DNA of 64,000 nt from the IMG/VR virus record IMGVR_UViG_3300028766_000004, positions 24,969 through 88,968 of that record, one strand, 5' to 3'. Origin of the DNA: a virus. The position numbers and the translations under genes are program-made. Position 1 is the first letter of the stretch; each line of letters opens with the position of its first letter. Shown here one piece after another: positions 1 to 64,000 of the stretch. The notes under the pieces were generated by a model, which saw only the letters and a list, made by a program, of their open reading frames with translations, was not told where the DNA came from and ran no database searches.

Positions 1-80
1 GCTTCCAGAACTACATCGGCGGCTGCCGCAGCGACTGCTTCCTGTACTGTTTCTTGATCTACCACGTTTGGTTCCTCCAT
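1..80 (-). CDS. Partial ORF downstream of baseplate J (runs off window start)
   Basis: ATG at 80 (MEEPNVVDQETVQEAVAAAAADVVLE...), open to the window edge, 6 nt after the previous stop. Confidence 0.5.
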   Translation of the reverse strand, partial: MEEPNVVDQETVQEAVAAAAADVVLE

Positions 81-86
81 TGTGGG

Positions 87-1274
87 TTACGATATTGTTA
101 TTGTTCCGGCCTTTATAACTGTTTGAGAGTTACCTGGAATCACATCTCCTGAAGGCGTTGATAATACGCAATTATACATTCCGTTTTGTCCCATAACCAG
201 CGAAATAAGTTCGTTATAAATTAACGAATCTCCCGGTTTAAGTGTTGACATATACTGCACAACACTTGCCGCTATCGCCGCTTCGGCATTGCTATCTAGA
301 ATATACCCGGATAACCATGTTGTTTGTAGAACAAAGTTCTGAGGTTGTTCTGTGGCTGCAATGGTTGTGGCTACTATACCAGCGGCTTTATACCCCGGCA
401 ATCTGTTCCCATCCGAGTCTGTATACCCATATATGATGTTTTGACAGTTTGCGACCAGGGCAGCAGAAGTAGAACCTAACCCGTTGTAAATGTATATATT
501 TACGTGTCCGATTGGATTAGAACCGTCTAGTACGTATGGTTCTACAGCTGTACAACTTTTAACTTGTTCTATGATGTTGCCATTGGAGTCTGTCACTACA
601 GCTAAAGAAGCGCCATATTCTATAGCCCCCAAAGTGCCTCTAGATAAACTTTGTAGATATGCCGCAAATCTTACTTTCTGACTAGCAGAACTTTCTTGAT
701 CAGCTCCATTCACAAACGGAAATTGGTTAGTAACGACATAGACCGCATCTGCAACCACCGGAAGATTGTCAACTGGCACAGTGATTGTATTAGCAACAGC
801 GTTTCCAACGATTCCAGCTGTATTAGAGATAACCATAACCAATTGTGATGTTGCTCCAGCAGGCCATACCGTATCAGAAACTACACTATACGTAACACTA
901 GCTATAGATGAAGCGGTTACAGTCGACCCTGTGGATGGAACCTGAAAGCGAGTTCCAGCTGGTATAACAATCGCCGATGTAGGAGCTATTGGGGTCGTTG
1001 TTCCTGCAACTACTAGTGATAATAGCAATTGACCTGATGAGGCGATTGGAGGTAACGGTGGAAAATCAAAGCTATTATAGATTGCTGTATCGATGCCCTC
1101 GAGAATACCACGGAGCATCATATGATAGAACTGTTCAAGTTCTTCAGCAAAAGCTTCCAACATGGTACGAGTCTTCGAACCAATATTAAAATCGGTGAGC
1201 GTAGATGTGGATTGAGCTACCGATTGTATCAGGCTGGCTGTAATATTGGCGAAATTACGGATGTAGAAAGCGAT
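87..1274 (-). CDS. Baseplate J-like wedge protein (probable ATC start at 1274)
   Basis: Baseplate J motifs (TDFNIGSKTRTMLEA, IPAGT, GIVGN, NGADQES, SRGTLGAI, GYKAAG). The frame is open 37 codons upstream of the listed ATG to an ATC preceded by GGGAGG. Confidence 0.85.
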   Translation of the reverse strand: MAFYIRNFANITASLIQSVAQSTSTLTDFNIGSKTRTMLEAFAEELEQFYHMMLRGILEGIDTAIYNSFDFPPLPPIASSGQLLLSLVVAGTTTPIAPTSAIVIPAGTRFQVPSTGSTVTASSIASVTYSVVSDTVWPAGATSQLVMVISNTAGIVGNAVANTITVPVDNLPVVADAVYVVTNQFPFVNGADQESSASQKVRFAAYLQSLSRGTLGAIEYGASLAVVTDSNGNIIEQVKSCTAVEPYVLDGSNPIGHVNIYIYNGLGSTSAALVANCQNIIYGYTDSDGNRLPGYKAAGIVATTIAATEQPQNFVLQTTWLSGYILDSNAEAAIAASVVQYMSTLKPGDSLIYNELISLVMGQNGMYNCVLSTPSGDVIPGNSQTVIKAGTITIS

Positions 1275-1295
1275 ACGTCTACCTCCCAGCTATTT

Positions 1296-2609
1296 TTATA
1301 CTGCTGGAATTACGAAATTGAAGTTCTGCGATATATTTAACAAATCTATATTAGCGCTAGCAGACACTCGCAATGTATCAGCATATAGATTAACATTAAC
1401 ATTAGTTACAGACGAAACTCTAGGGTCTTGTGATAGAGTTCTATTTATTTCATATGCAGCAAAAACCAAAAGAGAATCGTTATCTATCGAACCGACATAA
1501 TCCAGCAGTCTATCTCCATATTCAGGATGATAGTGAAGCGAGCTAGTTTCTGTGGTCAATCTGTGTGCAAGCGCTTGATTAAGATTCATCATGCCTGAAA
1601 ACGACAATAAATCTCCGTTCGTATCTGCCCATAGCTGACCATAAGCGTCTAATGCAATATCTTCCCCAAGAATGTCATAAAGACTATTCGCATTATAATT
1701 GTTGTTTTGGATATTCGATTGGCTCGAGCTGTTCGATGGTATGAGAATATAGCTACCTGGGCTGACGACTCTAGACGTAATATTTATCGCTGCAGATAAC
1801 ACGTTTACAACGAACCCAGATTCGTAAGTATTTTGAAGCGGCGATGATAAAACCACTATCGATTGAGTGTTGTCCCCAGTTACCGAGTCTACCGTCACCA
1901 AATCTGAAAGAACCTGTGATTGCCCATTCGTTAACGGACTTGTCAAATTGAAATATAGTGTAGACCCAATGGATAACAATTGGCTCAATCCATTGATATA
2001 GATTGTTGAAGTTCCAGCCTTAGCCTTTTGGGTCAGATAAACATTGAAATTTGTTTGTCCCATCAAAACGTTCTGGTCGCTGCTGATATATGGATATGTC
2101 AATTTGTTCATATCCGCTATGACTTCCCAATTTGAAGCATCTCCGGTCATTTGAGCTGCTATACCCTGCAAATTATCAAAAGGTTTAATTTGGTAAACTT
2201 GCATGTTGTTTATCGTCATCGAGTACGGGTCTGTGGTTGTAGCTGTGAATTGACTGGCGTTTGGAATCTGTATCGCATTAACCATACTTTGTATATCTGC
2301 CAAAGATATCAAGCCTTGTTGATCAATGGTAAATATCACAGAATTAGATGGACCGTTATTCGGATCGTCTATATATATTGTCGCTCCTCCTAACGAGAAA
2401 GTAGCGAAATAAGATGGTAAAACATAAGCATATAGGTAAGTATTGTCTACATAAACTGTGGCATGATTTCCGTTTCCGTCCAAAAGAACTTCACCGCCGA
2501 ACACAATATCACTATCACCTGTAAAGTTGGTTCCTCGCACAGCGAACAAGAACTGTGAGCCTCCAGCAACCACGTAATCAGGTGTTATCGATGCTATGAC
2601 GGGAACCAT
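1296..2609 (-). CDS. Baseplate protein: N-terminal IPT/Ig-like, LysM-like and C-terminal gp25/gpW-like domains
   Basis: PVIASITP...VRGTNF (IPT); YQIKPFDNLQGIA...WEVIADMNKL (LysM-like); NLNQAL.HRL.T...YHPEYG...L.QDPRV (gp25-like); position. Confidence 0.75.
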   Translation of the reverse strand: MVPVIASITPDYVVAGGSQFLFAVRGTNFTGDSDIVFGGEVLLDGNGNHATVYVDNTYLYAYVLPSYFATFSLGGATIYIDDPNNGPSNSVIFTIDQQGLISLADIQSMVNAIQIPNASQFTATTTDPYSMTINNMQVYQIKPFDNLQGIAAQMTGDASNWEVIADMNKLTYPYISSDQNVLMGQTNFNVYLTQKAKAGTSTIYINGLSQLLSIGSTLYFNLTSPLTNGQSQVLSDLVTVDSVTGDNTQSIVVLSSPLQNTYESGFVVNVLSAAINITSRVVSPGSYILIPSNSSSQSNIQNNNYNANSLYDILGEDIALDAYGQLWADTNGDLLSFSGMMNLNQALAHRLTTETSSLHYHPEYGDRLLDYVGSIDNDSLLVFAAYEINRTLSQDPRVSSVTNVNVNLYADTLRVSASANIDLLNISQNFNFVIPAV

Positions 2610-2610
2610 A

Positions 2611-3963
2611 TTACCTACCTATAAGTTTCAAAATCATATCAACCGAATTCATATCTTTAGCTGCTGTCGTATTAGCAACGCTAATCTGGTTAACTGCGGT
2701 TTGTATGCCGCTTGTATTGGCTGCAGCTGTTACAGCTATAAATGTATTAGGCGTGTCTTCTGCTATTGAGTATATTGCTCCAACATATGGAGGAACAGGG
2801 CCAGAACTTACAAGATTTGTTGGTACAGTTATCCCCATCGGAGTAACCTGTGTAGCGAGTGTAGACGCATCTTTCATAAATTGTGTTGTGTCTTTCCACG
2901 CCAATTGAGCTGTGACACTCATCGTATTGAATGATGTTCCATTTTGAGCAATCATCATCGCTCCGCCAATAGAATTAAACGTTTCTTGAGCCATCATCGT
3001 TAAACCAGGCGTACTAGATGGATTGACAACCGATAACAAACCGCCTATACCACCACCCGCGTATGCTACTTGATTAAGGACTTCCATAGCAACCATCACA
3101 TCTGAAGCAACAGCTGCAATAGTAGATAGAATGCTTCCCAATTTTGACCAGAACCCACTAGGAGACGATGAATTATTCTTATTGATCGTAACTGGAGGCC
3201 TCGAGTTGTTGGAGTTTACAACTTGAAAATCAGTGTTTTCTTGTGTAACTATAAACGACGCTTCATACATGTGAAGCAGCGGATTTGATTTGTTTCTGAG
3301 CAACTTGAACTGTTCTGGAACAACGTAATGAACCATTCTGTGTAATTTGTCGATGATATGTACTGTTAATTTTTGCTCCAACTGAGATTGAGGAAAGTTG
3401 GCAGAGTTTGTGTCTCTCAAAAGGAAGTAATTATCAAACAAATTTTTCAGAGCCATCACGTTCGCATATCCGTCTTGGGCTTGAGATGTGGACCCACTAA
3501 AATTGTGCGTTCTCCATCCAGTATTCCCACGTAACGTAAGCCTCACAATTGTTTTACCCCACACATCTACGAATGCACCGCTCATTGTTTGGGTGGCGTT
3601 TACACGATATGGAGTATCTAATACGAAATCATCAGGATTGATATTCATCGTCACAGTTGTTGGAACCGTGGTTCCACTCAAGCTATTCGACAACATCACG
3701 GTGAAATGATTGACGTGGCCTAACCACGATACAACATTGACAGGGGATGTACTATTCGTCCACCCATTTTCAGAAACGTTGGCATTGGCTAAAGCGGATG
3801 AATAAGGAGGCCCGAGAGTTGGAGTTGTTGCAGCTGATAACCCAGAATACGTTGAATCCGTGGTAAATGGCGCTGGTGTTGTGGTTACCGCTGCGGAGCT
3901 CAGCGGCGTTCCATACGTGGATGCCGTCAATGGTGTGCCACTACCAGCACCAGTAATAGACAT
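2611..3963 (-). CDS. Baseplate / tail-tube initiator-like protein
   Basis: MNINP...R.NATQTMSGAFVDVWG...LTLRGNTGW motif typical of myovirus tube initiators; position. Confidence 0.6.
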   Translation of the reverse strand: MSITGAGSGTPLTASTYGTPLSSAAVTTTPAPFTTDSTYSGLSAATTPTLGPPYSSALANANVSENGWTNSTSPVNVVSWLGHVNHFTVMLSNSLSGTTVPTTVTMNINPDDFVLDTPYRVNATQTMSGAFVDVWGKTIVRLTLRGNTGWRTHNFSGSTSQAQDGYANVMALKNLFDNYFLLRDTNSANFPQSQLEQKLTVHIIDKLHRMVHYVVPEQFKLLRNKSNPLLHMYEASFIVTQENTDFQVVNSNNSRPPVTINKNNSSSPSGFWSKLGSILSTIAAVASDVMVAMEVLNQVAYAGGGIGGLLSVVNPSSTPGLTMMAQETFNSIGGAMMIAQNGTSFNTMSVTAQLAWKDTTQFMKDASTLATQVTPMGITVPTNLVSSGPVPPYVGAIYSIAEDTPNTFIAVTAAANTSGIQTAVNQISVANTTAAKDMNSVDMILKLIGR

Positions 3964-3965
3964 AT

Positions 3966-5090
3966 CTAACCAGCCTTCGTAATGCTCGTAGCATCCGTAG
4001 TAGTAATCTGTTGATCAGGTGTCGTTGTCGGACTACCTGTGCCAGTACAAGTGTGCTTATGGCTATTAAACTTATCAGCAACCTTTTTATACAGCAGAAG
4101 ATTATCCAATTGTGAAGCGTTCGGTCCCAAAATTATGCTGTTTTGCTTTGCGGAATCGGTTTTAACCGTAATGGTCGTATTCGACTCAGCGGTTAATTGC
4201 CCTTTAACCGATTGCAGCGTGACATCACCAGCAACACTCTGCAGTATAACATTCCCTCCCGCAATAATCTTCACCTGATTATTAGCTGAACTCGCACTGC
4301 TGGTATCCATCGGAGTGTTGATTACAACGTTTCCTGTAGCTTTATCGATCTGTATCAGAACAGTTCCTTGTGCAGTGACAACCTCCAATTGGGCGTATAA
4401 CTTACGGCTATTATTCAGGTTCCCATCAACACCCTTCTTCAGTTGGGTGTTCCACGCCATATTTGTCGGTTTTCCGTTCATGACGGATTTCCTATTACCC
4501 TTGCTCAAATCGACATGCACAGCGCCATCAACTGGTTGCGTCGGGGTCTCAGCTAATCTAAAGAAAGAACCATTAGGGTGTGCCCATTCATAATTTCCAT
4601 CCACATCAGTAAAACTGTAAACATCGCTATTTGTTCTACTTATTGTAGCTCCAGCCAGTTTCTTAATTTGTGTTGTGGTTGGGGCTGGTAAACCGGGAGG
4701 AATATTCTGAGGGTCGAACAGCATTTGAGAGCGTTGTGGGAATAGGAACCCAAGACAAACCCACGAACTTTGTCCAAGATTGGCGTCTAATTTATCTATA
4801 ACAGCGTATACATAATTAGAAGTTGGATCATCCAAATCTGGATTATTAGAAGATAAACTTTCATACTTATATACATTAGGAACCTGTTTAGTGGTTCCAT
4901 CATAAGACAACACAGTTCCAGCCTTATTTCCAACAGTTTTAAGCACTGGAAGCGAAATCATTCCACCATTCGTAGATGCACCAAGAGTGGGTACATGGAC
5001 ACCATAGATGATTCCGCAACCCTGCTCAAGAAGCACATCTATAGTGTGAGCGCTGTAATCAACGTTAATAACTTTTCCTTGACGGGCCAT
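3966..5090 (-). CDS. Baseplate central spike (gpV/gp5-like)
   Basis: N-terminal OB-like GKVINVD, beta-repeat stretch, C-terminal FNSHKH (HxH metal tip). Confidence 0.75.
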   Translation of the reverse strand: MARQGKVINVDYSAHTIDVLLEQGCGIIYGVHVPTLGASTNGGMISLPVLKTVGNKAGTVLSYDGTTKQVPNVYKYESLSSNNPDLDDPTSNYVYAVIDKLDANLGQSSWVCLGFLFPQRSQMLFDPQNIPPGLPAPTTTQIKKLAGATISRTNSDVYSFTDVDGNYEWAHPNGSFFRLAETPTQPVDGAVHVDLSKGNRKSVMNGKPTNMAWNTQLKKGVDGNLNNSRKLYAQLEVVTAQGTVLIQIDKATGNVVINTPMDTSSASSANNQVKIIAGGNVILQSVAGDVTLQSVKGQLTAESNTTITVKTDSAKQNSIILGPNASQLDNLLLYKKVADKFNSHKHTCTGTGSPTTTPDQQITTTDATSITKAG

Positions 5091-5093
5091 ATT

Positions 5094-6740
5094 TTAATAT
5101 CCGTAATCAGCATAACGTGGATCGTCCTGCATTCTGTCTAAATGAGCTTCCCCACGAGTCAATGTTAGCATCGTCAACCACGATTCCATAGGAGTGAAAT
5201 TCTGATGCACTTCTTCCACATAAAAAACGTGAACCATCGTGTCGAGTCGTTCATCCCAAAACGCTACAAACATTCCAGCTCGTATATCTTCTCGCCCACG
5301 AATAACCATCGAACCTTGTTCTAATTGCGAATTGTGTTCAAAGGCATTAAACAAAGTCATTGCCAGTTGCTGCCCAACCTTAAACATGTCGGAAGTAGTT
5401 ATATTCGAACCAAAATCGCTTCTGTAAAAAGCATTAGTATCTTCCAAACTACCAATTGTTTTTGGGTCCACTGATAGCAACTTGCTAGTGATTAGCAATT
5501 TTCTAAAACCAAACAACTCCATCCTAGAATATTCAAGCTTTGTCGATTGAGGAAGAGTCACGCCAGTATCAGTAAACGAACTAGTATCAACCGTAAAATG
5601 TGGATTAAGGTTAGTAAGCTGCCCCATCGCTTGAGATTCGAATGATTCTCCAATCCCACTATTCGTAGCATTAACCATGATATAGTTCCACACTTCTTGG
5701 TCGCTGCGACCTAAGTTATAGTTTACTATTTCACTTTGATCTATGAATATTGGCAATCCCTTCGCACATGCATCTATACTCCGTGAACCCAGTGGGGTGT
5801 ACGTAGGGCCAGTTCCACTAAAACTGGTGGTTCCTACCCATTCCCTGTCTCTATCTCGCCAAGGGGTTGGTCTGAACACTAAGTAAGTGCCATCTGGAGC
5901 ATCATCTGTGAATATCTCGATAAACGGCTTTCCAGTGAATTCGTTAAACAAGTCCGACACAGACATTTCCGTCGAGGCTATTGATGGGTCAACTACTCTG
6001 AGGCTATAACTCGCTACGTCATCACCTATCCCTTGGGCAGCTCTATTTCCGTCTACACCATCCACATCAACATCTAATTCAAAAGGTGCTGCAATATTAA
6101 CTGAGGATATTATGTCGTTGCTTTCGGAGCCGTTAGCTGAAGATGAATTACTCTGCGTCTGATTCCTGTTAGTGGTTGTTTTTAGAATGTTCTGAAAAGT
6201 TGGCGTGACAACTTCATTCCACACCATTGTTACTATCTTGGATGGGGTGCAATTACCCTGCAAAATATCGATTCCATATCCAAAAAACAACGGCGATGTA
6301 GTCCCAGAAGCAGCGAACACTTGACTCGGGTCTAAAGCATAAACATAATGTATTACAGCATTTTTAATAGCTTTTCCATAATTCTCTCCAGAAATAACAA
6401 TCGATCTAACAGGCTTTCCGCTAGACATATCTAGCGATTTAGATATGGTGGTTACGAAACCCCTCATGATGGTTGTATAATCTTTCGATTCACGCTTCAT
6501 CCTTATTTCACAATAAACCATCGGTTCTATCATATCGTATAGCGTTGCACCGTTAGTATCATCTCTTGGAACAAGGGTGATTCTAAAACTATTCGTCAAA
6601 TCCTTACACGTAGCCTGCGTCTCTATTTTAGTCACGTAACCAAGCTGGTTGAATCCAGTGCTAAATGATTGTATTCCTGATGGAAGACCGAGAATTACAT
6701 CGTATTTTGGATTGAACGTGTTGATATTGCTTGTGCTCAT
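5094..6740 (-). CDS. Baseplate hub (gp27/gpD-like)
   Basis: IMRGFV..ISK, ISGENYGK, GSMVIRGREDIRAG...FYVEEVHQNF...TMLTLTRG; follows tape measure. Confidence 0.75.
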   Translation of the reverse strand: MSTSNINTFNPKYDVILGLPSGIQSFSTGFNQLGYVTKIETQATCKDLTNSFRITLVPRDDTNGATLYDMIEPMVYCEIRMKRESKDYTTIMRGFVTTISKSLDMSSGKPVRSIVISGENYGKAIKNAVIHYVYALDPSQVFAASGTTSPLFFGYGIDILQGNCTPSKIVTMVWNEVVTPTFQNILKTTTNRNQTQSNSSSANGSESNDIISSVNIAAPFELDVDVDGVDGNRAAQGIGDDVASYSLRVVDPSIASTEMSVSDLFNEFTGKPFIEIFTDDAPDGTYLVFRPTPWRDRDREWVGTTSFSGTGPTYTPLGSRSIDACAKGLPIFIDQSEIVNYNLGRSDQEVWNYIMVNATNSGIGESFESQAMGQLTNLNPHFTVDTSSFTDTGVTLPQSTKLEYSRMELFGFRKLLITSKLLSVDPKTIGSLEDTNAFYRSDFGSNITTSDMFKVGQQLAMTLFNAFEHNSQLEQGSMVIRGREDIRAGMFVAFWDERLDTMVHVFYVEEVHQNFTPMESWLTMLTLTRGEAHLDRMQDDPRYADYGY

Positions 6741-6742
6741 AA

Positions 6743-9700
6743 TTACTTAGTTCCAGATGGTGACAAGGTCTTAACAGAGGTACTCGCCTTGTTATGATTC
6801 AATTTAGAGAAATTCATAGTTCCAACAGTCGTTTGCTTAGACTGTCCTCCATCAGGCATCGTCAAATTCAATACTGAAAAGTGACTAAACTCAAGAGATT
6901 CTCTATTATCTTTAGCTATTTGTCTTAAAGCATTATGTATTTCTGTCGCTGTCATTACAGGTTTTTTTTCTACAGGTTTTTTTTCTACAGAACTTTGAAA
7001 TCCACCAACAGCGCCAGCTCTTGATACGGAATTTGCGAACACTGTAACTTGCTCACCTTCTCTTCCTTGATCTGATTCATGACGATGTCCCCAATTTGCA
7101 TATACCTGCCCAAATTCAGCACCGGCTGTTAATGAGTCTAACCTTCCACCATGTGCGGAAACTATTTTACGCAATTCGTCTTCATCGTGGAACGCTCCAC
7201 CGCTAGCTCTAAGCGCATACTCAACTTCAGACCTTAATTTTACATTATTTGGGTCTAACCCAACCCTTTTCAAAATACCTTCAGCTTGGTCTATGTAGTC
7301 TTTCTTATATAACTTCATCTGAAAATCTTTAGTATTTTGAAGAATACGCCTCAGCGTACTACCAGTTTTATTCCCTTGTTCACCCCAATGTTCTTCATTA
7401 CCCCAATCAGACTCGACGGAAGCAATGTCTTTAACCAATAACTTGTTTTCGAGGGGATTTAATCCAAGTGTATTATCATTTGCAGCAACTCTAGCACTAT
7501 TAAGAAAATGTGCCAAAGAACTATCTTGATAACCTTTACCACTCCAATTAGCGAATCCAGCATTAACTATAGTACGCCCTGTTTTTGGGTCGTTAAGTGG
7601 GTCGTTGTTGATATCAGTGAAGGATTTATCTAATGTCATCATATGCTCAGCAGCTGCAGCTTTGGCATACTCTTCAAAATTAGCTCGCTCTGTCTCAGAG
7701 CCGTGAGCTGCTCCATTACTAGCTAATACACTCTCGAAAGACTTAGCCCATGCAGTATTTCCTGATGAAATAAATTTATTATTCTTAAAATCGTTAGCAG
7801 TCTCTTGTCCAGCAACACCCCATTGTTTAGCATCGATAGATGCTTGAACTGCTTCTTGGACATCTTTCTTACTCCCACCAGAAAACCAACTAACAGCCGC
7901 AGCTGACATCCTTATAAGTGGATCAGTCATCGACTGTACATATTGGCTAATGTCAACCACAGCCTTTCTAGCCTCATCTTCGTTATTCGTGGATTTAATA
8001 TTCTGTGTTGCACTAGCTACCGCTTGAACTATTTCTTCAGTCGTTTTTCCATCCTTTTTTGCGATGTCGTACACTGCTTGTATCGTTTTTGCGTCTCCCG
8101 TACTAAGTGTTTGAATAAGGTTTTCAATGGCTTTATTAGCTGAAGTTTCCTTATCTCCCTTCGTAACACGTAAATTATTCCCCAAATCCTCAACGAATCG
8201 AGTCAGACCAGGACTATTCATCAAGTTCATATCTTTCAAACCGTATATGTTCATAGCACTCTTCGGGTTGAGTGGGTCTAAGTCTCCATGTTTTTTCATC
8301 TCAATCATACTGAATGCTTGAGACATATTAATCCCAGTTTGATTACTTAACGTCTGCATCGCATAATCAACACTCCCGCCACTAGCACTTAAATATTTTG
8401 CAATTAGCTTATCCAGCATTTCAGCAGAGTGTTGTTGTCCGTCGGCAAACTTAGCCTCAAATCCTTGAGACCTAGTCAATTGAACATCACCTGTGTAATT
8501 TAATTTTCTAACACCATCAACGACACCACTGCCGCCACCATACTCTCGCATCATGTCTTGAACAACTGCCGAGCTGATCAAATAACCAAATGGAGATTTA
8601 GGATTAGATATACTTTGATCTATACTTCCAATTACCTGTGCAGCATATTTACCTTTTAATCCAGGGCCGCTAAAATCACTTCCAGATACACTCCCCATCA
8701 TACCAGCGAGCTGCAAAGCATTTGGACCGTTAACACTCTGTGAACGTCCTATTCCAACCAGGTCTTGGATTCCTTTAAGCATCTCTTCTTCAAGGCCAGC
8801 CATTTTTCCAGTTCCGATGGCATCTGCTACTGATAAGGCAAACTTATTTTGTTCTTGACCACTAGAGCTTACAGCACCTTCACGAACCATCTGAGCGTTA
8901 AATTGGGATGTAGAGTTCAAATCCATCCCATACGCTCTGCCCATGATAGCCGAACTATTCAACACACTTCCAAAATCACCCCAAGCCCTCTTACCCATTC
9001 CTCGCATCGACTCGCCCATGCCGATACGTTCTTCCCTAGTTATTCCAAGACCATCCACAGCACTTGTCATTTCACTTCTAAAATCATTTGTGTTCTGACC
9101 TTGAGCAGCGGTCATCTTCCACAAATCACCTTCACGGACTTGCCATTCATACGTCTTTTTAAGTTGCTGACTGACATATTGAACAGCGGTAACTGCTCCC
9201 ATCAACGCTAATCCAATCCCGGCAGTACTTGCAGCTGCGCCAAGACCGCCTGTGAGCGCTGCAGCAGATACTTCTTCCCCTGCTATAGCAGTACCTGCCT
9301 GAGTAGCTCTATACCCCTGAAATAATTTAACGGATTTATCAGCGCTCTCCATCATCATAGCTCTACCATAACGATGGGTTCCCGTCATAATACCACTACT
9401 AGCTAACGTTCTCGCAAACCCGTACTTCAAGACACGGAAAGACTCTCTCTCCTCATCTTTTCCCTGATCATCTATGTCTTTTTTTAAATTTTGCCTAGCC
9501 CATGAAGAATACTTAACTGATAATCTTGAAGTGTTCTCCACTATCCGTATTCTTTCCCGAGCTTGTTGAGCTTCTCTAATCGATGCATTACGAGATGCAA
9601 CAGCATCATCCTTCATCGCCTTTTTTTTGGCTGCGAATGCGTCACCTTCAGCTGTTTTTAATGATTTTTGCTGTTTTATTTGTAAATTTAACGATTCTAT

Positions 9701-10006
9701 CGTCTTGGTGTAGCCTATTTGAGATTCTTTAGCATATCTTATAGTTTGGCGAGCTTGTTCTTTCTGAACATCAGCTAGCCTAATAGCACCTTTTGAAAAA
9801 TCTTTTAGGCGTTTATCAGCTGCTTTATAATCACCACCAGTAACGGCATCAGATGCATTCTGTAACATAGATTGAAGATATGCGTTGTTTGCACCAGCAG
9901 AAGAATCCTCATTTGGATTAGGTACTGCAGCAGCTTGCTTAGAGGCTTGCTGCTGCATGATATTGAAATTAGGATCGTTGAATGCTCCGCCGTTATTATT
10001 TGGCAT
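6743..10006 (-). CDS. Tape measure protein
   Basis: 1087 aa, helical and Ala/Gly-rich, directly after tail chaperones; possible transglycosylase-like DIASVES near C-terminus. Confidence 0.85.
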   Translation of the reverse strand: MPNNNGGAFNDPNFNIMQQQASKQAAAVPNPNEDSSAGANNAYLQSMLQNASDAVTGGDYKAADKRLKDFSKGAIRLADVQKEQARQTIRYAKESQIGYTKTIESLNLQIKQQKSLKTAEGDAFAAKKKAMKDDAVASRNASIREAQQARERIRIVENTSRLSVKYSSWARQNLKKDIDDQGKDEERESFRVLKYGFARTLASSGIMTGTHRYGRAMMMESADKSVKLFQGYRATQAGTAIAGEEVSAAALTGGLGAAASTAGIGLALMGAVTAVQYVSQQLKKTYEWQVREGDLWKMTAAQGQNTNDFRSEMTSAVDGLGITREERIGMGESMRGMGKRAWGDFGSVLNSSAIMGRAYGMDLNSTSQFNAQMVREGAVSSSGQEQNKFALSVADAIGTGKMAGLEEEMLKGIQDLVGIGRSQSVNGPNALQLAGMMGSVSGSDFSGPGLKGKYAAQVIGSIDQSISNPKSPFGYLISSAVVQDMMREYGGGSGVVDGVRKLNYTGDVQLTRSQGFEAKFADGQQHSAEMLDKLIAKYLSASGGSVDYAMQTLSNQTGINMSQAFSMIEMKKHGDLDPLNPKSAMNIYGLKDMNLMNSPGLTRFVEDLGNNLRVTKGDKETSANKAIENLIQTLSTGDAKTIQAVYDIAKKDGKTTEEIVQAVASATQNIKSTNNEDEARKAVVDISQYVQSMTDPLIRMSAAAVSWFSGGSKKDVQEAVQASIDAKQWGVAGQETANDFKNNKFISSGNTAWAKSFESVLASNGAAHGSETERANFEEYAKAAAAEHMMTLDKSFTDINNDPLNDPKTGRTIVNAGFANWSGKGYQDSSLAHFLNSARVAANDNTLGLNPLENKLLVKDIASVESDWGNEEHWGEQGNKTGSTLRRILQNTKDFQMKLYKKDYIDQAEGILKRVGLDPNNVKLRSEVEYALRASGGAFHDEDELRKIVSAHGGRLDSLTAGAEFGQVYANWGHRHESDQGREGEQVTVFANSVSRAGAVGGFQSSVEKKPVEKKPVMTATEIHNALRQIAKDNRESLEFSHFSVLNLTMPDGGQSKQTTVGTMNFSKLNHNKASTSVKTLSPSGTK

Positions 10007-10352
10007 CTTTTACCTCAACCCATTCATCAGATGGGTTTTTACTTTGCGAAGCTTCAAGTTGAGCTTGTTTTAGGTACTCTTCCATTTCCTTATCGGATGC
10101 ACCCTCGAATTCATCGTCTTGCGTAATTCCACTCGCTCTACGAACCGCCTTCTCATACTCATCGTGGGTCAAGAATTCTAATTCCATCTTCCACGGTTCT
10201 ATATCCAAATATCTGTCATCGTTCGGTGGAAGGTTGTATTTCTTGCGAAACCAGAAATCATAACCATCTAAAGCCTTACTTTTCGCCAACTTCCTCTTGT
10301 TTTCTTGAAACCACAGGGCGAAAGGAGTTCTCCCATTTCGTATACACGTCAT
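9996..10352 (-). CDS. Tail assembly chaperone, downstream (T) frame, probably reached by +1 frameshift
   Basis: WFRKKYNLPPNDDRY motif; overlaps upstream chaperone ORF in +1 frame; no obvious SD of its own. Confidence 0.7.
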   Translation of the reverse strand: MTCIRNGRTPFALWFQENKRKLAKSKALDGYDFWFRKKYNLPPNDDRYLDIEPWKMELEFLTHDEYEKAVRRASGITQDDEFEGASDKEMEEYLKQAQLEASQSKNPSDEWVEVKDAK

Positions 10353-10653
10353 ACAAGTCGTATACAGGCTTCATATCGTACAAGTCCTCGAAATCTAATC
10401 CTTCTGGTTTCTCAGTCAACACCACTTCAAGTGTTGAAATAACCCACGCCATGTTTGAGAAACCAATCGGCAAATCAACACCTTCTGTTTTCTTAGCATT
10501 ATTCACAGATATTGCAAGAACATCTCTATTATTGGGGCGCTTGAATACGAACCTTCCTACTAAATCCTTGAAGCCTTCGATTTCAGCGCAGTTAACTACT
10601 AGCGGTATACTCGGGTCTATCGGTTTCTTATGTTCCAACTTTTGATCTGCCAT
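10276..10653 (-). CDS. Tail assembly chaperone (G)
   Basis: Between tube and TMP; SD AGGAGG; GRFVFKRP...STLEVVLTEKP...SFR. Confidence 0.75.
   Translation of the reverse strand: MADQKLEHKKPIDPSIPLVVNCAEIEGFKDLVGRFVFKRPNNRDVLAISVNNAKKTEGVDLPIGFSNMAWVISTLEVVLTEKPEGLDFEDLYDMKPVYDLYDVYTKWENSFRPVVSRKQEEVGEK
10318..10326 (-). other. Candidate +1 ribosomal frameshift site UCC UUU CGC
   Basis: In-frame TCC TTT CGC in G; slipping UUU->UUC enters the T frame. Confidence 0.55.
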
Positions 10654-10663
10654 AGGTTCCTCC

Positions 10664-10819
10664 TTATGGTTTAACTAGGTCTTCGGGCTTAATACTTTGG
10701 TTTTTTGATATTTGGAATAATTTTCCATCGCGGAAACGGAATGTCACTTCTCCATAGAACTTCTCTGTTTCAGCAACTTCTAATAGTCTAGTATAAGCTG
10801 CTTTCTCTGTATCCTTCAT
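10664..10819 (-). CDS. Small DUF2292/YezD-like protein (51 aa, not in ORF track)
   Basis: MKDTEKAAYTRLLEVAETEKFYGEVTFRFRDGKLFQISKNQSIKPEDLVKP; SD GGAG; stop overlaps next SD. Confidence 0.65.
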   Translation of the reverse strand: MKDTEKAAYTRLLEVAETEKFYGEVTFRFRDGKLFQISKNQSIKPEDLVKP

Positions 10820-10831
10820 ATTTACTCCAGC

Positions 10832-10879
10832 AAAAAAGCTGAGGATATGGGAGGGAAGACACCCACAACCTCAGCTTTT
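10832..10879 (-). terminator. Intrinsic terminator after tail tube (has a competing pairing)
   Basis: AAAAGCTGAGG...CCTCAGCTTTTTT hairpin. Confidence 0.75.
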
Positions 10880-10927
10880 GTTAAACTTTAAGACTGGGGT
10901 TCTTCCCTATCCCTTAGTTACCTTTAA

Positions 10928-11353
10928 TTACAGCGTACCCGACACGTCCAGGGCATTGAAGTTCGCCGAGCTTACCAAAATTGCGTGTTTCTGGATTTCG
11001 ATATCACCAGAGGCATACGAGCATCCGATAGCCTTTCTAAGCAGCGATCCGTCACCGTTATCATAAACTGCGATATCGAATACGAATCCTTGCATAACAC
11101 CGTCGGCATCCTTTGGAACAACGACACCAGCTTTATACATGCTTCCGAGGTTAAGCACCATGAATCTTGCGGAAACTGTGTACTTCGCCATGGTCGGAAC
11201 GTATTCCACCACACGAATGTTTCCAACTCCACTCGCCTCAGCAGGCGCGTAGTCTTCGTTAAATCGAACATCCTGTAGCAGGCCAATCTGTACACCGTCG
11301 AACATTACAACAGCCCGGTTACCACTACGAGTTTGAAGATTAATAGTAGCCAT
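10928..11353 (-). CDS. Tail tube protein
   Basis: 141 aa after sheath; QTRSGNR...IG..Q...GVGNI...EYV, SPO1/Twort-type tube. Confidence 0.85.
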   Translation of the reverse strand: MATINLQTRSGNRAVVMFDGVQIGLLQDVRFNEDYAPAEASGVGNIRVVEYVPTMAKYTVSARFMVLNLGSMYKAGVVVPKDADGVMQGFVFDIAVYDNGDGSLLRKAIGCSYASGDIEIQKHAILVSSANFNALDVSGTL

Positions 11354-11370
11354 AAATCAAATCCTCCCTA

Positions 11371-13473
11371 TTAGGAACCAGCCACCGTAGAACTAACCGA
11401 CGCTGAACCAACATACGGCACGGTAGAGATATTTACTAGAACATAATTTGCTGGGATTGCAGGAGAAATCTGGAACGACACATTAATCGTATCTCCGCCG
11501 CCCGTTGATGCCGTAATATTTTGATAAGAAGGCGAATTAGCGTCACCAACAATCAAGTTATCGGTAGTTGCCTGCTTCAAAATCGTTTCAGCAACTGAAA
11601 CAGCTAGTGCTAAAGTGATTGGTGAGACTACCTGCCCAACAACATCGTCGTCGAGAGCGTCTTGCACTCTACGAGACACAGTGTCGATAGCCATCTTAGT
11701 ACTGATTTCAGTGTGTGCCCAGCTGGTTGTTTGTGTCCAAGTTGTGCGGCTCTGGCAGATTCTATACCCCTTGTTTTGTACGTACTGTAGCGGCGAAATT
11801 CCACCAAGCAATAACGTATTAAGGTCGGAAGGTGTATAAGTTGTCTCCAATGCAACAACATTTGAAGGGTACTTGTGTGTCAGCGGAACACCCGGAGCCA
11901 CTGCAGCTAGCATTCCAGCGTATAGAGCAGCTGTGAAGCAAGATGAAGCAACTTGTAGATTCTGGTTAACATCGTAATACGAAATACCGGGAGATGCCAA
12001 CAGAATTCTATCCGTATTTAATGCTGTAGCCCTAGCCACAATGGTTGCAACCGGGTTGGAACCGTTAGGCAGGTATTCGCCCAAAGCACCGCCGCAAATT
12101 CCAACACGAGGCATCCTTCCAGGTCCAGCCATATAGCTGCAATGTGTGCTTACGGCAGCGTGAATAGAGGCGTTAGTCGATGTCGGGATGATGATTTGAC
12201 AATCAACATTCTGAAGTGAAGCTATGGAATTTGTCCAATCCGTTACAGTGCTTGTTCCTTCCGTGCCACCAACCAAAAACTGATTATTTGCGGAGAAATA
12301 CGGAAGAACAGCTAGAGGATTAACAGCGCGTGCAGCACTAATAAACGGTGTGCTTGGAGCGTTCAACCAATCAATCAAGGCCTGAAGATTAGCATTGAAT
12401 GACACCGCTGAAGCTTTGATATTCACAGCCGAAACGTTATCAAACTGTGAAGCAGTCGTGTAGGTTCCGTTGTTGTTCAAAACGGTTGCTTGGTATATTC
12501 CAGTTGCATTGAGATAATCGGCAAGATTCTGCACGGTTGTGTATGTAGCAAACAATAGATTCAACGATTCACCTACTGTTGCTGATGTGGTCACAAATGC
12601 AGTATCGTTAACAGTCGCTGTGCATGTTCCAGCAGTACCTACGTATTGCACCTGAAGCAACGGGCGAGCTAGGTTGTCTTGTGTGACCGTTCCACCAACT
12701 ATATTTCCAACCGTTGTCAAACCAACCGTTGCTTTTATTCCTGATACAGAACCAGCTGCAAACTTAAAATATATTTGGCTCGTATACAAGCCGTAATCAT
12801 CAGATGTGATGGTTATCAGTGTGTTTCCCGTACCAGTGGTTAGCGTTCCAGCTGAAGCAACAAGAGTTACACCTGTGCCAGTTGAAACCGTTGTGATGGC
12901 ATTGCCGTCTACGCCAGCTGTACGAGCGGTTAGAGTAATCACAGCTGCAACAGCTGTAGCAGTAACACCAGTTAAGCTATTTCCAAGGGCAGCGTTCGTG
13001 TTTATCGCTAATGCCAGCGAAGTAGCAACACCACTAATGTTTGTATCACCAGCTTGAGTTGTGTAGCTGACGAGAACTCCGCCGATTGTTGCAGTCAACA
13101 CGACGCCAGCGGCGAATGTTCCGCCGACAGTCAGTGTTCCAGTAGCCTTTGTTCCAGCAACATCAAGCACACGAGCACTTGATGAAGTTGCGGAGTTGGC
13201 ACGGACTACGTAAATGTTTGTAGCACCACCAGTTTCAGCGGATGGAGAAAACGCCAGAAGCGTTGCATTCAGCAAATCGCCACTGCGAAGTAGGCTACGA
13301 GCGGTTGTCGGGTCTGACACTAACACAGGCCGTTGTGGAACGCCAGCAGTGCATGTGCCAACAATCGCCAAAACGTTCTGCGCGCCTGGATTTAGATTCA
13401 AAAGCTGTGAATCATCAACCGCCACGCTTGCTTGTGGTTGCACAATAAATTGACCATTAAATACAGTTGGCAT
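11371..13473 (-). CDS. Contractile tail sheath protein with inserted beta-domain
   Basis: AR.LLRSGDLL.A..AF.P, PLTHK, GYRICQ..TT, PAIPANYV. Confidence 0.9.
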   Translation of the reverse strand: MPTVFNGQFIVQPQASVAVDDSQLLNLNPGAQNVLAIVGTCTAGVPQRPVLVSDPTTARSLLRSGDLLNATLLAFSPSAETGGATNIYVVRANSATSSSARVLDVAGTKATGTLTVGGTFAAGVVLTATIGGVLVSYTTQAGDTNISGVATSLALAINTNAALGNSLTGVTATAVAAVITLTARTAGVDGNAITTVSTGTGVTLVASAGTLTTGTGNTLITITSDDYGLYTSQIYFKFAAGSVSGIKATVGLTTVGNIVGGTVTQDNLARPLLQVQYVGTAGTCTATVNDTAFVTTSATVGESLNLLFATYTTVQNLADYLNATGIYQATVLNNNGTYTTASQFDNVSAVNIKASAVSFNANLQALIDWLNAPSTPFISAARAVNPLAVLPYFSANNQFLVGGTEGTSTVTDWTNSIASLQNVDCQIIIPTSTNASIHAAVSTHCSYMAGPGRMPRVGICGGALGEYLPNGSNPVATIVARATALNTDRILLASPGISYYDVNQNLQVASSCFTAALYAGMLAAVAPGVPLTHKYPSNVVALETTYTPSDLNTLLLGGISPLQYVQNKGYRICQSRTTWTQTTSWAHTEISTKMAIDTVSRRVQDALDDDVVGQVVSPITLALAVSVAETILKQATTDNLIVGDANSPSYQNITASTGGGDTINVSFQISPAIPANYVLVNISTVPYVGSASVSSTVAGS
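13039..13146. repeat. 108-bp exact repeat, copy 1 (sheath insert)
   Basis: Identical to 25513-25620. Confidence 0.95.
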
Positions 13474-13498
13474 ATATCACCCTCTCACAACCTTCAGG

Positions 13499-13693
13499 TT
13501 AAACCGGAAGGTTTTTGAATTCTGCCAAGCGTAACTCAAATTCATTTTCAGTAGCTTGGGTAACGTGTTTAACATTTTCCATCCAATGTGCAAAGCCGCC
13601 AAGTATCTCGACTCTCTTAGATTTATAAAGTGGATGCTGATTGAGAAATTCAATCAAACTTATCCGGGGTGCTTTGATTTTTTCGTTTGCCAT
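13499..13693 (-). CDS. Small protein upstream of sheath
   Basis: 64 aa with SD; position typical of myovirus tail modules. Confidence 0.6.
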   Translation of the reverse strand: MANEKIKAPRISLIEFLNQHPLYKSKRVEILGGFAHWMENVKHVTQATENEFELRLAEFKNLPV

Positions 13694-13715
13694 TCCCCTA
13701 TTCCTCTTTCGCTAC

Positions 13716-14387
13716 TTAAACATTTGTTTGAACCGAAGTCCCGTAAACTTGGGGTACTACGATTGGAGTAGATGTAGCAGCAACAACAACATCATTTCTC
13801 TTGATACAATAATCCAAACAGCCATTTGTGTTTATATTCAAATACCTAATATAAACCATACTCGGCGCAAAACTTTTAGAGTCTAATTGCATTGGCATTC
13901 CAGATGTATTTGCAATGCTGACAGCCTGAAAAGAGTCTCTCAGTAATAGTACACAGTATTTTACGAAAGAATACAAGTAAAGAGTTGTAGCTGGATTGGT
14001 GCTGAACACTCCAATCGAAAAAGATTTGGCGTAAACTGAGCCAGATTGAATTTCTAGTTTCCCGGTGTCAGTATTTATATCACTATTAATGAACTCACCT
14101 ACCACCGGGTCTTCTTGCTCGTTACCAACTTCGACATCGATGCAAGGAATACTTGCATTCCCTACAGGAAATTGGAGAACAAACCTTAAATCGTCATCTG
14201 TATTACCTGTAGCCATTGCAGTAAAAATATCAGCTATCGAAGCTTGATTTCCATTCCATTGTCCGGTAGTAGGCAAAGCACCAAAAATATCAGGGATCAT
14301 ATCGGTGTCGCTGCCAATAGCAGCTATCATCGTTGTCCATTGAGCCTTAATTGCGGATAGTAGTTCCAACTCAAAGATTTTTATCAC
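13716..14387 (-). CDS. Putative tail terminator / neck completion protein
   Basis: FP.....PCI.V.....E pattern; position between neck and sheath. Confidence 0.55.
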   Translation of the reverse strand: MIKIFELELLSAIKAQWTTMIAAIGSDTDMIPDIFGALPTTGQWNGNQASIADIFTAMATGNTDDDLRFVLQFPVGNASIPCIDVEVGNEQEDPVVGEFINSDINTDTGKLEIQSGSVYAKSFSIGVFSTNPATTLYLYSFVKYCVLLLRDSFQAVSIANTSGMPMQLDSKSFAPSMVYIRYLNINTNGCLDYCIKRNDVVVAATSTPIVVPQVYGTSVQTNV

Positions 14388-15094
14388 AGCGATGCTCCAG
14401 CATTTGCCCCATTTCCACCCAAGAATTCCAACTTAATCATGAATCTGACTGGCATCATTTGGAACTCGTCGGTCGGGTTATTGAATTTTACGAACGTGTC
14501 TCGTATGTAGTTAGGCGTATCCATCACTATCCAAGTAGGGCGGGTCATATAACGGAATGAAACAGCTTGCCCTTCTGTCGAAACAGTTTCGGTTACCCAT
14601 GTGATTTTACCATCTGTACCCAAGGTATAATCCGTTCCTTGTACAAGCGGCGTAACCGTGTTCTTTGCAGTAGATGTAACAGCGTACAGCACATTTCCAA
14701 CTGGAGTGTAAGACAACCAATCACCACTATTAACGTTGTTGGTGTGTAACACCATGTCATTAAAAATAACTTGGCTATCTATATTTGTAATCCTGTCGAA
14801 CAAAGACATGAAATTCACATGCTCAACAGTAAGATATGCTTCACCGAGATTCAAAATACCAAGGTTGTGCTGAGCGTCTGGTTGTTTCTGTTCCCTATTA
14901 ATCAAACCCCTTATGGTAGATGAAGTGTAGTAGTATCTACCAGTTCCGTCGCACACATTGCAATCAGCTACAGCCTGCCTCGTAGTCGGGTCTACACAAG
15001 GGCAAGGGATTTGCTTTTCCCAAAGAAGATTCAGTCCTTTGGTGTTTATCAAATCTATGAATTGTTGAGGATCAAAATCTACTCGCTGTAGCAC
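14384..15094 (-). CDS. Neck / head-closure protein
   Basis: WEK..PCPC......DC.VC.GTG pattern of SPO1/Twort-type neck proteins. Confidence 0.7.
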   Translation of the reverse strand: MLQRVDFDPQQFIDLINTKGLNLLWEKQIPCPCVDPTTRQAVADCNVCDGTGRYYYTSSTIRGLINREQKQPDAQHNLGILNLGEAYLTVEHVNFMSLFDRITNIDSQVIFNDMVLHTNNVNSGDWLSYTPVGNVLYAVTSTAKNTVTPLVQGTDYTLGTDGKITWVTETVSTEGQAVSFRYMTRPTWIVMDTPNYIRDTFVKFNNPTDEFQMMPVRFMIKLEFLGGNGANAGASL

Positions 15095-15095
15095 G

Positions 15096-15827
15096 TTAAA
15101 TCACCGTGAACGGAATACCTCTGTACTCAGCCATCAAGGTATTAACCAATTCCTGAATCTGTTCGTTATATGAGTTTATTCTTCCACTATAAGGACCATA
15201 TTTACCACCCATGACACTCATGGTCTGCGACAAACCGTCTTCACCAATACTTTGGCTCTGTATTCCGGGATTCAATACAGTGGAATTATTCATTACATGA
15301 ATTGCAGCTTTCATACCAATAATGGCATTAACAATGTCTGGAACCTTGCCGGTGTCGAATCCAGCGGTATACGATACGTGGAACAACGATGGCAAACTAT
15401 TCAAACGTCCCATTAATGGTAGCCAGTTTCCACCTTGACCGATGAGCACTTGAGATAGTGTTCCAGCAGTTGGTATTAGCTGAATCTGACCAGCTTTCTT
15501 TCTCAATTTAACCCACGGCTGAGGAAATATCATTATTGATTGGCCTGTTGGGTAGATAGCTTGTACTGATTGAACGGATAGTACGGGGTAATGATATAAG
15601 GCAATATAGCAATAATCTTGATATTGCTCTACATAGTAATCATGCTGTTCGTCTTCAATAATCTCAGGTGCTATAAACACCTTATGAGTCATACTGAACC
15701 AAGCGACGGCATTAATTATAGCGGTATCGAACAGGGAATCAGGGAGAGCGACACCGTTTTGGTCGGTGAGCTTAACACCGCTCAAATAATTCGCTATTAA
15801 GTCTGCTTCAACTATTAAGTTTGCCAT
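15096..15827 (-). CDS. Head-tail adaptor / connector
   Basis: YPVLSV, GQIQLIP, VSYTAGF...VP, GIQSQSIGEDGLSQT. Confidence 0.75.
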   Translation of the reverse strand: MANLIVEADLIANYLSGVKLTDQNGVALPDSLFDTAIINAVAWFSMTHKVFIAPEIIEDEQHDYYVEQYQDYCYIALYHYPVLSVQSVQAIYPTGQSIMIFPQPWVKLRKKAGQIQLIPTAGTLSQVLIGQGGNWLPLMGRLNSLPSLFHVSYTAGFDTGKVPDIVNAIIGMKAAIHVMNNSTVLNPGIQSQSIGEDGLSQTMSVMGGKYGPYSGRINSYNEQIQELVNTLMAEYRGIPFTVI

Positions 15828-15838
15828 GTTTTAATCAT

Positions 15839-15877
15839 ACAACTCACATCGCTATGTTGTATAGCGAAGTGAGTTGT
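15839..15877. terminator. Intergenic hairpin / possible terminator
   Basis: ACAACTCACATCGCTAT-GTTGT-ATAGCGAAGTGAGTTGT (1 mismatch); weak U-tract. Confidence 0.5.
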
Positions 15878-15880
15878 GAA

Positions 15881-16075
15881 TTACTTCTTTGTCGTTACGG
15901 GAGTTGCCTTAACTGTGCTCTGTTGACCAGCTATGATAGACGTATTCAGTGCGGTATGTGTATGAGCATTGAATTGGGATGTTAGGAGAGCGATATCAGT
16001 CGTCAACTGATTCACTTGTTTAATCAGCTCTGCCACCACTCCAGACCCACCCGAGTCGTCTAAAACTAATGCCAT
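15881..16075 (-). CDS. Small coiled-coil + HTH(T) protein, paralog 1
   Basis: SD GGAGG; QVNQL..DI..L...FNAHTHTA. Confidence 0.7.
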   Translation of the reverse strand: MALVLDDSGGSGVVAELIKQVNQLTTDIALLTSQFNAHTHTALNTSIIAGQQSTVKATPVTTKK

Positions 16076-16121
16076 AATAATCCTCCAATATAGACCTTGT
16101 GCGTATTAAGAACCATCGTGT

Positions 16122-16316
16122 TTAATACTTCGTATTAATGGTCTGCGCTGCGGGTGTAGTTTGGAAACCTGCGATTACAGCTGTACCGTTCGCTGTGTGT
16201 GTATGGGTATTGTGTGCGATTGCTAGTGCATTAATGTCTGCCTGCAACTGATTCACCTGTATTAAGAGCTGTGTAAGAATGGCGATTCCGCCATCATTAT
16301 TTACTGTTACTGTCAT
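16122..16316 (-). CDS. Small coiled-coil + HTH(T) protein, paralog 2
   Basis: SD GGAGG; QVNQL..DI..L...HNTHTHTA. Confidence 0.7.
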   Translation of the reverse strand: MTVTVNNDGGIAILTQLLIQVNQLQADINALAIAHNTHTHTANGTAVIAGFQTTPAAQTINTKY

Positions 16317-16337
16317 GATAATCCTCCAATCTTACTT

Positions 16338-16697
16338 TTATGTTGTCGTAGCGTCTGCAGCGGAAACTTTTTCAAGCTCAATAGCTGCTTGAACCTCGTC
16401 GTCAACTGCTTTGGCAGCTTCTGCGGCTTTCGTAGCTTCTACGGCTTTTGCGGCTTCAACGGCTTTTGCGGCTTTAGCAACCTCTGCTGCTTTTGCGGAA
16501 GCTACAACTGCTGTAACTACAACTGGCGCTACAACTGACGCTTCTGGAACTAAAAAGAATACACCTGGAAATGAGCTTAAGAACAAATCGGCTACTTCCT
16601 GATCTACAGTTGCTATTCCTGATGCATCAGTTGTTACATTACCAGAAGATGTAATAAGGGTTTCGTTACGTTTTGTATAGCATTGAATCTTTGGCAT
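16338..16697 (-). CDS. Ala/Lys-repeat virion-associated protein
   Basis: AKAVEA-type repeats at about 16410-16500; position after capsid gene. Confidence 0.6.
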   Translation of the reverse strand: MPKIQCYTKRNETLITSSGNVTTDASGIATVDQEVADLFLSSFPGVFFLVPEASVVAPVVVTAVVASAKAAEVAKAAKAVEAAKAVEATKAAEAAKAVDDEVQAAIELEKVSAADATTT

Positions 16698-16711
16698 ATT
16701 GGCTCCAAATC

Positions 16712-17039
16712 CTAAGCTGCTTGCGCTTCAACACAGTTATCTTGCTGAAACTCCACAAACTTATTATATTTTCTTTTTATATGGATGTCATCATCTTCTT
16801 TGTACTTTCGCCATTTCTTGTACTTTCTTTCCATAGGAACAACCTTGCTGCTATATAGCCAATCGCCCAACGTTTCAAATTGCTTACGACCACCAACACT
16901 CCACTTCCAACATTGCTTGCCTTTAACATTCTCTAAACTTCCACCAACATTAAGCGTACTACTAACAACATCTTTCAACCATTTACAGGTTTCTTCTGTG
17001 TTTGTGATAGAAAATGTGAATGCACGAACTTTATTGTTG
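16712..17039 (-). pseudogene. C-terminal fragment of LAGLIDADG-type homing endonuclease
   Basis: FSITN...W....GGRKQ...GDWLY......MERKY; begins at the IS right end. Confidence 0.65.
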
Positions 17040-17190
17040 TTGATACTCCCCACGAATAAATTCGGGGGATTCTAGCGTTCTTTCGAACGCCTTAACTGTT
17101 TCAACCAGCGTAGCTGAATTTCTCTAGACTTACACACTGTCCGCAGTCGTTTAACGACTCCATGTATCCCAAGGCGTCGAGTATCCTGAT
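17020..17190 (-). ncRNA. Putative TnpB omega/reRNA (5' boundary approximate) with flank-derived guide
   Basis: Overlaps tnpB 3' end and right end; hairpins GCGTTCGAAAGAACGC and RE hairpin; inferred from IS605 biology. Confidence 0.5.
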
Positions 17191-18276
17191 TCCTTCCGCT
17201 TTCAGATTTAGAGATGCGTTTCCATCCCGGCTGTGATGACTTCCACAAGAAGGACAGTTCCACTCTCTATCTGAAAGAGTTAGGTTATTGTTTTTGTATC
17301 CGCATTCGCTGCACAGTTTCGTGCTTGGAAAGAACCTATCAACCTGGACTGCGTGCCTGTTATTCCAAAGTGATTTATACTTCCATTGTCGAACTGTTTC
17401 TCCGAATGCGGCATCGAGCATCGACTTAGCCAGCTTGGTTTTCGCAAGACCTTTGATGCTTAAATCTTCAAGACACAGCGCTGGATACTTTTCAACCAGA
17501 CCATGCGTTAGTTGATGAGCAAAATTACTCCGTAGATTTGAAATCCGTTCATAGACCTTTGCAACAGCGGCAACTGCTTTGGCACGGTTACGACTACCTT
17601 TAACGCGACGGCACACCTTTTGTTGAGCTTTCTTTAGCTTTTGAGCATGACGACGGTAGAACTTTGGAACTGAGACCTCGTCCCCGTCAGACAGCGTTAG
17701 ATATGTATTCAATCCAAGATCGCCACCTTGCACCTGCTCAGGTTTTACCTTTGGCAAACATTCTGTTAATTCAAACTCAGAAACTAATATAACAAACCAA
17801 CGACCCGTTGCTGTGCGCTTAAATGTCGCTGATTTTGTTTCACCGTCAATGATTCGTGATTGACGTATCTTTATCCAGCCGATCTTAGGAACATACACTT
17901 TACCATCTTTTACCACTACTCTCTGTGGTATACGGAAGGTTTGTTTTGTACTCTTCTTGGTTTTGAATACAGGAAATCCGGCATTCATCTTTGGGTTGAA
18001 ATGGTTATCGTATGCACGCTTCAAATTCTTTAGAACCTGCTGCAACGACTGTGAATCAAAATCGTACATCCACGGCCTAGACTCTTTGAATTTAGTGAGT
18101 TCCACGGATAATCGTGACTGAGATATGCTTTTCTTGTTTTCTTTGTAGAATGTCCGGCAGCAATCCAAAGCAAGGTTCCACACAAGCCTAGATGCCCCCG
18201 CTTGGCACAAAAGTTTCTGTGCTTCGTCAGACGTTGGCTCCATGCGGAATTTGAACACCTTGCGTTGTTTAGACAT
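17101..18276 (-). CDS. tnpB: TnpB RNA-guided endonuclease
   Basis: RuvC GDLGL, LEDL, RDGNA; Zn finger CSECG..CPSCG; N-terminal HTH; start probably MSKQRK. Confidence 0.93.
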   Translation of the reverse strand: MSKQRKVFKFRMEPTSDEAQKLLCQAGASRLVWNLALDCCRTFYKENKKSISQSRLSVELTKFKESRPWMYDFDSQSLQQVLKNLKRAYDNHFNPKMNAGFPVFKTKKSTKQTFRIPQRVVVKDGKVYVPKIGWIKIRQSRIIDGETKSATFKRTATGRWFVILVSEFELTECLPKVKPEQVQGGDLGLNTYLTLSDGDEVSVPKFYRRHAQKLKKAQQKVCRRVKGSRNRAKAVAAVAKVYERISNLRSNFAHQLTHGLVEKYPALCLEDLSIKGLAKTKLAKSMLDAAFGETVRQWKYKSLWNNRHAVQVDRFFPSTKLCSECGYKNNNLTLSDREWNCPSCGSHHSRDGNASLNLKAEGIRILDALGYMESLNDCGQCVSLEKFSYAG

Positions 18277-18670
18277 TTTTCTGATTTTCAACGTACTGTT
18301 TTATTACTTCCAGTGGAGACCCGCCAACTGTTGAAACAAAATAGCTATTTGTCCACAACGTCGGCAACTTTGATTTCAGCGTTCTAAACTCATTTCTCAG
18401 CGTGTGAGATGAAACACCCTTCATGTTCTTGACAAGGCGGTGAATGCCAAACTGAGGATCAATTTCCACGAGTACGTGAACATGGTCTGGCATGATTTCT
18501 AGCGCAATTACTTCTGCCTTATACTTCTCTGCCACTTGCCTAATGACAGATTCGCACCGTGCTGCAATATCACCAATCAAAACACTGCGCCTATACTTCG
18601 GCGTCCATACCACATGGTACTTGCTCGAATACACCACATTTAAGTTCGATTTGTAGCCTTCTAGTGCCAT
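18269..18670 (-). CDS. tnpA: Y1 HUH transposase TnpA
   Basis: YHVVWTPKYRR, DHVH, LWTNSYFVSTVG, YVENQ. Confidence 0.95.
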   Translation of the reverse strand: MALEGYKSNLNVVYSSKYHVVWTPKYRRSVLIGDIAARCESVIRQVAEKYKAEVIALEIMPDHVHVLVEIDPQFGIHRLVKNMKGVSSHTLRNEFRTLKSKLPTLWTNSYFVSTVGGSPLEVIKQYVENQKNV

Positions 18671-18778
18671 AACAAAACTATACAGTACATCGGTATATAT
18701 GGTAAAGAACTATTTTTCTACGCAAAACACGCCTTATATCCCCATGCCTAAAGGCAGGGGCTTTACGGCGCTTTCTCG

Positions 18779-19058
18779 GTAACCCTTGATAACGAGCCAA
18801 TGTCCCAACGGCATTTTCTGTTCTACCAAGCATTTTGGCAAGTTCTTTTGTAGACATCGAGGAATAATTGTCAGAAAGCAATTTCCGTTCTTCTTCAGTA
18901 TATGCGTCATGATTTCTGCTATATCCCAAACGTTGAATCTTCAATTTTACAGATGCTTCCGTTCTGTCAAGATAACTCGCTATTTCCATCAACGATTTAT
19001 CTTTGTAGTTGGCGGATATATATTCGATTTCTTGCGTGTTCCAGCTCTTCTTTATCAT
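18779..19058 (-). pseudogene. N-terminal fragment (two HTH-like repeats) of IS-disrupted endonuclease gene
   Basis: W..QE..Y...NY....EIA..L.RT..SV repeated twice; truncated at IS left end. Confidence 0.6.
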
Positions 19059-19115
19059 GATTTTAGTATGACAGAAAACAGAATTTTGCGTACCACCCAA
19101 ATAAAATAACAGCGC

Positions 19116-19148
19116 AAAAAGAAAACGGGCGCTGTAAAAGCGCCCGTT
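19116..19148 (-). terminator. Intrinsic terminator after major capsid gene
   Basis: AACGGGCGC-TTTTACA-GCGCCCGTTTTCTTTTT. Confidence 0.85.
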
Positions 19149-19172
19149 GTTAAGTTGTTTATTATCAATGTT

Positions 19173-20603
19173 TTACGAAATATCGCCAACATTGATGATA
19201 CGAACCCATTTCCGAGGAGCATACATTACCAAAGTTCCATACAGCAATATCATCCAACGAATAGCCGGGCCGATAACAGCGAGGTCCATCTTCATAAGCG
19301 GTGCAAGCTGCTTGAAAGCGAGGACTTCGTTATCCATTTGACCAAGGTAGCAAGTGCTAACCACAGTCATATAGAGGCCTGTATCGGTGTATGTCGTTGT
19401 TGCGGAGGCAGTAACAGAAGCAGCTGCAACCGAGAACAGGTAGTAGAACGAACCTGTAGACGACACATCACAAGCATAAACGTTGAAGTAATCGGGCACC
19501 AAACCGCTCATCGAAGCAGGGTTGGTAATGGTCAACAGTGAAGAGTTTCCAGCGGAAACGTCACCAGATGAAACCACCAAACCAGATGAAGCAGCAGTAG
19601 CTGCAGACTCACCAAAGCGGTTAACAGCGGTCGCCTTGTAGTAACGAGTCCCAGGATTCTTCCATGCGCCAATCTGTGCAGAGTTGTAAGCGGTGGAAGC
19701 AGGAGAGATAGAAGCAGGTGTTTGAGGAGCGTTAGCCGAAGTTGCTGCACTCGGTGCCAAACCAGTAGCCTTACGGTTCTTGGTAAGGAATACATCAGAC
19801 AGAATGTCGATGTTACCGAACTGTGAAGCGAACGTGTTGATCACGCTACCAGCAGCATATCCACCGGACGCTGTTGGGAGCAATGCACGCTCTTTCGGGA
19901 AGAAGGTCTTGGAGAAGTCGCTAGCCACCTTGTAGGGGGTGTAGAGACATGATGCACGACCAAACTGCTCGGCAATCAGCTCGCAAGCGTCTTCCAGAAT
20001 ACCTTCAGTTAACGACCCACCCTTGGCGTCGATAATCATCGTAGGATCGATCTGTGCTTCCAGACCAGCCCACTCGATGCCTTCCTTTCCGCCCGACACA
20101 TTGCTGTATCCAGCAGTCAGAGTGTTGTTGCCCCAGAACAGCGAACGCTCAATTTGCTGTAGAAGCCAAAGAATGCCGTTCTTGTTCTCCAGTGCAACCA
20201 CATCACCGTGAGCGCTGCGAACCATCGTCATAACATGGGAAACCACACGTGTGGTGCCCAAGAACTTGACAAGTGCAACCTTACGGCTGTAGTTGCTATC
20301 CTGTGTTTCAGGCATCACTGCCTCAGGAATGAAGGCGTTGCTGTTATCGCCATAGGCGGTAAGCTGGTTATATTCCTCAACGGTGTTGAATGCTGGCATC
20401 TTGGGGAGATTCTTCCACAGACGAATATTCTGTTCTGTGAACGATAGAACCTTTAATGAGCTTTCGAGCGATTCCACACGGAACGCTCCACCGCCTGCTT
20501 GGTCGGTAACCCCGTAGTTGTACCCAGCTGACAAAGCCTTCTGCAAGTCGGGAACATCTCTTGATTCACCGTAACCGTTAATACCACGAAAGTCTAAAGC
20601 CAT
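19173..20603 (-). CDS. Major capsid protein (SPO1/Twort-like)
   Basis: KAL.AGY...GGGAFRVESLE, TVEEYNQ, QLAPLMKMDLA, LYGTLVMYAP.KW; SD GGAGG before MALDF. Confidence 0.93.
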   Translation of the reverse strand: MALDFRGINGYGESRDVPDLQKALSAGYNYGVTDQAGGGAFRVESLESSLKVLSFTEQNIRLWKNLPKMPAFNTVEEYNQLTAYGDNSNAFIPEAVMPETQDSNYSRKVALVKFLGTTRVVSHVMTMVRSAHGDVVALENKNGILWLLQQIERSLFWGNNTLTAGYSNVSGGKEGIEWAGLEAQIDPTMIIDAKGGSLTEGILEDACELIAEQFGRASCLYTPYKVASDFSKTFFPKERALLPTASGGYAAGSVINTFASQFGNIDILSDVFLTKNRKATGLAPSAATSANAPQTPASISPASTAYNSAQIGAWKNPGTRYYKATAVNRFGESAATAASSGLVVSSGDVSAGNSSLLTITNPASMSGLVPDYFNVYACDVSSTGSFYYLFSVAAASVTASATTTYTDTGLYMTVVSTCYLGQMDNEVLAFKQLAPLMKMDLAVIGPAIRWMILLYGTLVMYAPRKWVRIINVGDIS

Positions 20604-20629
20604 GTTATCCTCCAAAAAATCAGCAGTGA

Positions 20630-21532
20630 TTAAGCTACTGGCAATCCAACCAACTCACGAAGCTCGGGGCGAACAAAACCGGAAGCATCAGCTGAAAGTA
20701 CATCAGCCACTGTTACGCTCTTGTTACCACTTTCCATGAGAGTTGTAAGCTTTGCAGCAATATCGCTCTTCTTAAGTTCTGTTCCCTCTTTACCACCGAA
20801 GCTCTTCTCAACAACGCTGACATCGGATTTACGCTGCCCAGCAGGTGTCGTACCGAAAGATTCAACCTTTTCAGTCAAGCCCTTTAGCAAAATACCAACT
20901 TGCTGCATAGCCTTTGCAAGCGCCACATTGAATTCGCCTTGACCAGCCTGACGTGCCAACGACTTCTCAACACGAGCTGACAAACCATCTGTTGATTCCG
21001 AAACTGCATACACAAAATCACGAAGATAGTCGGAAATGTCGATGGCCTTCGAAACAGCTTCTGAATTCTCGGCTAGCGTATCGGCAAATGATTTCTTTGT
21101 CTTCTTTTTCTTGCTAGCTGATTTGAACTCAGGCTCTCGGGCCTCTTCCTCTTCCTCTTCCTCTTCTGGACGTGACCTCCGACGAGGAGCAAACTCCTGC
21201 TCTTCCTCTTCTTCCTGTTCTGGAAGGGGGAATCCCTTCTTGGCAACTTCCTCAACGCCCTTCTTGGTCTTGGGCTGCTCTTCTGTTTCGCCCTCGCCAT
21301 GTTGGCCGTATTTCTTCTGCAGTTCCTTGGCGTCTTCAGCAACTTCTTTAGCCGTACGCTTGTCGGTATCGTTTTCCTTTGCAGGAGCTGGACGAACACC
21401 CTTAGAAACATTCTCGAGAACAGCTAAGCTCTTATCGAGACTCTCGAAGCTAAGACCAGCAGCCGACTTTGATGTGCAAGCTGAGCAAGCAGCGCCATTT
21501 GTTTGAGTACCGCATTCGCCACAAAATTTCAT
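20630..21532 (-). CDS. Putative scaffolding protein
   Basis: Between protease and MCP; Glu-rich; many K-S/A/G sites; N-terminal CxxC..CxxC. Confidence 0.7.
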   Translation of the reverse strand: MKFCGECGTQTNGAACSACTSKSAAGLSFESLDKSLAVLENVSKGVRPAPAKENDTDKRTAKEVAEDAKELQKKYGQHGEGETEEQPKTKKGVEEVAKKGFPLPEQEEEEEQEFAPRRRSRPEEEEEEEEAREPEFKSASKKKKTKKSFADTLAENSEAVSKAIDISDYLRDFVYAVSESTDGLSARVEKSLARQAGQGEFNVALAKAMQQVGILLKGLTEKVESFGTTPAGQRKSDVSVVEKSFGGKEGTELKKSDIAAKLTTLMESGNKSVTVADVLSADASGFVRPELRELVGLPVA

Positions 21533-21580
21533 ATTAGTTCTCCCACAGCTAAGGCTGTATTAGATTTTTTTTACTACGCT

Positions 21581-23794
21581 TTACTTCTTAACCTTTTGAG
21601 CTAAACCTGATATATCTCCGTCATTCTTCACCATCAATAAGAGTATCCGGTCGGCTTGAGCCTCAGGGATACCACGATTAACGAGAAAGTCTAGTGCATC
21701 ACGAAGCGTAACGTATGTTTGACCACCGTTAGCACGTGCTGTATCAAACTCAACCTTAGTAGTCTTCAGGTCGGGAGCAATCACCTTCCCATAAGACAAA
21801 TCTTTTTGCTGACCTTCTAATGATTCCACCCTTAATGCTGAACCACCTGTTTGGTCAGTTACACCGAAAGCATATCCAGTAACCAAAGCCTTTTCGATAC
21901 AGCTATCATCACAATATGAATGGCCGTCTTCTACCATATACATATTTCCTTTGATGATGATTTCCTTACACACATCACAAGCTTCAGTACTATCAGCAGC
22001 ACATATGAGCGCTTTCTTAATCAGCTTGTTTTTATCCAAAAACTTGTGATTGATACCGAATCCATCAAGATACTTCTTACATTTGTCTTTACCCTTTGCA
22101 CCAGTCTTTGGATCATCAGCAAATATTCTTGAACCAATCGTTTCCAACGTCCCCTTAGCATTAGGAAGTGCATGAAGAACAGCAAATGCGCCTGTGTCTC
22201 CATCGCCAGAAACAGATACTTGATGCTTCTTATCCTTGTCTTCGTAGGTAACACTATGAAGTGGCATCTTCTTATCCCCAAGCTTTATTTCTCCACCGTG
22301 AGAATGAATTGTTGTCCACTTCGTACTTTTTTCAAACCATCCATTATCAATCGATGAAATAGACTTTGTTATGGGAGAAATTGGCATTTTTGGAGCTTTC
22401 AAAGAACTGTCTAGTGCTCCGACATGTGTTCCAGTCGTAACATCACCACTAGGATGAATATGAGTAAATCCAGTATGTGATATGTGTAACATGCCTTTCT
22501 CTGGAGATGCAAAACTGGTCACAGTTTTGTGAGTATTCATCCCTAAAGGTTTCATTCCATGTCCGTTCTTTATACCATTATGGATACCAGAATCTATTCC
22601 TTGGTTTACATGGCTGTAATTTTGTTTATTTTCACCATAATGACCAATCTTGAAATCGTTGACTCTGGGATCGTATGAAGATATCTTCGGTTCAATCTCA
22701 ATACCCTTTTCTAAATCCGTATCAATCGATTTCTTAGCAGTAGTTGGTCTATGTACACCATTCACTATTGGTCCAATTTCTTTGTGGTTCTTGTCGGAGT
22801 CTGCCTCGGCGTGTGAGTGCATTGTCTTATTCTCTTCATGCCCTTGCTCATCGCCTTTCAGCGCTTTACCTTCTTCTATATCCGGAACGATTGCTTGGTC
22901 TTCTTTAGGAAGTTTGAATGTGCTTTTTTTACCTTTAATCACAACATCGCCGTTTTGATTAACTTCGATTGTGAATAGTGGTTCTGATTCGACGCCTTTC
23001 TTAGCCAGCGGAACATCATCTAATTGCTTTTCCATATCCTGCTTCGGCTTCTTATCACTCAACGCTCTCTTGGTTTCGTCTAATGCATCCTTCTCTTCCA
23101 CATCGATTTGATTAACCACAGGAGACTTTGTCGCCTCTTCTGTTCTTTCTAAAACATTGTCGGCTTTCTTCTCTTCACCTTCCGGCTTAGTATCTGTATC
23201 TGGTTTCTGCGTAGTCTTGGTTTGAGTTACGTCAGCAGCAACTCCTTTGTTAATAGCTTCTTCGTTTTCGCCAAACACAAGAACCTCATCATACTTCTGT
23301 GAAGCAAACGATTTTGCAATATCCAAGAACGTGTTCGGATTGATGGGTGATGCTGTGATGGCGATATCTTTAATCCAAGCCTTGGTGATGATTGTGTGGT
23401 CGCTGGCATCACGAGATAACACCTTACCCTCTACAGAGAATCCCAATTTACGGGCATCTCCAGCTTTCTTTAATCCCTCAGCCAAATCCCAAATTCCATT
23501 CGCTCTCGGTGTATCAAGCAGGAATCCCTTCGTCCACAACCCTTTAGATGTGATACGTGCTTCTGTTGGGATACCGACTTTACCTGACGTTTCTTTTGCA
23601 TGATCATCATTGAAGTATCCGCGCTTCAAGAAATAGCTTAATTCCAAACCATCCTGTTTAATCTTCTCGCCTTGTAAGTCTTTGTGGTCTGTACTAGCAA
23701 TACCTTCGATCCAGCGCTTGCCATCTTCGCCTTTAGCTAGATTAGCTTCGTACCAGAATTCGAATGTACCGTCTTGTTTGATCGCGTTCGCCAT
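21581..23794 (-). CDS. Prohead protease with long C-terminal extension
   Basis: IEGIAST...DLQGE, NDDH, LGFSVEG, IAIT..P.N; start probably MANAIK. Confidence 0.88.
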   Translation of the reverse strand: MANAIKQDGTFEFWYEANLAKGEDGKRWIEGIASTDHKDLQGEKIKQDGLELSYFLKRGYFNDDHAKETSGKVGIPTEARITSKGLWTKGFLLDTPRANGIWDLAEGLKKAGDARKLGFSVEGKVLSRDASDHTIITKAWIKDIAITASPINPNTFLDIAKSFASQKYDEVLVFGENEEAINKGVAADVTQTKTTQKPDTDTKPEGEEKKADNVLERTEEATKSPVVNQIDVEEKDALDETKRALSDKKPKQDMEKQLDDVPLAKKGVESEPLFTIEVNQNGDVVIKGKKSTFKLPKEDQAIVPDIEEGKALKGDEQGHEENKTMHSHAEADSDKNHKEIGPIVNGVHRPTTAKKSIDTDLEKGIEIEPKISSYDPRVNDFKIGHYGENKQNYSHVNQGIDSGIHNGIKNGHGMKPLGMNTHKTVTSFASPEKGMLHISHTGFTHIHPSGDVTTGTHVGALDSSLKAPKMPISPITKSISSIDNGWFEKSTKWTTIHSHGGEIKLGDKKMPLHSVTYEDKDKKHQVSVSGDGDTGAFAVLHALPNAKGTLETIGSRIFADDPKTGAKGKDKCKKYLDGFGINHKFLDKNKLIKKALICAADSTEACDVCKEIIIKGNMYMVEDGHSYCDDSCIEKALVTGYAFGVTDQTGGSALRVESLEGQQKDLSYGKVIAPDLKTTKVEFDTARANGGQTYVTLRDALDFLVNRGIPEAQADRILLLMVKNDGDISGLAQKVKK

Positions 23795-23809
23795 TATATC
23801 CTCACAAAC

Positions 23810-23859
23810 AAAAAAGGGAGAAAACATATACGGGCAGTTGTGCCGTACGTTTTCTCCCT
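23810..23859 (-). terminator. Terminator-like hairpin immediately before protease RBS
   Basis: AGGGAGAAAACGTACGGCA-CAAC-TGCCCGTATATGTTTTCTCCCT plus T-run. Confidence 0.7.
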
Positions 23860-24023
23860 ATAGCCACAAACTTAAGCAGCAGAGTCTCAATTGTCTTGAA
23901 TTAAGAATATCAATCGAATGCGTCTAGCTGCAAGCTGCAAAAAATGATGATTTTGGTATTCTGGCGCTATTTTACGCTACTAAAGTGTATCGTTATTGCT
24001 ATTTATCGCACTGTGTTGCATGT

Positions 24024-24281
24024 TTAATGTTTTTTATTAGACATTTCTACAATGAATCTTGGGCGTTCTGTAGATGATTTACGAACTTCGTTGCCAAGTT
24101 CGATGACAAATCCAGCACCTTTAGCACGAAATTCAAGAGGTAGACTGTTGAATCCTCGACACATATTACACTGAACGATAGCCGTATCACTACCTTCCCA
24201 TCGAATACTCTTACTGCGCAGTTTCACCGTCTGACCATAAGATTTTAATAACGGAGCACCACAAGTACAGTTGATTACCAT
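24024..24281 (-). CDS. Com-like zinc-ribbon protein
   Basis: INCTCGAPLLK...VQCNMCRGFN resembles the Mu Com pattern. Confidence 0.5.
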   Translation of the reverse strand: MVINCTCGAPLLKSYGQTVKLRSKSIRWEGSDTAIVQCNMCRGFNSLPLEFRAKGAGFVIELGNEVRKSSTERPRFIVEMSNKKH

Positions 24282-24287
24282 AATTTC

Positions 24288-24872
24288 CTATAATGCATCC
24301 TCGAAGTGATTAGCTAATCGTTCTAGCTTGTGCTTCAAAGCAGAGCTCAATGGTCTCTTCGAAAGCTCGTCAACTGTCTTAAACATCCCAGACGTCTTTC
24401 GTTCTGCCGTTCCACTCAAACGAGTGGGTTTTACATCCGGCGATGTAAACACTGATTCCAATCCTTCATCCATATAACCAAGTTCTTTGATAATCACCTT
24501 GCATGTGAACAAAACCTGTCTAAGTCTGGCAATCTCACCATCTTCAAAAGAATTAATAGTATCGACTATCTTAATTATCACTGGAAGAATGAAGTTAAAT
24601 GGTTCTTCGTTGGTTCCGTGATTAACGTATAACGGTGTTATTTTTTGTTTCTTCGACGTCTTATATTCCTTCGGTAGTCTACGTCTAGCTGTAGGTGTTT
24701 TAACACGCACATCAGTACTCCTTCCGGGAGAAACACGTTTATGACGCTGTTTTTCATTGGAGTATGGATTAATCCAAACTAGCTTACCACCCCTATGTTC
24801 GAAATATCCCTTCACGTTCCCCTTTTCGAACGTAATGATGGGGATAATGTCTTTATTCTGTTCCATCGACAC
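24288..24872 (-). CDS. Basic hypothetical protein, putative head-internal protein
   Basis: N-terminal KGNVKGYF...GKLVWINPYSN motif shared with 26794-30831. Confidence 0.6.
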   Translation of the reverse strand: MSMEQNKDIIPIITFEKGNVKGYFEHRGGKLVWINPYSNEKQRHKRVSPGRSTDVRVKTPTARRRLPKEYKTSKKQKITPLYVNHGTNEEPFNFILPVIIKIVDTINSFEDGEIARLRQVLFTCKVIIKELGYMDEGLESVFTSPDVKPTRLSGTAERKTSGMFKTVDELSKRPLSSALKHKLERLANHFEDAL

Positions 24873-25161
24873 TGACTCTCAAGCTATCTAAAAAGCTCTT
24901 ATCGTCTGATGTTAGCAGCTCTTTAAACTCTTTCTGTTTTCTCGACGTCTTAATAACGTGAGAAAATTTAGGTCTCTTGTTGGTGTATCGTCTGTTAGAC
25001 GTTGCAACGTTTTCAACTTTCAAATCTTGTGGGTCGAACATCAAATTAAATTCTACGTTGTTGCATGTGATAGCTATGCAATTTGTTTCTTCTGGTAAAC
25101 CATCTGGAAAGACAGCCTTAATGAACGAAGTTACATTCTTTTTATATTGTTGGCTTTCCAT
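24853..25161 (-). CDS. Hypothetical protein
   Basis: 102-aa ORF with SD GGAG. Confidence 0.55.
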   Translation of the reverse strand: MESQQYKKNVTSFIKAVFPDGLPEETNCIAITCNNVEFNLMFDPQDLKVENVATSNRRYTNKRPKFSHVIKTSRKQKEFKELLTSDDKSFLDSLRVSVDGTE

Positions 25162-25180
25162 ATTTTAGCTCCGTAAACAC

Positions 25181-25215
25181 ACTAAAAGCAGCGATGATTA
25201 GTCGCTGCTTTTAGT
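25181..25215. terminator. Terminator after ubiquitin-like gene
   Basis: ACTAAAAGCAGCGA-N7-TCGCTGCTTTTAGT. Confidence 0.8.
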
Positions 25216-25221
25216 TTTGGA

Positions 25222-26226
25222 TTAGTAAATTCCAAGTGGTTGTCCAGTTCCGCCAAGTGGGTTATTCCAGCACTGAATTTCATCTTGGTCGGTGATGCCA
25301 AAATTGCTTAGTGGTGCAGCATAATCGTTTCTTACACCGCCAGTCAGAGTTCCACCAGAAGCTGTTACTGTAACGCCGGTTCCAGTAGCAGTCAATGTCA
25401 GGTTGAATCCACCTGTTGACGTAAGAGTGATTACAGCGGAAGCGGCAACAGCCTTAACACCAACATTGGCAGTATTAATTGCAGCGGCTAACGATGCTGC
25501 AATACCGTTCAAGTTTGTATCACCAGCTTGAGTTGTGTAGCTGACGAGAACTCCGCCGATTGTTGCAGTCAACACGACGCCAGCGGCGAATGTTCCGCCG
25601 ACAGTCAGTGTTCCAGTAGCATTAGTAGCACCAGAGAAAGTTACAATCGAGTTAGTTACAGAAGTGATAAGGAACGTTGCACCTGTTCCGTGTCCACCAG
25701 TTGCAGGTACACCAGTAATACCCGGAAGTTGGGTAACTCCGTTAACGATGGATTGTCCAGTATATCCACCAGCATCAGTCGTCTTGTAGTTTGTACCGTT
25801 AGTGGTCTGTGTGAATGTTGCAATTGTGCCAGCCACACCATTAACAGTGGCGATAGAAGCCACAGTGACGGTTGCATTGTCGGTATTTGTATAGGCTGCA
25901 CCGTCGTAGTTCTTATCAAGTGCCGTTGGAGACTGATTCAGCGTCAGAACATCACCTATCTGATATCCACTTCCAGCGAAACCGAGAGCGACACCACCAG
26001 CAGATATCGGGCCGGTAGGACTGACCACGGTTAGATTGGAAATTGCTGATTCAACTGGAAGAACTGGGTTGGGCTGAGCACCAACTTTATTAGTAAGTCC
26101 AAATCCTTGAAACAGTCTTGCACCAGTCTTGTCAAATGCCTCACGAGCGAAATCCGTAAGCGTAGCGGTATCAGAGATGATAATCGACTGTCTCTTGATA
26201 CCCGGAATTGTTAAATAAAGCTGCAT
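25222..26226 (-). CDS. Split ubiquitin-like (beta-grasp) protein with ~255-aa virion-type beta-rich insert, di-Gly plus 8-aa tail
   Basis: N-terminus MQLYLTIPGIK...T.TD.....FDKTG and C-terminus LSNFGITDQDEIQCWNNPLGG align gaplessly to ubiquitin 1-40 and 56-76; SD GGAGG. Confidence 0.7.
   Translation of the reverse strand: MQLYLTIPGIKRQSIIISDTATLTDFAREAFDKTGARLFQGFGLTNKVGAQPNPVLPVESAISNLTVVSPTGPISAGGVALGFAGSGYQIGDVLTLNQSPTALDKNYDGAAYTNTDNATVTVASIATVNGVAGTIATFTQTTNGTNYKTTDAGGYTGQSIVNGVTQLPGITGVPATGGHGTGATFLITSVTNSIVTFSGATNATGTLTVGGTFAAGVVLTATIGGVLVSYTTQAGDTNLNGIAASLAAAINTANVGVKAVAASAVITLTSTGGFNLTLTATGTGVTVTASGGTLTGGVRNDYAAPLSNFGITDQDEIQCWNNPLGGTGQPLGIY
25513..25620. repeat. 108-bp exact repeat, copy 2
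   Basis: Identical to 13039-13146. Confidence 0.95.
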
Positions 26227-26303
26227 ATTGAAATCCTCCAAATCTTGTGAGGGTGCATCTCAAAGGACGGTCGTGTATTACACGAACAATACCCCTCACT
26301 CGC

Positions 26304-26332
26304 ATTATCACTTGTGATAGGTAGAAAGGCAA
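26304..26332 (-). promoter_or_regulatory. Sigma70-like promoter for ubiquitin-like gene
   Basis: TTGCCT-N17-GATAAT. Confidence 0.55.
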
Positions 26333-26779
26333 CTAAATTGACTCGTCAGATGCTTCTAGAGCCTCTTTACCTGTTTTATGTTCATCATTAACATGTAGTT
26401 CAGCCCATGTTGGTTGTGGTGTCAAACTGTCTTTAATTTCCTTATAAAGTTGCTCATCTAGGCTATGAAAGGTAAACATATTTCTTGCTTCATCAGATTG
26501 AATAGGGCGAACTACATATATTGTTCCAGAATCAGACCGCAAAATTACACGTTTCTTGGCTTTTTCGATCATGAAATCATATAGGGTGAATGATCTGATT
26601 GGCTCATACGGGAGTTCTGAAGACGGCTTTAGAAGAACGTAATGCACATCTGACAGTTCCGGAACAACCACCATTACAGCGATTGCTCCGACTTCTTCTT
26701 GCGCATTGAAGAGTAGCTCAGCGCCAACTTCTGATTCAATCAATTGATCTAATGCTGTCTGCAATTTTTCTAAATTCAT
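26333..26779 (-). CDS. Acidic hypothetical protein downstream of kinase/ART protein
   Basis: 148-aa ORF, 14 nt after upstream stop. Confidence 0.6.
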   Translation of the reverse strand: MNLEKLQTALDQLIESEVGAELLFNAQEEVGAIAVMVVVPELSDVHYVLLKPSSELPYEPIRSFTLYDFMIEKAKKRVILRSDSGTIYVVRPIQSDEARNMFTFHSLDEQLYKEIKDSLTPQPTWAELHVNDEHKTGKEALEASDESI

Positions 26780-26793
26780 CTACATAACCAGCC

Positions 26794-29700
26794 TTACACG
26801 CCTAAAAAGGTAGTGTGATTAAGCATGTGGGGTTTGTGTTTCTTTATTACTGCCTTAAGCTTCTTCTTGAAGGTTGATGTTCCCTTTGGTCCCAACAGCC
26901 ATTTGTAAAGACTAATACGGTTTTTAAAGTTCAACTCATGAACATGTGAACCATTCTTAACATAATCCATAGCACCTATACGGTTCTCAGTTTTAGTGTA
27001 TCCGCTATATCCACTGCCTGCTTCAAACGTCGCACCGTAATTGTCATTGGAATAGGCTAGGGTGTCGGTACGAGCTAGCAGCTCGGGGCGGAATATAAAC
27101 CCATTAGAACCTTTGCTGCTATCGTTTTCTAATTCTTGTCCTTTTGGAACACATTTACTACCGTTCTGCAGATTATTAAATACGTATGCTGCACCACCGC
27201 TAGATTGATCTGTGGTGGAACTCATACCATCAACCTTGAATCCCATCTGGTGCCTAGCCTCAGTGGATAGCATACCCAAATTAACCATGTTTGTTACAGC
27301 ATCAATATCAGAATCATTACTACCAGTAATACCGTGCGACGTTATTGGAACTGTATCCGACTCTTGGAGATGGTCAAGAACCCAAGGATTCAAGAAATAA
27401 TGATATCCAGTGTTATCATCCCACTGCGGCATTGGGTTGTAATTCTTCAATTCATCTGGAGACTTTCCGTATACCTCTGTAGCTAGTTCTTTTAGCGCCT
27501 TTATTTTGTCGGGGCCATTCTCCATAGCTGTTACTTTTTTCCATTTTTTTGCATTAGAGACGTCTCCCTTATTATGAAAAATGGAGCGAGTGAGGTACAA
27601 ACACTCAATATCATCATGATTGGATAAGCGGTGATCTAATCCCATATCCTTAAGGGTATGACGGAGTTGATGCATAGATTCGAGATTACCATCCCACTTG
27701 TGCATGTCAATCATCAAAGAACCCTGTTGGCTTCTATAGTTGTTCTGCCCGTGCAGCTGTGTTGAATAATGTGGGTAGTAACGAACCTCAATGTTCCCCG
27801 GCAAACTCTTGCTAAACATTGTTCCGTAGTTTGCTTGTTCTTTGTATGTGGCCTTCTTCTCGCCTTTCGTCCTAATTAAACCACCCGTAGCAGGGTCGTA
27901 TTCAAACTTCGGGAACGAAGCCCAAGGCTTATTGGTTTTGGATACACTGGTAGACTTAACATCATATCCGTCTTTTCCTGCCCACTTGCCGTACATCTTA
28001 GAAGCAGTTTTACCGCCGGTCTTTACTGCTTGCATTACATGTGTTGCAATCTGGTGATAATGGTTGGCAACGTCTAGAGAAAGAGCGATAGGGTTATTGA
28101 AGTTGTCTTTATTGATGTTGGTCGACTGAAACTTCATAGCCAAATCACCAATATCAAGCAACGGTTCATTCGGGTCGAACTTATCGAGCCCTTGGAACAT
28201 TTTGGCGAATTCGTTCATCTTGGTTTCGTTTGGATTCCCATCTGGGTTCTTTCCACCGTTCTTACAGTGATTATTAACTGTTTTGGCTGCAGAAATTACA
28301 ATATCGCCAGCTGTGTCTTTAGGCAACGGTCCAAGCTGGTGTATGTATTCAACTTGTTGGTCTACGACCGTGTCGAACCAACCCAATATTTTCGCTTCCG
28401 AACCTGCGAGAACCTTACCAGATGCTGTTAATCCCTTATTACCGTCTTTCCAATCATAGGTAGTGAACAACATGTTCATATCTTCAATGTCGCCGCCGCC
28501 GAGCATGATCGCCTTACCACTTGCCTTTGCATCTACAACATGGGCATGGAATGTAGCATCGATATTCTGGAATGCATCCGGTTGGTGTGTTTCGGATGCC
28601 GGAAGTTCTTCTTGTTCTGCTTGGCTATAAGAACCGTGTTTGGCATCGTATTCAGTGGCAATACCAGCCGATGCATATAGCTTTTTGAAATCCTTGAGCA
28701 GGTCTTCTTTACGCTGAACACCGAGGTTAACAAAATCATGCTGTTTGTTACCCCAAGCTGCAGAATGAGCTGCGTACGGGAATAACATCTTAGTCCATGC
28801 CAACGGAGTAAGATTCTTCATGTTATGTTCGATGAAGTTCTGGACAGGTGCCCAATCCAGCTTGATATCACCAGCTTTAGCAGCTTCTAACATCAGGTTG
28901 TAAATCTGAGCTAACTTTTTATGATTAACGTTTGGGTCGTACGTTAAATCAAGCTTATCTTGTTTGTAAAACTTGAAAGCTTGTCCCTTATCAACACCAA
29001 TAATTTTGCCATCGTTCAAAACAACAAACTGCTCTTGGTGAGCATCGTTGTTTCCGAGGAGCCAATCCACTACATGTTCTTGTTGAAAGCGTTCAATAAT
29101 TTCTTTCGGTACACTTGCCCAACCCTTCTTGATAAGGTGTCCAATATCTTTATGCTTAACATTTGGCATAACGCGCTGTACAGAACCTACAGCGTTACTA
29201 CCAGCATAATGACCACCTGAGCCGGATGGAATTTTAACAGTAATCGGTTTCGAACCAAATTCGGCTGTGGGGAGGCCTGTAGCTTGAGCAACTTTACAAG
29301 CGATGATATCAGCCCATGCACGTTGAGGTTCTTCAGCCAGATACGGCTTGAACAGGTATTGATGACCATCGCCCGGGTCGAGAATGTATTTTGTATGAAT
29401 ACCGCCAAACCCAAAATTATCGGCAGTTCCCATAACCTTGAATTTTTTGGGGTCGGAGAACAGGTTGGCAATGTCGTCTTCATCGATAGATTCAGGCGCT
29501 GGCGTCGGTGTTTTCTTTGCTTCAGGATTAATCTTGTCTTCAGGGATTGTAAATGATGGTCCAGTTTTCTTTGGCGCAGCTGGCTTATCCTTCGGTGGTG
29601 GAGGAACCATTTGCGCTGCTGGCGCTGGAACGGCAGGTTGCGGGTACTTAAAAATCTGGTCGGTTGTATCGTGAATAACAGAACCGTGAACATTGGCAAC

Positions 29701-30831
29701 TTCTGTATAGTTAAGATCAGCTCCCCATACATTCTTCTGTGGTTTAGGTACAGAAGGTGTAGAACCAGTTTCCTTCTTAATCTCAGCCATCAAGCTGTCT
29801 AATTCATCTTCATCGATTTTTTCATCAGTGGTTTGAAGTGGGAAGCTATTTTTATACCATGCTTCCGGCATGATGAATGGTTCTTTCTTCGACTTCTTTT
29901 TGTGGTACTTGGGGAACGGAACATCCGGTGCTCCCTGTTCCTTCAATGTTTTCAAATCATTAAGAAGGTTTTGCATCGCCTTATAATGAGTTCCATCACT
30001 ATATCCACTAGCGCTAACCTGTTCCACAAGCAACTTGAACGGTACGACAGCTATGGGGTTTAGGCTTTCTAATAGCGCTTTCTGTTCCTTAGTCATATCC
30101 GACTTATTCTTCGGATAAGTACCATCTGCATTAACGAACTGATCTTTATTGTTCTGAAATGCAAATATTTCACTCGTACGCTGCAATTTGAACCACAAGT
30201 GTTGAAGATCGTAAAACTGTCCCAGCTGCACGTCGTTCAAATGCTTGTAGTGTACTGGCTGGCCTTTTTCGTCTGTGTTGTGATCTTCTTTCTCGTCTTG
30301 ACGATTCTCTGCATCACCCTTGCGAATGTGCATCAAACTCTTGGGTTTGTAAGACTCTACTTTTCCGTTCTGTAGCTGCACGTTAATGAGTAGTCCGGCG
30401 TGACTAACGTCGTCTCGAATACCAACAACAACTCCAACTAGGAATTGTTGATCGTGCATATGGGAATAACGAACAAAAACTTGGTCGCCGTATTGATACG
30501 ATGTGTAGTGTTCGTTAACACTAGATAATGGCTGGCCGGGTTTCATAACCTTCGGATGGATGCCAAGATGTCCAGTCGAAGCCGGTGTTAATCCGTTTTC
30601 TTTGTAATACTGTTCCGTCAATTCTTCAGGCTTCTTGGTCACCTTGTTGTGGTACGAATCAACGTGAACCATTTTGCCATTCACAATTTTGTAATACGAA
30701 TGAACGAAAGCCTTTTTCATCGGAAGGACGACGAAAGCCGCCTGCCCCAGAGGTGTATCGTGCAGGGTCGCTTTATCCATTTCCTTAATCTCGTTTGGAC
30801 TGTAAATGTCGAATTGGTTGGATTTTATCAT
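26794..30831 (-). CDS. Large polyvalent protein: HipA/PI3-4K-like kinase plus C-terminal ADP-ribosyltransferase-like domain
   Basis: GGIHTKY..YLFKP, GSVQR, DWLLGNNDAH, GVDKGQAF (kinase); SHGIT..GMLSTEAR..GGAAYVF..HELNFK (H-Y-E ART-like). Confidence 0.7.
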   Translation of the reverse strand: MIKSNQFDIYSPNEIKEMDKATLHDTPLGQAAFVVLPMKKAFVHSYYKIVNGKMVHVDSYHNKVTKKPEELTEQYYKENGLTPASTGHLGIHPKVMKPGQPLSSVNEHYTSYQYGDQVFVRYSHMHDQQFLVGVVVGIRDDVSHAGLLINVQLQNGKVESYKPKSLMHIRKGDAENRQDEKEDHNTDEKGQPVHYKHLNDVQLGQFYDLQHLWFKLQRTSEIFAFQNNKDQFVNADGTYPKNKSDMTKEQKALLESLNPIAVVPFKLLVEQVSASGYSDGTHYKAMQNLLNDLKTLKEQGAPDVPFPKYHKKKSKKEPFIMPEAWYKNSFPLQTTDEKIDEDELDSLMAEIKKETGSTPSVPKPQKNVWGADLNYTEVANVHGSVIHDTTDQIFKYPQPAVPAPAAQMVPPPPKDKPAAPKKTGPSFTIPEDKINPEAKKTPTPAPESIDEDDIANLFSDPKKFKVMGTADNFGFGGIHTKYILDPGDGHQYLFKPYLAEEPQRAWADIIACKVAQATGLPTAEFGSKPITVKIPSGSGGHYAGSNAVGSVQRVMPNVKHKDIGHLIKKGWASVPKEIIERFQQEHVVDWLLGNNDAHQEQFVVLNDGKIIGVDKGQAFKFYKQDKLDLTYDPNVNHKKLAQIYNLMLEAAKAGDIKLDWAPVQNFIEHNMKNLTPLAWTKMLFPYAAHSAAWGNKQHDFVNLGVQRKEDLLKDFKKLYASAGIATEYDAKHGSYSQAEQEELPASETHQPDAFQNIDATFHAHVVDAKASGKAIMLGGGDIEDMNMLFTTYDWKDGNKGLTASGKVLAGSEAKILGWFDTVVDQQVEYIHQLGPLPKDTAGDIVISAAKTVNNHCKNGGKNPDGNPNETKMNEFAKMFQGLDKFDPNEPLLDIGDLAMKFQSTNINKDNFNNPIALSLDVANHYHQIATHVMQAVKTGGKTASKMYGKWAGKDGYDVKSTSVSKTNKPWASFPKFEYDPATGGLIRTKGEKKATYKEQANYGTMFSKSLPGNIEVRYYPHYSTQLHGQNNYRSQQGSLMIDMHKWDGNLESMHQLRHTLKDMGLDHRLSNHDDIECLYLTRSIFHNKGDVSNAKKWKKVTAMENGPDKIKALKELATEVYGKSPDELKNYNPMPQWDDNTGYHYFLNPWVLDHLQESDTVPITSHGITGSNDSDIDAVTNMVNLGMLSTEARHQMGFKVDGMSSTTDQSSGGAAYVFNNLQNGSKCVPKGQELENDSSKGSNGFIFRPELLARTDTLAYSNDNYGATFEAGSGYSGYTKTENRIGAMDYVKNGSHVHELNFKNRISLYKWLLGPKGTSTFKKKLKAVIKKHKPHMLNHTTFLGV

Positions 30832-30837
30832 TAGACA

Positions 30838-31254
30838 TTACGAGGTGCGTGGAACTGCACCCACCCTCTCGTTGGCTTTAAGCCATAATTGTTCGTATAG
30901 TGTGTTTACAAGGTGTGGTTGGCAATCATCCTTGTATTCTATTTTTCCATCCTTCACATCCAAATGATGGTCGTTCTTTGCCAGTTTCTCGAATTCCCGT
31001 TTAAAGGCTTCAGGATTGTTTTTTTCTCCGTCTTCGCCATGGCTTACATCCAGTTTGTTCAAGAGCATATGATGATTAACGGCGTTAACGGCAGACCGCA
31101 AAAACGACATGTATTTATCGCCTTTCTTGCCTTTATAATTATCTTGGATGTGTTGGGTTAGCAAGGTGTGAAATTTTAACGGATGCTCGTGTTGATAATC
31201 GGGGGTAAACCCTTTTATACCAACTAACCCTGCAATATGTATACCATGTATCAT
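30838..31254 (-). CDS. Hypothetical protein
   Basis: 138-aa ORF, tightly packed. Confidence 0.55.
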   Translation of the reverse strand: MIHGIHIAGLVGIKGFTPDYQHEHPLKFHTLLTQHIQDNYKGKKGDKYMSFLRSAVNAVNHHMLLNKLDVSHGEDGEKNNPEAFKREFEKLAKNDHHLDVKDGKIEYKDDCQPHLVNTLYEQLWLKANERVGAVPRTS

Positions 31255-31258
31255 ATAT

Positions 31259-34200
31259 TTACCCCTTAAATATAAACTTCACACCTTCATTTTTTTTGTC
31301 TATAAACACAAACGATTTATATCCCATATCATCTTCTTGCTCTTTTTCAAGTTTAGCAATTTGTTCAGCTGGAGTTAATTCTTTAGGATCGGTTTCCTCA
31401 GGATTCGATTCTTCGTCGAATATGAGCGGCTCTGGTTCTTCAACTCCAACTGCTTTTTGTTTTTCATGATACCATTGTTTAACTTTTTTCCGCCATGCTT
31501 GTTTGGCCGCTTCTTCTGTCTCTATATCACCGCCAATATGGCTATTCCAATCAATAGAATCTGGAGGTGTGTGATAAAAAAGACCGTGCATAAAATCAAT
31601 CTTTCTTTCACCCTTACGTCTTAATGTACCCGGCCCGGCCAAACTTCCACCTCCACCGTAATGTCTATTCGAGTCGGCAATGAAGTCGAACATTTTTCTA
31701 TCTTCATGAGATACATATGGATTGTCGTCAACAAGTGCATCTCCAAGTGCTTTCAGCGGATCGAAACCATCTGCTTCTCCAAGAACCTTCTTTGCGTTTT
31801 GGTCAAGCGTCTCTTCATCTACGTCGTTTTTTTTGTTAATTTTTGGCTTCTTTCTACGGATCAAAGAATTAAGTTCTTCAAATTCCTCTTCTCTAGATAG
31901 CACATCTTCACGAGTCTGAGGATTTACGTGATATTTGCTGAATTGAAGAGCGGTTATAACAACTTTATTCGCATTCATTCGTGCAACATTTTTGCTCGCC
32001 TCTTCCTCTGTTGCGCCGTTTTTCATTTCTTCTTTAATCTGTTCTTGCGACGGTTCAACCAAACCTACAATAAATTTCCATTTACGCTGTGCAGTATCTC
32101 CTTTAGCTCCAGTTTTTGCAGCGTGTAACCACTTAGGTATATCATCGTGATTGGCTCCGTTTTTCTTCGAAAATTGTTTTATAAGTTCTTCTAAACGGTT
32201 TGTAAAATCGCCATCTTCTACGTATTTAATCATCCTATCGTTGGCTACATGGACTAATCCATTGGGATTCCCGTCTGAACCAAACAACGTAGAGAACGAT
32301 CCTTTTTGAACAAGCTTTTGCATTGCTGCGGCGTTAGGTGGTTGGTAGTCTTGATGATTCTTATTATATATTCCATCCAACACCTGGTCTTCTTTCCAAT
32401 GATCCCCAATGTCTTGATCTTTTTCTTGTAGACCATCATCGAAACTTAACGCTTCTTCACCAGATTCTGGTGTTTCATCCTCAAGACTATTTTGTGTTTC
32501 ATCACTATTTTCATATTCATCATCTTTATTGTAATCTTTAGACTGCTGTAAATCTGATACATCTAAATTTTCACCGTCATCTGTCTTGTGATCGGTGCTA
32601 ACCGTTTTGATTCCTTTTTGTTGAGCAGCTAATTCTGCGAGTTTTTCTTCTTTTTTTGATATTTCGTCTTTTAATTCCTTATATTTGCCAATCCCAGGAA
32701 GTCCACTCTCAAGCTTTTTCAATTTGTCTTGAATCTGCTTAACATTATCCAAAGATGGGTTAAGTTCTGCCTCTATTGCATCTTTTTGGTCGAAAAGGTC
32801 ATCCAACTTCAAGTCGAGCTTTGGGTCTGCCAGTTCTTGCATGGATTTTATATCTTTAGACATCTTGTATGTTTTAATTTTCAATTCTGTCAGAACATCG
32901 TTATACTTCTCCGGAAGCACTAACGATGTAATGCGCTTTTCAGCAAGATTTAAATTATGTTCCGTTTCGTCTTGGTCTTGGTCTTCGATTCCATCTACAG
33001 CTACCGTTAGTCTTTGGAGGATGTATCTAATTACATCTTTCTGACTTTTTGTAAGGTCTGTTGCTTTATCTAGCGTTTCAACTATATCGTAAACATCGCT
33101 TCCATTTTGCTGAGCGTTAGCCTTATGTTTCTGAATTTCTCCATCAATGTCTTCAGGTGTGAGACGAGAGATGTCGTGTTTCAACGCTTCAAACTTCGAC
33201 CCAAGTTCATCCGCCTTCTTCGTATGTCCTAATAATTCTCCATGCGCAACATCGTATTGATCGTACGGATTCTGAGAAATCTCCTTTAATTTACCCATAT
33301 TTACTAGTTGTTCTCTAAGTCCAATCATGGTTGGAGCTTCAGCTATCTTATTACCACTGTGATCAGAAATAGAATAAGTATAGCCACCATTCTGGTTTTG
33401 AACAAGCTGGTTAAAGACTGCTCCAATTCCAGTAGCAACGTCCTTCATATTCTGCATCGTTGTTACGTTATTTAGGTCTGGAACCTCATAAACACCTTCC
33501 TTCTGTACACCGGCTTGTTTCAGACCACCCACGCTCTCAATTTTATCCCTGAGGTCTTTCATTGTTGGAGCTTCAGCTATTTTATTACCACTGTGATCGG
33601 AAATAGAATAAGTGTAGCTACCGTCCTGGTTTTTAATCGGATCGTCGAGCACACCTCCAATTCCAACAGCCAATTTGTGAACATCAAGCTCCTCTTTTGC
33701 ACTCTTGACTGATCTTGCTTTCACAGATTGCTTTTCATATTCTTTATGGCCTGTTAGCTCACCAAACTTCCTTTTTTCCAGCAAAACACGATTAGCCCAA
33801 GTATCAATCATCTGAAAGTCTGGTATCACACTTTCACGAGTATTCCAATCATATCCCTTGTGATATTCATGCGTATATGGAGTACTTTCTAGTTTCCCTT
33901 CTTCTTTGGCTTTTTCACCCTTCTCATTGAGTTGCAGACTTGGACCCATCTCTTGAATAATTTTTTCGACAACTTCCGGAATTTCGTGCTCTAATGTAAA
34001 TCCAGAACCTTCTGTATTCATGAGTTTTTTTATTGCGGGGAGTTGTTTCACTCTTGCAAATACAATTTTGTTCAAATCTCTTCTAAGGACTTTATTTTCC
34101 TTTTCGTTGAAGTGTTTGAATGGGTTGGCTGATTCAGACACATGCTCTTCTTTTTCGTGATCAGGAAGTTTATGAAAATGGTGATGTTCTAAATATCTTT

Positions 34201-34645
34201 GCTTATGTACTCTTGGAAGCAGGTCTTTGAGTCCCATGTGTGCCTCATCCTTTTCAGAAGGCTCAGGAACAGGAGCTGATTCAATCTTCGGTGGTACTGA
34301 ATGGTCCCAATCCGCAGGGACTTTTTGCCTGTTAGGTGCGTACTTCGAAAATAATTTAGGAGCCTTTACTTTCTTTTTAGCCGGTGTATTGACTGTGAAT
34401 TTTTCCGGTGTGAATCCGTACTGTTCTTGTGGCCCACCATCTGGTGGCGATGATTGAGCTAAAGTATGTGGAACTGTAAGAATCTCTTTAGGAGCTACGG
34501 GAATCTCTTTAGGAGTTGTGGATGACGAATTATAAGGATGAGATGATTCCAAATCTGATTTTTTGACACTTTTAGTGTTTCTAAGAAAGTTATAATGGAT
34601 TTCGTCCAACGTCATCACTTCAAATTTTGACATTTTCTTCCCCAC
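31259..34645 (-). CDS. Large charged protein, putative head-internal protein
   Basis: 1128 aa; KS sites near both termini; internal duplicated module; located between portal and protease. Confidence 0.6.
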   Translation of the reverse strand: MGKKMSKFEVMTLDEIHYNFLRNTKSVKKSDLESSHPYNSSSTTPKEIPVAPKEILTVPHTLAQSSPPDGGPQEQYGFTPEKFTVNTPAKKKVKAPKLFSKYAPNRQKVPADWDHSVPPKIESAPVPEPSEKDEAHMGLKDLLPRVHKQRYLEHHHFHKLPDHEKEEHVSESANPFKHFNEKENKVLRRDLNKIVFARVKQLPAIKKLMNTEGSGFTLEHEIPEVVEKIIQEMGPSLQLNEKGEKAKEEGKLESTPYTHEYHKGYDWNTRESVIPDFQMIDTWANRVLLEKRKFGELTGHKEYEKQSVKARSVKSAKEELDVHKLAVGIGGVLDDPIKNQDGSYTYSISDHSGNKIAEAPTMKDLRDKIESVGGLKQAGVQKEGVYEVPDLNNVTTMQNMKDVATGIGAVFNQLVQNQNGGYTYSISDHSGNKIAEAPTMIGLREQLVNMGKLKEISQNPYDQYDVAHGELLGHTKKADELGSKFEALKHDISRLTPEDIDGEIQKHKANAQQNGSDVYDIVETLDKATDLTKSQKDVIRYILQRLTVAVDGIEDQDQDETEHNLNLAEKRITSLVLPEKYNDVLTELKIKTYKMSKDIKSMQELADPKLDLKLDDLFDQKDAIEAELNPSLDNVKQIQDKLKKLESGLPGIGKYKELKDEISKKEEKLAELAAQQKGIKTVSTDHKTDDGENLDVSDLQQSKDYNKDDEYENSDETQNSLEDETPESGEEALSFDDGLQEKDQDIGDHWKEDQVLDGIYNKNHQDYQPPNAAAMQKLVQKGSFSTLFGSDGNPNGLVHVANDRMIKYVEDGDFTNRLEELIKQFSKKNGANHDDIPKWLHAAKTGAKGDTAQRKWKFIVGLVEPSQEQIKEEMKNGATEEEASKNVARMNANKVVITALQFSKYHVNPQTREDVLSREEEFEELNSLIRRKKPKINKKNDVDEETLDQNAKKVLGEADGFDPLKALGDALVDDNPYVSHEDRKMFDFIADSNRHYGGGGSLAGPGTLRRKGERKIDFMHGLFYHTPPDSIDWNSHIGGDIETEEAAKQAWRKKVKQWYHEKQKAVGVEEPEPLIFDEESNPEETDPKELTPAEQIAKLEKEQEDDMGYKSFVFIDKKNEGVKFIFKG

Positions 34646-34725
34646 AATCCGTCAATCGAACAGAACACAGCCCAACCTATATTTAAATCTATTTTTAGCT
34701 ATATGTCTAGGAATATACAGACGGA

Positions 34726-34902
34726 TTACTTTCTAATAGACACACGATATTCATGTCCAAATTTGGACATATCAGTCGCCTGTTGTCTACATATCGGAGA
34801 ACAAAACCTCTCATCCTTATTCATCTCTCTTTTTTTACCACATATATTGCATGTCCTAACTACTAATTTCTTTTCATACAAGTTCTTTATCTTCACACTC
34901 AT
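34726..34902 (-). CDS. Small Zn-finger protein (58 aa, not in ORF track)
   Basis: MSVKIKNLYEKKLVVRTCNICGKKREMNKDERFCSPICR...; ATGA overlap with portal stop. Confidence 0.65.
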   Translation of the reverse strand: MSVKIKNLYEKKLVVRTCNICGKKREMNKDERFCSPICRQQATDMSKFGHEYRVSIRK

Positions 34903-37598
34903 TTTGCTTTTCCTTGCCTAGCTGGTGGTTGCCCTTCTGGAGCCTTACCAACTTGGAGGCTTGGATGAGACGAAGCTCCACCTTGTACAAACTCGTTCGG
35001 GTCTCCGGGGTTATTGGGGTCTGGCTGTCCTTGTTCCCCACCTTGTCCAGCTTGAGCTTCCATTTGTTGGGCTTGTTGTTGCTGCGCTTGTTGCTGTAGT
35101 TTGTAGTTAACCACAACAGGGTTAAGTATTAGGTTCCCAATTTCTTCGTCATCGTACGGTTCTAATCCAGCCTCCTCACGAGTCTCATCTAAAGTCTTAT
35201 AAGCTTGTACTTCAGACGCTCTGATATTAACCATCTCCTGCTCATCTTTCATATCAATGCCAGTGAATTCAAAATACAAATTTCTGTCAATTTGATGGAG
35301 GATGTGGTAATTCATCTGTTCTTCTATGAAGTTGAGAAGGTTTCGTAATCCTTTATCCCTAGAATGTTTTAATTTCGCCTCAGGAGATGTTTCAAACAAT
35401 GGAGCAGACTCAGATGCACCGCGATAATCAAAGTTGATTTCGGCTGGATCAATCAAATAAACAGCTGTAACCATCTTTACGAGGTATTCAATCCAAGAAT
35501 TGTACTCCATATCCCTATTATTGGAATGTAGGTTGATAAACTCGATGCCATCCTTGCTTGTCAAAACAGGGATTTTATGTGCGTTCGTAACATTTGAAGC
35601 GAGAGCGTGCCACTGTCTACGAAAAGATTCAAGCATCTCTTGTGGAACATTGGCACCTTTTATGTTTAAGAGTCCGTTAATCATACTTCCATTCGAGAAG
35701 AACCTGCGATTATATTCTTGGGCAAATAGGATGCTCGTAACCATATTGATAAGCATCTCTAGTTCACTATATCCATAACCATTCAACTTGATGGAGTTGC
35801 GAACATTTCTAATGCAGAACGCCAATTCGCGGTACGTATAGGTATGACGAACAACATTGTTGTAAATCTGCACGTATTTGATGAGGTCTCTACCATCATC
35901 CAAACCTTCCACGCTCTGCATACGAGGTTGAGCTACGCGAATTGTAGATGCGTCTACAGCCCAGAACTCACACGGTTTTCCATTCTTGGCAGGGACGATT
36001 TCAAAACAGTTATGGCTGATACATCCATTAGCTAAATAACTATGAGTTTTCTCAACTTCAAAGTTGTAAACGTCCAAATCTTCAACTTGCGAACATTTAA
36101 CTTCATTTACTCGAATATAGAAATATTCGTCGTCTACCAAATAGGCCGAGCGTTCTTTGGTTGGTTCGGCAACTTCTAATCCGTTTTCTCTAGCCAATTC
36201 TCTATATTCTTTACCACTAATATTTCCTCTGTACTGGTCTAAACACGGAACACCATATCTATTAACCTTCAGTTCAGATTCTGCTAAATATATTCCCTCG
36301 GCGCTAAGTAGATGACGTAAGCCAACAAACAATTGTCTGGATGTTGTGTTTATCTTAGCTTTTGTTTTATATATCGTACCATCCCCGCTTAAATAGCCGC
36401 CAATAAAAGCCCTTCTAACTTTTCTAGAAGACAGCAGTATGGATAAAGGAACCATCTTGTTTTCTGAACCTTTTCCGCATAAGTCTTCTAACCAATCTCC
36501 AAAACCGCTACCGTTAGAATTAATAAATACGGTTATGGCGTTTCTTCCTTCAACTGGATCGACGTGAGATTTTAATCCTATTTTTTCAGCAAATTTTAGA
36601 GTAAAATCAGCCAATTCTGTTTCATCAGAATGAAAAGTCAACCTCACACTTCCATTTTGTTGATTCCCTTCCGCCACGTAGAGACCTAAGAATCTCCCAA
36701 ATTCACTATCAATATGATGAGTTTTATCTCCAAATACAGCTTCAACATCTGATTCAGGCAGTTTTATGCGGGGGTAGGTTAAATACATTCCTGAAGAAAT
36801 ATTCTTAGCCTCTAACCATTCTGAGACGAATGGCTTACGACGAGTTCCAAGATAAGCCCACTTATCTTTAAGAACAAGAAGAGGGTGACCTTCTGTAGCC
36901 GTAATCTTCTGACCTCTAGATTTTATAGAGTAAAGATTCCCAGAATATTTGCGAGAATAAATTTGTTCTACCTTAGCTAATTCTCCATTATGGGAAAAAA
37001 CTTGATGGCCGACCTTAACGTCTTGGATGTTTATAAACGCTCCAAACATTTCAATCCTAGTATTAGCCGGATGACATGCTTGGTCGTAAATAAGTGAATC
37101 ACGAACAAAACGCTTCAAAAACTCAGCGAAATTGGGACGTCTTTCGCCAGAACGATATCTATCTGTATAACCAGTTTGGTAAAAAATATCTTCTAGCAGA
37201 TCGAGACGTCCTCTTTCTTCCTTGGTTGGTTTCCTGTTAGCATCTTTAAAACGAATTTGGAATCCGAGTGAATTCTTTTTCCATCTCGCAGGTTGAGCGA
37301 AGCTACAAATTTGCGCTATACGAGTATTTATTATGGCGTTAACCTGCTCTGTCTTTTCCGACATAGCAGCCAAAACATCATACGTTAAGCTGGAATATCT
37401 TTCTTTATACTGGGTTTGACCAATCAAAGACAAAGGATCGAACAACATAGAACGAGGAGATATTGCACTCGGCGCGAGACCACCCAATTCGCTAGAACGC
37501 TGAGTTAGCTCGGCATTCACTTTTTCAGTAACCTGTTGGTCGAGAGACTTCCCATTCAGTCCTTGTCTCCAACCGGCGATAGCTTCACGAAATCCCAT
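34899..37598 (-). CDS. Portal protein (intein-containing)
   Basis: AIINTR..Q, RDSLIYDQ, AVDASTIR, GYGYSELE, DPAEINF, SRDKGL. Confidence 0.92.
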   Translation of the reverse strand: MGFREAIAGWRQGLNGKSLDQQVTEKVNAELTQRSSELGGLAPSAISPRSMLFDPLSLIGQTQYKERYSSLTYDVLAAMSEKTEQVNAIINTRIAQICSFAQPARWKKNSLGFQIRFKDANRKPTKEERGRLDLLEDIFYQTGYTDRYRSGERRPNFAEFLKRFVRDSLIYDQACHPANTRIEMFGAFINIQDVKVGHQVFSHNGELAKVEQIYSRKYSGNLYSIKSRGQKITATEGHPLLVLKDKWAYLGTRRKPFVSEWLEAKNISSGMYLTYPRIKLPESDVEAVFGDKTHHIDSEFGRFLGLYVAEGNQQNGSVRLTFHSDETELADFTLKFAEKIGLKSHVDPVEGRNAITVFINSNGSGFGDWLEDLCGKGSENKMVPLSILLSSRKVRRAFIGGYLSGDGTIYKTKAKINTTSRQLFVGLRHLLSAEGIYLAESELKVNRYGVPCLDQYRGNISGKEYRELARENGLEVAEPTKERSAYLVDDEYFYIRVNEVKCSQVEDLDVYNFEVEKTHSYLANGCISHNCFEIVPAKNGKPCEFWAVDASTIRVAQPRMQSVEGLDDGRDLIKYVQIYNNVVRHTYTYRELAFCIRNVRNSIKLNGYGYSELEMLINMVTSILFAQEYNRRFFSNGSMINGLLNIKGANVPQEMLESFRRQWHALASNVTNAHKIPVLTSKDGIEFINLHSNNRDMEYNSWIEYLVKMVTAVYLIDPAEINFDYRGASESAPLFETSPEAKLKHSRDKGLRNLLNFIEEQMNYHILHQIDRNLYFEFTGIDMKDEQEMVNIRASEVQAYKTLDETREEAGLEPYDDEEIGNLILNPVVVNYKLQQQAQQQQAQQMEAQAGQGGEQGQPDPNNPGDPNEFVQGGASSHPSLQVGKAPEGQPPARQGKAK
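36009..37076 (-). mobile_element. Intein (356 aa) with LAGLIDADG endonuclease in portal
   Basis: A|CHPANT..., TEGHPLL, LGLYVAEG, FIGGYLSGDG, VYNFEV...SHN|C. Confidence 0.93.
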
Positions 37599-40500
37599 TA
37601 TAACCCCTCGTCAACTACACTTTTATTAAGTTGCTCTACGCATTCGTTGTAGAACGATTTAAGAGCAACTTCATCATTATCTTTTACAAACTTCTTAAAC
37701 CTATTGGCGTTAGTTCTGTATGGGAACAATCCAGCCTTATACATAATGTTTTCAATATATACCAAACGCTCTACCCATTGTTCTGCGCTGCTTACTTTGT
37801 CAGACTTGATCAAACTTAGATTATGAATTACAGGTTCTCTATGTATGGATTTAGAACTAGTGTCAGACTTGTTCAGATCGAAAACAAACATCGGTTTTGT
37901 TTCCATTCTGAAGTCGGTTGCAATAGTTGCAATTTTTTGGCCCATAGATTTGATTACGTCGTCAGTCAACGGCGCTGTGAAATCTTCCTGCATCGTAGAT
38001 GCTGAAAATTCGTTGTTCTTGATTACGTCTTTGATGAGGCCTTTAAGTAATGCACGATTTCCAGTTTTACGAACATCTACAGGGATAGCCTTGTAGGTGG
38101 TCATAAAGGAATCTATGAATTCATCAAAGTACGCACCAAGAAGTTCTGTACACCGTGTCAAATCATTAGAGTTCACATCGTTATAGAACGATTTGCGTAA
38201 GGCGATACTAATATCTCTACGGGCTAGAATCTTCTCGGCTTCAATGAGTTTAACTAACGATTTCTCCGACCAGTTATCGTAATATTCATCGGCTTCTTGT
38301 TTTTCGGCCAAAAAGGCGTGATATGCGTTTATCAGCTTCAACCCGAAATTCGTTTTAGCCATACCCATATCCAGATATTTGCCCGACTTGCCAGATTGTT
38401 GGATGGCATGGTTGATATTCGCTATGTCGCTTTGAATATCCGGCGAATAAAACTGCGAATTCTCAAGAATATTATTACGTTTTTGTTGGAATCTTTTTAC
38501 GGCTACATCAGCCATGTGATTAACACCATCTTGAACCGTTTTGTTATGCTCTTCTTTGGCTTTTACTTGTTGCTCATCTACTGGGTGTTCTATCTTAGAG
38601 ACATATGGTTCAAACTCTTTTCCATCTACATCTGCCAACTTTTTTCCCTGTAGATTATAATCATCAATCGCCGATTTTAAGGCGTGTTTCATAGCCTTAA
38701 TAGCCGGGTCTTGGATGTATTCTGAGGATGTACCACCACCAGCGTAAAATTTTTGTAAGTTCTTTTCAGCACCTACAATAGTATTGCGAAGGTCTCTAAC
38801 TTTAAAATACAGCGCCTTATCTTTAGTAGCTGGTCCAGACGCTGCAGGAGACGTTGGTACTTGTAGCCCTTTTGTCCCTTCTTCTGACGGAACAGAAGCT
38901 TTTTCTTCTTGGTATTTATCAACCTCTTTGCCAAGTTGATCTATGTTGTTTTGTAGCACTTTGGTTTGCTTATGCATAGCTACACCATTCTTAACACTTT
39001 GTAGCTTTGCATAAGCCGTCTTCGATGGCATTTCTTCCTCAGATTCAGGTAATTCAACCTTGATTCCGCTCTCTTCCATAAGTTTGCCAAGCTTCTTCAC
39101 AGCTTTTGCAGGATCGAGAGACATGCTTTGAACACCTTCGATTACTCGTTGAGCTTCAGTTCTCTTCTCTGGGTCTTCAATTTCACCAGCCTTTTCATAT
39201 TGTTCCTTCAAAGTATCAAACTGGAACATCGGGTCGTCTACTCCAGTGTCATTGGCAAATCTGTGCATCTGATTGAATGTTTTGTTTACCCATTTGCTAT
39301 CTGGGTCGGTTTCAAGATGTTGAGCCAACGTATCCGCTCTTTGCTCGTAGCTCGGGGTTAGAAGCTTTTTATCTTGGAGATGATTTCTCAATTCTTCTAA
39401 ATGGTTCGCCATATCAATATGTTCATCGGTAGGAGTATGTATATCAAACGGAGGAGGCAATGGTTTACCGGCTGATGCAACTGGCAGGTCTACATTTCGC
39501 TGTAGAAATGCTTTATATACATCAAGTAGTTCTCTATTGTCTTTGGATGCATCAACTTTTCCAAGCCTATCTGACAACCCCTTGAATCCGTGTTTAGTTG
39601 CTAACCACTGGAGGGTTTTAATAGTGTTGGTTTGCATCCTATCGAGATATTCAGACGCTGGCTTATCAGATGCTAATTTCTGCTCAGCTACAGTGAGGAA
39701 GTTTGGGTCTGAAACCTTAGCCCCGACCAATTGCTCGAAATCTTGCATCGTCTTTGGTGGGGCTATCGAATCAACAGCTCCATTATTATCTACGAATTGA
39801 TGAATGATTTTTGAAGCTGAGTCGATGTTATTTCCAACGTGTAGGTCGTGACGAGCCTTCAGTACCTTAAAAGGTACATCTGAATTAGACTTCATATAGT
39901 TATTAATCTTGTCTAATGCCATCGTTGCACTATCAAAGTGTTCTGGTTTCAAATGTGCATACTGATCAAGATTGTCGGGTTGTTCTGGTGCAGTCTCTTC
40001 CTTCTTCTGTTCTTCAAACTGCTCAAGCGGTTCGATATCAGGATGTATCTGATCTGGCTTAAGCGGCTTCTCTTCAACAGCTTGTTCATCTTCTGGAAGT
40101 TTGGCATATTCGCTCGGTTTAACCGGAGGTTCAGCACCCATAGCATAATCGAGTTTAGACATTCCACCCTTCTTGGCGTCGTAACCGAAATGCTCCAATT
40201 CTCCGTGAATTGGATGCTCTCGAGCAAATGTTTCTACCATCCCCATAGGAACAGGAATAGACTTTTCACCATCCCAAACAAGAATTTTTTGATTAGGGTT
40301 TGGCCCTTGTGCCTTAGCTTGTTTTCCATCTTTTCCAGCCACTGTTGGCGTTGGTGGTGCGGATTCTACTACGTGTCCATAATGCATCTGATATTCGCCA
40401 GTTTTTACATCAGGAGCGTAATATCCAATCCAGTCTGCTGGTTTAAGATGTTGGGCTAATAGCTGAAGTTTATTCTGCCGATGTTTCATCTGATCGGCCT

Positions 40501-41413
40501 TCATTTGCATTTGCTGATCAACAGGGATAATTTTCTGTGCTTCTTGTGTAGGTGCTCCAACTGAGGGAACGTGAACACCTTCGCTAAACTTGTATTTGTT
40601 TACTTTGCCAGTTTCGTCAGGCCTCTCATAATGATTTATATCTCCGTAAAAGAACTCTACAAGGTCTCCATTCGGTTTCTTAACCGTCACGGTTTTCTTT
40701 TCTGGATTCTTTGCCACAACCGTTCCGTTAGCTGTAAATCCTTTACCATTTGGCCCTAAACCAATTGTTGGATCGGGGTGATATCCCTGAAACGATACAT
40801 CATCACCATGTTGTAGTTTGTCTTCATACCACTTAGATTTAGGGGTGTGATTATATTCGATAGAAGCGCTCTTCGTTGGGTCTAGTTGAGCAAGCTTCTG
40901 ACCGTCCTTCTTATCACGAATGGGTTGAGTACTGACCATCGGTCTTGCTTTCGCACCGTCTGGTTTAGATGCTGCGGCACTCTGTTCGTTAACAGTCGAT
41001 TCTGGAGAACTCGTAGTTGGCGCTGGTGAATTTGGACCGGGGGTTGCTGAAGATTGAGGCTGTGGAGAAGTTTTTTTATCTTCATTTGGCTTATTAAAAG
41101 TTAAAGTTGGTTTAATTGGAGATGGCGTTGAAAATGGTGCGTCGGTTACATTTTCTATAGCCATCTGCTGTTCTTGTGGTCCATTAATTGTCGGAACAAT
41201 TACTGGAACTGCACCTCCGTTGAGTATTAGCTTAGTTACCTCACCAGATTGAGCACCTGGAGCTCCAGCTCCCGGAGCTGCATTTGCTGCAGCTTGATTT
41301 CCTTTAATATTTGGAAGTTTTGGCTTGCCAAACGGAGCCATTCCCTTTACAATCAAATCCTCAAATAGTTGAGGTTCGCTCTTACCTAAATAATCATCTA
41401 ATTCTTTAAACAT
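37598..41413 (-). CDS. Large low-complexity protein with SH3/KOW-like segments, putative head-internal protein
   Basis: SD GGAG before MFKELDDYLGKS; many K-S/G sites at both termini. Confidence 0.6.
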   Translation of the reverse strand: MFKELDDYLGKSEPQLFEDLIVKGMAPFGKPKLPNIKGNQAAANAAPGAGAPGAQSGEVTKLILNGGAVPVIVPTINGPQEQQMAIENVTDAPFSTPSPIKPTLTFNKPNEDKKTSPQPQSSATPGPNSPAPTTSSPESTVNEQSAAASKPDGAKARPMVSTQPIRDKKDGQKLAQLDPTKSASIEYNHTPKSKWYEDKLQHGDDVSFQGYHPDPTIGLGPNGKGFTANGTVVAKNPEKKTVTVKKPNGDLVEFFYGDINHYERPDETGKVNKYKFSEGVHVPSVGAPTQEAQKIIPVDQQMQMKADQMKHRQNKLQLLAQHLKPADWIGYYAPDVKTGEYQMHYGHVVESAPPTPTVAGKDGKQAKAQGPNPNQKILVWDGEKSIPVPMGMVETFAREHPIHGELEHFGYDAKKGGMSKLDYAMGAEPPVKPSEYAKLPEDEQAVEEKPLKPDQIHPDIEPLEQFEEQKKEETAPEQPDNLDQYAHLKPEHFDSATMALDKINNYMKSNSDVPFKVLKARHDLHVGNNIDSASKIIHQFVDNNGAVDSIAPPKTMQDFEQLVGAKVSDPNFLTVAEQKLASDKPASEYLDRMQTNTIKTLQWLATKHGFKGLSDRLGKVDASKDNRELLDVYKAFLQRNVDLPVASAGKPLPPPFDIHTPTDEHIDMANHLEELRNHLQDKKLLTPSYEQRADTLAQHLETDPDSKWVNKTFNQMHRFANDTGVDDPMFQFDTLKEQYEKAGEIEDPEKRTEAQRVIEGVQSMSLDPAKAVKKLGKLMEESGIKVELPESEEEMPSKTAYAKLQSVKNGVAMHKQTKVLQNNIDQLGKEVDKYQEEKASVPSEEGTKGLQVPTSPAASGPATKDKALYFKVRDLRNTIVGAEKNLQKFYAGGGTSSEYIQDPAIKAMKHALKSAIDDYNLQGKKLADVDGKEFEPYVSKIEHPVDEQQVKAKEEHNKTVQDGVNHMADVAVKRFQQKRNNILENSQFYSPDIQSDIANINHAIQQSGKSGKYLDMGMAKTNFGLKLINAYHAFLAEKQEADEYYDNWSEKSLVKLIEAEKILARRDISIALRKSFYNDVNSNDLTRCTELLGAYFDEFIDSFMTTYKAIPVDVRKTGNRALLKGLIKDVIKNNEFSASTMQEDFTAPLTDDVIKSMGQKIATIATDFRMETKPMFVFDLNKSDTSSKSIHREPVIHNLSLIKSDKVSSAEQWVERLVYIENIMYKAGLFPYRTNANRFKKFVKDNDEVALKSFYNECVEQLNKSVVDEGL

Positions 41414-41435
41414 TTTCACTCCGAATAACAATAGG

Positions 41436-41678
41436 CTATTCGATATTTTCACGGCGTTTGTTCAGCGTATCGCTGGATACAGATGAACAGAATAAATATC
41501 CATCAACGAGGATTAAGGCACTAACTTTTTTAGCACCACTGACATCAATGCAGCGGTTTTGTTTTTCGTATTGTTCTTTAAGTCTTTTGAGACTTCTAGA
41601 ACCGTATTTCAAAATACTAGTCACCCTGTCGGAGTGAACAGTATGCCCATTTCCTATATCCAACAATACAATTTTCAT
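41436..41678 (-). CDS. RemA (DUF370)-like DNA-binding regulator
   Basis: LLDIGNGHTVHSDRVTSIL...S..LKRL...IDVSGAKKV..LILVDG....S.V...TL.KR parallels Bacillus RemA. Confidence 0.7.
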   Translation of the reverse strand: MKIVLLDIGNGHTVHSDRVTSILKYGSRSLKRLKEQYEKQNRCIDVSGAKKVSALILVDGYLFCSSVSSDTLNKRRENIE

Positions 41679-41866
41679 TGTCTTCCGTAAAAACCCATTA
41701 AGATTCCCATTCCGCTCATAGGAGCGCTTGCAGCAATTTCTATATCGTTAGCATCAAAACCAATAACATGGAAACGATGTCTACAGCTAGCACACTCGAA
41801 TAGTCGAGGTGGTCGCTCCATATCTATAGTAATTATACTACTTCCTTCGCATTTTGGACAAACCAT
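41675..41866 (-). CDS. Zn-ribbon protein
   Basis: CPKC...FECASCRHRF. Confidence 0.6.
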   Translation of the reverse strand: MVCPKCEGSSIITIDMERPPRLFECASCRHRFHVIGFDANDIEIAASAPMSGMGILMGFYGRQ

Positions 41867-42105
41867 TATTCACCAATTGGTGGTGCTGCCGATCCAGCTC
41901 CGGGATTCTTAAATCTACGTCGCTTGAAAGAGTTTACTCTCGTTGCTTGCTGTTTTGCCATGTTGATCCGTTTGAACGATCTTACATTGGATGTGATGGC
42001 TGGTTCTGAATCAGTCGCTATACTTTTCGCAAACTGAACCAATCCAGCTAAATCATCATTAGCGTCTCGATATTTTTTCGCTAAAGTCACCAATTCATCA
42101 ATCAT
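41866..42105 (-). CDS. Small basic hypothetical protein
   Basis: MIDELVTLAKK...FAKS; start inferred. Confidence 0.5.
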   Translation of the reverse strand: MIDELVTLAKKYRDANDDLAGLVQFAKSIATDSEPAITSNVRSFKRINMAKQQATRVNSFKRRRFKNPGAGSAAPPIGE

Positions 42106-42106
42106 T

Positions 42107-42853
42107 CTATTTTCCAAACGTGAACTTGGCAGATTTGCCAATAGATTTAGGTAGATTCATAGGCTTCGCTTCTGTTTGTTTAGGTGCTACCGGACCTCTA
42201 CCATGTGAAAATTCATAATTCTTCTTACTCAAATCTTTGATTGCATCTGTATCACCAGACGATCTCTTCTTATCCTTCCAATTCTTATTAGCTGAATTTA
42301 AAGCGACTGTTGTATCAACTGGGTGATAATTCTTAGAAGGACGGAGCCGTTGTGTTCTTGTGTAATCTTTCTTCGCTGATTGCCTAGATTCGTGTTGAGA
42401 AACTTTGTCAAAACCTTTAAACATCACATCGGATAGAACAACCAATTCGTCTAGAACCTCGACACTCTTATTCATTTTGCTGTCTCCAACCGATTTATTG
42501 GCATCTGAATCTGGACATGTTTCTGTGTGGAATCCTTTCCCTTTACAGGTAGGGCATGGGTCGCCGTGTAAAACGCCACATCCGTTGCACATCTGTGTTG
42601 CGGGATTAATATTTCCCTTACAATCTGCGTCTTTCGTATGCTTATCACTAAACAAATGTCTTCCAGCAGCGCCCTTGTCTAATAAATCTCCAAACAAATC
42701 CATAGACTTCTCCGATGGTGGTGCAACTTGTGGCTGGTGACGTGGGCAATGCGATCCATCCGTCTTCCACAAACAACCTTTCTGAGGACAATACATTTCT
42801 GGATGCTCTTGCTTACGTTGCGCAACTTTGGCTGCGATGTTCATATTAATCAC
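42107..42853 (-). CDS. Hypothetical Cys-rich modular protein with K-S/G sites
   Basis: EKS, LDKG, MNKS, MFKG separate short Cys/His modules. Confidence 0.55.
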   Translation of the reverse strand: MINMNIAAKVAQRKQEHPEMYCPQKGCLWKTDGSHCPRHQPQVAPPSEKSMDLFGDLLDKGAAGRHLFSDKHTKDADCKGNINPATQMCNGCGVLHGDPCPTCKGKGFHTETCPDSDANKSVGDSKMNKSVEVLDELVVLSDVMFKGFDKVSQHESRQSAKKDYTRTQRLRPSKNYHPVDTTVALNSANKNWKDKKRSSGDTDAIKDLSKKNYEFSHGRGPVAPKQTEAKPMNLPKSIGKSAKFTFGK

Positions 42854-42902
42854 ACCCCAAAGTAAAGTTTAAGTTCCGCCGCAATCAAAAGCAAGCGTTA
42901 TC

Positions 42903-44639
42903 CTAAAGGAAGTGGTATCCAAACTGCCCAGTGTCCATCAACTTATGTAAAGCCAAAAGCGCATAAGCAAAGCTGTGAGCGTAATGATCATCTCCCTTCT
43001 TACCTATCTTCTCAATAATTTGTAAATCTGCGCTGTTTGGGTCTTCAACTTCCTCGTGAATTAAAGCCAAATTCAAAATATGCTTGAAGAATGTTTTGTA
43101 TTGTTCTAGATTGCCTGGAAACCAAATCTTTCGCTGCTTTACATCTTCCAGCATATTTCTCAAATGCATAGTTCTATCAACCGAAACTCTATGTCCTTGT
43201 TCGTTCCATACAGGCTGGAATATCTTGTCTTTCGCTGTTCCAGACGTGTAGCTGCAACTATACAAACGGTCTGGAAATGCCTTCAATAGATAATCGTTAC
43301 GATCTCGTCCATATCCCAAATCGGCAACTATGTAGTTTGGGTTAAACCCTCCTAGTATGCGAGCAAACTCCTTAGCAGTATTCAAAACATCTGGGCTATC
43401 TTGCACCACATACAAACCGGCCACTTCAACCTTTCCATCCTTTCTCTTGCCCAACACCACCATCCAGTTAAAATACCCCCAGTCGATACCAGCTACAACG
43501 GCTGCATACTCTGGCCTTCGTATCATCGGAATGGTCCTAGTAGCGTCCAACTGCCTCATCAAAGCATCTTCTGAAATCAATCCATCGTTGCTGGAGTATG
43601 GTAATCCAAGGACGTAATTGTAGAAGATATCCATGAACTTATATTTCTTTAGCTGGCGCATTACTTGGTCGGCGCTGATCCATACGCATGATAGTTGGCT
43701 TATGTTGTACCCAGCGTCATCATGTCCCTTATCGGGATACTTTGGAACCCATACACCATCCCATCTATTAACCTCCGAAACACATCCAGCGTGAGCACAT
43801 TTGTATTTGTAACTACCGGGCGGAATATATTCATCAGTTTGGTCTAGGTCTCTTAGTTGTTGGATGTTGTCTTCGAAATTTAATGTTTGAGAGTGACCTG
43901 AGGTACACTTAACGAACCAGAAGTTTTGGCTGCTCTTAGAAAAGCTCTTATCGATACCAACACCGGGGAGTGTTGGGGTACTGAATTCACGGATTAGACC
44001 ATAACGTGAAGAAGACAAGGATTGTTCGAAGGCTGCTTCCACCTTATCGCTCATACGATCTTTTTCGTCAATATACAAGACATCAGCATCAACACCTTCA
44101 CCAAGTCTAGACGTTTGACCAGAACGCATAAAAAGGAAGCTCTTGCCTATTTTTTTAGCTCCAACGTTATCCAAATCTCCCTTTTGTTGGAGATTTTTCA
44201 TATATAGCGTTTCGCTCAAAGCTTCATTAATACGAGTGTTAGCAAAATCCTCCATCTGTTGTTTGGTTGGAAAGACGTACATTGCTTTTGTTCTATCATG
44301 CTGAGATAGGAACCACAACACTTCAGTCACAGACGACTCGGAAGCTCCACACTGACGAGATTTCTCATAACATTTACTCTTAGCTTGGTCGCCTAACATT
44401 TGAGCTAGAAATGGACGATGTGCAACCCAATTTTTAGTATCATCTCGTTTAGACTCAGGAATACTAAAACGATACGGCTCGCCTTTTAGCGCCCTATACT
44501 GCATCCCCCACGTCACTGGACAAGACTTTGCTATCGATGGGGCAATTGCTTTGAATTGCCCGATATCTAAATCGACGCCATATTTACTTTGTATTTCTAA
44601 AATTTTTGTAGTTATAGCTGTTTGCTGTTCCGGATTCAT
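42903..44639 (-). CDS. terL: Terminase large subunit
   Basis: KSRQCGASE Walker A, YIDEKD Walker B, FSTPT, GIDWG, DDHYAH; start uncertain (44639 or 44666). Confidence 0.92.
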   Translation of the reverse strand: MNPEQQTAITTKILEIQSKYGVDLDIGQFKAIAPSIAKSCPVTWGMQYRALKGEPYRFSIPESKRDDTKNWVAHRPFLAQMLGDQAKSKCYEKSRQCGASESSVTEVLWFLSQHDRTKAMYVFPTKQQMEDFANTRINEALSETLYMKNLQQKGDLDNVGAKKIGKSFLFMRSGQTSRLGEGVDADVLYIDEKDRMSDKVEAAFEQSLSSSRYGLIREFSTPTLPGVGIDKSFSKSSQNFWFVKCTSGHSQTLNFEDNIQQLRDLDQTDEYIPPGSYKYKCAHAGCVSEVNRWDGVWVPKYPDKGHDDAGYNISQLSCVWISADQVMRQLKKYKFMDIFYNYVLGLPYSSNDGLISEDALMRQLDATRTIPMIRRPEYAAVVAGIDWGYFNWMVVLGKRKDGKVEVAGLYVVQDSPDVLNTAKEFARILGGFNPNYIVADLGYGRDRNDYLLKAFPDRLYSCSYTSGTAKDKIFQPVWNEQGHRVSVDRTMHLRNMLEDVKQRKIWFPGNLEQYKTFFKHILNLALIHEEVEDPNSADLQIIEKIGKKGDDHYAHSFAYALLALHKLMDTGQFGYHFL

Positions 44640-45441
44640 TTGTTTCCTGTGATGCCCTATATTCAAACAAAGCGTTCATCATTACTTTGAATTCGTCGAA
44701 ACTAAAAAACTTATTCTTCACCGTATTGCAGGCTGTGCAACAAGACACCACGTTTCCTTCAATATATCCGAGACTGTTATTTTTCCTATTGACGCCGTTG
44801 TATCTGAATGTTGGATGAGGGTGATTTTTTAGATACCCAACTCTTATAGTCCTACTTGGTTTAGCCGAACAATAGACACAATCTCCCAATATCAACTCGC
44901 CAAATCTTTCTTTCGTTATCGTAAATTCCAAGTCATCGCGCTTACATCTTTACATATACATCATCATCACTGTTCTGACTGTATCAATTGTCAGTTCTCT
45001 ATTCGTACACCCACAACTCAAACTGGTACGCCTCTTCAATAAACCTCCGGCGACAGATCGAATTGTTCCGCAATCACAAACGCATTCCCATTTCAATGGA
45101 ACCAGTTCACCCCTTTTATGAGGGGCTAAACGCATTACGGTCCATTTACCAAATCTATTGCCAGTTAAATCAATTATCGTTCTACCAGCTATTTGTTTCC
45201 AAAGACAACCACAGCTTTTAGTCTTGTCACTAATCATTCTCTTAGCAGCAACATCGCAAATATTCCCACAATCACATTTGCATTTCCATACGATTTTTCC
45301 ATGAGACTGACGATAGTCAGCTATTTCATAAGGCACTAAGTTTCCAAATCTCTTTCCAGAGATATTAGTAACCAGACAGCCAGTGTGTTTATTAACAATA
45401 CGTTCTACTATATTATCCATTTGTTCAGCTTCCGTTTGCAT
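44584..45441 (-). pseudogene. HNH-type homing endonuclease broken by one in-frame TAA
   Basis: G.RFG..W.C.CDCG..SCGC twice, then YM*RCKRDDLEF..CVYC..GVNRKNN..GY..GNVVSCC..CN in the same frame. Confidence 0.75.
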
Positions 45442-45976
45442 TGTCTAAATCTACCCCTGAGTTCATAAGCAGCATTCCTAGCTCCGCCATATCCTTTTCA
45501 GCCTCTTTTTGTTTATCGGGCGTAAGGTGAGCAAATATAGCAGCCAACTCAACACTATGCTTAACTTCTCCTTGAATCTTAATTACCTCACCTTTAAGAA
45601 CACCGAGTTTTTGCCCAACCTCGACAAGACTCTTATCCATTTCAGCGCCTATTTGATGACATTTAATGGCGTTTCCAATTTCTTCACGACCTTCAGCCAA
45701 AAGCCGAAGACCCTCTAATTCTCTTCCACGTTTAGCTGTCTTTACCTTAAACTTTTCATATTGAAGGGTGTTGTCTCTATCACCTGTAGCCAAATCGACA
45801 ACGACTTGCATTAGCAAATCCCAATTTGTTTTTGTGATTGATAACAGGTCTCGAACTTCATCATCGGTAAGACCGTTAGCCCACAGGTCTCTGATTTTAA
45901 GCACAGTTTTGTATTCCACTGGCAACATCTCACCCGGAGAATAAACTTTAACCAGCTCGCCTTCTAACGCTTCCAT
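45425..45976 (-). CDS. Probable terminase small subunit
   Basis: N-terminal HTH-like region, helical, upstream of terL. Confidence 0.55.
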   Translation of the reverse strand: MEALEGELVKVYSPGEMLPVEYKTVLKIRDLWANGLTDDEVRDLLSITKTNWDLLMQVVVDLATGDRDNTLQYEKFKVKTAKRGRELEGLRLLAEGREEIGNAIKCHQIGAEMDKSLVEVGQKLGVLKGEVIKIQGEVKHSVELAAIFAHLTPDKQKEAEKDMAELGMLLMNSGVDLDNANGS

Positions 45977-45978
45977 GA

Positions 45979-46212
45979 TTATCCCTTATAGCGACTCAGC
46001 ATTTCTTTATTAAATACCAAAGATGTAGGCTCAGGTGGTTTAAACTTCGCGTGTGTAGTATGCACTATTTCTGTCATAAAATACGAAACCAATATCTGAG
46101 ACAACACCAAAACCCAAACCATCGGGTGTTTTAATGCTACGAAACCCAACACAAAGATGCTTATAATGCATCCAATCATAACAAGCCAAAATACACTTCT
46201 GAGCACATTCAT
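45979..46212 (-). CDS. Small two-TM membrane protein
   Basis: Two hydrophobic helices and a basic C-terminus. Confidence 0.55.
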   Translation of the reverse strand: MNVLRSVFWLVMIGCIISIFVLGFVALKHPMVWVLVLSQILVSYFMTEIVHTTHAKFKPPEPTSLVFNKEMLSRYKG

Positions 46213-46251
46213 ATTGAAAATTATATCTCTTTATGAGCTAAAAACATATCT

Positions 46252-47502
46252 TCAATAAATAGACACATCCCTAAATGGTATTCCATCGCCATCCAATTCT
46301 TGTATCCTGCTAACCCGCATGTCGGAAAAAGTCCTATATGGGCTGTATTGGACGTAATCTGTTTCTCCAGCAGTTATCGGATTAAAGATGTTTGGATAAC
46401 GTAGTGTGCTTTCCAAATCTATATATACCGTAAGCACAGAATTGAATGTCATCCTCAGACTAATCAAGTATTGTTTGTTCGCCGTTTCGGGAGGGGTATT
46501 CGTTGTTTGCTGTATATCCATCGTAGCTATGGTACTTGGATAGGGTATTGCATATCCTCCAGAACCCATTAAAGACAACATCGATACGCCAATTTGTACA
46601 GGACCGGCGATTTGAGTGAATCCGTGAGGAAGGTTCCCATTTATCCCATCTATTCCCCAACATTTACGAAGAACATCTTCATCTGTCCAAGCTTCAGCTA
46701 TGTATGTACAATCAATTGCCTCGTTTACCACAGCGTAGAGGATTGGGGTTTGGGATGTGGGAAGAATAGCATAATAGAACAACCCTGCAAATCCATTAAC
46801 AGCTATAGAGCCGCTACCTACACACATATATGACTGAATATATTGTGATGCGCCAGTACCTGATATATATACAGAGCCGGTCGTTACGTACTCTAAATCG
46901 AATACACACGATGAAGCTCCTGATATAGATACCAAGCCTCCACCGATGTATGATAAATTCCTTGTTTCGAATTCTGCAGCGGCTCCAGCTATTGATGTAT
47001 TTCCGCTTCCAACATAGATGAAATTGCTCGTTTGTAGAACGAGTGAAGTTCCATCAACAGATATAGCTCCGTTCCCAACGTAAGTAAATCCTTCACTTAC
47101 TTGAGCAACTCCAGCTATAAGTATAGAACCGCTTCCGACTTGAGAGAAATGGGTAGTGTATGAGGCTGCAGATATTCCAGATATTCCAACACTTCCGCTA
47201 CCTGAATAAGCTAGATTTACAGAAATTAGAGAAGCGCCAGTAATAGCTACCGTACCGCTTCCAACATAGTCTATTTCAATAAACGATGGTGAAAATCCAG
47301 ATACAGAAATGTTACATACACCAACATAATCAAATTCTAGAGTTGAAGATGCTGTTCCACTTACCAATAATGATCCGCTGCCAACATATGCGTAATTAGC
47401 AGTGCTTAATGCTACGGCAGAGCCATAAATTCCAACACTTCCGCTACCCGTATACGAAAACGAGGTGAGTTGTCGAGTGCCGGTAATTGCTGCAAGAGGC
47501 AT
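46252..47502 (-). CDS. Virion-type protein: Y.GSG.V.ISG repeats plus C-terminal domain paralogous to 50222-50743
   Basis: About 11 repeats of ~20 aa; colinear C-terminal similarity. Confidence 0.6.
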   Translation of the reverse strand: MPLAAITGTRQLTSFSYTGSGSVGIYGSAVALSTANYAYVGSGSLLVSGTASSTLEFDYVGVCNISVSGFSPSFIEIDYVGSGTVAITGASLISVNLAYSGSGSVGISGISAASYTTHFSQVGSGSILIAGVAQVSEGFTYVGNGAISVDGTSLVLQTSNFIYVGSGNTSIAGAAAEFETRNLSYIGGGLVSISGASSCVFDLEYVTTGSVYISGTGASQYIQSYMCVGSGSIAVNGFAGLFYYAILPTSQTPILYAVVNEAIDCTYIAEAWTDEDVLRKCWGIDGINGNLPHGFTQIAGPVQIGVSMLSLMGSGGYAIPYPSTIATMDIQQTTNTPPETANKQYLISLRMTFNSVLTVYIDLESTLRYPNIFNPITAGETDYVQYSPYRTFSDMRVSRIQELDGDGIPFRDVSIY

Positions 47503-47614
47503 TAGCTATACTCCTGCTGTCTTCGGCCTCGCAAGCTGCGAACTGTTGTTCGCAGCTGTCGTAAACTCCTTGCGTACCCGATACATGCTAGAGCCAGATA
47601 AATCCAGCACTGAT

Positions 47615-48238
47615 TTATACAGGTACTTCTTCCCAATTAATCGAACCAGTGAATGCCGCTGCCGCTGATGCTGCACCCAAAGCTGCGAAACAAGCATATC
47701 CATAAGGCGGGATGATGATTGAGCCTTCTAAATCGTCTTTGATCTGGTCAATACCCACGGTTTGAATAGCCGCAGTGTTGTGGTTTAGCAGGAGTTTTGC
47801 TGTTGGAGCAACGGTGAATGTGCCAGCATTCAAGGCCAGTCCTTGTGGAGATGCGCCACCAAGGAAGTTAGAGTTTGAGCCGGTCGCCACCGTCTGGCCT
47901 GTAGGAGCAGACGATTGTCCAGTTCCAGTTGCTAATACGACACCAGTCAAAGACGCAGATGTAACCGAAATCATTAGATTGTACTTGGTTAGTACCATGT
48001 TTATTGACGTGCTCTGGTTGTAGAGCATTAGGCCAGTCATAGATGTACCAACCAGTGACAATACGGTGCCTGCTGCGTATGCAGAGAACATAGCACGGCG
48101 GTAGTTAGTTTCGTAATAGCGTCCATGCAGTTCCGAAACGATGGCGTCCTGTAAGTTGCCCTGACGGAGCGGCTGCTGTGTACCCGCCCCGAGAGAAGCA
48201 GTCGTAGCGATCGGTCCAACTTGTCCTTGTGCGATCAT
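47615..48238 (-). CDS. Putative virion structural protein
   Basis: Gly/Ala/Thr-rich; GSIIIPP...WEEVPV end. Confidence 0.55.
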   Translation of the reverse strand: MIAQGQVGPIATTASLGAGTQQPLRQGNLQDAIVSELHGRYYETNYRRAMFSAYAAGTVLSLVGTSMTGLMLYNQSTSINMVLTKYNLMISVTSASLTGVVLATGTGQSSAPTGQTVATGSNSNFLGGASPQGLALNAGTFTVAPTAKLLLNHNTAAIQTVGIDQIKDDLEGSIIIPPYGYACFAALGAASAAAAFTGSINWEEVPV

Positions 48239-48250
48239 GGTTAAACTCCT

Positions 48251-49714
48251 TTATGTGAGAACTGATGGTTCATTGCGGATGGCCGCTGGCTCATCCGCAA
48301 TACTGTTGGTAGTTCCGGTAGACAACAAACCGGGAAGATTATACATGTAGTAGTTGCTGATCTTGAGTTCGACGAGAATCTGGGCTAGCAGTTCAATAAA
48401 CGACTGGCCTTCAAACTGAGACAATTCTGTGACGGCGAGAGTGGTAATATTTTCGTATGCGGGAGATATGCCCCCAAGAGAACGGTTAACTCCAGTTTGA
48501 TCGACGCCGCCAACATTGGAATTTATTCGACCAGAAGAGTCTACGGTAACGGCGCGTGCTTTGTTAGCAGAGTCGACTGCCCCAATCAGGTTAGGAGCGA
48601 TCACTGGAGTGTTTCCGATGGTGGTTACCCCACCAACACCCATAGTACCAACAACTCCTGTTGATGCAGTTGCGCTGCCACCAATTTGGGCTATGTTGGA
48701 TGATTGATTGTTTGGCAACGCCTGGAAACTGGCATAACCTACAGGATATGCTTGATTACGAAGATAAACAGTAGCTGTTCCTGATGTACTTACAGCAAAC
48801 TTTATATACCGAGCAAGGCAAGGGAATGCCATAGTGGTATTAGCTACGATGTTGGTATTGCTTACCTGCTGTGTACCAACAATGACTCCATAAATCGAAC
48901 CCCACGAAACTTGGTCATTAGACCCAAAAACAGACGCTGTCATAGTCTGTGTTGTAATACTCAACGTCTGATATCCCTGAGTGTCGATTATGATGCTCGA
49001 TCCAACCGCCCCTTTGATTTGCATCGAGATTGGTGCATCACTATTGATCAGCGCACCATTGACATCTTTCGCCAATCCGCTCGCTATGTTTATTTGCTGT
49101 CTAACTCCGCTAAACTCGTCAAACGACTGGGCCACCAGAGCTGATTCTTCCTGCGGAGTTACTTTCCCAACAACTATAGCTATAACCGTACCATTCAAAC
49201 CATTCATGAAGTAGCGCATGTAAATGGTCGACACTGAAACTGTGTAAATGCCAGGTATGCTAATTGAATCCGTCGCACTTCCGTCAGTTGTGTTATAAGT
49301 CAGTAGATTGAACCAGTTGGTGTTGTCGTTGCTTCCCTGTACGACGATTTCCGCTGACCACACCCCGGTGAACTGGAAACTAAGCCGCTGGTAGCCAGTT
49401 GTAGTGTAGATGTTTCCTGCACCAGGCGTATTGTCCGACACATTATCCAACACCGTGTTGTCAATAACAGGTGTGGAAACATTCAACGGAATAGTCAGAT
49501 TCGGCTGATTAGGATTAATTTGGACTACTTGTGAACCATCCGTAGCCACCGCCTGAGTAGATGCATCCTTTACAGAAACTATAGCAGTGGGAGATGTTGA
49601 ATCAGCAATGCATATAAGTTCTCGCGCAACAGGAACGGAACCAACCGTGACCTGTACAGCGTCTAGGTTTATTCCCGTTCCGGGTGTAATCGGAATGTTT
49701 GTCGGTGTAGGCAC
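48251..49714 (-). CDS. Putative virion fibre/decoration protein with jelly-roll-like repeats
   Basis: GYQ.LS...GSND..W twice. Confidence 0.55.
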   Translation of the reverse strand: MPTPTNIPITPGTGINLDAVQVTVGSVPVARELICIADSTSPTAIVSVKDASTQAVATDGSQVVQINPNQPNLTIPLNVSTPVIDNTVLDNVSDNTPGAGNIYTTTGYQRLSFQFTGVWSAEIVVQGSNDNTNWFNLLTYNTTDGSATDSISIPGIYTVSVSTIYMRYFMNGLNGTVIAIVVGKVTPQEESALVAQSFDEFSGVRQQINIASGLAKDVNGALINSDAPISMQIKGAVGSSIIIDTQGYQTLSITTQTMTASVFGSNDQVSWGSIYGVIVGTQQVSNTNIVANTTMAFPCLARYIKFAVSTSGTATVYLRNQAYPVGYASFQALPNNQSSNIAQIGGSATASTGVVGTMGVGGVTTIGNTPVIAPNLIGAVDSANKARAVTVDSSGRINSNVGGVDQTGVNRSLGGISPAYENITTLAVTELSQFEGQSFIELLAQILVELKISNYYMYNLPGLLSTGTTNSIADEPAAIRNEPSVLT

Positions 49715-49730
49715 TGACTACTCCTAAAAC

Positions 49731-50144
49731 TTAGCTGAAGTTCGTAATTGTTGGTGTGATCTTAATCGTTCCACCGCCGGAAGGAATCACCCAAGGAGCA
49801 CCAGAAAACAACTCAGCTAAATAGCACTTCCCGCTTGTCACTCCAACAAGATAATAGCCATACGCAGTTAAAGCACCAGTCAAAGTAAATGTTTGCTGTG
49901 GTTGAGCTGCTGTAGTTGGGGTAGTTCCAGCGCCTGTTCCTTCGGTAACCGTCCAGTTCGCTGCCGTAAGACCAATAGATGCATATCCATTACCAGAGCA
50001 TTCAGTAAAAGAAGCTGTAGTATAACTCTTGTCAGGAGTAACGTTATTGGCGAATAATTTGAGTGTCAACAATTCGGGTGTAACTTTATTCAAAACTGCC
50101 AGAATCATCTGGTTATCGCCGTCGTTTGTAACAACAAAAGCCAT
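49731..50144 (-). CDS. Putative virion structural protein
   Basis: LKLFANN.TP...FTE..G.GY, AYGYYLV...AELF; start MAFVV. Confidence 0.6.
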   Translation of the reverse strand: MAFVVTNDGDNQMILAVLNKVTPELLTLKLFANNVTPDKSYTTASFTECSGNGYASIGLTAANWTVTEGTGAGTTPTTAAQPQQTFTLTGALTAYGYYLVGVTSGKCYLAELFSGAPWVIPSGGGTIKITPTITNFS

Positions 50145-50221
50145 AAGAAATCTCCTTGAGACATACACTATCTCCGCAATTATTTCATATTACGATTCAC
50201 TTTAAAAGACATAAAACAAAC

Positions 50222-50743
50222 TCAATATTGTACTGTCAAGCTGCGAACTTCTAAACCTCCAACAACCTGATTCAACACCATTAATCTCGGTTGTGGTGTA
50301 GATCGAAGAGTTTTTAGTGTTACGTAGGATGGAAATGATGTATTTAATGGATTCAATGTAGGGATAAGATCGGTCAAGCTGTCTATAGTTACAGCAACAT
50401 CGAATTCAGAATAGGTTGTTGTACGGACGTATGCCAAATACTGATTATCAGCTGTTGGAGTAGGAAACGCTATGTTTATAGCATTTGGGTCTGTTTGGGT
50501 GGGTATGTTTGGATAGCACATTTCTATAGGAGTTGCACACAAAGCGTAGTAAACAAACACCTCTATCTGATCGAACCCATACACCATCGTAACGTTTGGT
50601 GGGTTTGATGAGAAGGCGTTTATACGCCATGCATCTATGATGCCATGCCAGTCGTCATCGTCAGACACGATGTATCGACTTTCCAGAACTTCATTCACAT
50701 ACACGATGATACTGGAACCGTCAGTTGTTGGTGTTATTGCCAT
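50222..50743 (-). CDS. Hypothetical protein, paralog of 46252 C-terminal domain
   Basis: VNE..Y, W.I, QI.V, YP, TA..QYL..R.T, NP, YV..R conserved. Confidence 0.6.
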   Translation of the reverse strand: MAITPTTDGSSIIVYVNEVLESRYIVSDDDDWHGIIDAWRINAFSSNPPNVTMVYGFDQIEVFVYYALCATPIEMCYPNIPTQTDPNAINIAFPTPTADNQYLAYVRTTTYSEFDVAVTIDSLTDLIPTLNPLNTSFPSYVTLKTLRSTPQPRLMVLNQVVGGLEVRSLTVQY

Positions 50744-50784
50744 AGGACCATTATGGCATTAAATATGACGAAGAGCTATATCTA

Positions 50785-50874
50785 TGGCAGAGGGAGAGGG
50801 ATTCGAACCCCCGGTACCCTTTCAGGCACAACGGTTTTCAGGACCGCCGGTATCAACCGCTCACCCATCCCTCT
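50785..50874 (-). tRNA. tRNA-Ser(UGA), C33 variant
   Basis: AGAGGGA/TCCCTCT stem, long variable arm, GGTTCGAATCC, G73, encoded CCA; loop CC-TGA-AA. Confidence 0.9.
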
Positions 50875-51385
50875 ACTTCAATCCATCAATCTTAGTCTGA
50901 CATGCAACCCAATCTTGACTCACACAACTTTGTGCTTCTGGGAGTGTTATCTTCCCACTGCAAACAAGGTCTGGCAAAACATCTTCGATTTTATGATCTT
51001 TAATCTTGGCTTGATCCATCGGCTGAGGCCATATATTAGTCAAACAATTTTTACATCCACCAAGTTCGATTGAAATAAGGTGATCCCCTTCTACACTAGC
51101 ATCACACTTGTCTATTCCATACTCAGCGCACGCCTTCTTCTTCAAACCTGCAAAATTCTTGATGGTGGCTCTTATAGCTTTAGCCCTGAAATCCTTAGCA
51201 CATATGTTCTTTTCAATCCCGTCAATTATGTGCTGAGTACCAGATGTATCTGCAACAATTTCTTGGTCTACAGCCCCCGGAGTAGTCGTCAGGTCTGGAA
51301 GAGCCATAGTTCCGTTATATCTGTATTTAGCAACTGGAGACGTTAAAACAGCTAAAAAAACAGCAATAAATATAAACACTTTCAT
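50873..51385 (-). CDS. Signal-peptide-bearing HNH-like nuclease
   Basis: Hydrophobic N-terminus; TPGA, EGDHLISIELGG...NIWPQP, KD..E. Confidence 0.6.
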   Translation of the reverse strand: MKVFIFIAVFLAVLTSPVAKYRYNGTMALPDLTTTPGAVDQEIVADTSGTQHIIDGIEKNICAKDFRAKAIRATIKNFAGLKKKACAEYGIDKCDASVEGDHLISIELGGCKNCLTNIWPQPMDQAKIKDHKIEDVLPDLVCSGKITLPEAQSCVSQDWVACQTKIDGLK

Positions 51386-51394
51386 GATATTCCA

Positions 51395-51580
51395 TTAATA
51401 TTCGTCGAGTTGGTTGGATATGACTTCAATAGCCTTATTGTATTCTACTTGTTTGATGGCTTTGCTAGCTACGTATTCATTGGCATGTGTTGTACAAAAA
51501 GCCGTACCATCAATCACAGTATCGGCCTCGAAGCGGATTGGAGAGTCGTTGGTTAAACATACAGCACAAAGAAGTATCAC
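51395..51580 (-). CDS. Small Zn-binding hypothetical protein
   Basis: CAVC...GTAFCTTH. Confidence 0.5.
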   Translation of the reverse strand: MILLCAVCLTNDSPIRFEADTVIDGTAFCTTHANEYVASKAIKQVEYNKAIEVISNQLDEY

Positions 51581-51735
51581 TTAGACATGTCCTCATAGAA
51601 TGTGCCACGAAGGTCTTCATGTTCTGAATGAACAGATTCCTTTAGGGATTCTTTGTTCGGGTGGATAGATGTTGAAAGGGAATCTGCTTTCTTCTTAGCT
51701 TTTGCTAATAGTTCATTGAGATATGTGTTATCCAT
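51577..51735 (-). CDS. Small hypothetical protein (52 aa, not in ORF track)
   Basis: MDNTYLNELL...MSK; GTGA overlap with next gene. Confidence 0.45.
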   Translation of the reverse strand: MDNTYLNELLAKAKKKADSLSTSIHPNKESLKESVHSEHEDLRGTFYEDMSK

Positions 51736-51740
51736 CGTTT

Positions 51741-51938
51741 TCATAAACTCTCCGTATACCTAACCCTAACTTCCTTCCCCCCACAGTAGGGGCAAAGAGT
51801 TGGTTGCTCTGCCCCTACTACGCATTCTGTGCTCATGGATAGCATGTACCAAATAAATGGTCGACCGCATGTAGCACATATCATCTCCCGCATCATATCA
51901 GGAGAACAAGACGGAAGGTTGAAGTTGAAGTCATACAT
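51741..51938 (-). CDS. Zn-ribbon protein
   Basis: CATCG...CPYCGG. Confidence 0.55.
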   Translation of the reverse strand: MYDFNFNLPSCSPDMMREMICATCGRPFIWYMLSMSTECVVGAEQPTLCPYCGGKEVRVRYTESL

Positions 51939-51957
51939 TCAATGATTATAGAGCTGT

Positions 51958-52455
51958 TTAAAGTTTTTTGATGAATTTTAATATAGATTCTGCGTGATCG
52001 AACGCGAATCCATTAAGAATGAAACCCCAATCAAACCCTTCTTGAGATTTCTTGTTCCTAAAATTCATGATGGTAAACAGCTCTAACGATGCTGCATCAT
52101 CACCGGCTACAGCACTCAGAAGGTTGTTTATGGTTATTTCAACCGCATAAACATGATCAATAATCACGCCTCGTGGGTCTCTCTCTGGTTCACTTTGAAC
52201 AGTAACTAGATCGTTCTTAGATATTGCAGTCTTAATCAAAGTTTCTTCATAAAGCTCACGCCGAGCAGTATCTTCAAGGCTTTCTTTCCCAGTAGATTGA
52301 AATCCGCCGGGAAGAGCTAGCTTGCCGATAAACGGGTTTTCTTTGCGACGAACGCAAAGGATGTTTAGTTCTTTTCTATCATCAGTGAGCAAATACGGAA
52401 TGACAGTTGCAGTCGCCGAACTCATCGGGTAATCGTAAGTGTGTTGGGTAGTCAT
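51958..52455 (-). CDS. Nudix hydrolase (ADP-ribose pyrophosphatase/NrtR-like)
   Basis: LALPGGF..ESLEDTARRELYEET, RDPRG, AGDDA, AFDH. Confidence 0.88.
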   Translation of the reverse strand: MTTQHTYDYPMSSATATVIPYLLTDDRKELNILCVRRKENPFIGKLALPGGFQSTGKESLEDTARRELYEETLIKTAISKNDLVTVQSEPERDPRGVIIDHVYAVEITINNLLSAVAGDDAASLELFTIMNFRNKKSQEGFDWGFILNGFAFDHAESILKFIKKL

Positions 52456-52494
52456 GGTTGGGTATGCGTAAGAGAATTGGTGTTCTCTCGAACT

Positions 52495-52755
52495 TTAATC
52501 GTCTTCCAATTCGATTGGTTCACGACGAAAACGTTTTACTTCTTGGTGGTTAAAATACCTATCCAACATTGCATATGGGCAACGATTTCCGCAGGCGAAA
52601 TACTGTTTTCCACCTTTAAACCACCCACCGTTCTCCATAGCTCTTTCCATGTTATACGAAGGGTAATGGTTCCAACTGGTTAAGATGATGAAACGACGGT
52701 AGTTGCGCCACACTTCGCGGACGTTACGCCGCTCAGCACGATTAGAAGGATGCAT
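52495..52755 (-). CDS. Small Arg-rich hypothetical protein
   Basis: SD AGGAG before MHPSNRAERR. Confidence 0.55.
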   Translation of the reverse strand: MHPSNRAERRNVREVWRNYRRFIILTSWNHYPSYNMERAMENGGWFKGGKQYFACGNRCPYAMLDRYFNHQEVKRFRREPIELEDD

Positions 52756-52781
52756 GGTTTTATCTCCTGCCGCCCACACAT

Positions 52782-52814
52782 TTACGCGGTGTGAGTAATG
52801 ATAGGCATAGCCAT
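52782..52814 (-). CDS. Putative 10-aa leader peptide MAMPIITHTA
   Basis: AAGGAGG SD 4 nt before ATG. Confidence 0.4.
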   Translation of the reverse strand: MAMPIITHTA

Positions 52815-52841
52815 GAATCCTCCTTAAACTAGATTAGTAGT

Positions 52842-53381
52842 TTACCACAAAAATTCCTTATCGAACTTAGAAACCGGCATACGAGCCTTCTTGCGTAACG
52901 ATGAACCACGAACCTCAACCTTAATCACAGACGGAGCACGGCCCACACCGGGTCTTATGAACCTCTTCAGTGATGTAATATATGGTTCTTTCATATCAAC
53001 TTCACCTAATGCCTCCTGAAGCTTACTGAGGGTGTCTTCAAACGACCATCCCTTGGTATGTGCAAGATAGGCGAAACAAACCATGACGGAGCGATGTTGC
53101 CCGTTCCGACAGACCACCATGACTGTTTTCTGCTGAGTACGAGCTTCGTGAATGAATTTTATAGCTTTTTTAAGCCTCGTTATCTCAAATGATGCCCCGC
53201 TAACAAAACCAAGCTTGTATAGCTTGATTCCTTTAGCTCTGTGCCATTGTCTGGACGGAATATCAGGTGTTACGTCTAGCACATAATCAACCATCTCTTC
53301 GCCCGGATTAGACCACACATTGAGGACAGTGTATGCGTCTTTAATAGAGCCAACGAACAAATTTTCATAAACTTTCTGCAT
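52842..53381 (-). CDS. Dual-specificity protein phosphatase
   Basis: NLFVGS, VMVVCRNGQHRS (CX5R), AYL. Confidence 0.8.
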   Translation of the reverse strand: MQKVYENLFVGSIKDAYTVLNVWSNPGEEMVDYVLDVTPDIPSRQWHRAKGIKLYKLGFVSGASFEITRLKKAIKFIHEARTQQKTVMVVCRNGQHRSVMVCFAYLAHTKGWSFEDTLSKLQEALGEVDMKEPYITSLKRFIRPGVGRAPSVIKVEVRGSSLRKKARMPVSKFDKEFLW

Positions 53382-53394
53382 ACACCCTCCTGTA

Positions 53395-53895
53395 TTAAAG
53401 TATAGCCACTTTCTTTCCAATACGTGTTCTTTTGCGTCCATTTACAATAACATACTCGCCATCTTCGTTCTTGTTCAGCTTATCGCTTTCAAGCTGTTTG
53501 AACTTTATTTCGCCTGTCTCATCTACTTGCACTTCGAAGTAGGTACGCTCCTTGTCCATCGGAGTTAGAATTTCTTTCAAATAAATTTCTAACTCTGCAT
53601 ATGCAGCGTCAACACTACAGTTAATCGTAACGTTACTACTTGATGCCAACCAAGATTCAAAAGCTTCCTCAATGCTGTTATTGCTAACCATTTCAACTCT
53701 AGCTTCTACACTTTGTTTTGGTTGCGCTTGTGGAGAAGGCATCTCTCCGTTATACCACTTGCAACCGACATCCCTAACGCAATAAGCAAAACACAGGTTA
53801 CACACAGAGCACACTTCACCATTAAAGGCGTGATACCCCCCACAAGGTTCGCACCCTGAAAAATCAGGAAATGGTTTATTTACATTTATATCCAT
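53395..53895 (-). CDS. Hypothetical protein, Cys-rich N-terminus
   Basis: 166-aa ORF. Confidence 0.5.
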   Translation of the reverse strand: MDINVNKPFPDFSGCEPCGGYHAFNGEVCSVCNLCFAYCVRDVGCKWYNGEMPSPQAQPKQSVEARVEMVSNNSIEEAFESWLASSSNVTINCSVDAAYAELEIYLKEILTPMDKERTYFEVQVDETGEIKFKQLESDKLNKNEDGEYVIVNGRKRTRIGKKVAIL

Positions 53896-54397
53896 GGCTC
53901 ACTCTCCTGTATTCCTTGCTCTCCAGCCATTCTTCCGGCGAGAGGTTGGCTTTCAGCATATTACAACGTCTGCAAGAAGTTCTTCCGTTTTCAACCGACG
54001 TCGCTCCACCAAAGCAACGAGGCAGATAATGGTCGAATGTCATCGGCCCAGAGTTTCTACCACAATACACACACGTGAAATTATCCCTCCGAAACACTTC
54101 CCAAACCAACTTAGGGTGGAGGGTAGATTCTGATTTCTTGATAATGCCCTTAACGTGTAGCTTTTTTGGTCCTTCATACAATCTTGTTTCGACGACGTCT
54201 GATTGGCGAATGAATTTTATCCTACCAATATCATCAGTTTTGATGATTTTAATGTCGTCTTCTTTAAGTTCAAAATCAGAATCGACTGGCATCAAATAAG
54301 CGATTCCAGTTCGACTATCAACCCACAAACTCGCTTTAAGATGTATGTTGTTTCCGATGTCTAATAGGTCTAGCTCTTCTAACGAAACCCATTCCAT
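53876..54397 (-). CDS. HNH endonuclease
   Basis: VFRRDNFTCVYCG...TFDHYLP...GG....N....C..CN..K. Confidence 0.85.
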   Translation of the reverse strand: MEWVSLEELDLLDIGNNIHLKASLWVDSRTGIAYLMPVDSDFELKEDDIKIIKTDDIGRIKFIRQSDVVETRLYEGPKKLHVKGIIKKSESTLHPKLVWEVFRRDNFTCVYCGRNSGPMTFDHYLPRCFGGATSVENGRTSCRRCNMLKANLSPEEWLESKEYRRVSHGYKCK

Positions 54398-54419
54398 ATA
54401 CACTACTTTCTCATAGATA

Positions 54420-54477
54420 TGACGGCAGGAAGGTAATCGAACCACTACGAGCAGCTCCAAAAATATGCCGTCCTGCC
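54420..54477 (-). pseudogene. tRNA-like remnant lacking D-arm
   Basis: GGCAGGA/TCCTGCC acceptor-like stem, GGTTCGATT T-loop, 3' G-TCA. Confidence 0.5.
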
Positions 54478-54486
54478 AAATTACTT

Positions 54487-54867
54487 TTAATACAAGCCTG
54501 ATGCTCTTACCGTACATGCGGTTTGTGCCACAGTTGGTACTATTTGAATGAACCCAGCGCCTATAACCGAAACAACCCTTGTTTGACCAGCAGTCATAAC
54601 AACATTGTTGGTTTGATCGCTAAAGAAGTTGACGCCATCCCATGATTGGTTAATGCTGAAAGTGGCAGATATGTTCGCTGTAATCGCAACAACAACAGTG
54701 GTTGGTCTTCCAAAACACAGCGATATAATACCAGTTGTTGCGAGGGCGCTATTATTTACAAGTAATTGGTCGAAGTTGTTGGTGTTTACATCACCATACG
54801 GAAACTTCGATCTAAAATAACGCCATGAAGCATCGTGTTGTGAGTTTACTGATGTTGGACTAGGCAT
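54487..54867 (-). CDS. Small beta-rich (jelly-roll-like) protein
   Basis: QSWDGVNF motif resembles repeats in 48251-49714. Confidence 0.5.
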   Translation of the reverse strand: MPSPTSVNSQHDASWRYFRSKFPYGDVNTNNFDQLLVNNSALATTGIISLCFGRPTTVVVAITANISATFSINQSWDGVNFFSDQTNNVVMTAGQTRVVSVIGAGFIQIVPTVAQTACTVRASGLY

Positions 54868-55012
54868 GACATTTCCCCTTCTTTAAAACCTTTTTAATAG
54901 TCTGCCCACAAGGGACACACAAAAAAACATTAAACGTTCCGCCACACCTATTTGTACGTTTAGTCCAATAAATCATTGGTTTTGCACACATCTGACATAG
55001 CGGACAATCCAT
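54860..55012 (-). CDS. Small Zn-ribbon protein (50 aa, not in ORF track)
   Basis: MDCPLCQMCAKPM...FLCVPCGQ. Confidence 0.5.
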   Translation of the reverse strand: MDCPLCQMCAKPMIYWTKRTNRCGGTFNVFLCVPCGQTIKKVLKKGKCHA

Positions 55013-55438
55013 TTAACTAAGCAGTCCGAGATTAACAGCAAGTTTATATATATTCTTCTCTGAAACTTCGGCAACTTCCCGTTCTTGATACCTGTCTGTG
55101 TATAACCTGTTAAAAACCTGTTCCCAACTCCCCTTCGTAAAAGCAGTTACACGCTTCAATCCAAGGTTGGCAGCGAATCGGGGGGTTAACCCTTGTTTGA
55201 CGATTACCACGTTCAACAGTGGGCTATATTCAATACTGATAGTGTCGTGTCTCAAGAAGTATGTACCATCAGAAGCAAATTGTCCAAAGGCGATAGCCAG
55301 TTGCACAGCTTTTGGAGCGATTGTTTTCAATCCTTCTTTGACGCGTTCTTCCATTCGTTCAGTCATCTGTTCTGCCGCTGTAAGCTCTACTGTTTCTTCC
55401 ACTTCAACACCATCCACGATCTTTTTCTGTCTAGCCAT
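55013..55438 (-). CDS. Hypothetical protein
   Basis: 141 aa, SD GAGG. Confidence 0.55.
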   Translation of the reverse strand: MARQKKIVDGVEVEETVELTAAEQMTERMEERVKEGLKTIAPKAVQLAIAFGQFASDGTYFLRHDTISIEYSPLLNVVIVKQGLTPRFAANLGLKRVTAFTKGSWEQVFNRLYTDRYQEREVAEVSEKNIYKLAVNLGLLS

Positions 55439-55544
55439 TTTATCCTCTAATTTCTGGAGCTGAGCTACGCCAGCAGTATTTTACATTATACACCAACGCT
55501 GTTAACTAAGCATTTGCAGCACGGTTAACAGCGTTGATATGTGT

Positions 55545-55796
55545 TTAGTAACTTGAAGGACGATGGTAAACAGACACATTTCCACCATTGTGGAATGGGT
55601 TTGTGCTCTTAACAGAGTCGTAATTCTTGCCGATCAAACCACTATTCAAAGCCTTGCGAACAGCACCGCTCACCTGAGTAGAGCTGAATCCTGCGGATTC
55701 CAGTCTTTCACGGATATCATTCGTGGTGAACGTATTTCCACGCCTGATGTGCTTTACGTAACCTTCAAGAACACTATATGGATTTGCATAAGACAT
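55545..55796 (-). CDS. Small winged-HTH-like protein
   Basis: FTTNDIR...VSGAVRKALNSGLI. Confidence 0.5.
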   Translation of the reverse strand: MSYANPYSVLEGYVKHIRRGNTFTTNDIRERLESAGFSSTQVSGAVRKALNSGLIGKNYDSVKSTNPFHNGGNVSVYHRPSSY

Positions 55797-55846
55797 ATCG
55801 AGTGTCTCCTTCTGGGATAATTCCCATGATCAATATACCCGGATGA

Positions 55847-56116
55847 TTATTCCCTGTGCATTGCATCTGGGTTTTTGGGGTCTATCTTCAATCCCTTAGT
55901 TGGGTCAGATGGGTTAGAGTAGAATGCTCCAGCTCTGGCTGTCCATCCACCGCCTTTGAAGAAGATTTGCGGAGCGGACTCGATAGTTCTCTTAGCTTGG
56001 TTGAGGCAAGATGGGCATTCTGCGTTATCTAAGAACTCTGATGCCTTAGAGATAGTCGAGTAGTGGCGCTCAAAACGATCACCACATAATTCACATGCAT
56101 ATATATAATTAGGCAT
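55847..56116 (-). CDS. FmdB-family zinc-ribbon protein
   Basis: MPNYIYACELCG..FE...CPSC....R...FKGGGW. Confidence 0.8.
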   Translation of the reverse strand: MPNYIYACELCGDRFERHYSTISKASEFLDNAECPSCLNQAKRTIESAPQIFFKGGGWTARAGAFYSNPSDPTKGLKIDPKNPDAMHRE

Positions 56117-56411
56117 TACTTTCAATCCTCGGTAGGTGTTTCCCTCTTCGTCTTTTATTGGTCAGGGCTGTCGCTACCTTAATATCATGTTCTGTACAAA
56201 CTACAAAAACCCCAATGAGAGCAAAGAGTCTGCCATCATCAGGGGCTATCTCCATCAGTGATAAGTTGTATGAATCTCCAACTCTATCTAGCACTTTAAT
56301 ACATGCTACATGGCGTGGACTATTCATACTCCTAAAGGCTTTATAATAATCTGGAAAAAGTAAACCCCACGTTCCGTCTATTAGAGAAAAACAAGTACCA
56401 ATTTCAATCAC
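56109..56411 (-). CDS. Hypothetical protein
   Basis: 100-aa ORF. Confidence 0.45.
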   Translation of the reverse strand: MIEIGTCFSLIDGTWGLLFPDYYKAFRSMNSPRHVACIKVLDRVGDSYNLSLMEIAPDDGRLFALIGVFVVCTEHDIKVATALTNKRRRGKHLPRIESNA

Positions 56412-56460
56412 GTATTTTCCTGTATAACAATATATTTACGTGCTGATTATACCCGGCTTG

Positions 56461-56883
56461 TCAAATGGTGATATCAAAATCACGTTTAGGCTTCCCTACC
56501 ATTTTATCAGCGAATCTATTACAAGCTCTTTCTTCACGCTCAATCTGTTCCTTTAATGGCTTATCTCTCCAAACCAAACCTCTATTTCCACGATGATAGC
56601 TGTAATATTGGTGTTTTAACTCGTGCGCGATGACCCAACGAAATTGTTTAGCAGTCCATTTTTTGAATTTTCCGTCTTCCCACCCACCAAAAAAAATTAC
56701 AACATCGTTAGTTGTAATGGCAACTCCATACGCATCAACTCCGTTTTGGCAATAGTTTGGTTTCTTCTTTTCAGGGTTGTCTGCATACTCAACAGTTATA
56801 TATGGGTTAACACGTAGGTGGTCGAGTATTTTTTGAATCCATTTCAACGGTAATTTCACTTTGGTGTTGTTGGTAAGTTGCAT
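56461..56883 (-). CDS. HExxH metallopeptidase-like protein
   Basis: VIAHELKH...EERACNRFA. Confidence 0.65.
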   Translation of the reverse strand: MQLTNNTKVKLPLKWIQKILDHLRVNPYITVEYADNPEKKKPNYCQNGVDAYGVAITTNDVVIFFGGWEDGKFKKWTAKQFRWVIAHELKHQYYSYHRGNRGLVWRDKPLKEQIEREERACNRFADKMVGKPKRDFDITI

Positions 56884-56903
56884 CGGTACACCATCTTTTC
56901 AAG

Positions 56904-57911
56904 TTATTTATGACAGCGATACTTTAATGTTTCCATTTTGAACTCTTCATTGTATGGTTTCATATTCATTATAGCCTCAGCAACCTCCGCTGTGGTAGCT
57001 TCATCTGGGTCTTTTCCTTTCAAAAATGTTACATAGACTTCCACAAAACCTTCAAGCGAGTCGGCCAGCGACTTAATTTCAGGCAGCGCATCCATATCCC
57101 AAAAAATCAAAACTTTCCTAAATCTTCGCATGATTGTTTGTATGCCAGTTTCAGTGAGATGTTTCCCAAATGTTGCGCCGACTTCATTAAATCCTGCACG
57201 TTTTACGCCCCAAGCATCAAACACACCTTCTACGAGGATAACAAAATCAGATTCAGCTGGAACATTGTCATAGTTAAAGATGTATTCGCCAATCTTAATA
57301 CCTTCATTAAAAAGATACTTATAGGCATTGCATGGGTACATCGCTCGCCCTTGAAAGGCTACGAGTTTGCCTTGAAAATAGATTGGAACTATCATTCTTC
57401 GTGAATACTTCCCGCTGATGCAATATCCTAGAAAGTATTCATTGCACATAACTTGCGTTATTTTTCTATCCTTCATGTATTTAGGACAGCGTTCTTCCCA
57501 CTTTTCGGGTGTTAAACCAAACAACTGAACATACCCTTCCGGCCATGTTACAGTAATTTCTGTCACAACATCTGGAGCATCTATTTGGATTTCGTTCAAT
57601 CGTTTGTGAAAATCTTCTAATGTTCCATATAACGGGTCTGGATTCCTATCAAACAGTTGGTCTGCTGCCTCACCGTCTGTGAGATTCTCAATCATTGCAT
57701 ACAATTCAAAGAAACTATACGCCTTCTGTTCGTTGTGACAATAGCAATCACCCTTTTTAGTCTTTCCTTTATCCTCGTAGGCTATATAAAGACGCCCTTT
57801 ACTATCAGAGCACATCGGGCAGTCGAACCTCACGTCTGGAAATGGAGCCTCTTTCACATCGAAGTGAGACTCCAGCCAGTCTTTAATATCGATTTTTATT
57901 TTATTGTCCAT
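56904..57911 (-). CDS. DNA primase (Zn finger + Toprim)
   Basis: CPMC..CH, FQGRA, LVEGVFDA, DMD, KDPD. Confidence 0.9.
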   Translation of the reverse strand: MDNKIKIDIKDWLESHFDVKEAPFPDVRFDCPMCSDSKGRLYIAYEDKGKTKKGDCYCHNEQKAYSFFELYAMIENLTDGEAADQLFDRNPDPLYGTLEDFHKRLNEIQIDAPDVVTEITVTWPEGYVQLFGLTPEKWEERCPKYMKDRKITQVMCNEYFLGYCISGKYSRRMIVPIYFQGKLVAFQGRAMYPCNAYKYLFNEGIKIGEYIFNYDNVPAESDFVILVEGVFDAWGVKRAGFNEVGATFGKHLTETGIQTIMRRFRKVLIFWDMDALPEIKSLADSLEGFVEVYVTFLKGKDPDEATTAEVAEAIMNMKPYNEEFKMETLKYRCHK

Positions 57912-58561
57912 TAGGATTCACGTTCGACAGCCTCTATGAAGTCGTAAATACTAGTGATTACAGTGAGTCTTGCACGAAATTCGTGATGAACTCTCATTAC
58001 TTCTTCAAGTTCATCCTTTTGGTAAAGGGATAAGAGGAAGAAGCTGTGTGTTTCTGGAGAAGCTTTCATAACGTCTATCACGTTAGAAGCTTTGTCATCC
58101 ACAAAGTAGTCAGCTTTCAGTGCCTTACAAATCAGCCCTTTGTGTTTGGTGACAATGATGTGAGGATATTTCAACCAGCCGTTTTTTGCCAACCAGTAGG
58201 CGGATTGATCTTCAACGCTCATTCCAAGCGTACCTCCCCTCGTGGTGCAAAAATATACAGTGCGCTGTAGATTGTTATTACCAATACGTTCCCAAAACTC
58301 TTGAACAATTCCTTCAATAATTTCTGGCTCTTTAAGCCAGAAGTTTTCAACTTCCGAAATCTTTCCCCAAAATTCATTCTCTTGTTCTGTAGAAATACCG
58401 AGGCTTTGGAAACCCCATGTTTGTGCATCAACACCTCTAATTGGTAGTTCTGGCTTTCCGTAAAACTGTTTAAGTAGTTTGGTTGCTGGTAGATAGAAGT
58501 CTGATAAGACTCCATCGAGGTCGCTAACAATTACTTGTCCACACTGCATCTTCTCATCCAT
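57911..58561 (-). CDS. HAD 5'(3')-deoxyribonucleotidase-like protein
   Basis: DLDGVLSDF, TTR, K, FVDDK. Confidence 0.75.
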   Translation of the reverse strand: MDEKMQCGQVIVSDLDGVLSDFYLPATKLLKQFYGKPELPIRGVDAQTWGFQSLGISTEQENEFWGKISEVENFWLKEPEIIEGIVQEFWERIGNNNLQRTVYFCTTRGGTLGMSVEDQSAYWLAKNGWLKYPHIIVTKHKGLICKALKADYFVDDKASNVIDVMKASPETHSFFLLSLYQKDELEEVMRVHHEFRARLTVITSIYDFIEAVERES

Positions 58562-60023
58562 GTATTTTCTTCTTTCCTTTTTTATCGTCTTTGTCTGAGA
58601 ACGCTCCAGAAGCCAGCGCATCCTTCTCAAGTTGCTCTTTTTCACTAAAATCGCCTACATAGAAAGCCATTCGTTTGAAGTCTGTGAGAATTCCTATGCT
58701 GTGATTAGATATGCCGTTACGATTCTTTGGTATATGGAGCATCATTGGTTTTGGTTCGTTATCTGGAAGTTCAAAATAAGCTTTCTTCTGATTTAACGTA
58801 ACAATTAGGTCGGCAACAGAGTTTTTAGAATACGACTCGGCAGAATCTCCATCCGTAATCATCACACCTTCTTCTTGTTTATTCCTTCCAATACGGTTAG
58901 CTTGTGATGCCGTCCAAACTGCACACCGCATTTCCTTGCCCAAATCTCGTAATTCCTTCACACACGTTTGCTGATTTTTCCAATCTTGGTCTCTGCTCTT
59001 TTCCGATGGCGTCAAGAGGTCCACGTAATCCACAACGATAAGTTCTGGAATGAAGTTATAGAGTCTTTTTGCCCTCATAATCTCATTACGAAGAGTGAAT
59101 GCCGACGTCCCCAAAGAACTCAGCTCCCTAAACATCACTTCACCCCACTGAGATGCGCTGTTCTGCCATTTCTCAATGATTCTAGCTCTAACCTCATTAC
59201 GCTCTTGTATGATATAGCTGAGTTCTACTTCAGAAACCATTGAATCTATTCGGTCTAGCAGTAGTTTCTCTGAAAGTTCTAACGAAAAGTAAATAGCGTT
59301 CTTTCCTATAGCTGCACATGCGTTAGATGTTTGCTCTAGCATGACACTTTTCCCGCGTCCTGTCGGCGCAATAACTATACCAATTTCACCGTATTGTAAT
59401 CCGCCTTTACCATAGATTTTATCCAGTGGTGGTATACCTGTTGGGATGAAGGCTATATTATCGAAATCTCCATTAGCTTCGGAAGCCCTATATTCAGTAC
59501 GAGTCTCTAAATCTGCAACAAACCAAGAAGGAGCTATTATAGACACAGGTTCTAAAGCAGTTCCAACAACGTTCGCAATCTCGTCTAAAAGTTTTGAGTC
59601 TTTCTTCTTTGTAGCGTCTGTAACTATATCAGCCGCTTTATGAAGCGCATTTGAAACCTTTTTGAACTTGATAAACGATTGCACTTTGTCTTCAACATAT
59701 TCTGGGTCCGATGGGTCGTCTTTTATGCTAGTTAGAACCCCGATAATGCTTTCAGCTTTCTCTTTGGTGAAGTTGCTGCCGATTTTCCATTTAAGTTCTT
59801 GTACAAGCGCTTCATTTGAAGGCAGTTTTCCATATTGCTTCCAATAACTAGAGGCAGCATCAACAAGTGGTTTTAATTGATCTCTGAATAGATTCGAGGT
59901 TAGATGTTCAGTGTATGTAGCAGCAAAAACACTGCTTTTGATAAGAAGTCTTACTATATCCAATTCTGTTGCTAGTTCAAACCCTTTATCTGCAAGTGTT
60001 GATTGCGTATTAAAATCATTCAT
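58554..60023 (-). CDS. DnaB-like replicative helicase
   Basis: APTGRGKS, SLEL, VVDYVDLL, TASQANR, KNRNG. Confidence 0.92.
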   Translation of the reverse strand: MNDFNTQSTLADKGFELATELDIVRLLIKSSVFAATYTEHLTSNLFRDQLKPLVDAASSYWKQYGKLPSNEALVQELKWKIGSNFTKEKAESIIGVLTSIKDDPSDPEYVEDKVQSFIKFKKVSNALHKAADIVTDATKKKDSKLLDEIANVVGTALEPVSIIAPSWFVADLETRTEYRASEANGDFDNIAFIPTGIPPLDKIYGKGGLQYGEIGIVIAPTGRGKSVMLEQTSNACAAIGKNAIYFSLELSEKLLLDRIDSMVSEVELSYIIQERNEVRARIIEKWQNSASQWGEVMFRELSSLGTSAFTLRNEIMRAKRLYNFIPELIVVDYVDLLTPSEKSRDQDWKNQQTCVKELRDLGKEMRCAVWTASQANRIGRNKQEEGVMITDGDSAESYSKNSVADLIVTLNQKKAYFELPDNEPKPMMLHIPKNRNGISNHSIGILTDFKRMAFYVGDFSEKEQLEKDALASGAFSDKDDKKGKKKIHG

Positions 60024-60852
60024 TTTCTGTCTCTACGATCTTTGTGTCTCTACGATCTTTGTTTGTAAATAGAATTGATGGGCACATCTCCGATAACCTA
60101 GACGCAATACGTGGGTCTATTCCTTCAGCAACTTCATCTTTTTCTAGATTGCTGTTTATAATCAAAATCTTGTTATTTGAGTACCAGTATTGAAAGATGT
60201 TCATTAACAAGTCTTTAGCGGCGTCACTGAAATGATGTTTCGACAAGTCGTCGATTATAATCACATCGAATTTCTTATGATGATCTATAAACGCGTCTAA
60301 TTCTTTGTATTTGAACACGATTGAATTTACCCGGATAGCCCAATCAAAGGCGTCAATCCACAAAACCGTTTTCTCTCGTTTTCTAAGTTCCCAAGCGATT
60401 GCCGACGATAAAGCTGTCTTGCCGGTGCCTGTTTTTCCTTCTAGAAATCTTCCTTCGTATGGACCTTCAGATAGCCAAACATTGATTTTTTTGTATATTT
60501 CCATCTCGAGTGGGACGTTTGTAGTATTCCACCAATCCAACGGAATCCTTTGAAACCTCGGTGGGATGTCTACATCGATCATCAAGTATGAATACGGAAC
60601 TTTTTCATCAAGAATATATTTCTTTCTGCACTCGTCGCTGCACACAATGAAGTTCTTCGACAAGGATGAGTCGCTAGCTGGTATACCGTTGTTATCTCTG
60701 TAATAACCCATCTTGCTTATTGTTGAGTGTGGAATATCTCCTTTACCACATTCAACACACGTGTATTTAGCTGCTCGTTCTTCTCTAATTTCTTTTAGCG
60801 TTTGTTCAATGGTTTTACGCTGTTTTTCAAACGATTCGTCGATATAAGTCAT
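60016..60852 (-). CDS. DnaC/IstB-like helicase loader
   Basis: IPPRF, GKTGTGKT, IIDDL, SNL, RIASRL. Confidence 0.88.
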   Translation of the reverse strand: MTYIDESFEKQRKTIEQTLKEIREERAAKYTCVECGKGDIPHSTISKMGYYRDNNGIPASDSSLSKNFIVCSDECRKKYILDEKVPYSYLMIDVDIPPRFQRIPLDWWNTTNVPLEMEIYKKINVWLSEGPYEGRFLEGKTGTGKTALSSAIAWELRKREKTVLWIDAFDWAIRVNSIVFKYKELDAFIDHHKKFDVIIIDDLSKHHFSDAAKDLLMNIFQYWYSNNKILIINSNLEKDEVAEGIDPRIASRLSEMCPSILFTNKDRRDTKIVETENE

Positions 60853-60855
60853 AAT

Positions 60856-61986
60856 TTATACATACTTCGATTTAGAAGTAGCCTTTTTCCTTTCAATCTC
60901 TTCTGCTGTCATGTCGTGCCCTTTGTTATCCCCAATGGTTGATTCTTCTTTGATGTATTCGCCAGAAAGGACTTTATATACACCCCTTCCTTTGTCGGGT
61001 TTGTCGGTGAATAACCACCCCATAGAACACGTAAATGTTCCAAACACTTTACCTAAAAGCAAAGGACACTTCGGCATAATGTCTAAAATGCTTTGAAGCT
61101 GCTCAGCAGCTGTTCCTATATCTCCACATTCGGCAATATAAGCACGGATATTTTTCACATGGGTATTATTCTCGCCTTTTCCGTTATACAAAGATTTAGC
61201 TTCCTGAATTTTAGGAAGACGTGGATACTTCACACAAAGCTTGTTCCAGTCCCACATGAAAGCAACGGCGAGCCAATAATCGGTCATTTCTCCACCACTC
61301 CAGTCTCGTTCTTGAAGAGGTTTCTCAGAGTCAACGATTAAGCCATGTTTTAAGTTCTCGTTGTGAACTTTTGTTGCTTTCTTGATCAGACTTTTTGGCA
61401 TGTTCATATCTTGTCCTTCTTTCGCATCATTACTAATTGTTTCATCAGTGGCGGTTGATGCATTATCGGTGGCGGAAGAGATAGAGGAGATAATATGAGT
61501 ATTACTTATATTATTAACTACTAGTATTTCTCTCTCTCTCTTATTGACCACTACATACGGTGGCGACTTGGTGTTTTCGGTGGCGACTACCCCATTATCG
61601 GTGGCGACTACCCCATTATCGGTGGCGAAATCAGCTAATAAACATTCTGGTGTATTTCTTGCTATTACAGCGCCCAAAGCTTCAATTCTTTTATCCATGT
61701 CGGCATAAGAAACGATCGCCTTAGCAACCAAACTATCTTTAAATTGGAGCACAAAACCATTGTATTTATCATGTTTTTCAAAAAGCCTAAACGTTGTCAA
61801 AAATCGCAGACATCTTGCGATATGGTTTGCACCAACTCCAGATATTTTTTGAATGGTTCGAACATTTGGGGATACGTAGTCTTCACCCTTTAGCTCTTCG
61901 AATCGAAGAAGTGCTATGTACACTCTTCCAACCTTACTATCAAAACATGTAAGTGTGTTTATAACTTCAAAAATTGAAACATCCAT
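60856..61986 (-). CDS. Replication initiator protein
   Basis: N-terminal HTH, internal DNA repeats, upstream of loader and helicase. Confidence 0.75.
   Translation of the reverse strand: MDVSIFEVINTLTCFDSKVGRVYIALLRFEELKGEDYVSPNVRTIQKISGVGANHIARCLRFLTTFRLFEKHDKYNGFVLQFKDSLVAKAIVSYADMDKRIEALGAVIARNTPECLLADFATDNGVVATDNGVVATENTKSPPYVVVNKREREILVVNNISNTHIISSISSATDNASTATDETISNDAKEGQDMNMPKSLIKKATKVHNENLKHGLIVDSEKPLQERDWSGGEMTDYWLAVAFMWDWNKLCVKYPRLPKIQEAKSLYNGKGENNTHVKNIRAYIAECGDIGTAAEQLQSILDIMPKCPLLLGKVFGTFTCSMGWLFTDKPDKGRGVYKVLSGEYIKEESTIGDNKGHDMTAEEIERKKATSKSKYV
61446..61629. repeat. Iteron array / putative origin of replication
   Basis: C(G/A)GTGGCG at 61446, 61467, 61558, 61578, 61599, 61620 (20-21 bp spacing) flanking an AT-rich stretch. 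Confidence 0.75.
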
Positions 61987-62388
61987 TTATTTGCCCTTTG
62001 CCATTTTTATCTTATCGAACGCTGTATTTATATAAACCATCAAGTCGATGTTCCCACCCTTATCTGGATGGTTAATCAAAGCCAAAGCTTTGTACGCGGC
62101 TTGGCAAACTTCCCATTGAGCTGTAGGAAGGAGACCTAATACTGCAAACGAATCATTGCTCGCCGGTAAGGGATCATCAATCCATGTAATCAAGTATCCT
62201 AACCGTTCTAGAATCTTGACCGCCACTTCTTGATATTCCAAATCTAAAAACCACTGGTTCAACTCACCACGATAGATTCTCGATTTTGCAGGAATCGTGT
62301 CGTGGAACATTCTAACCATGACACTGTTATACCCGGTCTGTATTGCTATCTTGTCTCCATGCCTAGATAATACTGCTTTGAACGCCAT
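61987..62388 (-). CDS. J-domain (DnaJ-like) protein
   Basis: FAVLGL...AAYKALA..NHPDKGG...INTAF. Confidence 0.85.
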   Translation of the reverse strand: MAFKAVLSRHGDKIAIQTGYNSVMVRMFHDTIPAKSRIYRGELNQWFLDLEYQEVAVKILERLGYLITWIDDPLPASNDSFAVLGLLPTAQWEVCQAAYKALALINHPDKGGNIDLMVYINTAFDKIKMAKGK

Positions 62389-63958
62389 GTTGGTCTTCCT
62401 TAAGACAAACGAGACCCGCTGACGTTTCTTCTAAAATCTGTTCGTAACCCAAATCTCTATATAATTTGAAGTGTGCAAATGTGTGCTCGGTTAAAAAACG
62501 ATGAGTAGTATGAAGGAAGTCGTGAATGTGACACTCTTGTGGTTTCCCCTTCTTCAGCCGCTGCGACCTACCTACTTGTTGCTTACTTTGAGTGTCTCCT
62601 TTGCCTAGCCCCATCCTGAACAAATCGTCTATATTTTCGATTGATACCCCTTCGTCAAAAACACCGGAAGCAAGAATTACCTTGAGTTTACCAGTGATAA
62701 ACCTACTTTTAACCATTTCTCTTCTATCTAAATCATCTTCGCCAGTTAGAACTTCATATTCTATGCCATCGTCTAGTTCTGCTTCCATATTTTTAATGTG
62801 GTCTAAGAATCTAAATAAAACAAGAATTTGCGATCCGTTATCGTATTTTTCTTTAATCTTCATAGCAGCAAAGCGATTTAAATATAAGTTGTTAACAACC
62901 CCAAGATTATATACATCTTGGTACTTCGCATCTTCTGGAATATTATTCGGCTCCGGGATTCTATACCAATGAATGATAGGTCTAGCGATTATACCTAAAC
63001 TTATCAATTCCTGCTCTGGTATCTCATGGATCAATCCTCCGGTAGCCCCAATCAACAATAAATCATCTCCGCTAGCTCTCATAAAAGCTGTTCCAGTCAC
63101 ACCCACTCGATAATATGCATTCTTCATGTAATTACACAATGTATACCAAGTGTCACTCGAAGCGTGATGGCACTCGTCCATCAACAAGACTCTGATTCTG
63201 TTTGCGAATTCCACTGCTTCTGGGAGTGCTGGAATCTTCTCTTTTTTGGATTTTTTATCCAAACTAAGGAGACTTATCAGACTTTGGGTCATTGCAATAG
63301 TAACTCGTCTTGGTTCAAACACTCCACCCATGATGAGACCTACATCTTCACCCAACATGGCTTCAACCTCGTCGTGTAATTGTTTGGCGATAGATTTGTT
63401 ATTGATAAGGATTACGGCTGGCTCTGGAACGAGTTTACACACAGCGCTAAGTACGCTGCTCTTACCTCCAGATGTTGGAATCTGGATAACCCCTCGTTCA
63501 TACTTTAAAACCGCTCCTACGGCCTCAGATTGATGACCCCACAAGGTTCGTGTCTTTGTAGCATCCTTCGGATCAATCAGGCTTACCCTAGAAACATCAT
63601 CTGGGCTTGGACGTAGGCAAGGAGACCTTTCATCGATATAAACGGCCTGCAAGCCATTCTGTTCCAGTACAGATGCTACTACAGTGAGGCATCCTGTAGG
63701 GAAATACGGTTTGCCTAGCTTCCCACCCAACAAGAGATGTTTTTTTCCATCCCAGACTCGACGCGCACCACAAACCGGGCATTTCCCAGACCACGCATTA
63801 ATCTTCTGAAATCCACCCGGACACCGTTGACATATCCGATACAGCTTGCTCATGAAGAAGCCGGGAATGTAGTAAGACAGTGCCTTATCAACCTCAACCC
63901 TTGGGAAGTCCCCTTCAATGAAAGTATTGATATTTTGTATGCGTAGAACAGTTTTCAT
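62363..63958 (-). CDS. SF2 DEAD/DEAH helicase (UvsW/XPB-like)
   Basis: PTSGGKS, DECHH, TGT, FDEGV, QQVGRSQR. Confidence 0.9.
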   Translation of the reverse strand: MKTVLRIQNINTFIEGDFPRVEVDKALSYYIPGFFMSKLYRICQRCPGGFQKINAWSGKCPVCGARRVWDGKKHLLLGGKLGKPYFPTGCLTVVASVLEQNGLQAVYIDERSPCLRPSPDDVSRVSLIDPKDATKTRTLWGHQSEAVGAVLKYERGVIQIPTSGGKSSVLSAVCKLVPEPAVILINNKSIAKQLHDEVEAMLGEDVGLIMGGVFEPRRVTIAMTQSLISLLSLDKKSKKEKIPALPEAVEFANRIRVLLMDECHHASSDTWYTLCNYMKNAYYRVGVTGTAFMRASGDDLLLIGATGGLIHEIPEQELISLGIIARPIIHWYRIPEPNNIPEDAKYQDVYNLGVVNNLYLNRFAAMKIKEKYDNGSQILVLFRFLDHIKNMEAELDDGIEYEVLTGEDDLDRREMVKSRFITGKLKVILASGVFDEGVSIENIDDLFRMGLGKGDTQSKQQVGRSQRLKKGKPQECHIHDFLHTTHRFLTEHTFAHFKLYRDLGYEQILEETSAGLVCLKEDQHGVQSSII

Positions 63959-64000
63959 AAATAAAAATATGGGTAGATGTTTTTTTTACACCCACCCAAA

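Follow-up and report, generated by a model that had tools for sequence, protein, structure and literature searches.

A phage protein predicted to carry a ubiquitin-like beta-grasp interrupted by virion-type surface modules

Results and Discussion

The P0001 gene and its flanking signals

The window analysed here is a stretch of 64,000 nucleotides (positions 24,969 to 88,968 of IMG/VR record IMGVR_UViG_3300028766_000004) from an uncultured peat-soil phage. On its minus strand lies an open reading frame of 334 aa, P0001, which begins with the ATG at 26226 and ends with a stop codon at 25222-25224 (Table 1). Its translation matches exactly the sequence quoted in an earlier note on this DNA, where the protein had been read as a split ubiquitin-like (Ubl) protein with a virion-type insert. 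The note had also credited the gene with a strong Shine-Dalgarno sequence, a terminator and its own candidate promoter. The first of these is present as GGAGGA ahead of the ATG, and the second as a terminator-like hairpin directly 3' of the stop codon, with a 14-bp stem (dG -21 kcal/mol, z -4.7) that none of 200 shuffles equalled. The promoter did not hold up: the site at 26332-26304 (9/12 matches) is no better than chance, three promoter-like sites being observed vs 4.0 +/- 2.0 in shuffles.

Table 1. Features of the P0001 locus and of the tail-sheath gene of the same phage (positions in the window).
Feature	Position	Strand	Basis or remark
CDS of the split ubiquitin-like protein P0001	25222..26226	-	334 aa, ORF translation
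N-terminal beta-grasp half, predicted (aa 1-47: beta1, beta2, helix 1, beta3)	26086..26226	-	pLDDT, fold matches
Insert module A (~aa 55-195, Gly/Thr-rich, GSGYQIGD)	25642..26064	-	pLDDT under 50, low-confidence model
Insert module B (~aa 196-300), tail-sheath-type surface module	25327..25641	-	Sheath similarity
108-nt run identical to the tail-sheath gene	25513..25620	-	Equals 13039-13146
C-terminal beta-grasp half, predicted (aa 301-326: short helix, last strand IQCW, tail NNPLGG)	25249..25326	-	pLDDT, C block
8-aa extension after Gly-Gly, TGQPLGIY (aa 327-334)	25225..25248	-	pLDDT 27-48
Shine-Dalgarno GGAGGA	26234..26239	-	7 nt 5' of the ATG; read from sequence
Terminator-like hairpin, readable on both strands	25181..25215	-	Directly after the P0001 stop codon
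Tail-sheath gene, 700 aa	11371..13473	-	phrog_279, E 8.5e-53

Genomic setting and expression

The gene order in this phage runs terminase, portal, large unknown proteins, P0001, prohead protease, scaffold and major capsid protein, and the P0001 gene thus sits in the head-morphogenesis module, between portal and prohead protease. A Pfam scan of its neighbours returned nothing, with no recognisable enzyme among them.

Five related phages in IMG/VR (L010-L014) were found through the capsid protein, which is 42-44% identical. An HMM of the conserved N-terminal block described below detected no copy in the stored parts of these five, with the P0001 gene itself as positive control (E 1.8e-24); a whole-record search of the same five, run without a positive control, was also empty. 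Because these relatives lack the P0001 gene near their capsid genes, the gene appears to be accessory rather than core structural.

Contigs cover the gene in four of four RNA-library runs. Contig depth at P0001 was 34, 9.9 and 3.7-4.9 in X15, X16 and X18, respectively, above the flanking bins, and the capsid gene stood out likewise (96, 24-28 and 12.8), as did the sheath gene in X15, although contig depth cannot rank genes and DNA can occur in RNA libraries. These observations offer a weak hint that the gene is expressed.

The two ends of P0001 are modelled as one ubiquitin-like domain

The fold was tested on whole P0001 and on a natural member of its family of only 113 aa (P0016). In the AF2 model of P0001 both termini are confident and packed together, as the split beta-grasp proposed earlier, partly from 8 identities to ubiquitin over 40 residues, would have it: pLDDT is 74-94 by block over aa 1-40 and 77-86 over aa 301-320, with a mean of 51 for the whole model. 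The N side contributes strands at 2-6 and 13-16 and a helix at 23-34, and the C side a helix at 306-309 and a strand at 316-319. When the model was searched against representative PDB structures, all 50 of the 50 matches listed were ubiquitin, Ubl or UBX domains, each covering the model from residue 1 or 2 to 319-332 and therefore both termini. Mostly around 70 residues were aligned, with an rmsd of 2.1-2.6 A for many, and Z ranged from 6.6 to 8.8; a best Z of 7-8 is also typical of models without a clear match. The ubiquitin-bearing matches listed are 14-17% identical to P0001. For P0016, the top Foldseek matches were ubiquitin, NEDD8 and ISG15 (E 3e-3, probability 1.00), and the BFVD search likewise led to ubiquitin-family proteins.

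At the level of sequence, the ubiquitin family itself (PF00240) was found neither in P0001 (E <= 10) nor in the full 88,968-bp record nor in 16 members of the family, and a search of PDB sequences with the family profile gave no match at E <= 10. The sub-threshold Pfam matches of the 16 members were to OTU1_UBXL (10/16), RA_2 (3) and TGS (2), all of them beta-grasp families.

A beta-grasp of this superfamily has a beta-hairpin, a helix lying across the sheet and additional strands, the C-terminal one pairing with beta1. The AF2 layout, the PDB matches and the model of P0016 place P0001 in the ubiquitin-like beta-grasp superfamily, and they support a model in which its two ends join in such a domain, interrupted by some 255-270 aa of virion-type domains. 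The likeness could instead be an artefact of modelling or chance in what is simply a Gly/Thr-rich structural protein. The low mean pLDDT, the ease with which Z 7-8 is reached and the empty PDB profile search would fit such an explanation, but we consider it extremely improbable: all the listed PDB matches fall in one fold class that spans both termini, the independent model of the short natural member agrees, the only recurrent weak Pfam matches are to three different beta-grasp families, and the N block goes together with the C block over 22 proteins with differing inserts.

A small phage family with one insertion site

An exhaustive search found a rare and unannotated family of 24 sequences, 22 of which are full-length, with both N and C blocks. 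The N block, ..PG.K....D.AT..F.....TG..F.GFG, is conserved in all 24, and the C block, GDE..F..P.GG, is common to the 22 full-length members, each of which has the same single insertion site holding 48-282 aa. Every member is at most 340 aa long and none is fused to an enzyme. The longest contigs on record for family members measure 234,036, 200,697, 145,424, 112,502, 79,952 and 57,787 bp, and the longest for P0001 measures 98,281 bp. P0001 thus belongs to a small, previously undescribed phage protein family with a constant beta-grasp scaffold. The C-terminal motif looks similar to the ends of ThiS and MoaD.

The insert and its identity with the tail sheath

The earlier suggestion that the insert contains a sheath-like module proved correct. 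P0001 aa 201-270, within module B, match the tail sheath of this phage at 74% identity over sheath aa 108-183 (12925-13152), which form the partner copy of the module, and the two genes share 108 identical nucleotides; the module also gave a weak match to positions 99-202 of the phrog_165 tail sheath. Module B recurs on P0017, which carries a capsid cement domain (PF22758, 31.4 bits with the cut-off at 27), on the GTA-like tail protein P0021 (Phage-tail_3 and Rcc01698_C) and on the sheath-like P0011. Similarly, the Fn3-like insert of other family members is found again in P0057, together with the podophage fibre domain PF23140 (E 5.9e-16). For module A, no sequence relatives were found over aa ~60-145, and an Atlas structure search gave nine phage proteins among ten neighbours (sheath, baseplate and T4 gp9/10-like), which at TM 0.46-0.56 serve as a lead only.

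Around phages, Ubl conjugation is known from bacteria, which use it defensively to tag the tails of phages, and Bil systems reportedly tag the central tail fibre. The sheath copy in P0001 might accordingly be read as an anti-defence decoy, a soluble, Ubl-mounted sheath domain that jams a host system recognising or Ubl-tagging the tail. The 108-nt identity looks as if the copies must remain alike, the gene is an accessory one among these related phages, and a tail protein of the phage is the reported target of Ubl conjugation by Bil systems (10.1101/2023.09.04.556158). This nevertheless seems very unlikely to us, since the gene lies among late structural genes rather than early ones, selection of both copies for one shared ligand would account just as well for their identity, and no family member resembles any PADLOC defence Ubl model, which leaves the decoy or hijacker suggested earlier without direct support.

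The Gly-Gly end and the search for conjugation partners

Conjugated Ubls (ubiquitin, NEDD8, BilA, SAMP and TtuB types) have a C-terminal Gly-Gly on a flexible tail after the last strand, exposed either directly or after trimming, and P0001 has one at aa 325-326 (codons 25249-25254). In those PDB matches where whole ubiquitin is aligned, model residues 1..326/327 pair with chain residues 1..74/75, which places this Gly-Gly within 1-2 residues of the terminal Gly-Gly of ubiquitin; to that precision the ubiquitin-equivalent position claimed before stands. The sequence that had been taken for a pro-tail, TGQPLGIY, does follow.

The C-termini of the 22 full-length members end exactly at Gly-Gly in 14 cases and at Gly-Gly plus a tail in two, namely P0001 (8 aa) and P0060 (one residue), and lack Gly-Gly in six, which end in NQ, GE, AY, PL, GA and NQ. 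For four of these six the nearest, or tied-nearest, relative ends in Gly-Gly; for P0062 it has Gly-Gly plus one residue, and for P0027 there is a tie between a Gly-Gly end and Gly-Gly plus one. As the nearest relatives of the members without Gly-Gly carry it, the motif appears to have been lost repeatedly while the core stayed conserved, which speaks against Gly-Gly being essential to the core function. On the test set earlier, an invariant Gly-Gly beside a varying insert, the insert varies as described and Gly-Gly is common, being kept in 16/22 and absent in 6/22.

Conjugated Ubls have a cognate E1 (a ThiF-type adenylating enzyme) encoded alongside, usually with an E2 and a JAB or DUB peptidase. 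Partner enzymes were sought in the whole record of 88,968 bp, which is about 54% complete and gave no Pfam match to ThiF, Prok-JAB, JAB, UQ_con, Prok-E2_B, ubiquitin or Lambda_tail_I, extending the earlier observation that no E1, E2 or JAB is recognisable in the window. Nor was a ThiF found in the five related phage fragments (L010-L014). With models of ThiS/MoaD carriers (PF02597 and the NCBIfam equivalogs) none of 16 members gave a match at E <= 10.

P0001 could be a conjugatable Ubl tag, in which the 8-aa tail is trimmed, Gly-Gly is adenylated by an E1 and an isopeptide link is made to a lysine of a virion or host protein. The E1 would then be encoded by the phage in the missing ~46% of its genome or be a ThiF/MoeB-like protein of the host, and the display modules would be fixed covalently. 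A ubiquitin-like fold with Gly-Gly at the ubiquitin-equivalent position speaks for this, as do the 14 members that end exactly there, the two with a short tail and the conserved block GDE..F..P.GG; the incompleteness of the record leaves room for the enzyme, and E1-only ligation by sulfur-carrier-type Ubls (Urm1) is already in print (PMC9574740). We nonetheless regard such a tag as unlikely, given the absence of ThiF, JAB, Prok-JAB, UQ_con and Prok-E2_B matches from the 89-kb record and of ThiF from the five relatives, the lack of a recognisable enzyme among the neighbouring genes, the repeated loss of Gly-Gly (6/22) from a conserved core, and, at E <= 10, the lack of any hit by a family member to models of ThiS/MoaD, ubiquitin or defence Ubls. 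Somewhat more doubtful still is the idea that phages of this family apply ubiquitin-style chemistry to their own particles, grafting adhesion modules by isopeptide bonds through an E1-activated Gly-Gly. If true, these viruses would do to their own particles what the Bil defence does to phage tails.

P0001 as a proposed virion-surface display protein

The best explanation, to which we give about an even chance, is that P0001 is a virion-surface display protein docked by its beta-grasp, with covalent conjugation through Gly-Gly possible. In its favour stand features shown by the analysis: a ubiquitin-like fold, a family with a single fixed insertion site and modular inserts, the stretch identical to the sheath gene, and a locus within the head module. 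The chain would build beta1, beta2, helix 1 and beta3 (aa 1-47), exit the domain into a variable cassette, and come back to it in the short helix, last strand and P-x-G-G tail. The cassette of P0001 would consist of a pair of modules of virion-surface type, and recent recombination would have kept one of the pair almost the same as the outer domain of this phage's tail sheath. P0001 would then be a late-expressed, virion-exposed decoration or adhesion protein, docked onto the particle by the conserved beta-grasp and C-terminal tail, with the swappable insert as its working surface, perhaps a binder of a host or environmental ligand. We infer that P0001 is present in the virion and has a binding partner there, on which the Gly-Gly end may act non-covalently or be ligated.

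Pfam and PHROG searches with P0001 gave sub-threshold matches and no link to known decoration, cement or fibre-anchor domains. Complex prediction of P0001 with a single capsid subunit scored 0.00 against a mark of 0.32, in a run without controls that counts neither for nor against binding. Two observations sit uneasily with a display protein: a non-covalent anchor leaves the exact Gly-Gly termination of 14/22 members unexplained, and the gene is absent near the capsid genes of five relatives and hence accessory.

Comparison with known ubiquitin-like and decoration proteins

To our knowledge, ubiquitin-like domains of phages have so far been described mainly for the lambda-type tail assembly protein I, whose Ubl is the only one in phages with an ascribed role. 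This protein (gpI) has an N-terminal ThiS/MoaD-like Ubl with a conserved C-terminal glycine, and the JAB domain of gpK is predicted to set this Ubl free (PMC1779556); a conference summary has gpK cleaving the gpI Ubl from the structural domain as an assembly checkpoint (PMC12908700). P0001 resembles the Lambda/T1 protein (TAPI, PF06805) as a phage morphogenesis protein with a ubiquitin-fold domain. In TAPI, however, the Ubl is contiguous and N-terminal, with a linker and then a structural domain behind it, whereas the Ubl of P0001 is interrupted and ends the protein; the TAPI gene adjoins a JAB/NlpC peptidase in the tail-tip cluster, while P0001 lies in the head module and no such peptidase was found in the record. 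With no match to the PF06805 profile, no JAB in the 89-kb record and a different locus, P0001 does not belong to that family.

A role confined to assembly, as a checkpoint or chaperone of the head or tail whose beta-grasp is afterwards removed or which is absent from the particle, would follow the gpI precedent (PMC1779556, PMC12908700), and the gene does lie within a morphogenesis module. We judge it improbable: besides the missing Lambda_tail_I match, the missing JAB or gpK-like peptidase in the 89-kb record and the head rather than tail-tip position, most members have nothing releasable after Gly-Gly, and surface-type display inserts make little sense on a discarded protein.

The BilA/Bub-type Ubls share with P0001 a beta-grasp with a C-terminal Gly-Gly, and the target of BilA is a virion protein (10.1101/2023.09.04.556158). 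They differ in being encoded by the host in one operon with E1, E2 and a deubiquitinase, whereas P0001 is encoded by the phage with no partner in 89 kb, and their extra domains are placed before the fold rather than inserted inside it. ThiS, MoaD and Urm1 are likewise small beta-grasp proteins that end exactly at Gly-Gly without a pro-peptide, as do 14/22 members of the family, but P0001 has no match to their profiles (E <= 10) and no ThiF/MoeB, ThiG or MoaE context, and virion-type inserts of 48-282 aa are without counterpart in sulfur carriers. The modular cement proteins (P0017, PF22758) come close in design, with a constant anchor and swappable exposed beta-modules, and P0017 carries module B as well. 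The display module is all that P0001 shares with P0017; P0001 does not match a PF22758-type anchor, and its putative anchor is a ubiquitin-like beta-grasp and not a cement, Hoc-type or other known one.

In the literature, the phrase "phage-encoded ubiquitin-like" is absent among the matches listed. A search for a ubiquitin-like fold or beta-grasp in a phage capsid decoration protein gave a sole match, which is unrelated, and one relevant report was found among sources on phage-tail cryo-EM with a ubiquitin-like domain, that on lambda gpI/gpK.

In this family the ubiquitin fold seems to serve as an unchanging frame, open at one hot spot that phages load with virion-surface modules of 48-282 aa, in P0001 apparently exchanged with the tail sheath of the same phage. 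Most members also preserve the precise Gly-Gly terminus on which conjugation chemistry depends. If P0001 is an anchored decoration only, it would represent a new and compact scaffold for display, and a case in which ubiquitin has taken up an inserted domain; should the Gly-Gly end be in use, phages would be applying ubiquitin-like ligation to their own particles.

Occurrence of P0001 and its relatives

A word-index search for homologues with whole P0001 returned only the protein itself, low-complexity words having filled the candidate list. Neither tblastn of P0001 against GenBank phages nor megablast of the 4-kb gene region gave a match. IMG/VR scans with family alignments or single members recovered only proteins that share the Fn3-like insert (L003-L009), and family scans of JGI metagenomes and GTDB genomes found no member.

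Two members were also compared with GenBank phages by tblastn. P0051 gave one unrelated match. With the short member P0066, 27 records were matched at gp36, the connector of the long tail fibre in T4-type phages (E 0.01-0.7, 31-35% identity); kinship with gp36 was rejected, as the family profile reaches a probability of only 2.3% against it, and the match is put down to chance or composition. In the Atlas, where all scores were < 0.9 and serve as leads only, the clusters nearest to P0066 are small viral proteins (78-79 aa) together with the beta-grasp proteins TmoB, ubiquitin/Rad60-SLD and YukD. P0001 itself is on record as an identical protein in 28 metagenomic contigs.

A ubiquitin-like fold interrupted by an insert

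The termini of P0001, the 334-aa split ubiquitin-like protein, gave nothing significant in Pfam, PHROGs, NCBIfam or PADLOC. An AlphaFold2 model, built with a 12-row alignment, was of low overall confidence (mean pLDDT 51) and confident at aa 1–40 (block means 74–94) and aa 301–320 (77–86), with strands at 2–6 and 13–16, a helix at 23–34 and, after the insert, a helix at 306–309 and a strand at 316–319. When this model was compared with 48,161 representative PDB chains using VIA-align, all 50 of the matches listed were ubiquitin, ubiquitin-like or UBX-type domains (Z 6.6–8.8; ~70 residues aligned in most; rmsd 2.1–2.6 Å in many; 14–17% identity to ubiquitin-bearing chains); a Z of 7–8 is by itself unremarkable, the weight lying in the uniformity of the listed matches. 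Each of the 50 ran from model residue 1 or 2 to 319–332, so both termini are used in the match, in keeping with the split fold claimed in the earlier note. Where the whole of ubiquitin was aligned among these matches, model residues 1 to 326/327 paired with chain residues 1 to 74/75, which places Gly325-Gly326 within 1–2 residues of ubiquitin's terminal Gly-Gly and agrees with the equivalence to positions 75-76 read from the sequence.

P0016, a natural 113-aa member of the family, was modelled alone. Its best Foldseek matches in the PDB were ubiquitin, NEDD8 and ISG15 (E 3e-3, probability 1.00) and its matches in BFVD were ubiquitin-family proteins of eukaryotic viruses; this predicted structure is an independent check of the ubiquitin-like fold. 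Recurrent weak Pfam matches, across 16 members, were to three beta-grasp families only (OTU1_UBXL, 10; RA_2, 3; TGS, 2).

An exhaustive phmmer search with P0001 against 1.84 billion representatives (E <= 1e-3) returned 48 proteins, namely P0001 itself, 11 small proteins matching its aa 1 to ~95 and 36 matching the insert alone (aa ~146–312). A family-profile search and a search of longer proteins with an alignment of the N blocks alone then brought the family to 24 sequences (both conserved blocks in 22). Common to all members are an N-terminal block of ~45 aa, in which P8, G9, T34, G35, F39, F42 and G43 are invariant across 16 aligned members, and a C-terminal block, GDE..F..P.GG. As had been expected of the homologues, the insert varies, from 48 to 282 aa at a single site among the 22 members with both blocks: 48–74 aa in 10, 162–171 aa (one Fn3-like module) in nine, 279–282 aa (two such modules) in two, and 270 aa in P0001. 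The members, all <=340 aa and none fused to an enzyme, sit on contigs of up to 234 kb without a precomputed Pfam domain, "hypothetical protein" being the sole source name.

The nearest Atlas feature neighbours of another short member, P0066, are two clusters of 78–79-aa viral hypothetical proteins (88 and 57 members; scores 0.87–0.88), which may, as a lead only, be compact, uninterrupted phage Ubls. P0066 also aligns to aa 70–151 of the T4-type long-tail-fibre connector gp36 of Salmonella phage F13076 (L015, 2794–3456; 35% identity, pairwise E 3e-9), a match that is probably compositional, the profile comparison giving a probability of only 2.3%.

The Gly-Gly terminus

The proposed invariance of the Gly-Gly held for 16 of the 22 members and failed for six. 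It is the exact C-terminal end in 14 and is followed by a tail in P0001 (8 aa) and P0060 (one residue), while the six lacking it end in NQ, GE, AY, PL, GA and NQ. For four of these six the nearest N-block relative, or one tied, ends in Gly-Gly; for P0062 it is P0060, and for P0027 it is tied between P0060 and a member with the exact end. Since the nearest relatives of the members without it carry Gly-Gly, the pair looks ancestral and would have been lost several times with the core intact. The pattern cuts both ways: an exact Gly-Gly end kept by proteins whose N blocks are just 43–77% identical suggests selection on the terminus, whereas the repeated losses point to a main function that can do without it.

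No E1, E2 or JAB gene had been recognised in the window, and likewise ThiF, Prok-JAB, JAB, UQ_con, Prok-E2_B, ubiquitin and Lambda_tail_I had no match in the 89-kb record, ~46% of the genome lying outside it. Each of these families had matches in control genomes; those to ThiF, Prok-JAB, JAB and Lambda_tail_I alone exceeded the curated cut-off.

Inserted modules and a proposed virion role

The sheath-insert-like module described previously was recovered, P0001 aa 201–270 being 74% identical to aa 108–183 of the tail sheath of its own phage. An identical run of 108 nucleotides (25513-25620 and 13039-13146), bounded by diverged sequence, is common to the two genes; this is the pattern that recent recombination leaves. 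The module matches the tail-sheath profile phrog_165 (positions ~95–210) and recurs in sheath-like proteins (P0011), in P0017 with capsid cement domain PF22758 (31.4 bits, cut-off 27), in the GTA-like tail protein P0021 and, many times over, in proteins of 2,600–3,800 aa. P0057, a protein with podophage fibre domain PF23140, contains the Fn3-like insert seen in other members. Such recurrence in sheath, cement, tail and fibre proteins indicates that the variable part of the family is drawn from a pool of domains that phages place outside their particles. For the remaining module of P0001 (aa ~55–195) no sequence relatives were found; its Atlas model weakly resembles phage sheath and baseplate inserts (TM ~0.5).

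The Fn3-like module also occurs in separate ~240–250-aa phage proteins without ubiquitin-like blocks (P0054–P0056 and P0058; loci L004–L009), and one such stand-alone protein lies on a 71.8-kb IMG/VR contig.

With a constant beta-grasp and variable surface-type modules, the simplest mechanism is that P0001 would be a virion protein combining an anchor with a display part. This is also the logic of the cement protein P0017, in which the same sheath-type module is found. The P-x-G-G end may dock non-covalently, or else be ligated. The observation in the earlier note is thus confirmed and its interpretation partly supported: fold, split, Gly-Gly and variable insert hold, and a role in conjugation or as a decoy remains putative.

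To our knowledge, precedent for a phage Ubl is limited to lambda gpI. For gpI, the JAB domain of gpK is predicted to release the N-terminal Ubl (PMC1779556), and a conference summary reports this cleavage (PMC12908700). In the Bil systems of bacteria, the central tail fibre of the phage is described as the target to which a Ubl is conjugated (10.1101/2023.09.04.556158). In the bacterial Ubls described in PMC11601603 extra domains can stand in front of the fold, whereas in P0001 they lie within it. A literature search found no paper on a phage Ubl whose fold is interrupted by inserted domains. Among phage proteins with a Ubl domain, P0001 stands out by this novel inserted architecture, combined with a Gly-Gly end that is conserved.

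The gene and its surroundings

The window is the final 64 kb of an 88,968-bp IMG/VR viral record (completeness ~54%, CheckV). Runs containing this phage's DNA are peat and permafrost metagenomes, and 28 contigs are on record as encoding exactly the P0001 protein. For the major capsid protein, matches occur in 770 records, every one at <60% identity; it shares ~45% identity with its counterparts in SPO1/Twort-like myophages of Bacillus, Staphylococcus and Listeria.

The P0001 sequence quoted earlier is the exact translation of its ORF. The ATG at 26226 is taken as the start, since the alternative TTG further upstream (26241) would run into the Shine-Dalgarno and homologues begin at the ATG position. 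Of the signals attributed to the gene, the Shine-Dalgarno was located and the terminator corresponds to a terminator-like hairpin; the promoter was not borne out, promoter-like hexamers upstream being no commoner than in shuffled sequence.

Coordinates of the P0001 gene, its signals and the structural module
Feature	Position	Strand	Remarks
Large terminase	42903..44666	-	
1284-aa protein	37598-41452	-	no assigned function
Portal	34899..37598	-	899 aa
1128-aa protein	31259-34645	-	no assigned function
1345-aa protein	26794-30831	-	no assigned function
Shine-Dalgarno GGAGGA	26234-26239	-	upstream of ATG 26226
CDS of P0001	25222..26226	-	334 aa
14-bp hairpin	25181-25215		directly 3' of P0001 stop; dG -21 kcal/mol, z -4.7
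Prohead protease fusion	21581..23827	-	748 aa
Major capsid protein	19173..20615	-	
Transposase	17101-18291	-	396 aa
Tail sheath	11371..13473	-	

On the minus strand the order is terminase, 1284-aa protein, portal, unknowns of 1128, 138, 1345 and 148 aa, P0001, unknowns of 102, 194 and 85 aa, prohead protease fusion, scaffold and major capsid protein. Further down lie the tail sheath and a phrog_985 virion structural protein, which we take to be the tail tube. The 1345-, 1128- and 1284-aa proteins around the portal matched no PHROG and nothing significant in Pfam, and the ORFs neighbouring the P0001 gene had no Pfam match.

Contigs from RNA libraries cover the P0001 gene in four of four runs, at a depth above the flanking bins in three; in all three the capsid gene likewise exceeds its surroundings, as does the sheath gene in run X15. 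Contig depth cannot rank genes and RNA libraries can contain DNA; the coverage hints, weakly, that an abundant late message is made from the gene. In X15, contigs at 15824-16747 reach a depth of 30.4, second only to the capsid gene, and cover two small ORFs (16338..16697 and 16712..17053) with no assigned function.

The transposase (phrog_506, E 6.7e-104) lies between capsid and tail genes and is apparently a mobile element within the structural module. In the protease fusion the protease domain occupies aa 34–174 only, the long C-terminal extension having no family match beyond a weak similarity, at aa 640–681 of the fusion, to the N-terminus of the major head protein. The portal domain spans aa ~532–865 of its protein; in the ~530 aa ahead of it there is a match to phrog_36001 (unknown function) and a weak one to a family that carries the annotation anaerobic ribonucleotide reductase large subunit.
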